Positions 1-32,000 of a stretch of DNA of 32,000 nt are shown here, piece after piece. The stretch comes from Aeropyrum pernix K1 (GTDB lineage: Archaea; Thermoproteota; Thermoprotei_A; Sulfolobales; Acidilobaceae). A program made the position numbers and the translations under genes. The stretch's first letter is position 1, and every line of letters begins with the position of its first letter. A model generated the notes under the pieces. The model worked only from the letters and a program-made list of their open reading frames with translations, was not told the DNA's origin and did no database searches. The DNA is taken from contig NC_000854.2 in the NCBI RefSeq assembly GCF_000011125.1, positions 570,001 through 602,000 of the forward strand, given 5' to 3'.

Positions 1-376
1 TCAAAATCATATGAGCATACTCATAGAGATCCTCATCATCGCTGAGCTTTTTAGAAAGGGACGCATGTCTTCGACTTTTTCTGTCATAGAAATGTGACAA
101 ACCTTCATGCCTAAGATATCCGTAAACGATACCTAGGTATTTTTCTCCATTAGCTGGAAGTTCTTTTATATCTGTTATTATGGGGATTTTTTCTGGCGAG
201 AAGGGATTGTTATTGGAGTTCAGCGGATACGAGGTGGATTGGGCGTACTTCACCACATCTGTAATAAATTGATAGTTCAGCTTGATAACTTTTTTATCTT
301 CAGTGTAGGCTTCAGCGATAACTCCATAAGCATAAATGTTCCTTTTGTATTCGTGGGAGGCCAAGTGAATCACCAT
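1..376 (-). CDS. Hypothetical protein, N-terminal part (gene runs off the left edge)
   Basis: My own translation of the minus strand runs from ATG 376-374 with no stop before position 1 (MVIHLASHEYKRNIYAYGVIAEAYTEDKKVIKLNYQF...). It is absent from the supplied track, presumably because it is truncated. The sequence is AT-rich and I recognise no motif. Confidence 0.4.
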   Translation of the reverse strand, partial: MVIHLASHEYKRNIYAYGVIAEAYTEDKKVIKLNYQFITDVVKYAQSTSYPLNSNNNPFSPEKIPIITDIKELPANGEKYLGIVYGYLRHEGLSHFYDRKSRRHASLSKKLSDDEDLYEYAHMIL

Positions 377-781
377 GGAACATTCGAACCTCGTGCTACA
401 ATTTAAGTGTTAGAGAATAATCAGCGACAGATTAGGTCGATATTTCTCTAACACGTATCATAAGCCCTAGAATTCAGTAATATTTCAAAGAGGACGCTGT
501 ATTACCAGCTATGGCTTAGCTTTTGTATTAACTTTATGATAAGATAAACATGAGCGCTTAAATGCCGCACAGCTAGACAGCCGTCTTAACTTTGTATGAA
601 GCTATAAATCAGACTTACCATGACAAAGGCTGGCCGCTCTGTAAGGACCTCTGTCCCCTTTAAGCTTTCTTTAATTAACTGAAAAATGATTGCCAGACTT
701 GGCGGCTTGAGCGGGTAAACCTTTTGATAATAAAAACGCTTTAAGATGTGTTATTTTCCTCTTTAATACCTACAGAAATGC

Positions 782-823
782 TTTATAAGTATTTGTGTCT
801 TAGAAGTGTATATTGAGTGTATA
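782..823 (+). promoter_or_regulatory. Putative promoter/operator of the RHH-methyltransferase operon
   Basis: TATA-like TTTATAA at 782-788. Direct repeat AGTGTATA at 805-812 and 816-823 (11-bp period) overlaps the predicted transcription start and the GTG at 817. Confidence 0.35.
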
Positions 824-1044
824 CGGAGAGTTGGTGGATACACATGAGAGAGCGGGGAAGAGCCAAAACTAAAAGAGTTCAGGTTACATTTACACAGGAA
901 CAGTGGGAGCTGATAGAAAGATTTAGAGGCGTTATGGGCAACGATGATGCTGAGATAGTAAGGAACATAGTGCTGTCTTGGCTGGCTGAGAAGTCCGTAG
1001 TATCCTACAGGATTAAGGAGAAGGGAGGAGGTGCTGAGAGTTGA
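817..1044 (+). CDS. Ribbon-helix-helix (CopG/Arc/MetJ-like) DNA-binding protein, candidate controller of the RM cassette
   Basis: KRVQVTFTQEQWELIERFRGVMGNDDAEIVRNIVLSWL fits the strand-helix-helix pattern. The stop TGA 1042-1044 overlaps the TTG start (1041) of the methyltransferase. An alternative ATG start lies at 844. Confidence 0.65.
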   Translation: MYTESWWIHMRERGRAKTKRVQVTFTQEQWELIERFRGVMGNDDAEIVRNIVLSWLAEKSVVSYRIKEKGGGAES

Positions 1045-2450
1045 GCCGATACAGCACCATTTCGCTGTTCTCTGGTGCTGGCGGGCTGGATTTAGGGTTT
1101 GTGCAGAGCGGCAGGTTTAGGATTGTCTTCGCCAACGAGATACTTCTACCAGCGGCTGTTACTTATTCCAGAAACCTAGGGCTTAGGCTGGAAGTCTGCG
1201 GGGATGAGCCTCGTGTAGAGGCGCAGCCTGGAACTATCATGGCGTGTGATGTTGCTAAGCTGGATTTCACGGGTTTATCGGGTGTTGATGCCGATGTAAT
1301 CATTGGAGGCCCGCCGTGTCAGGACTTCTCTATAGTCAGGGGGCCTGACTGGGACAGGAGGGGCATAAATGTAAAAAGGGGCAGGCTTTATGCGCACTTT
1401 GTCAGAGCTCTGGCCTCTCTGCAGCCTAAGGCGTTTGTCTTTGAGAATGTTCCAGGCCTGGTTAGTGCGAACCGGGGCTTAGCTTATAAGGTGATTCTTG
1501 AGGACTTTGCAAGGCTGAGCATTAGGTGGGATGAAATAAAGAGGATTGTGTCAAGCAATGGGAACGGCGGAAAAGTGGAGGGCTACGAGATAGTCTTTAC
1601 CGGAATCGTGGATTTCTCAAAACTGGGTGTTCCCCAGAAGCGTGAGAGGCTTGTAATAATAGGTTTGAGGAAGGACCTGGCCGGAGGAGGCTTTGAGACC
1701 ATCTCCAGACTTAGGGCGCGCATCGATCATGTCCTCAGCGGCAAGAGGTGGCTGCTCCACAGGTATCCGCTGACCCCTATTGAAGTCTTCGAGGGTCAGC
1801 CGCTGGACAGACTCGGTGATAAGTATAAGGAGGTTATGCTGAAGTGGGAGGGAGTCTGGGATGAGGTAGGTACTGAAAGAGCTTTTGAGTGGAAAAGAAG
1901 GGTGTGGGACAGGCTTACATTCGATATTATAAGTGACTATCTCAGCTTTAACGGTATAAAGCATGCAGACAAGCAGGAGCTGGAGGAGGCGCTGATGCAG
2001 CATGAGGTTCTTCTTAAGGAGCTCGGATACTACGGCAGGCCCGTATACAGCCTTAAGCTACCTGATTCCACCACGGAGCCGCCTTATGAAGGTAAAGCGG
2101 TTGTGGAGAGAATGAAGAGGATACCGCCCGACGAGAACCACGAGTTTGTACGCGGCACCCGCTGGGAGGTAGAGGGAAGGGGGATAAGCCTTGTCTACAG
2201 AAGGATCCACCCACTCAAACCCTCATATACTGTAGTGGCGTACGGTGGGGGAGGAACCCACGGCTACCATTATGACCGCGACAGGGCGACACTGACTCTG
2301 AGGGAGAGAGCTAGGCTCCAAACGTTCCCTGACAGCTTTCTATTCTACGGGAAAAAGCCTGAGATCAGGGCTCAGATAGGCGAGGCTGTTCCTCCGCTTG
2401 CAGCCAAGAGAATAGCTGAAGCGCTAGCTGAGGTCCTTGATGCTGTTTAG
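1041..2450 (+). CDS. DNA (cytosine-5)-methyltransferase
   Basis: The canonical C5-MTase motifs occur in order: I SLFSGAGGLDLGF, IV GGPPCQDFS, VI ENVPGL, VIII QKRERLVIIG, IX RERARLQTFPDSFLF, X GEAVPPLAA. About 210 aa lie between motifs VIII and IX, including a roughly 140-aa helical insertion. Confidence 0.95.
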   Translation: MSRYSTISLFSGAGGLDLGFVQSGRFRIVFANEILLPAAVTYSRNLGLRLEVCGDEPRVEAQPGTIMACDVAKLDFTGLSGVDADVIIGGPPCQDFSIVRGPDWDRRGINVKRGRLYAHFVRALASLQPKAFVFENVPGLVSANRGLAYKVILEDFARLSIRWDEIKRIVSSNGNGGKVEGYEIVFTGIVDFSKLGVPQKRERLVIIGLRKDLAGGGFETISRLRARIDHVLSGKRWLLHRYPLTPIEVFEGQPLDRLGDKYKEVMLKWEGVWDEVGTERAFEWKRRVWDRLTFDIISDYLSFNGIKHADKQELEEALMQHEVLLKELGYYGRPVYSLKLPDSTTEPPYEGKAVVERMKRIPPDENHEFVRGTRWEVEGRGISLVYRRIHPLKPSYTVVAYGGGGTHGYHYDRDRATLTLRERARLQTFPDSFLFYGKKPEIRAQIGEAVPPLAAKRIAEALAEVLDAV

Positions 2451-2451
2451 A

Positions 2452-3504
2452 TCAAAGCTGGCTGATTATCCTCTCCCACTCTTCTCTTTTGCGTCTGAGA
2501 GCGCCCGAGCTTACCAGGAAATGAAGGGTCTTAGTGAATTCACCTATACCCTCGAACTCTATCTTTACGTCTCTGCGGCTCGGAATGACGCCGAGTCTCT
2601 GCAGGTGCTCGACAACAGTATTTTTGTACACGTCTTCTTTAGGATTCCAATAGCCGATAAACTTGTTTATAACGAATTTTTTCCGCTTCATTACTCCTTC
2701 AGCTAAGAATATCGCCGTTCGGCGCCCTATAGCGGAGCCGTATTCCCTTTTATCGAAAAACCCGGCTATGTAAGCTGGTATTCCCGTGAAGTCTGGTATT
2801 AGGTCCCAAATGCTCTCGGCTTCTCCTTCTGTTATAACGCCCAGCTCCAGGGCTCTGCTAAGCATTTTGTCTCGGATCGCGCTTATCCTCTTCAGGAAGG
2901 CTAGAAAGTGCATCCTGGTGACTCCTACCCTCACAAGAACGAAGACGTCGCTGTGATCAACTTGCCTGTAGGGCACGTCAAGCCATATGCCTCTAAGCTT
3001 TGTCGTTTTTATGCTAACCTTGAGGTTGGGAGGCCTTCTTACCCCATCTTTTTCTACTTCCTTTATGTCAGATGGGAGAAATTCCTCGAGCGGCCCTTTC
3101 CTGTAGTCAAGCATGGCTTTGATGCCGTACTCTCTCTCCAGCCATTTTACGAATGCCAGCTCTCCTAGAAACCCCCTGATGGTGTCGGTCCACAGTTGTC
3201 CCAGATCTCTCTGCCTCGACATGCCGTAGTCCGTTCCGGCTAGTCGAGGAGCTAAGTCTAGAGCATGCACGGCGGCCTCTAGGTAGTCATTCTCATCGAG
3301 AACTACTGTGCTCCATCTCAGCCAGTCGATCCACTCATCTAAACTGGAGAACGCTTCTATATCGCGGCCCCGGAGGGCGCCCTCGCAGAGCGTATCGACA
3401 TGTCTGGTTCTCCGTTTTATATCCTCATACAGAAGATATTCTCGGGGGAGCTTTCCACTATTTACTGCTCTCACTATGGCGCTTGTGCAGGTTTGCTGGT
3501 TCAA
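2452..3504 (-). CDS. Putative type II restriction endonuclease (PD-(D/E)xK-like)
   Basis: Convergent with the MTase, one nucleotide from its stop. A candidate catalytic pattern is GELAF ... PSDIKEV ... KVSIKTTK (E / D / S-x-K). No other family motif is recognised. The call rests mainly on genomic context. Confidence 0.55.
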   Translation of the reverse strand: MNQQTCTSAIVRAVNSGKLPREYLLYEDIKRRTRHVDTLCEGALRGRDIEAFSSLDEWIDWLRWSTVVLDENDYLEAAVHALDLAPRLAGTDYGMSRQRDLGQLWTDTIRGFLGELAFVKWLEREYGIKAMLDYRKGPLEEFLPSDIKEVEKDGVRRPPNLKVSIKTTKLRGIWLDVPYRQVDHSDVFVLVRVGVTRMHFLAFLKRISAIRDKMLSRALELGVITEGEAESIWDLIPDFTGIPAYIAGFFDKREYGSAIGRRTAIFLAEGVMKRKKFVINKFIGYWNPKEDVYKNTVVEHLQRLGVIPSRRDVKIEFEGIGEFTKTLHFLVSSGALRRKREEWERIISQL

Positions 3505-3588
3505 GCTCCAGCACCTTACAGCCGCCGCACATTTTATCCACTTTTAACAGATGTTTTTAACAGGTTTAGGCTTAGCTGGTGTCCAGCT
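3505..3588. promoter_or_regulatory. Divergent promoter region between the endonuclease and glycosylase genes
   Basis: An 84-bp AT-rich spacer. ATTTTAT (3531-3537) lies about 27 nt upstream of the minus-strand ATG at 3504. A direct repeat TTTTAACAG at 3542-3550 and 3555-3563 lies about 30 nt upstream of the GTG at 3589. Confidence 0.35.
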
Positions 3589-4260
3589 GTGCTCTTTCTG
3601 GATAAAGGCAGAATCGAGGCTCTCAGGAGGAGATTGATAGAGTGGTATCGCGTGTACGGGGATAAAGATCTGCCCTGGAGGAACACTGCTGACCCCTGGG
3701 CCATTCTGGTTGCGGCGTTCCTGCTTAGAAAAACTACAGCTAGGCAGGTTGTAAGAGTGTATGAAGAATTCCTCAGGAGGTACCCCAATCCAAAGGCGCT
3801 GGCGAGTGCCAGGGAGGATGAGGTTAGAGAGCTCATCCGCCCGCTGGGCATAGAGCACCAGCGCGCCAAGCACCTGATTGAACTTGCAAAGCATATAGAA
3901 GCAAGATATGGCGGTAGGATTCCGTGCTCGAAGGAGAAGCTGAAGGAGTTGCCGGGGGTAGGGGACTACATAGCCTCAGAAGTCCTCCTAGCAGCCTGCG
4001 GCTCCCCCGAGCCGCTCCTGGACAGGAACATGATAAGGATCCTAGAGCGAGTGCTTGGTGTGAAATCCGCTAAGAAGAGGCCTCACACAGACCCCAAAAT
4101 GTGGTCTACGGCCAGGAGGATAGTGCCGAAAGACCCGGATATGGCGAAGGAGTTCAACTACGGGATGCTGGACCTGGCAAGGAAAATATGCACCGCTAGA
4201 AAGCCTCTGTGCACCGAATGCCCGTTAAATGATATTTGTATATACTACAACAATGATTAA
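3589..4260 (+). CDS. HhH-GPD DNA glycosylase with a 4Fe-4S cluster loop, Mig/MutY-like (probable T/G mismatch glycosylase)
   Basis: LLRKTTARQV, the HhH motif LKELPGVGDYIASEVLL (no catalytic Lys, so monofunctional), the Asp in PLLDRNMIRIL, and a C-terminal C-x6-C-x2-C-x5-C (CTARKPLCTECPLNDIC). The track ORF starts at 3400 but overlaps the endonuclease 5' end. GTG 3589 gives a roughly 223-aa protein, typical for the family. Confidence 0.85.
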   Translation: MLFLDKGRIEALRRRLIEWYRVYGDKDLPWRNTADPWAILVAAFLLRKTTARQVVRVYEEFLRRYPNPKALASAREDEVRELIRPLGIEHQRAKHLIELAKHIEARYGGRIPCSKEKLKELPGVGDYIASEVLLAACGSPEPLLDRNMIRILERVLGVKSAKKRPHTDPKMWSTARRIVPKDPDMAKEFNYGMLDLARKICTARKPLCTECPLNDICIYYNND

Positions 4261-4306
4261 GCTATATTAGGACTGGCTGACCTCCCATATCGAATGGTGT
4301 CGAGAC

Positions 4307-4792
4307 GTGTCGAAAACGCTCGAAAGCCCTTGGATGCTTTACCGGAGGAAGGGCTCATATGGGCCTGACGTGGAAGTTGTTCTCATGATGCCTATCTCGG
4401 TTGCCATCGAGGACAAGCTGTCGCTGGAGGTAGCCTTAAGAGAGTTCGGGCAAGTCTTAAACTACTATATGACTGGTCCTTATGATGCGGTGTTCATACG
4501 CATCAACGATGTTGCCAGCGTGGATGACAGGAGACTAGCTATTCTGGAGCGTATGGCCAGTCAGCATGGTATAGGGGTTCTTGTGGGTGGACCTCCTTAT
4601 TCTGCCTTCACCGAGAGCGATGTTTTGAAGCTTCCTGCCGTTATCAGCATGAAAGGCAACCCGCTTAGAGTTTACAGGAGGGGGAGGCCGATGAGCCCGG
4701 TAATAAGGAGGGCTGGCGATTTCGAGCAGCTCATCGAATCTGCGTCTAGGTACAGAAGCTTCTTTAGGGCAGAGTCTGCTGTTGGGAGGTGA
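4307..4792 (+). CDS. Hypothetical protein (gene 1 of the three-gene operon)
   Basis: 161-aa ORF 46 nt downstream of the glycosylase gene. Its stop is embedded in the start of the next gene (GGAGGTGATG). No motif is recognised. An alternative ATG start lies at 4334. Confidence 0.55.
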   Translation: MSKTLESPWMLYRRKGSYGPDVEVVLMMPISVAIEDKLSLEVALREFGQVLNYYMTGPYDAVFIRINDVASVDDRRLAILERMASQHGIGVLVGGPPYSAFTESDVLKLPAVISMKGNPLRVYRRGRPMSPVIRRAGDFEQLIESASRYRSFFRAESAVGR

Positions 4793-6231
4793 TGCTGTTG
4801 AGGAGAGGGAGGGAGAGAAGGAGGATACCTGAACATGTTGTAACCGACCCCTTTATAGATGTGGCTTTTGTTTATTCTCTGATTAAAGATAGTGAGAGGT
4901 TAGATGTCATAAAAAGGCAGGCTCAGGTGTATGTTGATATAGGTAGTAAAGGTGTAGAGACCGCAACCTTCAAAAAGTACAAAGAGGAGGCCGCCTCTTT
5001 TATAATAGAGGCTTTCGGCGCGGTTTATAAAAACGTTGATAAGGAGCTTGAGAGGAAGTTCGCAGGATATGATGATAAAACTGTTGCTCAAGTAAAAGCT
5101 GAGAGGGCTTGGACCAGCCTTATAGCGTTGCTTGCCTCAGCTATGCTTATGAAAAGAGCAGGAGTGGGAATTGGCTACTTTATCCCCTCGCAGTATGCTG
5201 ATATTTCGAGGCTGGAGCCTATATTAAAAGTTCTAATTTATGAAAAAGCACGCTCGCGGGGAAGAGCTGCATCCCGGGTTCTTGAAGCTGCACTGAAGGA
5301 TCTTGGGGTCGATAGAAAATTAGAGGAGCTGGCCGAGATAGCGCCCACCCTCTGGTGGGTTAATCTGATAATGGAAAGCGAGATTATTGAGGGCCTGCTG
5401 AAGTTCCACTATCTAACATACGTTTTTAGAGATAGGATAAACGCGTTCGTCGCTGAGGTAGAAGATACTCTCTCAACTATTGAAGAGCACCAGGCTGATT
5501 ATGATTACGGAGAAATCGAAGTGCTTAAGGGACTGCTCAGCAGATGTGTAGAGCTGAGGGGCCAATACATCAATAAGTTGCAAAATGCTCTCCTCTTCAT
5601 TAAAAGCCTGAGGCCCAGCGTGTTAAAAATAGCAAAGCCCGAGCAGTGGGAATGGTTCATCAAGGATGAAACATTGACATATGCAACTATGGTATATCTT
5701 GCAGAAACCCAAAGGCTCAGCGGAGCAGGCAGGATATCCCTCAGCATAACGCGCTTGCTAGAGCCGAAGAAAGGAGTTTATGCAGGAGTAGCTTCTGCCC
5801 TCGCAAGTCTGCTTGCTCTCTCACCCGTGTTTATGCAGTACAATATAGAGGCGCGGGGAAAAGCCGTCATAACGCCAGCGGATATAGTTGTAGCTGTGCT
5901 GAGGCTCATCGGCAGGCACGGCAGGGCAAGAGACTTCACAGTCGGTGTGGAGGATGCAGTAGCAGAGATTATTCAGTTTTGGAGAGAAGCGGATATTCTG
6001 CGCAGGGTTAGCATCTATGCCGAAGAAGATGCTACGCAGGACATGCAACACATCCTCGACTCGTTTAATGCATCTATGGCTCTGCTCCTCAGCACTGGCA
6101 TAGACGGCGTTCACCCAGTTACGTCGAAGAGGGTGTTGCTTAAGCTTCCCCCTAGAATGATTGCCTATGACTCCCTCTTTGTACGTCCTAATGCGTTTTT
6201 TGAAATGGTTAGAAAGGTTTGGGGTGGATAG
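4789..6231 (+). CDS. Hypothetical, mostly alpha-helical protein (gene 2 of the three-gene operon)
   Basis: 480-aa ORF. GTG 4789 or ATG 4792 overlaps the upstream stop and is preceded by a GGGAGGTGA Shine-Dalgarno-like sequence. No motif is recognised. Confidence 0.65.
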   Translation: MMLLRRGRERRRIPEHVVTDPFIDVAFVYSLIKDSERLDVIKRQAQVYVDIGSKGVETATFKKYKEEAASFIIEAFGAVYKNVDKELERKFAGYDDKTVAQVKAERAWTSLIALLASAMLMKRAGVGIGYFIPSQYADISRLEPILKVLIYEKARSRGRAASRVLEAALKDLGVDRKLEELAEIAPTLWWVNLIMESEIIEGLLKFHYLTYVFRDRINAFVAEVEDTLSTIEEHQADYDYGEIEVLKGLLSRCVELRGQYINKLQNALLFIKSLRPSVLKIAKPEQWEWFIKDETLTYATMVYLAETQRLSGAGRISLSITRLLEPKKGVYAGVASALASLLALSPVFMQYNIEARGKAVITPADIVVAVLRLIGRHGRARDFTVGVEDAVAEIIQFWREADILRRVSIYAEEDATQDMQHILDSFNASMALLLSTGIDGVHPVTSKRVLLKLPPRMIAYDSLFVRPNAFFEMVRKVWGG

Positions 6232-7838
6232 GCGTGGAGAGAGAGGTGTGTGTTAATCAGCTACTTAAATTTTTGGACAGCATAAGGGGAAGACTGTCTT
6301 TTAGAATGGTTGAGCGTCTTTTTTCGCGCGGGCTGGATGAGAACCCTATATTTGAGGCCATAAGCAAGTCGGGGGCTTTGGCCAAAAACGTGATTATAAT
6401 ATTGGGCGGAAGGGGATGCGGCAAGACGCTAGTCATGAGATACATAAAGCACTACTTCGAGCCTGAGGGCTGGGATTACAAGTACTTCAGCGGAGATCAG
6501 TTTAAAGAGGCTGATGCCCAAGAGCTTATGAAGATAATATCGGAAACAAGGGATTTGCTCGAGAACAGCGAGGATTATAAGGTGATTGTCGGCATTGATG
6601 ATGTTGTGGAGGCAAGCGAAGCTATAAGAGATACAATTAAAAACCAGCTGGTGCCTTTGGTTGTGGATTATGCAGGGAGAATTAAACTCGTCATCTCAGG
6701 ACAGAGCGAGCGCGTTGTTGGGACAACAACAGTGCTCCATATATTAGAAGACACTTTGGGACGCAGTCCGAAGGCTGAAATGCTCTTCGGGGAGTACCCT
6801 GGAGAAGTACTGCGCAAGCAATTTAGAGAGAGCTACGTGAGAAAAGATCCTATAAAGCTCTTCAGAGGAGCCGCTATGATAAATCTCGATGCGTACTGGT
6901 CTAGATTCCGCTCTCTAGATATGGCTGAAGAGCTAGCTGATGTTATAGTAAGGCTGGCTGAATTTTACAAGTACAACAGCGGTGTAGGGGAGTGTGGGGA
7001 GGTCTCTGAAGAGTTATTAAAGTACAAGCGCGGGCTTGCCTTGATAGCCCTGGCAAGCCTGCCTAAAACTCTTTATCCGTACGACAAGATAGTAATAGAA
7101 TATATAAGCCCGGAGCCGGATACGCCTTCCCCCGCTCTGAACGGTCTGGGCATCTCTGACCTTATCTACAAATTCATATCTGGGGAGCTGAGAGGGCTGA
7201 GTGAGGTGGCAGAGAGGCTTTACAGCCGCTTATCACAGCAACGAGTTGCAGCTGATGTCGATGATATAAAAGAGGCTATAATGGAGTCGGCCAGCGAGCT
7301 GACCTACGCCAGCGTTGTAAGAGGTGCTCTGCCTGAGGCTTTAGGGATAGAAGTGCCTGAGGCCGAGCAGGGCAGAAAGCGCAAGCCCCTTAGACCGCGC
7401 TTAGACTTCATATATATTGACAGGGAGGTAGGCGGGCAACCTTCACGTGTTAACATAATCATACATGTACTTAAGCCCGATGCTAAAGGCTATGTTGTGT
7501 CCAGCTCGCTGTATAAGCTCGCGAGACTCGTCGAGCTGAATATACCCAGCGAGGCTGAAGGGAACTATTTAGCGGTCATAGTCCCGTCGAGGGCTCATAT
7601 GAGGGCGGTGTATAGATATGCAGAGATAAAGCGGATAGGCCGGGATATTCTAGTGGTGCTGGCTGACAGCTTGGGTGAACTAGACAATAGTGTTGTTAAA
7701 ACATTAGCCGATAAAAATGCTTCAGAAGAGGAGCTTAGACTGCTTCGGCATATATTCTTGGGAACTGTGCTCTTCAATCTAAGGGATGACAAGAACGTTC
7801 CTCAGCTCATATACTACCTCGCACCGACAGTTTTTTAG
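6219..7838 (+). CDS. P-loop NTPase, archaeal-ATPase/STAND-like, with a long uncharacterised C-terminal region (gene 3 of the operon)
   Basis: Walker A ILGGRGCGKTL, Walker B YKVIVGIDDVVEA, then KLVISGQSE. The start overlaps the end of gene 2 (TTG 6219; alternative GTG 6234). The C-terminal roughly 350 aa is unassigned. Confidence 0.8.
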   Translation: MGWIGVEREVCVNQLLKFLDSIRGRLSFRMVERLFSRGLDENPIFEAISKSGALAKNVIIILGGRGCGKTLVMRYIKHYFEPEGWDYKYFSGDQFKEADAQELMKIISETRDLLENSEDYKVIVGIDDVVEASEAIRDTIKNQLVPLVVDYAGRIKLVISGQSERVVGTTTVLHILEDTLGRSPKAEMLFGEYPGEVLRKQFRESYVRKDPIKLFRGAAMINLDAYWSRFRSLDMAEELADVIVRLAEFYKYNSGVGECGEVSEELLKYKRGLALIALASLPKTLYPYDKIVIEYISPEPDTPSPALNGLGISDLIYKFISGELRGLSEVAERLYSRLSQQRVAADVDDIKEAIMESASELTYASVVRGALPEALGIEVPEAEQGRKRKPLRPRLDFIYIDREVGGQPSRVNIIIHVLKPDAKGYVVSSSLYKLARLVELNIPSEAEGNYLAVIVPSRAHMRAVYRYAEIKRIGRDILVVLADSLGELDNSVVKTLADKNASEEELRLLRHIFLGTVLFNLRDDKNVPQLIYYLAPTVF

Positions 7839-7906
7839 CTATTCAGAACCCGGCTTACTTCCTTCTTTGAGCACTTCAAATTACAGAGTCCGATGTAGAT
7901 TCCAAG

Positions 7907-8191
7907 CTAGGACCCTAGAACGTCCCGACACTTTTCTAGGCACTCTGCCAGCCTCCGACCCTTCTCTGTGAGCTTTAAGGTCTTAACTCTGTAGCTTAGT
8001 GTTTCTTCTTTTACGAGTCCGGCTCTTATTAGGCGGTCTTTGAGGCCCATGAAGAATGTTTTCTCGCTTACTCCCGAGGCTTTCACTATCTCTGCTAGGC
8101 TTGGCTCGTACCCCTTCTTTTCGAATTCCAGTAGTGTGGGGAGTATTCTTATGAGGTGTCCGAACTGTAGCCGTAGGGTCTCATCGTCCAT
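7907..8191 (-). CDS. Winged-helix transcription regulator
   Basis: 94 aa. LAEIVKASGVSEKTFFMGLKDRLIRAGLVKEE ... LTEKGRRL is typical of a MarR/ArsR-like wHTH. It is divergent from the small-gene block and shares the palindrome-rich promoter region. Confidence 0.65.
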   Translation of the reverse strand: MDDETLRLQFGHLIRILPTLLEFEKKGYEPSLAEIVKASGVSEKTFFMGLKDRLIRAGLVKEETLSYRVKTLKLTEKGRRLAECLEKCRDVLGS

Positions 8192-8240
8192 ATCCTCTCC
8201 CGCCTACTAGTGTGTTTAGTTATTGTTATAGAGCATACCG

Positions 8241-8330
8241 TCTATACTCTATCACCTATACTCTAGAGTGGTAAGCTTTATTAGGTTCCGTTATCATTCT
8301 ATACTCTAGAACCTAGAGTATAGGTGATAG
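8241..8330. promoter_or_regulatory. Operator array in the divergent promoter: four copies of CTATACTCTAG plus an 18-bp inverted repeat
   Basis: Motif copies lie at 8242-8252 (10/11 match), 8256-8266 and 8299-8309, with an inverted copy at 8313-8323. The last two form a palindrome with a 3-nt spacer. The perfect 18-bp inverted repeat CTATCACCTATACTCTAG (8249-8266) / CTAGAGTATAGGTGATAG (8313-8330) abuts the GTG start at 8331. Confidence 0.6.
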
Positions 8331-8576
8331 GTGTTGGGTGGGGTTCGCCTTATTACCCCCGCGGCTCAGATTCTCCTTGCACTAGCTAGGGCCGACTCTC
8401 CTCTGAGCTATGGAGAGATAGTAGAGATAACGGGGCTCCCGCCTGCAACCGTTGACCTGAACGTCAAGAAGCTACTAGCTGAGGGTTTGGTTGAGAGGCG
8501 TGGTAGGAGGTATGTGCTGACTGCTGCTGGCCGGGCTAGGGTTGAGAGTTTGATTGCTGAGGTTGTCGGGGGGTGA
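8331..8576 (+). CDS. Small winged-helix DNA-binding protein
   Basis: 81 aa. LSYGEIVEITGLPPATVDLNVKKLLAEGLVERRGRRYVLTAAG fits HTH plus wing. Confidence 0.65.
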   Translation: MLGGVRLITPAAQILLALARADSPLSYGEIVEITGLPPATVDLNVKKLLAEGLVERRGRRYVLTAAGRARVESLIAEVVGG

Positions 8577-8582
8577 CTGGCT

Positions 8583-8834
8583 GTGGCTAAGATTGTTGTT
8601 TATAGTGTTGAGGAGTTTAGGCGGGCTCTGTCTAGGCTTGCCCGTCCTCAGACTCATGTTATCGTCTCTGACGGGGCTACGAGTATAGTTGCGGTTCCTA
8701 GGACTACCTCTCGCCACAGGCACTACCTCCAGTATTCCAGCACTAGCGTGGAGGAGATCGGCAGTCTCGTGGAGCATGCTAGGAGGGAGGGGTTCGAGGT
8801 TATCCTGGGTCATGTGCAGGAGGTGGCTGGCTAG
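8583..8834 (+). CDS. Hypothetical small protein (element-borne)
   Basis: 83-aa ORF, tightly packed in a same-strand array. Its stop overlaps the next start. No motif is recognised. Confidence 0.5.
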   Translation: MAKIVVYSVEEFRRALSRLARPQTHVIVSDGATSIVAVPRTTSRHRHYLQYSSTSVEEIGSLVEHARREGFEVILGHVQEVAG

Positions 8835-9262
8835 TGGGGCTGGGGGAGGTTGCCGCCGAGGTGGAGAGGCTCCTGGGTAGGGTTGAGGAGGTTAGGCTTG
8901 AGGTGCTGAGGCTGCTGAACGCCCTGCCCTACTCGAACTGCACCCTCGACTACAGGTGGGTTAGGAACTCCAGCGGCGCGAAGTACTGGTACTGGTACGC
9001 CGTCTGCATCGTGGATGGGAGGCGGAGGCACGTCTACCTCGGCAAGGCCCCGGGGGAGCGTGTCAGCGAGATTGAGAAGGCGGGGAGGGCTAGGCGCCTG
9101 ATAGTACTGCACCGGCGCCTCCTCAAGGCCCGGAGGAGGCTGAAGGCCGCCGCGGACCGGGCGGAGAGGGTTCTCGACGCAGCCCTGCGGGATGCGAGGG
9201 AGGCGCTCGAGGAGGCCGAGCAGGCCCTGGCCAGGCTGAAGGAGGAGACCGCGAGGGTGTGA
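8834..9262 (+). CDS. Hypothetical protein with an aromatic YWYWY segment and a C-terminal coiled coil
   Basis: 142 aa. GAKYWYWYAVCIVDGRRRHVYLGK is followed by an Arg/Ala/Glu-rich helix. This pattern is common in archaeal virus and plasmid ORFs, but no firm family assignment is possible. Confidence 0.55.
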   Translation: MGLGEVAAEVERLLGRVEEVRLEVLRLLNALPYSNCTLDYRWVRNSSGAKYWYWYAVCIVDGRRRHVYLGKAPGERVSEIEKAGRARRLIVLHRRLLKARRRLKAAADRAERVLDAALRDAREALEEAEQALARLKEETARV

Positions 9263-9269
9263 CCCTGGG

Positions 9270-9509
9270 GTGGCTGTAATGGAGATAGAGGTGGTGGTCA
9301 CCACAGGCCGGGGACGCGGTATGAAGATATACTCGTTCAAAGCCCCGCCCAGCATGATCGCCGAGTTCGACAGGCTAGCGAGGCAGGCGGGGCTGACGCG
9401 GAGCGAGGCCATCAAGCTGTTGATAAAGCACGCTGTAGCCAACCCGGAGCTCCTCCGCCGCCTAGCAGGCCGCAACGTGCCGCGCAATACAGAGCTCACG
9501 CCATTCTAG
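9270..9509 (+). CDS. Ribbon-helix-helix (CopG-like) DNA-binding protein
   Basis: KIYSFKAPPSMIAEFDRLARQAGLTRSEAIKLLIKHAV fits strand-helix-helix. Confidence 0.65.
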   Translation: MAVMEIEVVVTTGRGRGMKIYSFKAPPSMIAEFDRLARQAGLTRSEAIKLLIKHAVANPELLRRLAGRNVPRNTELTPF

Positions 9510-9521
9510 GGGTGACATTGG

Positions 9522-9803
9522 ATGGCTGTGCTGACGAGACGCGAGTTCCTCCTAGGGGTGCTCTGGCTAGGACCCCGCACGGCGGGCGAGGTGGTGGAGC
9601 TCGCCAAGGTGTACAGCGGCAGAGGCCCAGCACTATTCTCCCCGGAGGATGTTGAGAAGGCCGTGGAGCACTTCCTCGTAGCAGGCCTTGCGAGGCTGGA
9701 CAGTGGGGGTAGGCTTGTCCTAGAGAGGGAGAGCCTCCACCCGGGCCTTCGGGAGGCGGCGGAGCATGCGGCGAGGGAGGTGGAGAGGCTGTGGAGGAGG
9801 TAA
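9522..9803 (+). CDS. Hypothetical small protein, possibly winged-helix
   Basis: 93 aa. GPRTAGEVVELAKVY ... VEHFLVAGLARLDSGGRLVL. It overlaps the next ORF by 13 nt. Confidence 0.5.
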   Translation: MAVLTRREFLLGVLWLGPRTAGEVVELAKVYSGRGPALFSPEDVEKAVEHFLVAGLARLDSGGRLVLERESLHPGLREAAEHAAREVERLWRR

Positions 9804-10021
9804 CCATACTCTACGGCCGCCGGGGCAGGAGGAGGGCTGAAGCCCTCGCCTGGTTCTTCGAGAGGCTCGGACTCAGGGTCGTCCTAAGGGAGGATGGCGG
9901 GGAGGGAGTTAGTGTTAAGTATGCGGGGGTCTGGTGGGAGGATCCCGACGAGGCCATCCGCCACATAGTGTCGCGGCGCTACACAAGGCGGGAGGCCCCC
10001 ACGCTGTTCGACGCGCCCTAG
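9791..10021 (+). CDS. Hypothetical small protein
   Basis: 76-aa ORF in the same-strand array. No motif is recognised. Confidence 0.45.
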   Translation: MEEVTILYGRRGRRRAEALAWFFERLGLRVVLREDGGEGVSVKYAGVWWEDPDEAIRHIVSRRYTRREAPTLFDAP

Positions 10022-10034
10022 GGGGTGGTCTGGC

Positions 10035-10361
10035 TTGGCGGGCGTGGACTACAGGCTCCAGCCGTACCTGCCAATCCTCAACGCCTTAACTCCAGCCCAG
10101 GCCAAGGCCTGGGATTATTTGGTGGAATATGTGAGGGCAACGGGCCGCATATGCTTCAGCTACAATACTCTGGCCCGCTACTGGCCTGCAGCGCAGACTA
10201 AGATCAATATTCAAACCCTCGACCGCCGCCTCAGAGAGTTCGCCCAGCTACGCCTCCTAGAGAGGAGGGAGATAAAGAAGGATGGCAGGCGGAGGGCGAG
10301 AACCATCTTCTGCCTGCCCGAGGACCTCGCAAGCTTTTACCTAGACGCCGGGAGGGGGTGA
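10035..10361 (+). CDS. Hypothetical protein with a C-terminal winged-helix-like segment
   Basis: 108 aa. FSYNTLARYWPAAQTKINIQTLDRRLREFAQLRLLERREI. Its stop overlaps the next start. Confidence 0.55.
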   Translation: MAGVDYRLQPYLPILNALTPAQAKAWDYLVEYVRATGRICFSYNTLARYWPAAQTKINIQTLDRRLREFAQLRLLERREIKKDGRRRARTIFCLPEDLASFYLDAGRG

Positions 10362-10612
10362 GAATGGTGCTCAGCGTGAGCTTCACAGGCAGGATAAGCA
10401 AGCGTAGGGGGCAGGTGTTGGTGCTCCTCCCCCGCGACTACTGGCAGCTCTTCCAGGGGCTCAGGGGTAAGAAGGTGAGGGTTAGGGTCGGGGAGGTGGA
10501 GTACACTGGCAGGATCACGGTTATCGAGGAGAGAGTGTACGTCTCGCTTCCTTTTTCGGCTCTGGCCCTGAGGGAGCGTAGCAGGTACCACCTTATCCGC
10601 CTGGAGGTGTAG
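10358..10612 (+). CDS. Hypothetical small protein, possibly AbrB/SpoVT-like beta-barrel
   Basis: 84 aa with a repeated beta-hairpin-like pattern (GRISKRRGQVLVLLP ... VRVRVGEVEYTGRITVI). This is the last gene before the tRNA fragment. Confidence 0.45.
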   Translation: MRMVLSVSFTGRISKRRGQVLVLLPRDYWQLFQGLRGKKVRVRVGEVEYTGRITVIEERVYVSLPFSALALRERSRYHLIRLEV

Positions 10613-10683
10613 GTTATGAGAGTGGTTGAGAGGCTTGGAGCTCCACACAGCTATACGCCTGCTAAACACGCCTACACCGGGCC

Positions 10684-10733
10684 CCGCCCTTACACGGCGG
10701 AGGTCCGGGGTTCAAATCCCCGCGGGCCCACCA
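10684..10733 (+). tRNA. 3' partial tRNA-Val(UAC): anticodon arm, variable loop, T arm, 3' acceptor strand, CCA (att-type duplication or 3' half gene)
   Basis: CCGCC-CTTACAC-GGCGG (anticodon TAC at 10691-10693), AGGTC, CGGGG-TTCAAAT-CCCCG, CGGGCCC-A-CCA. The matching 5' strand GGGCCCG and a D arm are absent from the 150 nt upstream and from the sequence downstream. Confidence 0.8.
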
Positions 10734-10895
10734 AAACTCGATTTCATTCTGTTTCATGCTGTCTTGTCTAGACTGTTGTAAATCCGCAGCAACGCTGTAC
10801 TATTGTCTTGTAGCTAAGAAAACGCAACATTATAACTTGGTAGGTTGAACCCTCTTAATAGCAGCTGGATGTGAGAGTCTATCCTTAGCTCTACA

Positions 10896-11150
10896 TCACA
10901 ATATTTTAATAGGGAATTGGGTTGCTAGTCTATCTGCCGAGAATGCATTATCGACAACTAGTTTGGCGATATCGGGGCTATCTATAGTGTAGCTATATCT
11001 GAGGTTAATAAGGCGCTCTATACCTCCTCTGTAGACTTTCACAGAGACGATTATCTGTCTCAGCGTTCTTTGTTTTCGAACTGCATCTATCATTGTTTTG
11101 TAAACCCGGGTGTATCCCCCTCTTACCGTTCTCGAGGTATTTCCGTCCAT
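10896..11150 (-). CDS. Hypothetical ORF in decayed AT-rich DNA (doubtful)
   Basis: 84-aa ORF with no motif. Its reading frame stays open upstream of the ATG, which suggests a gene fragment. Confidence 0.25.
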   Translation of the reverse strand: MDGNTSRTVRGGYTRVYKTMIDAVRKQRTLRQIIVSVKVYRGGIERLINLRYSYTIDSPDIAKLVVDNAFSADRLATQFPIKIL

Positions 11151-11463
11151 AAGAACTACCGTGGCCTCTAGGCTCGTGTTGGGGGCAGAAACACTAAGCT
11201 GTATCTTTCTGTATTGGACTGTATCTTTCTATACCGCGTAGAGCTATTAGATAGGCTGATGTTGAATGCCTATCTAAGCCATATCTCTTCGTTATGTAGC
11301 TCATATTGGGGAATCCCCAATAAAACTTATAAGGCTTGAAGTTCATAAACCTAACCCCGGTGACCCCGGGGTTCCCGAGGGAAGCCCCCAGGGGCTTCCG
11401 TAGGCGGCCCCGGGGAGACCGTGATGAACCCAGCCGTGCCCGACACAACCTGCTATAATATTG

Positions 11464-11717
11464 TTACATGAAGGCACGGTTTGGGTGAACGGTTAAGTAG
11501 TCCCTGTATTTCATGTAAAACTGTGGTATGCTGGACTTGGATCCATAGACTTTTCCTAGTGGTGTGTGAATGTACACTGCATAGCCGTGCCTGACTAGCC
11601 ATTTTAGGGAGTCCTGCACTCTCTTCAAAGGGAGCTCTACGGCCCTTGCTATAAGGTCTGGAGGCGGGGGGATTCCTCTATTATTTCTAGAATCCTTCTA
11701 TGCCTGCTCATCTCCAT
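11464..11717 (-). pseudogene. Frameshifted small winged-helix protein gene
   Basis: My translation gives MEMSRHRRILEIIEES in one frame, then PPPDLIARAVELPLKRVQDSLKWLVRHGYAVYIHTPLGKVYGSKSSIPQFYMKYRDYLTVHPNRAFM* in the next. The switch falls at a run of six G (plus strand 11666-11671). One extra base would restore an 84-aa ORF. Confidence 0.5.
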
Positions 11718-11839
11718 TAAGAACTTTACAACTTCAGGCCTGATCCCTCCCCTTCTTCGCGAAGTCGTATGGAGGTATTTCCGTTAGCTTTATCCCCAGT
11801 GTGGCTGCTATCCTAAGCTTGTATAGTTTAGCATAATGT

Positions 11840-12685
11840 TTAGAGTGAGGGGGTGTTGGATCTTGTCTTAACGGTTTCAATCAGCATGGTCCACGCCTTA
11901 GGTGCTTCGTAAGGTATAACCATGTAGATAGGCTTGACCAGCCTGCTCCAGTCCCTGTTATAGTCTACCCGGAATGCCAGCATACCCCGCTCTATAATAG
12001 GTATGTCGTGGCTGCTGTCTCCGGCCGTCACCACCACCTTGGCACATGGCCTGAGCAGGGGCTCTTGGAGCGCAGCGTCTATAGCCATCCCCTTACCTCT
12101 ATGGGCAGCTATCTGTACAGTCCTCGGAGCCCTGTGGACGTAGGTTAGCTCCCTATACCTAAGGGCCGTGCTGAGTATAGTGTCTAGGCATTCTTGGCTT
12201 CTGCTCCAAATAACCTCGAGATACTCCCTCCGGGCGGCCAGAGCGGCCCTTTCTCGAGGCAGGCCGGTTATCAGCTGGGCCTCCGTGGCGTCGGCTTTCG
12301 AGAGTCTTACGGCCCCGCATGTTTCGGCCAGCGAGTCCAGGAGGGCGTCTATGCTGGCCAGCGGCTTGCCCAGCGCAGTATACTCCAGGCCCACCTCGCT
12401 GTTGAAACCCGTAGGCCTCGCGAGGCTCCCCCGGGGGCCGTATATCGCGCCGCCAGACTCGGCTAGGGCTATCCTCTCCCCCGGGGGAACGCCTATAGAG
12501 TCCCAGAGCTCAACTATCTCGTATATGCTCTTAGAAGTGACGGGGACAACCCTGTATCCCAGATCCAGCGCCTCTAGATACACTTCCCCAGCCTCCCCGG
12601 CCTCTCCCCCGGGGCCTACGAGTGTGTTGTCTAAATCTGTGAAGATAACTCCGGAGCAGGGCCTCGCCTCCAAGGCTTGCCCCAC
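11840..12685 (-). CDS. mpgP: Mannosyl-3-phosphoglycerate phosphatase (HAD-IIB)
   Basis: HAD motif I FTDLDNTL, motif II VTSKS, motif IV GDSSHDIP. TGLPRERAALAARREY resembles characterised MPGPs. It lies 20 nt downstream of mpgS on the same strand. Confidence 0.85.
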   Translation of the reverse strand: MGQALEARPCSGVIFTDLDNTLVGPGGEAGEAGEVYLEALDLGYRVVPVTSKSIYEIVELWDSIGVPPGERIALAESGGAIYGPRGSLARPTGFNSEVGLEYTALGKPLASIDALLDSLAETCGAVRLSKADATEAQLITGLPRERAALAARREYLEVIWSRSQECLDTILSTALRYRELTYVHRAPRTVQIAAHRGKGMAIDAALQEPLLRPCAKVVVTAGDSSHDIPIIERGMLAFRVDYNRDWSRLVKPIYMVIPYEAPKAWTMLIETVKTRSNTPSL

Positions 12686-12705
12686 TCTATCCTAGGGAGA
12701 GCATG

Positions 12706-13890
12706 CTAGACGGCGAAGTAGTAGCTGTCGCTACTCTCTGCTATGAAGGAGGCGAAGACTTTCTTAGGGTCTGTTCCGGCAGGCCTGTATGTAGAGGGTT
12801 TTGGGGGCTCCTCGGCAAGGCCTAGGCTCTTGAGCTGGTCGAGTATCCGGCTCTTCACCTCCTCGCTGGCGAGGGAGGAGTGGAATATTGTGCCGAGGCT
12901 TACAGCTGTCATCTCGGCAATGTGCTCGTCGCCCCTCTCAGCATGTATATGGGGGTTCAGGGGGGACACCTGCCTGACCTCTATGTAGTCGGGCGCTATG
13001 GGGCACTTGCCCGCCTGCAGTCCTAGGTAGCAGTTCTCCAGCATCCACACCAGCTGGTACGTCTCCACGGCGAAACCACTCCCCCAGTTCATCTCCATAC
13101 CGAGCTTTACCGTGAGGGCCTGCTCGCCCGAGTTTCCGGTCTTTATTATGTCGGTCTCTATCCTCTTGTAGATTGAGAGGGTGTAGTTTAGCACGCCGTT
13201 GGTTATAGTGGAGACCCTCCCCCTCTTCCTGAGGTACATGTCGCTCGCCGCCAGCTTCCCCTTATAGGGCCAGACTATCCTCACCATGGAGTAGCTACTT
13301 GTAGCCCTAGACAGGGCCGAGTAGTATATCCATGAATACTCGAGGGCCGATCCGGGAACGTAGTTATCGCTGTCAACATAGCCCACAAAGTCTGCGCCGA
13401 GCGCCGCCGCGACTATGAAGCCCAGCAGCATACCCTCCCCCTTCCCCTTCCTAACCCTACCACTGGCGCCCACCATGCTCTCAAGGGGTGTCCCCGAAAG
13501 GGCTTCACTCCAGGCAGGGTCGAACTGGTAGACTATAGCTATATCACGCTGCAGGCTCCTACTTATCAGCCGGGCTAGCTCCACCTCATTAGAGAACCTG
13601 TCTACAGGCTCCCTTGTAGAAGCTGAGACAACAACCACCGGCGACTCAGTAGGTATAGAGCGGAGCACGTTCTCAAGTGTAAGCAGGTCCTCATCCTTCA
13701 CAGGAACAACTATAACCGTCCTAAAGGCGGCGTCCTCAAGCTCGCCCCGATCAACATAGACAAGGTTAGTTGGCCTGGACTTAGGCCGCCCGTCTAGGGA
13801 TAGTACCCGGCTAACATCATAAATCCTGACGGCGCCGAACACCTCGAACTTTGCTGGGAGGCTCAGCATCAACCCTCTAAACCACCCCAC
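12706..13890 (-). CDS. mpgS: Mannosyl-3-phosphoglycerate synthase (GT55)
   Basis: The hallmark blocks shared with the Pyrococcus enzyme are present: KGKGEGM, VDSDNYVPGSA, MVRIVW, RGRVSTITN, TGNSGEQALT, LNPHIHAERGDEHIAEM and EEPPKP. At 394 aa it has the same length class. Confidence 0.93.
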   Translation of the reverse strand: MGWFRGLMLSLPAKFEVFGAVRIYDVSRVLSLDGRPKSRPTNLVYVDRGELEDAAFRTVIVVPVKDEDLLTLENVLRSIPTESPVVVVSASTREPVDRFSNEVELARLISRSLQRDIAIVYQFDPAWSEALSGTPLESMVGASGRVRKGKGEGMLLGFIVAAALGADFVGYVDSDNYVPGSALEYSWIYYSALSRATSSYSMVRIVWPYKGKLAASDMYLRKRGRVSTITNGVLNYTLSIYKRIETDIIKTGNSGEQALTVKLGMEMNWGSGFAVETYQLVWMLENCYLGLQAGKCPIAPDYIEVRQVSPLNPHIHAERGDEHIAEMTAVSLGTIFHSSLASEEVKSRILDQLKSLGLAEEPPKPSTYRPAGTDPKKVFASFIAESSDSYYFAV

Positions 13891-14143
13891 ACAGACGCTG
13901 GCAAGCCCCGGGAAGATGATGCACGGCTAGTTTCCAAGGAGATTAACGCATCCCGGGGCTTAGGCAACCAGAGCCCAGCCAGCACAACCCCTATTTAATA
14001 GGTAGCCCGGGGTTCTTAAAGAAGACTCGAAATAGTTGCCGGCAAACCGTACACAGCCACACTGAAGGAAAACGATTATAAGGAAAGCAGAATATATTTC
14101 GCTGAACCACTATAACCACCAAGGGATGCTACGAATAGAGCAG

Positions 14144-14222
14144 GGGCCCGTAGCTCAGCCAGGACCAGAGCGCCGGCCTGCGGAGCCGGAGGTCCCGGGT
14201 TCAAATCCCGGCGGGCCCGCCA
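14144..14222 (+). tRNA. tRNA-Arg (anticodon GCG), CCA encoded
   Basis: GGGCCCG-TA-GCTC-AGCCAGGACCA-GAGC-G-CCGGC-CTGCGGA-GCCGG-AGGTC-CCGGG-TTCAAAT-CCCGG-CGGGCCC-G-CCA folds into a full cloverleaf. Confidence 0.95.
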
Positions 14223-14256
14223 CATCTTAACAACCTTTCTATTGAATTTTAACCTG

Positions 14257-14727
14257 CTATTGTTCACATTGTTCCTGGTACGCTTTTAGATTTAACTTCT
14301 TTAAGGCCTCATTTATTATCTTATCCGATATTCTGAACCCGTGTTCTTTAAGTTCTCTTAGCGCTTGAATTAGCTTATCCTTACTTATAAGTCCTTTACT
14401 ATAGGCTAGTCGTAAGAGGCCTATGGTTCCAATGACCTTTAGATTCATGGATTTTGCTTTTGATCTTGCGATTCTATCGTCTAGGGCTAACATACAGCCA
14501 TGCTCTACTGCTAGTGCTATTGCCTCTGACTCGCCTTTACCTAGAGGATCGTGAAGTGCCTCTACCAATGCCCTATTCTTTGGAGCCAAAACCTCTACTT
14601 TACCCTGATTTATAAGGGTTTCTAGCTCCTTTGAACCAGGCCTACCACGGCCTTTAGTGACGACCTCCTCGTAAACTGCATGAGGCACTGTTATCTCTAT
14701 ATTAAGAACTGAAATTATATTTGTCAT
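14257..14727 (-). CDS. PIN-like nuclease of the DUF3368/COG2405 type (toxin), N-terminus displaced by a 7-bp duplication
   Basis: VPHAVYEEV ... LGKGESEAIALAVEHGCMLALDDRIARSKA ... VIGTIGLLRLA is typical of COG2405. The expected N-terminal strand (MNSSVIIALAEIN) is encoded at 14773-14735 in another frame. Confidence 0.75.
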   Translation of the reverse strand: MTNIISVLNIEITVPHAVYEEVVTKGRGRPGSKELETLINQGKVEVLAPKNRALVEALHDPLGKGESEAIALAVEHGCMLALDDRIARSKAKSMNLKVIGTIGLLRLAYSKGLISKDKLIQALRELKEHGFRISDKIINEALKKLNLKAYQEQCEQ

Positions 14728-14734
14728 TTGTCAT
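14721..14734 (-). repeat. 7-bp tandem duplication (plus strand TTGTCAT x2; gene strand ATGACAA x2) interrupting the PIN gene
   Basis: Read directly from the sequence. Removing one copy fuses ATG 14773 in frame with the 14727 ORF, giving 170 codons. Confidence 0.8.
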
Positions 14735-14795
14735 ATTTATCTCTGCGAGCGCTATTATGACGCTTGAATTCATTACTAGGCAGTGACTCGGCAGG

Positions 14796-15035
14796 CTACT
14801 CAATCCCCAGCTCCTCCCGAAGCTCCTCGTCACTGTAGGGATAGGCTTGTATTCTCCTCCTACGAAGCTCTACTAGGAAGTCATATAGACTCATTCCAGC
14901 CAACTCAGCCGCCCGCTCCACACTAACAATGCCACGGAGAAACAGGTCAACCGCATAAGCTAGTTTAACCTCTCTCTCAATATCACCAACATAATGAGAG
15001 GGCACCTTAACCTTAACCACTACCTCACGAGACAA
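14796..15035 (-). CDS. UPF0175 (COG2886) family antitoxin-like HTH protein
   Basis: 79 aa. AVDLFLRGIVSVERAAELAGMSLYDFLVELRRRRI is the family signature. It lies directly upstream of the COG2405 PIN gene, which is the usual pairing. Confidence 0.75.
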   Translation of the reverse strand: MSREVVVKVKVPSHYVGDIEREVKLAYAVDLFLRGIVSVERAAELAGMSLYDFLVELRRRRIQAYPYSDEELREELGIE

Positions 15036-15182
15036 TCCTTCTCCCTATCTACTACAATACTTAACAACTCTTAAGTTCTTACAATCAATTTGAGAAAACC
15101 TGTCCCATGCATTACCCTTCTAGGTATAAAAACGTTATAAAATGTCCCAGATTTCCATCGATTCTCGGGATGTTAGTATTTA

Positions 15183-15238
15183 AGCGCCGGCCTGTGGAGG
15201 CGGGGTCTCGCGGGGTTCAAGCTTACGGCGGCCGCGCT
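15183..15238 (+). other. Degenerate copy of the 3' two-thirds of tRNA-Arg (relic att site)
   Basis: AGCGCCGGCCTGtGGAGgCGGgGTCtCgcGGGGTTCAAgCttaCGGCGGcCcGCgC aligns by eye with 14170-14222 of the tRNA-Arg (first 12 nt identical). The stems no longer pair. Confidence 0.6.
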
Positions 15239-15787
15239 ATGGCTACTCCTTCATTCCTTCGCTAGTTCGAACATTTTGGGCAAAAGCCCACCGCCGGAGA
15301 CCTTCAGTTCCTGTGTGGAAATCCCTCGTAATGATTGTGGCTTGAGTTAAAGACATTTAGTGTTAGAGATAAGGTTAGTAAAGCTAATATTTGGCTGTAT
15401 TGGGAATAGTTTTTCATAAAGGCTTAATGGAAAGGAGGAAACTAGCTTATGAGAGCTTATATGGAACCAATATCGCTTAACTATTCTTTCGAGGGAGATA
15501 GTTACGGCTTTTGGAATCTTTATTAACCGTTATTTATTGTATCTCAGGGCTAGCCTAACAAGTTGTCTATATGACGAAATAATATATATTTGCAAATAAA
15601 TTATGTCGATTACACAAACATACTTAGTCTCTGTTGAGGTTTTGTAAGTGAATATAAAAACCAAATTTTCAGGTTTTCCATATAGTATTGCTATGTCTGC
15701 TACAATTGTTGAAGTTAAGAATAACCCAATTCTAATAAGGAAGCTTGGCGAGCAAGCCTATGTATTACGGCAGGGGGTTCAGAGCTA

Positions 15788-16276
15788 GTGGCCGACTTCG
15801 CCAACATATTTCTGGGATGGCTGCACATCCTGGGCGTGGTAATATGGATAGGAGGCTCTATAGTGCTAGACGTGATTCTGAGGCCTGGCTCAATCAAGAG
15901 CATGGGGTTAACGCAGGAGCAGGCCGCCAGGCTTGGTCAAGCTATTTCCAAGAGGTTTAGCCCTATGGTCTGGATATCTGTAGTCGTGGTAGCCGCTACA
16001 GGTGTTTTAAGAGGGGCTAGAATGGATGTTTTGGGCTATGACGCTCTTACAGGTACGACTTACGGCCTCATACTCTCGGCAAAGCTGATCCTATTCCTCG
16101 CCATGATGGTTATAGGTGTTATGATAGGTAGGACAGGGCTAAAGCTGGCTAAGGCAGGTGATCCGGAGGAGTCTCTAAAAGCCCAGACCAAAATTAGAAA
16201 GCTCTCCGAGGTAAATATAGCGATAGGTATAGTGGTTATACTTCTAGCTGTCGCGCTGAGATATGGCGGCATATGA
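15788..16276 (+). CDS. Integral membrane protein, CopD-like domain
   Basis: 162 aa with four hydrophobic segments. WLHILGVVIWIGGSIVLD resembles the CopD/YcnJ-type first helix. Confidence 0.55.
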   Translation: MADFANIFLGWLHILGVVIWIGGSIVLDVILRPGSIKSMGLTQEQAARLGQAISKRFSPMVWISVVVVAATGVLRGARMDVLGYDALTGTTYGLILSAKLILFLAMMVIGVMIGRTGLKLAKAGDPEESLKAQTKIRKLSEVNIAIGIVVILLAVALRYGGI

Positions 16277-16333
16277 AAGTAACAGTAAGGGTTATACTGA
16301 CCCGGAGGTAACGCCCCCTACATTGCTATCTAG

Positions 16334-17476
16334 ATGCGTTTGAATCCCGAGCGGCCACTCTTATCAGGATCTTGCACCCAGTACCTAGACTGGGGGTTGC
16401 CCATTGCTATGGATGCTGTAGGCCCCGGTGAGGCTAGGAGGATTCTGGACAGGTATGGGGCTGATAGGGTCCTGCTTGTAGGCCCTCCTGGGGTTGGTAA
16501 AAGCACGGTTGTTAGGAGTTATGCTGAGGACTCGGCCTCGAGGGAGGGGTTGGAGTTCGTGGACCTCTCTGAAGCACGCAGCCTTGAGGACCTCGACACA
16601 GATTCGACATACGCCTTCCTCCATATATACGCCCCCCTGGTTAGGGCCGAGGACCTCGCTTTCATAGCCCGAAGGGGGGAGGGTTATGACTGGACTCTGC
16701 CTTCACGGCTAGCCTACCTGACTAGGCCGGGTGTGAGGGGTCTTGTGTTTATAGACGAGATTACTAACGTGGCCCTGCCAGAGGTGCAGACGATACTCTT
16801 CAGCATGGTTCTCGACAAGAGGGTAGCCTACAACAGGCTGTCCAGCGGGGTTGAGGTGGTGGCCGCTGGCAACTCGCCGCGGGACAGCCCCGTCTCCCAG
16901 TGGCCCCCTCCGCCGCTGCTCGACAGGTTCAGGCTGCTGATAAGGGTGAAGCCGCCGGACCTGGAGGAGTGGGTGTCGTGGATGAACTCGGTCGGGAGGC
17001 CGTGGGACAGGAGGGTTGCGGCCGTGCTGAAGGTCAAGCCGGTTCTTATGTACCGGCCGCCGGAGGATGAGGAGGACAAGTTCCCAACCCCCAGGTCCTG
17101 GAGCCAGCTGGCGTGGGAGCTCGCCAAGACGGGCGCCCATGGAGACGAGGCGGTCAGGATAGCAGCTATGGTTGTCGGCCGCAGGGCAGCGGAGGAGGCT
17201 AGGCAGTTCCTCCAGCCAGACCCAGCCTCTCTCGACCTCTCAACGTTTCCCCGGCTAGATGAGAGGGAGCGGCTGACGCTTCTATCGGTGGAGGCTGGCA
17301 GGCTTGCTTCGCAGGATGTTGTAGAGCTTTGCAGGACTCTGGAGAAGGTTGGCTCCTACGGGGCCCACTATGCCGTGTGGCTGCTCATGCTCTCCGGCGT
17401 TGACACCGTAGAGGCCGCGAGGTCCTGCAGCTATGTTGAGGACCTCCTAAGCAGGCTCTCCAGCTACCTGGGGTAG
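16334..17476 (+). CDS. MoxR-like AAA+ ATPase
   Basis: Walker A LLVGPPGVGKST, Walker B GLVFIDEITN, sensor-1 VVAAGNSP, and PLLDRFRLLIRVKPPD (Arg finger/MoxR signature). Confidence 0.85.
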   Translation: MRLNPERPLLSGSCTQYLDWGLPIAMDAVGPGEARRILDRYGADRVLLVGPPGVGKSTVVRSYAEDSASREGLEFVDLSEARSLEDLDTDSTYAFLHIYAPLVRAEDLAFIARRGEGYDWTLPSRLAYLTRPGVRGLVFIDEITNVALPEVQTILFSMVLDKRVAYNRLSSGVEVVAAGNSPRDSPVSQWPPPPLLDRFRLLIRVKPPDLEEWVSWMNSVGRPWDRRVAAVLKVKPVLMYRPPEDEEDKFPTPRSWSQLAWELAKTGAHGDEAVRIAAMVVGRRAAEEARQFLQPDPASLDLSTFPRLDERERLTLLSVEAGRLASQDVVELCRTLEKVGSYGAHYAVWLLMLSGVDTVEAARSCSYVEDLLSRLSSYLG

Positions 17477-17496
17477 GGGTCGAGCGGTGGCACGCT

Positions 17497-17715
17497 ATGT
17501 ACGCTGAGGCTTCCTGCCTCGGGAGGCTGAAGATAGTGTACTTCAAGGGACCCATCGTCATAATAATGGTGGGGGACCTGCCGCTCCCCCTTCCGTCGGC
17601 TCTTTGCAGACCCCACAGGGTTATCGAGCGGAGGGGGTACAGCCGCGGCTTCCACAAGGTCCTCGAGCTGGCACTGAGGGCGAGGACGGCTTGGATGGCT
17701 GCGGGGATAAGATAA
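17497..17715 (+). CDS. Probable original N-terminal part of the vWA gene, now in a different frame
   Basis: 72-aa ORF starting 20 nt after the MoxR stop. It ends at a TAA created inside a 5-bp tandem duplication. Removing one copy fuses it in frame to the vWA ORF. Confidence 0.5.
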   Translation: MYAEASCLGRLKIVYFKGPIVIIMVGDLPLPLPSALCRPHRVIERRGYSRGFHKVLELALRARTAWMAAGIR

Positions 17716-18800
17716 GCGAGGCGGTAGCCGCTGCCCTACTAGTTGCACCCGAGGCTATGCTGCAGGTTGAGATCGAGGGCTGCAGCGATGTAACCTCCGT
17801 AAAGCCGGGGCGTTTGAGCCTCGCCAAGACCCTGTCCAATACGAGGCCAGCCACTATACTGTCCCATATTGTAACGTCGGCTGCAAGGGCGTGGGCTCTG
17901 GGCGAGATCCAGGGCATACCAGGCCCTGCCGACGCTAAGCTTGCAGCCATAGAATGCTGGGGCTACATAGTGGCGAGGCAGGCTGGTGTGAAGCCCGACC
18001 TTAGCGCTTTGGAGAGGTTTCTCGCGGGAGCTATACTTCTCGGCAACACGCCCCGCAGCCCTCTAGACGCGTTCAGAATGATAAGCGAACTAGCACGCAG
18101 AGCCACCCCACGAGGGCTGGCGGCCCGCCTCTTTATCCTCATTTTACGGAAGAGCCGTGCCAAGGTGGCGGCGGTAGCCCAGTCAGGCACTACCAGGGTT
18201 GAGGGCCTCCAGTATGGTGGTCCCAGTGAGATGTTAAACAGAGCCAAGATATACATGGCCCTATCTCGTGCTGCAGCGAGGAGGTCGTGGTCGAGAGGCT
18301 GGCTACGGCCCCCTAAGAGACTGGTAACGCTTGGTGACGGCGTTCTCCTGCCAGGCCAGTCTTGGGGGCCTGTGAACAGGCACGCGGTTCTCCTTGACGT
18401 CAGCGCCAGTATGGAGGGTAAGATGCGGGTGGCCGTGGAGGCGGCTGCACACGCCCTTAGATACCCTGCAAGGACCCGCGTGCTAGCCCTCTTCGACTAT
18501 GACATACGGAGGGAGATTGTTAACCCAAGGCCGGTTGTTTTTGCTTCGAGCGAGGACCTCTCGCCCGCGGGTGGAACAAGGCTTTCAAAACCCCTTTCAC
18601 GATACATGCCGTGCAGGGCAGACCTTGTTACGGTTATAAGTGACTGGGGCTTGATTGAAGACGATCTAAATTCGAGTCTAGCCCTGATGAGGAAGCACTT
18701 GGCGTGCGGTGGCAGCCTGGTTCTCGTCAGCGTCTCCCCCTTTGTAAAGCCGCCTAGAGGGCCGTGGATAACTCTAGACCTCATGTCAAAAGACTACTGA
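17604..18800 (+). CDS. von Willebrand factor A (vWA) domain protein with MIDAS motif, MoxR partner
   Basis: MIDAS D-x-S-x-S in VLLDVSASMEG, then GGTRLSKPL (Thr) and VTVISDWG (Asp). It lies directly downstream of the MoxR ATPase. The first roughly 37 aa of the track ORF look non-protein-like; see the frameshift note. Confidence 0.8.
   Translation: MQTPQGYRAEGVQPRLPQGPRAGTEGEDGLDGCGDKISEAVAAALLVAPEAMLQVEIEGCSDVTSVKPGRLSLAKTLSNTRPATILSHIVTSAARAWALGEIQGIPGPADAKLAAIECWGYIVARQAGVKPDLSALERFLAGAILLGNTPRSPLDAFRMISELARRATPRGLAARLFILILRKSRAKVAAVAQSGTTRVEGLQYGGPSEMLNRAKIYMALSRAAARRSWSRGWLRPPKRLVTLGDGVLLPGQSWGPVNRHAVLLDVSASMEGKMRVAVEAAAHALRYPARTRVLALFDYDIRREIVNPRPVVFASSEDLSPAGGTRLSKPLSRYMPCRADLVTVISDWGLIEDDLNSSLALMRKHLACGGSLVLVSVSPFVKPPRGPWITLDLMSKDY
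17706..17715 (+). repeat. 5-bp tandem duplication GATAA GATAA splitting the vWA gene
   Basis: Read directly from the sequence. Deleting one copy gives ...AWMAAGISEAVAAALL..., a continuous 432-aa ORF from 17497 to 18800. Confidence 0.8.
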
Positions 18801-18815
18801 ACCGGGTGGAAGAGT

Positions 18816-19631
18816 CTAACCTACCTCGGGCGGCAGCCTGAAAGCAGTTGCTAGATAGTGGTCGCCTTCAAAGGGGGCTAGCGTCGCTAGTGTCAGGCTA
18901 GTGGGGATTGGCAGTATTTCGCCCGTCTGGTCCCAGTCATCGACAGTTATTACTATCAATAATGTTCTAGCCTCTCTCGGGTTCAATAGTAGCTCAAGAG
19001 CTGGTATGGGCTTCGCCAGTGCTACGTTGGCGTGCGATATGCTAAGTTCTGCCAGGCTAGGAGGACCTCCCGCCATCAATATGTCGTCGGGCTCTAAGAG
19101 TTTAGTCGGCAAGCTGCTGGATAGATCGTTCAGCCCGTCCGGCGTCCTCCAGTACGAACAGGAGGGTATGCTGGTTTCTATTATGGAGCCGCCGCTGCCT
19201 ACGACGTCTAGAAGACCGTCACCGCTAGCGTCCTCCACCCTGAAGAAGTAGATGTTAACCCCGTCTGAGGGGGTATCCTGGTCGACGGGTATAAGCGAGA
19301 TATCAGACGTTGGTACGTAAAGCTCGTTGAAGGTCTGTGATAGCGGGAGGACTGTTAGGACATACTTCCTAGGCTCGTCGGCAAGGTTTTTCACATCGAG
19401 ATAATAGCAGGCTATAGTAGGTGATTCTGAGTCGTCGTACACCCAGCCGACTATGCTAACGTCAATGGAGCTGGCGGTCTCCGCTAAAACCGTTACCAGA
19501 ATCCTCTCTCTCTGGAATATTCCTGCCTGCGACTGGAAGAACGAGTACACGCCCATAGCTAAAGCTATGGTGACAGCAACTAGTATTACAACAGTTATGG
19601 GGTTGGCCTGTCCTCTTCTATGGTGCAACAT
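18816..19631 (-). CDS. Secreted/surface protein with an archaeal class III (prepilin-like) signal peptide
   Basis: The N-terminus MLHHRRGQA-NPITVVILVAVTIALAMGVY has a basic leader, a G/Q/A cleavage-type motif and a hydrophobic helix. The remainder is beta-rich. Confidence 0.7.
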   Translation of the reverse strand: MLHHRRGQANPITVVILVAVTIALAMGVYSFFQSQAGIFQRERILVTVLAETASSIDVSIVGWVYDDSESPTIACYYLDVKNLADEPRKYVLTVLPLSQTFNELYVPTSDISLIPVDQDTPSDGVNIYFFRVEDASGDGLLDVVGSGGSIIETSIPSCSYWRTPDGLNDLSSSLPTKLLEPDDILMAGGPPSLAELSISHANVALAKPIPALELLLNPREARTLLIVITVDDWDQTGEILPIPTSLTLATLAPFEGDHYLATAFRLPPEVG

Positions 19632-19725
19632 TTACACCGCAGAAACGCATCTAAATTCTTATTACATCTAAGTAGCTATATATTTTACAGAGAGCCTGAT
19701 TATATGTCGAGGATGCGGTGGAAGC
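19632..19725. promoter_or_regulatory. Divergent AT-rich promoter region between the two prepilin-like genes
   Basis: TATATATTTTA at about 19676-19686. Direct repeat CATCTAA at 19648-19654 and 19665-19671. Confidence 0.35.
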
Positions 19726-22311
19726 TTGGCCAGGAAAATTTCATCAGCGCCGATGCGGGGCAAGGCGAGGCGAGGACAGGCCGAGGTTATCGGCGGCCTC
19801 ATAATCATAACTATACTGCTAGTCTTCCTACTACCACTCGCGCTACAGTCCATAAGGGACGTGGTGGATGTTGGAAGCAAGGCCAGGGAGGCCGAGGTTA
19901 GAGTGGACGTTAAGCTTAAAGAAGAGCTGGCTATAAGAGGGGCCACCCAGGAGGAGATGGGCAGCACGGACTACTGGCCGGCTGTCTGGATAGAGAACAC
20001 AGGAACAGTACCAGTGACATTAAGATACATGTTCCTCCTCCACAAGTCCACGGGCGAGCCCCTGTCTATTATAGACATGTCGAGGGCCAGGCCGGGGAAC
20101 CCGGGTATGATTAAATATATGTTTCTAAACCCTGTGATGACGTCTGAAGGACCAAAGGACGGAGAACCCCTCCCCCCCACGGGGGAATACATATCTCTAG
20201 CGCCTGGAGACAAGCTTCTAGTGGTTTTCGACTCAACAAAGCTACCCGCCTCACCCTTCCAGATTAGAATAAGAGTTCTCTCAGCCGAGGGGGTCCTACA
20301 CCCTAAGACGGGAGGCTATGGGCAGGGCGATCTAGTCCCTCAAGCCCCTGGAGAGGCTGGTGTCTCGGGTGAGGAAGGCGGGCTTACAGGAGAGACGATA
20401 GCGATCTGGAAGGGAGCCTTCACACCGTACGCCGGGTTCAAGCTGATAGGCGGGGAAGAGCTTAAGTCGAAAGGCAGTTTAAGAGCCTTCATCCCACAAC
20501 TGGTTATGGATAAAGATTTAGGCGTGACCTTCGAGTCGGCGGCTGTATACAGCGATCCTGACTATCCAGGCCTGTATAAAGTAGTTCTTATACCGGGTTC
20601 CAGCGAGAGCTTCACCCTACACTTGTACAGTAAATCAAACTCGGGAAGCTTGAGTAAGGTTAGCACCATAACGTGCAGTTTCAGTGGTGGGGATTATGTC
20701 GAGTTCAGGGGTTTCATAGGTACCTTCCATATCTACTCCTCGGGAGGAGGCGAGCAGAAGTCGGTTATGCTGCATGGTCATGCGACGGATATTCTCGTGA
20801 ATGGCACCTCTTGTGTAAACGGGCCTTACGGTCTTATAGACATATCGGACATAGTAGTTGATTCCACGTCGGAAGTGTCGGACTTCGACTCAAACGGCAT
20901 TACAGAGCTGGTCCTATACTCTTATAAGAACGGCCCTAACTATACTCCCACCGATGTTAACGCAGATGGTTTAGATATTCACGGCACTAGTTCTTGCGAC
21001 TTGGGCGGTGTATCGTCAAGCGCCAAGGGCGGGGGCAAAGGCGGAGGCGGCGGTGGCGGCGGCTCCGGCTCCTCAGAGGGCGATGACTGTGTGGATGATG
21101 CTCTTGTGTGGAGCTACGTGGTTACTAGGGACATAACAAACCAAGATTTCATAAGGGTAACTGTAAAGGTTAACTACTACTGGACGAGAGTTCCCGAAGA
21201 CATATCAACCCTCCCCACGAGGAAGCTCAGGATATTTTCGGTAGCTGTATGGGAGTACAACGATGATGCTGACAAGTGGATTCTGAAGCACTTGAGAGAC
21301 ATCGGGTTTGACGAAGAGCTGCCTAAGCAGTTTAAGTTTACTACTATATTCCCTATAGAGAGGGATAAGAAGTACAGGGTTGGGATTCTCTTCTACGATA
21401 GCTACAGGCAAGTGGGACGTTCGGGGACAAACGCAACCTTCTTCGACTTCACCTACGGTTTGGAGTACCTCATAGTGGAGTACGGTAGGTTTAACCCGCT
21501 GTTCAGCAGCACTCCACCCATATACATAGTTGCTATAAGGGATGAGAGCAAGATAAGCGGCTTAGGAGGAGATGGGACATCAGAGTTAGAGGCCCAGGAC
21601 CTCCTCCTCGACAAGATAAAATCGCTACTTGAAGCTCAGGGCCTGGTGGACTACGTTGTAATAAGAGATGCTAAAGAATTATGTAGCCTCCTCCTAGACC
21701 AAAGCCTAAACCAGCTCCCAGCAGGACCTCCAGAAGGGGCTATAGTGATTTGGCTCCAGGGAGAGGCGGACCCGGTGACGGTTACGTCAGGAGTATGTTC
21801 CCAAGCTGTATCTTCTTCTGATCTGAAAGCGAGGCTGATCTATAATCACTGGATTTTCGTGCAGCCCGCTGGAACGCCTCTCTTCGGCTCTGAGAGCGTG
21901 TTGCAGGATGCGTCAAGCGGTAAGGTATTGCTAGCTGGCCCTGGAACAGCTCAGATAACCCCTTCGGGTTTGGAAGCTCAGGTCGACTTCGGCGCCTACA
22001 ACATGCCCTCCGAAGCAGAGTTCCAATACCTCCTCGATGTAGTAAACCCGGATTGTGTAGTTGACGAGGGGACTTTCTACCAGAATACGGATACCGGCTA
22101 CTATGGTACACTAGCTTTCTGGGCGGACTGCCAGCAGCCTGGTAGCGTAGAGTTATTTGGCATCTTCATAGTAAACCCAGCGAGCATCGACTGGGGCTAC
22201 AATGGCGGAGGGCTTATTCCAGAGGCTGTGGCTGAGATAACTGTGTTTTCTGCGTTAAAGACATATAAAGAGGTTCTTGAGCAACTCCTTAACACCCAGG
22301 GCCAGAGTTAA
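19726..22311 (+). CDS. Large (861 aa) surface protein with a class III (prepilin-like) signal peptide and an internal poly-Gly linker
   Basis: MRGKARRGQA-EVIGGLIIITILLVFLL (ATG at 19753; the track start is TTG 19726). An Ig-like segment WIENTGTVPVTL and the linker KGGGKGGGGGGGGSGSSEGDD are present. The C-terminal roughly 300 aa looks like an alpha/beta domain. Confidence 0.75.
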   Translation: MARKISSAPMRGKARRGQAEVIGGLIIITILLVFLLPLALQSIRDVVDVGSKAREAEVRVDVKLKEELAIRGATQEEMGSTDYWPAVWIENTGTVPVTLRYMFLLHKSTGEPLSIIDMSRARPGNPGMIKYMFLNPVMTSEGPKDGEPLPPTGEYISLAPGDKLLVVFDSTKLPASPFQIRIRVLSAEGVLHPKTGGYGQGDLVPQAPGEAGVSGEEGGLTGETIAIWKGAFTPYAGFKLIGGEELKSKGSLRAFIPQLVMDKDLGVTFESAAVYSDPDYPGLYKVVLIPGSSESFTLHLYSKSNSGSLSKVSTITCSFSGGDYVEFRGFIGTFHIYSSGGGEQKSVMLHGHATDILVNGTSCVNGPYGLIDISDIVVDSTSEVSDFDSNGITELVLYSYKNGPNYTPTDVNADGLDIHGTSSCDLGGVSSSAKGGGKGGGGGGGGSGSSEGDDCVDDALVWSYVVTRDITNQDFIRVTVKVNYYWTRVPEDISTLPTRKLRIFSVAVWEYNDDADKWILKHLRDIGFDEELPKQFKFTTIFPIERDKKYRVGILFYDSYRQVGRSGTNATFFDFTYGLEYLIVEYGRFNPLFSSTPPIYIVAIRDESKISGLGGDGTSELEAQDLLLDKIKSLLEAQGLVDYVVIRDAKELCSLLLDQSLNQLPAGPPEGAIVIWLQGEADPVTVTSGVCSQAVSSSDLKARLIYNHWIFVQPAGTPLFGSESVLQDASSGKVLLAGPGTAQITPSGLEAQVDFGAYNMPSEAEFQYLLDVVNPDCVVDEGTFYQNTDTGYYGTLAFWADCQQPGSVELFGIFIVNPASIDWGYNGGGLIPEAVAEITVFSALKTYKEVLEQLLNTQGQS

Positions 22312-22643
22312 GTCGTGTCAATAGCCTAAATGGCTTGAAGAACAAATATCTCGAGCTTTTAGGCTCTAGGAAGATTTGCGACTGTCTATCGACATAATCG
22401 GAAGCCCAGGCGCTTTTTGATATTGGAGTAAAGAGCTGCTTAGCCAGCAGACTTCATGTTCCTAAAACGGTGTAACATACTTCGGAGAATAAACGGTTAA
22501 ACGACTATGTCGGGTTTGACACATAGCCTTAAATACCCCATTCGGAGAAATTTCGAGCCAGCAGGTCTAGAGGAGGGAGGAGGACGGCATATACAGGTTT
22601 TACTGGAAAGGTTTTCCCATTAAAAGTCTATACCTATTAGAGG

Positions 22644-23039
22644 GTGGTGATAGTGACCTCATCCGCCGGGGCTGAGGGTGTCGAAGTAAGAGTGACCAGC
22701 AGGGTCATATATGTCCCCTTTGAGGACGGGTCTAAAGCGTTTCTCCGCTATAGGATTGAGGATGGCAAGATCTACCTCATAGAAACCTACACTCCCCCGC
22801 AGCACAGGGGTAAGGGTGTGGCGAGGAGGATGGTTGAGAAGGCTATTGAGATCGCCAGGGAGAAGGGCCTGGAGGTGGTGCCGCTCTGCAGCTACGCTGT
22901 TTACTATTTCCTGAAGAACAGGGAAGCTCGAGGCCTCCTCGCGGAGCCCTACAGGTCTATGAGTGACGAGGACCTCAAGAAATATTATGAGGAAAGGCTG
23001 GCGGCGGAGAGGGCTAAGAACGCTGGCGAAAAAGGCTAG
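22644..23039 (+). CDS. GNAT-family N-acetyltransferase (small YjdJ-type)
   Basis: IYLIETYTPPQHRGKGVARRMVEKAIEIAREKGLEVVPLCSYA matches the acetyl-CoA-binding Q/R-x-x-G-x-G/A motif region. Confidence 0.75.
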   Translation: MVIVTSSAGAEGVEVRVTSRVIYVPFEDGSKAFLRYRIEDGKIYLIETYTPPQHRGKGVARRMVEKAIEIAREKGLEVVPLCSYAVYYFLKNREARGLLAEPYRSMSDEDLKKYYEERLAAERAKNAGEKG

Positions 23040-23114
23040 GATAGACACATAGGATCTAAATCCCTGAGTCTAAAGGATATTGCTGCGTTCGGAGAATGTG
23101 CTGTGCATCAAGGT

Positions 23115-23801
23115 TTAGCGTAACCTGGTTTCAAGCCTCTTTTTAACGATACTTTTCTCCCTGGAGCCTAGTGTGAGTGGTACAGCCAGGGGTGTTTTGG
23201 GCTCGCTTGGCGCGGCGAGGGCGCCGTCTTCGTAGTATATGATCGAGGACCTCAGGACCTCCTCGACTATCTCTTCTGGAGCCCTGCTCGCCCACCTCTC
23301 TAGAAGGCCCTGGAACCCTATGTACTCTTTAAACTCCTCCTCGCTGGAGGTCCTCTTGCATACTAGGCACCAAAGCTCCGGTGTTAAGGCTTTGAACCCG
23401 CATTTAGGGCATCTAGCCTTTGTGGGTGAGCCGTAGGCTTCCCAGAGCATCCTCAGCTCCTCAACAATATCATCGGCCCCAAGCCGCCGGGCAACATCGT
23501 ACAGGGCTGGGGCGGCCTTCCCCGCTATCTCCGGAGCGTTCTGGACTATAAACTCCAGCCTCTCCCTGGTGAGCCTGTCTACACTCTCAGCGAGCCTCGA
23601 GGCGAGGGCTTTCAGGAACAGGTGCTTCTGCCCAATTATCTTCCTCGCTATACCCTCGGCTGTGGGTCGCGATAGCTTGGAGGCGGCCTCAAGCACTATA
23701 GGCTCCAGCACATCCCTAATCTCATCGCTACTAAGGCCGAGATAGTCTAGCCCCATGTTGTTGAGCACCAGCTGCTCGACAGACCTGTATAGCGCCTCCA
23801 C
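23115..23801 (-). CDS. Hypothetical protein with a zinc ribbon
   Basis: 228 aa with CPKCGFKALTPELWCLVCKR (CxxC-x11-CxxC). The frame stays open upstream of the GTG start and encodes a basic Gly/Arg/Lys tail, but without a start codon. Confidence 0.6.
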   Translation of the reverse strand: MEALYRSVEQLVLNNMGLDYLGLSSDEIRDVLEPIVLEAASKLSRPTAEGIARKIIGQKHLFLKALASRLAESVDRLTRERLEFIVQNAPEIAGKAAPALYDVARRLGADDIVEELRMLWEAYGSPTKARCPKCGFKALTPELWCLVCKRTSSEEEFKEYIGFQGLLERWASRAPEEIVEEVLRSSIIYYEDGALAAPSEPKTPLAVPLTLGSREKSIVKKRLETRLR

Positions 23802-23991
23802 CTGCTCCCTAGAGGGAGCCTTCCTCCCCGTCTTCGAGGCCCTCCTACCCCCGCCCCCTTTCGACCCTTTCGACCACCTCCTCGGCAGAGCCTAGGCACC
23901 CCCTCCTATCCTATTTTACCTACCCGTGGTTTATTTTGGACGTGCGAAAACGTTAAGCCACCGTCACCCAAATACTGGGTCTGGAGGGTGC

Positions 23992-24750
23992 GTGTTCTCG
24001 TTGAAGACCGTTCTACTCTACCAGCAGGACAGCTATCTCAGGGAGTTTGAGGCAAGGGTTGAGGAGGCGAGTGGCGGGAGGGTTGTGCTGGACAGGACGG
24101 CCTTCCACCCCGGCCCCCACGGGGGGCTTGACACTGACACGGGCTACATTTTCTACGGTGATAAGAGGTACAGGGTTGTCAGGGCAGCTGTTGAGGGGGA
24201 TGTTGTGGCGCACTACCTGGACAGCGACACCGCTACGCTGGAGCCCGGGGCCGTTGTGAAGGGCGTTATAGACTGGGAGAGGAGGTATAGGATGATGAGG
24301 CTGCACACGTTCAGCCACATACTAGCGGCGGTGCTCTACGAAAAGCATGATGTCCTGGTTACGGGCGGCCACATAACGCCCGACTACGGGAAGGATGATT
24401 TCAGCATAGAGGGCGGCGGCTGGAGGGAGGTTATAGAGGAGGCCTTCAGGGAGGCCAACGAGATAGCGTCTAGATGCATAGAGGTGAAGGTCTACTGGCT
24501 TCCCAGGGAGGAGGCGCTTAAGATACCCGGTATTGTAAAGCTCGCCAACAAGCTCCCCCCGGAGGTTGAGACCCTCAGGATTGTAGAGATTCCGGGGGTT
24601 GACGTGCAGGCGGATGGAGGACCTCACGTGAGGAACACCTGCGAGATAGGGAGGGTGGTCATAACCAAGCTGGAGAGCAAGGGGAAGAGGAGGAAGAGGG
24701 TGTACTACACCCTGGAGGAGGCGCTTGAGCCCACCCCCGAGGCACCCTGA
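23992..24750 (+). CDS. alaX: Alanyl-tRNA editing protein AlaX (AlaX-M type)
   Basis: N-terminal LYQQDSYLREFEARV, the zinc motif HTFSHIL (HxxxH), and DVQADGGPHVRNTCEIG (second half-site). The track ORF starts at 23926. GTG 23992 is preceded by GGAGGGTG and fits the family N-terminus. Confidence 0.8.
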   Translation: MFSLKTVLLYQQDSYLREFEARVEEASGGRVVLDRTAFHPGPHGGLDTDTGYIFYGDKRYRVVRAAVEGDVVAHYLDSDTATLEPGAVVKGVIDWERRYRMMRLHTFSHILAAVLYEKHDVLVTGGHITPDYGKDDFSIEGGGWREVIEEAFREANEIASRCIEVKVYWLPREEALKIPGIVKLANKLPPEVETLRIVEIPGVDVQADGGPHVRNTCEIGRVVITKLESKGKRRKRVYYTLEEALEPTPEAP

Positions 24751-24849
24751 CTGTAGTATTCAGGGTGTCGACCCGGTATCCCAGGGGTGGATAAGCTTAA
24801 TAAGGGGGTCCCACATTAAACACACCATAAAGGGTGTGGGGAGGCTCTC

Positions 24850-25206
24850 ATGGCTGGGCTCGGTAGACGGTGGGTCCTCTATAAGGAGGCTAAGAGGGTG
24901 CTCGAGGACATAGGCGAGCTGAGGCTCCACAGCCCGAAGACCATATACACGGGGGACATGGAGGAGGCGCTGGAGGAGGGTAGCGAGGTTTTCAGGCTGA
25001 TAGAGTCGGGGGGGAACCCCGGCTGGTACGCCGTCAGGAGGCCATACTCGGGCGTGAACATAGAGTTCTACCTGCTAAGCAGGATGTCCGCCGCGCTCAG
25101 GCTCAGGATGATGGAGCTGAACAAGCTCTACGTCACTGGCCTCGACTACTTCCACAAACGCCTCGACTCGGCCGTCTCAAGGGCCTACTCCCTCGTGGAG
25201 GCCTGA
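24850..25206 (+). CDS. Hypothetical protein
   Basis: 118-aa ORF with coding-like composition and no motif. Confidence 0.5.
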   Translation: MAGLGRRWVLYKEAKRVLEDIGELRLHSPKTIYTGDMEEALEEGSEVFRLIESGGNPGWYAVRRPYSGVNIEFYLLSRMSAALRLRMMELNKLYVTGLDYFHKRLDSAVSRAYSLVEA

Positions 25207-25318
25207 GGCCGAAAGGCGGCTATTTTGGCCTCTCACACCAGATCCTTTAAGCGCTTTGTGCAGACGACCAGCCCTGTTTCTATACTTAAACGTTTCTCAG
25301 CGTTTCAGCAGGTAAACA

Positions 25319-25326
25319 TTTATATA
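25319..25326 (+). promoter_or_regulatory. TATA box candidate for the thermosome gene
   Basis: TTTATATA lies 60 nt upstream of ATG 25386. A GGGTGG Shine-Dalgarno-like sequence precedes the start. Confidence 0.4.
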
Positions 25327-25385
25327 GAAGGGAAGTAACGATAGGTACCTGGAACTTATGGTGTCTTGGGTAACGGGTGGTTGAG

Positions 25386-27050
25386 ATGGCTGCGACGGGA
25401 TATCCTGTGCTGATACTCAAGGAGGGCACCCAGAGGACCTACGGAAGGGAGGCTCTCAGGGCTAACATACTCGCCGCAAGGGTACTGGCTGAGATGCTCA
25501 AAAGCAGCCTAGGACCCAGAGGCCTCGACAAAATGCTTGTCGACGCTTTCGGTGACATAACCGTGACCAACGATGGAGCCACTATAGTGAAGGAGATGGA
25601 GATACAGCACCCCGCCGCCAAGCTGCTGGTGGAGGTGGCTAAGGCCCAGGACGCTGAGGTGGGTGACGGCACCACGAGCGTCGTCGTCCTCGCCGGCGCC
25701 CTGCTAGAGAAGGCCGAGAAGCTTCTAGACGAGAACCTACACCCAACCATAATCATAGAGGGATACACCAAAGCCATGGAGGAGGCCCTCAGGCTTGTTG
25801 ACGAGGCCGCCGTCCCAGTGGAGGTTGAGGATGACAGTGTTCTGAGGAGGATTGCGGAGACCACGCTAGCCAGCAAGTTCGTGGGCACCGGCCCCGAGAG
25901 GGATAAGATAATCAGCATGGTTATCGACGCTATAAGGACTGTGGCGGAGAAAAGGCCCGACGGCGGCTACGAGGTTGACCTAGACTATGTCAAGATTGAG
26001 AAGAAGAAGGGCGGTAGCCTGCTGGACAGCAAGCTGGTCAGGGGTATAGTTCTCGACAAGGAGGTCGTACACCCAGCGATGCCTAAGAGGGTCGAGAACG
26101 CGAAGATACTAGTCCTAGACGCTCCGCTGGAGGTCCAGAAGCCCGAGCTAACCACCAAGATAAGGGTGACCGACATAGAGAAGCTTGAGAGCTTCCTCGA
26201 GGAGGAGACTAGGATGCTGAGGGATATGGTGGAGAAGATCGCCGCCACCGGCGCTAACGTGGTGATAACCCAGAAGGGTATCGACGAGGTGGCACAGCAC
26301 TTCCTGGCGAAGAAGGGTATACTGGCTGTAAGGAGGGTCAAGAGGAGCGACATAGAGAAGGTGGCCAAGGCGACTGGCGCGAAGATAGTGACTAGCCTGA
26401 GAGACCTGAAGCCCGAGTACCTCGGCTACGCCGAGCTGGTTGAGGAGAGGAAGGTTGGAGAGGATAAGATGGTGTTCATAGAGGGCGCCAAGAACCCGAA
26501 GAGCGTGACCATACTGCTCAGGGGCGCCAACGACATGCTGCTTGACGAGGCCGAGAGGAACATCAAAGACGCTCTCCACGGCCTGAGGAACATACTGAGG
26601 GAGCCCAAGATAGTGGGCGGCGGAGGCGCCGTCGAGGTAGAGCTGGCCCTCAAGCTCAAGGAGTTCGCCAGGACTGTGGGCGGCAAGCAGCAGCTGGCTA
26701 TAGAGGCTTATGCTGAGGCCCTCGAGACCATACCCACCGTGCTCGCCGAGAGCGCTGGCATGGACGCCCTCGAGGCTCTCCTAAAGCTGAGGAGCCTGCA
26801 CAGCCAGGGCTATAAGTTTGCCGGTGTTAACGTGCTTGAGGGCAAGATAGAGGAGGACATGACCAAGATAAACGTCTACGAGCCAGTGCTCGTCAAGAAG
26901 CAAGTGATAAAGAGCGCCAGCGAGGCGGCCATAAGCATACTGAAGATTGACGACGTGATAGCAGCAGCCCCGCCCAAGAAGAAGGAGAAGAAGGGCAAGA
27001 CCGGCGAGGAGGAGGAAGAGGAGGGCGGCGGCAGCAAGTTCGAGTTCTAG
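25386..27050 (+). CDS. thsA/B: Thermosome subunit (group II chaperonin)
   Basis: [34 protein letters not shown] (ATP-binding), VGGGGAVE, and a C-terminal Lys/Glu/Gly-rich tail. ATG 25386 gives [14 protein letters not shown], the canonical N-terminus (the track start is GTG 25377). Confidence 0.97.
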
Positions 27051-27201
27051 CCCCCAAATCCCAGTTCGGCAATTTTTAAATAATTACTTTAGCCCTCCTC
27101 CTAGCGTTTCCCCTTTCCTCCCACGCCCTATCTATAGTATAGGCTGTCTACGATTGTAATGTATTAGGTTTTGCCGCTCCAACATTCTAGGCTGGTGTTG
27201 C

Positions 27202-27987
27202 TTGGTGGACCTCGGTATCCAGGGTAAACTGGCGGTGGTCACGGCTGGCAGCAGCGGCTTGGGCTTTGCCTCGGCCCTAGAGCTAGCCAGGAACGGTGCC
27301 AGACTTCTCCTCTTCAGCAGGAACAGGGAGAAGCTCGAGGCCGCAGCATCCAGGATAGCGTCTCTCGTCAGTGGCGCCCAGGTTGATATAGTGGCTGGAG
27401 ATATCAGGGAGCCCGGCGATATAGACAGGCTCTTCGAGAAGGCCCGGGATCTCGGAGGCGCCGATATACTCGTATACAGCACCGGAGGACCTAGGCCGGG
27501 CAGGTTTATGGAGCTGGGTGTGGAGGATTGGGACGAGTCCTACAGGCTTCTGGCCAGGAGTGCTGTGTGGGTCGGCCGCCGGGCTGCAGAGCAGATGGTT
27601 GAGAAGGGGTGGGGGAGGATGGTTTACATAGGGAGCGTCACACTCCTAAGGCCCTGGCAAGACCTGGCCTTGAGCAACATAATGAGGCTGCCTGTGATAG
27701 GCGTTGTGAGGACACTAGCCCTTGAGCTAGCCCCCCACGGTGTAACGGTGAACGCAGTGCTGCCCAGCCTCATACTAACTGATAGGGTTAGGAGCCTGGC
27801 CGAGGAGAGGGCCAGGAGGAGCGGCATAACTGTGGAGGAGGCTCTAAAGTCTATGGCGTCCAGGATACCTATGGGGAGGGTGGGCAAACCTGAGGAGCTG
27901 GCCAGCGTGGTGGCGTTCCTAGCCTCCGAAAAGGCTTCATTCATCACAGGAGCCGTCATACCGGTCGACGGGGGAGCACACATCTAG
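27202..27987 (+). CDS. Short-chain dehydrogenase/reductase family protein, atypical active site
   Basis: Rossmann VVTAGSSGLGFA, IGSV, VNAVLPS, PEELASVVAFLASEKASFITG. A gapless alignment to FabG places S-N-I-M-R where Y-x-x-x-K is expected. Confidence 0.85.
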   Translation: MVDLGIQGKLAVVTAGSSGLGFASALELARNGARLLLFSRNREKLEAAASRIASLVSGAQVDIVAGDIREPGDIDRLFEKARDLGGADILVYSTGGPRPGRFMELGVEDWDESYRLLARSAVWVGRRAAEQMVEKGWGRMVYIGSVTLLRPWQDLALSNIMRLPVIGVVRTLALELAPHGVTVNAVLPSLILTDRVRSLAEERARRSGITVEEALKSMASRIPMGRVGKPEELASVVAFLASEKASFITGAVIPVDGGAHI

Positions 27988-28061
27988 CCCGGGGGAGGGG
28001 TGGATAAGTCAAGATTTAACGGCTCCCCGGGATAAAGAGGGTTTCCGGGGGATCGGGTTCC

Positions 28062-28373
28062 ATGGCGGAGAGGTACACTTCGTACCCGAGGATAGTCGAC
28101 GACGTGAAGATAGGGCCGCCCTATCTGACTAAGTACGAGCGCGCTAGGATCATAGGGGTTAGGGCGTTCCAGCTAAGCATAGGCGCGCCTCCGCTAGTAG
28201 ACCCCGAGAGGGCGGGCTCGCGGAATCCTCTTGACATAGCCCGGTATGAGGTTGACAACGGCATACTACCCGTCTCTATCTACAGATACCTCCCCGGGGG
28301 AGGAGGCCAGTCTCTATCCCTCTCCCGCCTTGTCGAGCTTGCGAGGGAGATTCTGGGTAGCGAGTACGTCTAG
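28062..28373 (+). CDS. rpoK: DNA-directed RNA polymerase subunit K (Rpo6)
   Basis: LTKYERARIIGVRAFQLSIGAPPLV ... PLDIARYEVDNGILPVSIYRYLP is the Rpb6/omega-like core. Confidence 0.9.
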   Translation: MAERYTSYPRIVDDVKIGPPYLTKYERARIIGVRAFQLSIGAPPLVDPERAGSRNPLDIARYEVDNGILPVSIYRYLPGGGGQSLSLSRLVELAREILGSEYV

Positions 28374-28441
28374 GCAGACCGCCCCACCGCTGTGGCTCGC
28401 ATAGGCCGCCAGCACATGTTGAGGGTGGTGTGTAAGCCGCC

Positions 28442-29509
28442 TTGATAGACTGTGTCGAGGTTGTCTCCAGATACTTCGAGATCCTTGAGGTTAAAAGGGG
28501 TGCGGGAAGGCTTGCAGTAAGCCTAGGGCTGCCCCTTAGAGGCGGGGATCTCGAGGATATAATGTCCTCCTTGTACAAGGACCTGACGACAGCCGGCTGC
28601 TACCCATATTTCTCTAGGGAGGAGGCGGGGCTCATCCTCTACATACACAGACCCGAGGCCGGTGCGAGAAGGTGGGCAATGGCTCTGGCCCTTGCCGCAG
28701 CCACTATCGCCACTGTTTACATGTCCGGGCTCGCCCTTGCCGACCCTTCCAAGGGCCTTAGCTGGAGCCCCCTAGCCTATCTCGTGGGCCTCCTACTCCC
28801 CCTGCTGGTGCATGAGATGGGTCATTGGCTAGTGATGAGGCTCAACAGAGTCCCAGCCAGCCTGCCCTACATGATCCCCGCGCCCCCCCTACAGCTTGGG
28901 TTTCTAGGGACCTTCGGCGCCGTCATAAACATGAGGTGGCTACCCCCCACCCTCGACTCTCTAACAGTGATGGCTGTGATGGGCCCGCTGGCGGGGTTCG
29001 TGGCCGCGGTGCCGCTGGCTGTTGTGGGGCTTCAGCATAGCCTCCTGCTGCCACCCCATGAGGCCGCTGCCAGGGGAGATCTCATCGGTATACCGCTTAT
29101 GCCTCTGGTCATGGTGCTTCTAGGCGACGCTCTTGGGTTCCCCTCCGACAGTGTAGTGGTCCTAAGCCCTCTTGCGTTCGCCAGCTACGTGGTGTTCATC
29201 GTTACATTCCTCAACCTTATACCCGTGGGGATGCTCGACGGCGGCCATATAGTGAGGGGTGTTGTGGGGGAGAGGGTGCACCAGGCCATCTCTCTCTTCG
29301 TTGTTGTGGCCTCACTGCTAGCCTCGGTATACATACCCCAACTGTCGCTCTTCGCCCTGCTAGCACTCCTCATCTACATGATGACCGGCGGGCGGCACCC
29401 AGGCGCCGCTATAAGAATATCGACGCCGGGCTGGAAGTCTGTGGCCTCCACGCTCATCTACACCCTGCTGCTAGTGCTGACACTCCCGCTACCCCTCAGC
29501 CTCTCGTAG
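28442..29509 (+). CDS. Site-2 protease family (M50) membrane metalloprotease
   Basis: HExxH in LLVHEMGHWLV, FLNLIPVGMLDGGHI (the NxxPxxxLDG motif), and multiple TM segments. The start is TTG. Confidence 0.85.
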   Translation: MIDCVEVVSRYFEILEVKRGAGRLAVSLGLPLRGGDLEDIMSSLYKDLTTAGCYPYFSREEAGLILYIHRPEAGARRWAMALALAAATIATVYMSGLALADPSKGLSWSPLAYLVGLLLPLLVHEMGHWLVMRLNRVPASLPYMIPAPPLQLGFLGTFGAVINMRWLPPTLDSLTVMAVMGPLAGFVAAVPLAVVGLQHSLLLPPHEAAARGDLIGIPLMPLVMVLLGDALGFPSDSVVVLSPLAFASYVVFIVTFLNLIPVGMLDGGHIVRGVVGERVHQAISLFVVVASLLASVYIPQLSLFALLALLIYMMTGGRHPGAAIRISTPGWKSVASTLIYTLLLVLTLPLPLSLS

Positions 29510-30318
29510 ATGTGTATAGCGGCGGCTAGATCGAATACGGGGGTCCCCACGCTCTTATACACGTAGACGTCCCCCCATCTACATGACGCCACACCCCTCA
29601 CATAGTCTCTGAGGGTTACTGTCTCCACGCCACACGCGTCATCACTCTCCTCACAAGCTATGTCCGAATCGACAAGCATGCAGCCCGCCCTCCTCTTAAC
29701 CTGGTCGTCCAGCTCCCTAACAGGCCTGGGAGCGCCCACGCTAGCCACGTAAGCCCCCCTCCTAAGAAGCCCGCCCTCCACCACAGGATCCGTGCTGTTC
29801 GTAGCCGCTATAACAACGTGGGAGCGCTTAAGCAGCTCCCGCCTCCCAACCCTCCTGCCGCCAAACTCTCTCGCAAGCCTCTCCCCCGTCTCAACCCTCC
29901 TGCTCGCCACAAGTATCTCGTCGAACCTGAAAACCGACGTGAGAACCCTGAGGTGGTATCTAGCCTGAACACCAGCACCTATAACCCCGAGAACGCCGCC
30001 GCCTCCGAACCCTAGTTTGGAGAGTGCGAGGGCTGAGGCCGCAGCTGTCCTCCAGCCCGTAGGCTCCTCAGCCGGGATGTCGAGAACCTTCTCCCCATCG
30101 CTGCTCCTGAAGAGGAGGAGCACACCCCTGACCAGGGGCAGCCTCCTACTGGGGTTGCCAGGGTATACTCCCACTATCTTGGCGGAGAAGTAGCCCATGC
30201 CCCCCGCAACCATAGCGCCTAGCCAAGACCCCTCAAGCGATATCGAGGACCTCGGGGCCTCAGCATGCTCGCTCCGCAGCAGCTCTTCGAGCAGCCTTAT
30301 GAGGCTGCGGGGCTCCAC
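29458..30318 (-). CDS. Ornithine cyclodeaminase / mu-crystallin family protein
   Basis: TGWRTAAASALA, Rossmann GVIGAGVQARYHL, and VASVGAP. The track ORF (396 aa) extends through the divergent promoter. GTG 30318 (or TTG 30330) fits the family N-terminus. The 3' end overlaps the M50 gene by 52 nt (convergent). Confidence 0.75.
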   Translation of the reverse strand: MEPRSLIRLLEELLRSEHAEAPRSSISLEGSWLGAMVAGGMGYFSAKIVGVYPGNPSRRLPLVRGVLLLFRSSDGEKVLDIPAEEPTGWRTAAASALALSKLGFGGGGVLGVIGAGVQARYHLRVLTSVFRFDEILVASRRVETGERLAREFGGRRVGRRELLKRSHVVIAATNSTDPVVEGGLLRRGAYVASVGAPRPVRELDDQVKRRAGCMLVDSDIACEESDDACGVETVTLRDYVRGVASCRWGDVYVYKSVGTPVFDLAAAIHIYERLRGSGSVSTSSRV

Positions 30319-30514
30319 AACCGAACCCAAGCCTTCTCCACTGCCACCCAATCCCGCCACACCCGTTAGATAATTTTGTGAAGGGCATTCTCTTATCCTG
30401 CCGGAGGCCCTCGATTTTACATATAATAATAGTATCTTATGGTGGGTCAAGCTTTTTATAGTCACTATATAACGGGTTCTACTGAATATGGGCAGTGGAT
30501 AAAGGTGAAGATAT

Positions 30515-32000
30515 ATGAATGTGGCTAAGATCGGGGCAGTGCTCCTGGCCCTGGCTCTAATAGCGCCAGTGCTCTTCGCCACACCTGCACTATACACAGC
30601 AGCAGCCCAGCCCACCACAATAACAATAGGAGCCCTCCTCCCACTCACCGGCGACCTCCAGAGCTACGGTGTGAGGGCTCAGGCCGCCGTCCAGGTGGCT
30701 GTGGAGGATGTTAACGCTTATCTCGAGAGCAAGAACGCGTGGTTCAGGCTCGACCTCAAGGTTGAGGACACACAGACGAAGCCGGACGTCGCTGTCCAGA
30801 AGTTCAACTCCCTCGTGGCACAGGGCATAAAGTTCATTGTAGGCCCCATGACAAGCGCGGAAGTGAAGAAGCTCAAGGACCTGGCAGACCAGAACAACGT
30901 GCTGATAATAAGCCCATCAAGCACGGCGATAGAGCTGAAGATAGCCGGGGACAACGTCTTCAGGTTCTGCCCCACTGACGATGTGCAGAGCAAGGCTATA
31001 GGCGCCCTAGCAAGGGACCTCGGGTTAAAGGGAGCTGTCATTATAAACAGGGCAGACACCTGGGGCAACGGCCTGATGGAGGCGACTAAGGAGGTCCTCG
31101 AGAACGAGGGTGTGGAGGTAGCGAGCGTCTACAGCTACAACCCCGAGTCGCCCAACTTCTCCGGCATCGCCAGCCAGGCTAACGGCGATGTTGAGAGCCT
31201 GGTGAGCAAGTATGGGAAGGACAAGGTAGCTGTTGTTGCTATAGGCTTCAAGGAGGTTGTAGAGCTGTTCAGCGCCGCCGCTGACTACGAGACTCTCGAG
31301 AGCGTCCTCTGGATAGGGAGCGACGGTACAGCACAGCTGAGCGAGTTCACCACCGACCCGCTTGCAAGGGAGTTCTCTGTGTCGACTCTATTCATAAATC
31401 CGTTATTCTCGCCTGCGGCCACTGAGGCTCAGGAGAAGGTTAGGCAGGAAGTTGTGGCGAAGATAGGGGAGGAGCCCGACGCCTACTCGCTGGCGGCCTA
31501 CGATGCAGTCTGGGCCATAGCCCTAGCTCTACTCCAGGCGGGGCCCATGGACAACCCTGACGAGATGGTGAACAAGGTAAAGGAGCTGCTCCCGCAGATA
31601 ACCACCAGCGACGAGTTCGCGCAGTTCGCGGCGACAGGCAAGTTCCCGCTGGACGAGGGCGGCGACAGGGCCACCGCAGACTACGACTGGCACATAGTCG
31701 CCAAGATTGGCGGAGAGTACAAGTGGGTCAAGGCTGGCGTCTACAAGGGCGTCGAGGATAAGAACGAGTGGGTGACAATCGAGGGTCTAGGCAAGACGTT
31801 CCCACAGCTCTTCCAGGAGAAGTTCACCCCCGCAGAGACAGAGACCGAAACCTCACCCAGCCCTACACAGGCCGAGACCACACCAACCCCAACACCAGAA
31901 GAGACTGAAACCGAAACAGCCGAGGAGGGCGGAGTCTCGACAACCCTGATAGCCGCGATAATAATAATAGTCATCGTAATAGCTGCTGCCGCCTACTTCT
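30515..32000 (+). CDS. ABC transporter substrate-binding protein, LivJ/type I periplasmic-binding fold, C-terminally anchored (3' end outside window)
   Basis: My own translation runs from ATG 30515 (GGTGA 7 nt upstream) with no stop before 32000. It reads MNVAKIGAVLLALALIAPVLF (signal), ITIGALLPLTGDLQSYG, KFIVGPMTSAE, and a Thr/Pro/Glu-rich linker, then LIAAIIIIVIVIAAAAYF (TM). It is absent from the track because it lacks a stop. Confidence 0.85.
   Translation, partial: MNVAKIGAVLLALALIAPVLFATPALYTAAAQPTTITIGALLPLTGDLQSYGVRAQAAVQVAVEDVNAYLESKNAWFRLDLKVEDTQTKPDVAVQKFNSLVAQGIKFIVGPMTSAEVKKLKDLADQNNVLIISPSSTAIELKIAGDNVFRFCPTDDVQSKAIGALARDLGLKGAVIINRADTWGNGLMEATKEVLENEGVEVASVYSYNPESPNFSGIASQANGDVESLVSKYGKDKVAVVAIGFKEVVELFSAAADYETLESVLWIGSDGTAQLSEFTTDPLAREFSVSTLFINPLFSPAATEAQEKVRQEVVAKIGEEPDAYSLAAYDAVWAIALALLQAGPMDNPDEMVNKVKELLPQITTSDEFAQFAATGKFPLDEGGDRATADYDWHIVAKIGGEYKWVKAGVYKGVEDKNEWVTIEGLGKTFPQLFQEKFTPAETETETSPSPTQAETTPTPTPEETETETAEEGGVSTTLIAAIIIIVIVIAAAAYF

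Follow-up and report, generated by a model that had tools for sequence, protein, structure and literature searches.

Three adjacent genes on a provirus of Aeropyrum pernix K1 are probably an undescribed add-on to the DNA-cutting defence ApeKI, because in close relatives they always accompany ApeKI-type restriction-modification (RM) genes. The window, that is, the whole 32,000-nucleotide stretch of DNA that was analysed, matches the A. pernix K1 provirus at 100% identity, and the element that carries the trio is APSV1 (53 genes), on which the three genes correspond to orf41, orf42 and orf43, each annotated as 'hypothetical'. APSV1 is an already-known provirus, and ApeKI is an already-characterized RM system. 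Upstream of the trio lies an RM-glycosylase block (window 817-4260) comprising a small gene, a methyltransferase, a 350-aa protein (R350) and a glycosylase, and together the seven genes form the cassette considered here:

844-1044, plus strand: small gene, APSV1 orf37-66; its 3′ end overlaps the methyltransferase start
1041-2450, plus strand: C5 cytosine DNA methyltransferase, APSV1 orf38-469 (PF00145, E 2.5e-52; TIGR00675 dcm, 2.5e-44)
2452-3504, minus strand: R350, APSV1 orf39-350; always between the methyltransferase and the glycosylase
3589-4260, plus strand: HhH-GPD/[4Fe-4S] DNA glycosylase of the Mig (T:G mismatch) type, APSV1 orf40-223
4263-4269, plus strand: TATATTA, read from the sequence, about 38 nt 5′ of the gene 1 start
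4307-4792, plus strand: gene 1, 161 aa, APSV1 orf41-152; PD-(D/E)xK-type motif, putative nuclease effector
4792-6231, plus strand: gene 2, 479/480 aa, APSV1 orf42-479; predicted all-alpha with a small C-terminal beta element
6234-7838, plus strand: gene 3, APSV1 orf43-534; 534 aa from GTG 6234 or 539 aa from TTG 6219

The methyltransferase is taken to be M.ApeKI (GCWGC, 5mC; UniProt Q9YDP3), the K1 enzyme characterized previously (PMC8557920). R350 has no match in Pfam, NCBIfam or the PDB, its residues E115, P144-S-D146 and S164-I-K166 are invariant in eight homologues, and we infer that it is probably R.ApeKI, the type II endonuclease that belongs with this methyltransferase. The glycosylase, whose start is that of the APSV1 annotation (the mechanical ORF, 3400-4260, is too long), matches PF00730 (7e-16) and the EndIII FeS motif (5e-7); its best solved relative is 1KEA (E 7.8e-40), presumably Mig.MthI, whose deposition describes a possible enzyme of G-T mismatch repair. 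The small gene product displays a ribbon-helix-helix (RHH) pattern, with an RVQVTF strand and two helices, that points to a probable regulator of the RM block; it has no match in Pfam or NCBIfam, and its homologues (59-80% identity) lie beside the methyltransferase gene in almost every related locus. The MthTI system with Mig.MthI on plasmid pFV1 is similarly composed: there, too, a thermophile's mobile element combines a C5 methyltransferase and an endonuclease with an HhH-GPD glycosylase for T:G mismatches. That system lacks the trio, so the likeness covers the window genes of 817-4260 and not genes 1-3. The TATATTA element is possibly an archaeal TATA box, which would supply the trio with a promoter separate from that of the RM block.

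The trio, the small RHH-like gene, the M.ApeKI-type C5 methyltransferase, R350 and the Mig-type glycosylase occur together in 10 of 10 distinct loci (L001, L004, L008, L010, L011, L012, L020, L022, L024 and L110), these being the close relatives (35-50% identity) found via gene 2 or gene 3 homologues and having sufficient flank. Across them the trio is conserved as a unit, a point that the initial annotation had proposed to check; the cassette takes three gene arrangements (collinear, with the RM block inverted, or with the trio first), and no APSV1 gene outside it is common to the loci. Seeding with R350 gave 80 loci, 19 with the trio and 9 without it, although the flanks of these 9 extend for 1.2 kb or more in both directions (up to 4.5 and 8.4 kb); the remaining 52 were not called. 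The trio-less loci represent at least five separate lineages nested among trio-bearing ones in a neighbour-joining tree of R350. The linkage is one-sided: the trio of the close subfamily is an obligate companion of the RM-glycosylase block, while this block stands alone in at least nine loci. The suggestion that the trio is a candidate undescribed module is upheld in that the genes are uncharacterized and co-conserved, and has to be given up in so far as it implied an independent system. Mean pairwise identity is 50-57% for the trio against 69-73% for the RM block, making the trio the faster-evolving part, and the two co-diverge (Spearman 0.66-0.80). Much of the linkage could come from common descent of one cassette moving as a block, which counts against an accessory role.

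Genes 1-3 are real and under purifying selection, as judged from full-length homologues (29-50% identity) with dozens of invariant columns. Three same-strand ORFs (4307-4792, 4789-6231 and 6219-7838) are present as first described, the operon beginning 46 nt past the glycosylase stop at 4260, and gene 1 is coupled to gene 2, its TGA stop (4790-4792) lying within GGAGGTGATG and overlapping the start of gene 2 (GTG 4789, or ATG 4792 in the APSV1 annotation). The 13-nt overlap described between gene 3 and the end of gene 2 (stop TAG, 6229-6231) applies to the most upstream start, TTG 6219, only; with GTG 6234, favoured by an alignment of 32 homologues and by the APSV1 annotation, gene 3 encodes 534 aa after a 2-nt spacer. 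For gene 1, GTG 4307 (161 aa) is preferred to the annotated ATG 4334 (152 aa) because homologue N-termini read MSN/MSK/MTK... No trio gene has a qualifying match in Pfam, NCBIfam, PADLOC or PHROGs, in keeping with the initial description of the trio as uncharacterized, and the PADLOC run proposed with it reached no model.

Judged by its AlphaFold2 model (pLDDT 89.7), gene 3 is an AAA+ ATPase of Orc1/Cdc6-like fold with an uncharacterized C-terminal half of about 250 aa; Foldseek against the PDB retrieves ATAD2, p97, ORC4 and Cdc6 (1FNN) at E values of 7e-6 to 3e-4. The motifs by which the protein had been recognized are invariant in 32 homologues: Walker A GGRGCGKT (63-70), the IDD of Walker B (126-128) and, in the KLVISGQSE stretch, K156..Q162-S-E164. 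Two points about this protein need correcting. It is AAA+ by fold and stays below every STAND family threshold, and the degenerate PD-(D/E)xK core suggested for its C-terminus (FIYIDRE...HVLKPD) is not confirmed, as neither the D of IDR nor any (D/E)xK is conserved in the alignment; the conserved nuclease-type motif is located in gene 1. Like archaeal Orc1/Cdc6 initiators, gene 3 has an AAA+ base and lid in its model, and the helical region past the lid could be a winged helix. Its Pfam P-loop matches are all below threshold: 'ORC-CDC6-like' (PF24389) matches the Walker A stretch only, and this family and the nSTAND P-loop families alike score under their gathering thresholds. Unlike any of these, its C-terminal 250 aa has no relative in Pfam or among PDB sequences.

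Gene 2, described from the outset as long and helical, is nearly all alpha in its AlphaFold2 model (pLDDT 87.5, pTM 0.89), a confident model of what appears to be a novel fold, with no structural relative detected by Foldseek against the PDB (best E 0.22, TM at most 0.15) or BFVD (best E 0.18), and no match in Pfam, PDB sequences or PHROGs. Only 18 proteins reach E ≤ 1e-3 in a profile search of 1.84 billion representatives. Gene 1 carries a motif of PD-(D/E)xK type, D-x-E...E-x-K...Q-x-x-x-Y, invariant in 11 of 11 homologues, a set reaching the most distant trios, L106 and L108, and its invariant residues are S17, G19, D21, E23, E35, K37, Q49, Y53, Y59 and D60. This pattern makes a small nuclease the probable assignment, against which counts the lack of any Pfam or PDB profile match backing a nuclease fold.

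The reading we prefer, tentatively and at a little under an even chance, is that genes 1-3 make up an ATP-dependent nuclease module accessory to, or dependent on, the RM system. Gene 2, with its novel fold, and gene 3, as the Orc1/Cdc6-like AAA+ ATPase, would be its conserved and translationally coupled core, and gene 1 its small PD-(D/E)xK-type effector; acting as a complex, the three proteins would attack incoming DNA, and the neighbouring methyltransferase would spare the host genome. Dependence on this methylation is proposed as the reason why the module is retained only beside such an RM system. The ApeKI-type endonuclease and the Mig glycosylase would constitute a self-sufficient RM-plus-repair unit, able to lose the trio, and the seven-gene cassette on APSV1 would protect an A. 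pernix K1 lysogen. With a self-sufficient endonuclease in the cassette, the need of a second effector is not obvious, and this counts against the accessory reading.

The trio had been placed in a lower-GC island, and composition bears this out: GC is 0.39-0.52 in window 1-8000 versus 0.63-0.66 immediately downstream, and 0.46-0.52 at 24-34 kb of APSV1, where the backbone has 0.59-0.66. The seven-gene cassette in A. pernix K1 is a low-GC insertion on APSV1, foreign to the viral backbone, and the expected association with islands, mobile elements or defence genes also holds. Residence inside a provirus, together with the resemblance of the gene 3 fold to Orc1/Cdc6 initiators, would suit a replication, partition or packaging module of APSV1, the alternative raised initially. 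We now regard this as highly improbable, because orf37-43 are the sole APSV1 genes, out of 53, to recur in related loci, and because gene 2 turned up in no further virus of the phage collection or IMG/VR, nor in the plasmid collection. APSV1 moreover has a separate ATPase, ORF290, listed with fusellovirus ATPases (PMC4124505). Further arguments against such a viral role are the foreign composition of the island, the absence of a PHROGs family for any trio gene and the presence of trio relatives on large chromosomal contigs (644 kb and 849 kb).

On another reading, the trio would serve to move or keep the RM genes rather than to combat viruses, whether by stabilizing them or in a manner loosely analogous to Tn7 TnsA/TnsC. 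In Tn7, TnsA is a PD-(D/E)xK nuclease and TnsC an AAA+ ATPase, and the trio likewise sets an AAA+ ATPase beside a small nuclease-like protein. The seven-gene cassette occurs in unrelated genomic contexts and in archaea of several orders and phyla. MAGs assigned to Thermofilum, Desulfurococcaceae and Sulfolobales contain protein clusters at ≥90% identity, and integrases or resolvases lie near L001, L003 and L106. We nevertheless consider such a role quite unlikely: the cassette is bordered within the window by no terminal repeats, whether inverted or direct, gene 2 has no transposase or recombinase fold by Foldseek against the PDB, the trio's position varies relative to the RM block, and trio-less RM blocks are equally widely dispersed. 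The cargo is, in addition, one RM family throughout the close subfamily, which would be unexpected for a general mobility module.

More distant trios have other partners. In L108, the trio lies divergent from an N4/N6 type II methyltransferase, unrelated to the ApeKI-type C5 methyltransferase, and a 429-aa protein of unknown function, with no glycosylase. This trio is no more diverged than the C5-linked trio of L110-L112, except at gene 2 residues 241-270, so that there is no clear specificity domain tracking the methyltransferase, a point against the accessory reading. In L109, genes 2 and 3 overlap and share one operon with a 1265-aa SF2 helicase, which resembles defence helicases, matches the models SngC, DpdJ, BrxH, Cas3 and DrmA and bears D..E-A-K..Q-x-x-x-Y at its N-terminus; no gene 1 is found in the 261 nt upstream. 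The L106 trio (Pyrococcus kukulkanii) stands among AbiE, PIN/RHH, NYN, resolvase and integrase genes, and the lack of a recognizable methyltransferase inside 10 kb again counts against the accessory reading.

These loci bear on the idea that the trio guards the RM system and causes abortive infection. The analogue would be PrrC, which is encoded within the EcoprrI type I RM locus and is one protein, an anticodon nuclease that also has an ABC-type ATPase domain. In this model the trio would stay silent while the RM proteins are intact, and inhibition of the RM enzymes by an anti-restriction factor from a virus would set its nuclease on host or viral nucleic acid. PrrC shares no homology with the trio but is likewise an extra effector in or beside an RM locus, found only there and dispensable for RM itself. 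One-sided linkage, the trio occurring only with the RM block and the block being able to stand alone, would fit a guard equally well, as would the exchange, in L108, of the usual RM genes for unrelated ones, the faster evolution of the trio, and its presence on a provirus and in islands that hold toxin-antitoxin and Abi genes. Searches with Pfam, NCBIfam and PADLOC, however, detected none of the sensor or toxin domains of known guard systems, and the L109 core pair, in an operon with a nuclease-helicase and no RM genes, looks more like direct DNA targeting; on balance we think a guard function unlikely.

The distant trios also weaken a proposed accessory role in DNA repair, at abasic sites or nicks that Mig leaves once 5mC has been deaminated at high temperature, or at breaks made by the endonuclease. 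L108 combines the trio with an N4/N6 methyltransferase and no glycosylase, C5 methyltransferase and glycosylase are both missing from L109 and L106, inversion of the block puts the glycosylase at its distal end in L001, L022, L024, L028, L078 and L082, and the nine trio-less cassettes retain both the 5mC methyltransferase and the glycosylase. What speaks for repair is that gene 1 lies 100-200 nt 3′ of the glycosylase on the same strand in 14 of 19 R350-seeded loci (46 nt in the window), that the methyltransferase makes 5mC in an organism growing at 90-95 °C (PMC8557920), and that a review describes a repair mechanism as presumed, not identified (PMC11033074). Overall, a repair role seems very doubtful.

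For the preferred reading, an RM-accessory nuclease module, partial parallels exist among known systems. In LlaJI (R1/R2) and the three-gene restriction operon of BsuMI, McrBC-like subunits are paired with C5 methyltransferases. As at the trio locus, where the nuclease is putative, a C5 methyltransferase operon there adjoins a multi-gene restriction operon with an AAA+ NTPase and a PD-(D/E)xK-type nuclease, and BsuMI has three restriction genes, as in the trio. The trio, however, resembles neither McrB/McrC nor any PADLOC model at the sequence or profile level, the predicted gene 3 fold is like that of Orc1/Cdc6 and classical AAA+ proteins, and nothing in those systems corresponds to gene 2. 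The cassette also has, in R350, a probable simple endonuclease apart from the trio, and its RM block functions as a unit where the trio is absent. Shango consists of SngA (a TerB-domain protein), the ATPase SngB and the helicase SngC, an order paralleled in L109 by a helical protein, an ATPase and an SF2 helicase that matches the SngC model (E 1.6e-26). In contrast to Shango, neither gene 2 nor gene 3 matches the SngA or SngB models, the Pfam search detected no TerB domain, and the version in the window has a putative small nuclease in the helicase's place and is tied to RM.

DISARM, whose class 2 uses a C5 methyltransferase, and BREX employ a methyltransferase self mark for a multi-protein, ATPase-containing effector, as proposed for the trio. 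Genes 1-3 match no Drm or Brx model, and the cassette differs in that a mismatch glycosylase and what is probably a classical type II endonuclease come with it. Other neighbours of the cassette include helicase and MZB/DUF1998 pairs of DrmA/DrmB type in L001 and L011, and an MmeI-like enzyme and a PLD protein in L010.

The three genes of the trio lie on one strand, immediately downstream of a glycosylase gene and a set of restriction-modification (RM) genes, and were proposed in the initial annotation as a candidate defence system. The features referred to below are as follows:

upstream of the trio: orf37-66, a small protein with a ribbon-helix-helix-like sequence
upstream of the trio: orf38-469, a C5 methyltransferase (PF00145, E 2.5e-52)
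upstream of the trio, opposite strand: orf39-350 (R350), with a conserved E...PSD...SIK pattern
3589-4260: orf40-223, an HhH-GPD/FeS glycosylase
4307-4792, same strand as genes 2 and 3: gene 1 (orf41-152), an open reading frame (ORF) of 161 aa
4789-6231, same strand as genes 1 and 3: gene 2 (orf42-479), an ORF of 480 aa
6219-7838, same strand as genes 1 and 2: gene 3 (orf43-534), an ORF of 539 aa
7907-8191, minus strand: orf44-94, an ArnR1-like winged-helix protein (PF22166, E 5e-61)
8249-8266 and 8313-8330: a perfect 18-nt inverted repeat, CTATCACCTATACTCTAG / CTAGAGTATAGGTGATAG
14144-14222: tRNA-Arg (GCG), the sole tRNA in the window, not at the provirus junction

The coupling described for genes 1 and 2 holds, the TGA stop of gene 1 lying within GGAGGTGATG and overlapping the start of gene 2. 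The reported 13-nt overlap of genes 2 and 3 applies only to the most upstream start of gene 3, TTG 6219, and is lost with GTG 6234 (534 aa), the start favoured by the N-termini of homologues and by the public annotation, since the TAG of gene 2 ends at 6231. The 46-nt gap after the glycosylase gene was likewise found, as was the lower-GC island, which is visible in the base composition of the window, extends over 10 kb (GC 0.46-0.52 versus 0.59-0.66 for the viral backbone) and lies inside APSV1, an inducible provirus of A. pernix K1. Window positions 1-10733 are 100% identical to positions 25873-36605 of the APSV1 record (HE580238.1), in which all three trio genes are deposited as hypothetical, and the DNA beyond is that of the host, with genes for mannosyl-3-phosphoglycerate synthase, tRNA-Arg, the thermosome and others. 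The end of the provirus lies about 39 codons inside the gene of an SSV-type integrase, in keeping with a split integrase; the tRNA-Arg was considered as its attachment site and rejected, as the provirus stops at 10733, 3.4 kb before it. The next gene after gene 3 is orf44-94, in convergent orientation. The 18-nt inverted repeat, a possible operator or recombination site, is accompanied by related direct repeats in the intergenic region 8241-8330, where the low-GC island gives way to the high-GC viral backbone.

The genes at 817-4260 have the make-up of a type II RM system with Mig-type repair, comprising a C5 methyltransferase, a candidate endonuclease and an HhH-GPD/FeS T:G glycosylase. We take orf38-469 to be M.ApeKI, which was experimentally shown to make 5mC at GCWGC (PMC8557920). 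The product of orf39-350, which has no family match, is probably the ApeKI endonuclease, and orf37-66 looks, from its sequence pattern, like a ribbon-helix-helix regulator. The closest solved relative of the glycosylase is 1KEA, or Mig.MthI (E 7.8e-40), which was deposited as a possible enzyme of G-T mismatch repair. Its gene adjoins that of M.ApeKI, and almost all related loci likewise have a Mig-type T:G glycosylase gene beside the homologous methyltransferase. A review (PMC11033074) raises the question of how A. pernix deals with heat-driven deamination of 5mC, to which the glycosylase at 3589-4260 is a likely answer. The analysis identifies a likely 5mC-deamination repair enzyme beside M.ApeKI and places the ApeKI/M.ApeKI system within the APSV1 provirus, in a low-GC island foreign to the viral backbone; the word provirus has zero occurrences in the M.ApeKI paper (PMC8557920). 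Relative to a mononucleotide expectation, GCWGC sites are somewhat commoner in the host part of the window (12178-32000; 73 observed, 51 expected) and near expectation in the cassette, that is, the RM and glycosylase genes together with the trio (10 observed, 12.9 expected).

Contigs encoding homologues of genes 2 and 3 were then examined, in a scan that took one genome per species. The same seven genes are present in all close relatives (35-50% identity) for which the flanking sequence suffices, so that the trio is conserved as a unit, as would be expected of the module initially proposed. These loci are L001/2, L004-7, L008/9, L010, L011 (Zestosphaera tikiterensis MAG, 644-kb contig), L012 (Sulfolobales archaeon Acd1, 849-kb contig), L020/21, L022/23, L024/25 and L110-112; L003, cut inside gene 2, is uninformative. 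The genes occur in three arrangements: small gene, methyltransferase, endonuclease (reverse strand) and glycosylase followed by genes 1-3; the trio with an RM-glycosylase block that is inverted and diverges from it; or the trio first. In L022, decayed endonuclease and glycosylase fragments lie beside the trio, in addition to an intact inverted block. Loss of the endonuclease from L011 was considered and rejected, the 331-aa ORF at the usual position being a distant homologue or paralogue of R350 (hhalign probability 94.9%, E 4e-8).

The close trio loci contain none of the remaining 46 annotated genes of APSV1, which marks the seven-gene unit as a cassette and not as part of the viral backbone. 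The initial annotation had offered a viral replication or packaging module as its alternative, a reading that we now regard as extremely improbable. The trio does not co-occur with the viral backbone, from which its low-GC island also differs, genes 1-3 have no matches among the PHROGs virus protein families, and the matches in the phage collection are the two APSV1 copies only, with none for gene 2 in the plasmid collection or among IMG/VR viral contigs. The APSV1 ATPase listed in a review of archaeal virus ATPases is ORF290, not orf43 (PMC4124505).

Across 17 non-redundant cassettes, the RM and glycosylase genes have a mean pairwise identity of 69-73% versus 50-57% for the trio, and their distances correlate with a Spearman coefficient of 0.66-0.80 between the two modules versus 0.83-0.93 within them. 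For the reverse test, metagenomes were scanned with an alignment of the endonuclease, giving 80 loci. The trio is present in 19 of them and absent from nine that have at least 1.2 kb on both sides, the remaining 52 being too short; the flanks reach 4.5 and 8.3 kb in the trio-less L042 and 1.9 and 8.4 kb in L099. In a neighbour-joining tree of R350, computed without bootstrap, the loci that lack the trio make up five or more separate lineages lying within the trio-bearing ones; the RM-glycosylase block is therefore self-sufficient and has done without the trio repeatedly. No close trio without the block was seen among loci with enough flank. Part of this linkage may be plain co-inheritance. That the trio is a mobility module for the cassette is decidedly unlikely, given that a repeat search within the window found no terminal repeats at the cassette borders, that a Foldseek search against the PDB revealed no recombinase fold in gene 2 and that trio-less RM blocks are equally dispersed.

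Two unrelated loci, L001 (1-3823) and L011 (17377-21670), encode a DEAD/Helicase_C protein (about 1020-1080 aa, 33% identical between the two) and an MZB/DUF1998 protein within 6 kb of the cassette. The two correspond to the DrmA/DrmB-like pair known from DISARM-type systems. In the trio-less L042 (3001-4281) and L099 (376-1653), the RM-glycosylase block adjoins a gene of about 425 aa without a family match, and in the trio-bearing L020 a gene of this size (301-1575) lies upstream of the small gene.

Gene 3 is a member of the AAA+ superfamily and can be assigned no further. In 32 homologues, the motifs pointed out in the initial annotation (Walker A, Walker B and KLVISGQSE) show little or no variation, with G63-GRGCGK69-T70 and I126-D127-D128 strictly invariant, as in AAA+ proteins. 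In the AlphaFold2 model (pLDDT 89.7), the N-terminal half folds as an AAA+ base and lid, and a Foldseek search against the PDB returned 115 matches at E <= 1e-3, of which the best 50 are all AAA+. The nearest structures are ATAD2, p97, ORC4 and Pyrobaculum Cdc6 (1FNN), at E 7e-6 to 3e-4, with RuvB also among the matches; TM-scores with Cdc6 and ORC4 are low, at 0.29-0.36. All Pfam matches are sub-threshold, including the ORC-CDC6-like PF24389 (21.9 bits versus a cut-off of 27, covering residues 55-78 only) and AAA_14 (26.8 versus 27), no NCBIfam family qualified, and a PDB sequence-profile search gave P-loop matches only. By curated threshold and by the whole domain set, winged helix included, gene 3 belongs neither to Orc1/Cdc6 nor to the Pfam ORC-CDC6-like family. 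The STAND affinity that had been suggested was not borne out: nSTAND3 scores 20.3 bits versus 27.2 and nSTAND_NTPase5 19.0 versus 34, and the structural neighbours are AAA+, not STAND. The degenerate PD-(D/E)xK core proposed for its C-terminus was not upheld either, as the residues concerned vary among homologues and match no family; those actually conserved in the region are P393, L418, D421, G424, Y425, E447, R449, G474 and D476. Residues 285-539 have no sequence relatives in the PDB sequence-profile search, and a member-wise Pfam scan gave scattered chance matches only; in the model, this stretch begins with helices, possibly a winged helix, and continues as an alpha/beta domain.

The product of gene 2 is, as anticipated, helical: its AlphaFold2 model (pLDDT 87.5, pTM 0.89) consists almost entirely of helices with a small C-terminal beta element. 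No relative of this model was found by Foldseek in the PDB (best E 0.22, TM <= 0.15) or in BFVD (best E 0.18), a PDB sequence-profile search gave nothing useful, and no family qualified in Pfam, NCBIfam, PADLOC or PHROGs. The family is very small, with only 18 proteins reaching E <= 1e-3 among the 1.84 billion cluster representatives searched by profile, and is confined to thermophilic archaea so far as sources are named. Four of its members (P0061 and P0088-P0090) form one cluster at >=90% identity in MAGs assigned to Thermofilum, Desulfurococcaceae and Sulfolobales, reflecting either very recent inter-order transfer or binning errors.

Gene 1 has no relative in Pfam, NCBIfam, PADLOC, PHROGs or PDB profiles, and a word-indexed homology search recovered Aeropyrum copies only. 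Each homologue of gene 2 is, nonetheless, preceded by an ORF homologous to gene 1 (29-40% identity). In 11 sequences, the most distant trios included, the residues S17, G19, D21, E23, E35, K37, Q49, Y53, Y59 and D60 are invariant, giving the pattern G-[PA]-D21-x-E23, about 11 residues, E35-x-K37, then Q49-x-x-x-Y53. This agrees, as a motif match, with the PD-(D/E)xK arrangement of D ... (D/E)-x-K on two consecutive hydrophobic strands, and we take the series D-x-E, hydrophobic hairpin, E-x-K and Q-x-x-x-Y on the next helix to be a RecB/Cas4-like signature. The motif suggests that gene 1 encodes a putative PD-(D/E)xK-type nuclease; no nuclease profile matched it in Pfam or PDB profile searches, and its comparison with an approximate Hjc query was not significant (hhalign probability 0.5%). 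The best PDB profile match, the Lon N-domain (E 0.0015), was judged spurious, and a member-wise Pfam scan produced scattered chance matches only.

The four weakest full-length relatives of gene 2 were traced to their contigs, and the homology of the flanking genes was checked by profiles. One of them, P0061 (L110-L112), keeps the standard order of the seven genes and is counted among the close loci. In L108, all three trio genes are divergent from genes for a 429-aa protein and an N4/N6-type type II methyltransferase (PADLOC MTase_II, 6e-25), with neither C5 methyltransferase nor glycosylase at the locus; a gene with the same domain as orf44-94 (PF22166) lies about 3 kb downstream of this trio (14504-14794). 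In L109, genes 2 and 3 overlap at their stops and starts and are followed by a 1265-aa SF2 helicase (3119-6916) and a 690-aa protein, with no gene 1 within 261 nt upstream. The helicase matches the SngC (1.6e-26), DpdJ, BrxH, Cas3 and DrmA models, and its N-terminus (...VDAVL...VVIEAKS...YEQLVLYAY..., then a cysteine cluster) has a motif of the gene 1 type, which suggests a Cas4/RecB-like nuclease-helicase. The cluster of the L109 type has 15 members, on contigs of up to 47 kb. In L106 (Pyrococcus kukulkanii), the trio and a 200-aa gene lie amid AbiEi/AbiEii, PIN/RHH, NYN, resolvase and integrase genes, with no recognisable methyltransferase within 10 kb. The 429-aa partner protein of L108, the 704-aa one of L106 and the 690-aa one of L109 had no relatives in PDB sequence searches. 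Across these loci, genes 2 and 3 thus form the constant core, joined by a putative nuclease that is either free-standing or fused to a helicase and accompanied, by sequence, by DNA-modifying or DNA-processing enzymes. These three loci, together with the inverted arrangements, contradict a repair function of the trio tied to 5mC deamination, which we consider very improbable.

The most economical reading, held tentatively and with a little less than even confidence, is that the trio is an ATP-dependent nuclease module that would work with, and depend on, the RM system, the methylation by its partner serving most simply as a self mark. Such a methylation-licensed module would account for the one-sided dependence of the trio on the RM block, for the methyltransferase kept at every close locus and for the switch to another methyltransferase in L108. 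It is weakened by the L106 trio without a visible methyltransferase within 10 kb, by the possible co-inheritance of part of the linkage and by the lack of a specificity region that clearly tracks the methyltransferase, the comparison of genes 2 and 3 between L108 and the C5-linked trios yielding only a weak candidate at gene 2 residues 241-270. A guard or abortive-infection system of the PrrC type would fit the linkage of trio and RM genes equally well, is a poorer fit to the helicase operon of L109 and seems on the whole unlikely. More ambitious than the methylation-licensed module itself, and less likely than not, is the proposal of a hitherto unrecognised family of immune modules in hyperthermophilic archaea, built around genes 2 and 3, in which a novel-fold sensor or scaffold and an Orc1/Cdc6-like AAA+ motor would recruit interchangeable PD-(D/E)xK effectors (the stand-alone gene 1 or a nuclease-helicase fusion) and be licensed by the accompanying methyltransferase. 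If so, an ATP-driven second layer would be added to otherwise simple type II RM systems, and proviruses such as APSV1 would carry the module to protect lysogens.

The trio also stands outside known defence systems, as first supposed, with no qualifying PADLOC match for genes 1-3. Against PADLOC-DB v2 (Septu, PARIS, Shango, DISARM, BREX, MADS and others), genes 1 and 2 have no matches and gene 3 has P-loop-local ones only (PDC-S01, PDC-M49A, PtuA; 10.3-16.4 bits). The closest functional precedents are found in the McrBC-like restriction subunits coupled to C5 methyltransferases (LlaJI, BsuMI), in the methylation-licensed multi-gene systems DISARM and BREX and in the RM-embedded guard PrrC, while Shango offers a layout precedent for the L109 variant only; the trio is homologous to none of these, membership failing at the sequence-profile level. 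A full-text search of the literature found no description of the trio, which would be an RM-associated module of predicted ATPase-nuclease type built of unrelated proteins, one of them, gene 2, without a detectable structural relative.

To our knowledge, few archaeal antiviral systems beyond CRISPR-Cas and RM have been described. The three genes of the trio form a conserved module that is horizontally mobile and includes a structurally novel component. It is attached to ApeKI/M.ApeKI, among the few archaeal RM systems to have been characterised biochemically. The module is directly testable and of interest to specialists in archaeal immunity, as its one-sided dependence on the RM block yields a direct prediction on self/non-self discrimination. 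Should it serve a type II RM system as second effector or as guard, layered RM immunity would extend to hyperthermophiles, and the provirus would supply its host with RM, deamination repair and the trio as one package.

Short R350-like paralogues or fragments, 29-43% identical to part of the endonuclease, recur beside the small gene or gene 1 at the following positions:

L031, 448-957: R350-like piece
L066, 3304-3744: R350-like piece
L074, 5370-5786: R350-like piece
L080, 4045-4554: R350-like piece
L087, 5715-6050: R350-like piece
L022, 5885-6301: R350-like piece
L011, 7475-7807: R350-like piece

They may be decayed copies left by cassette replacement or a distinct small gene.
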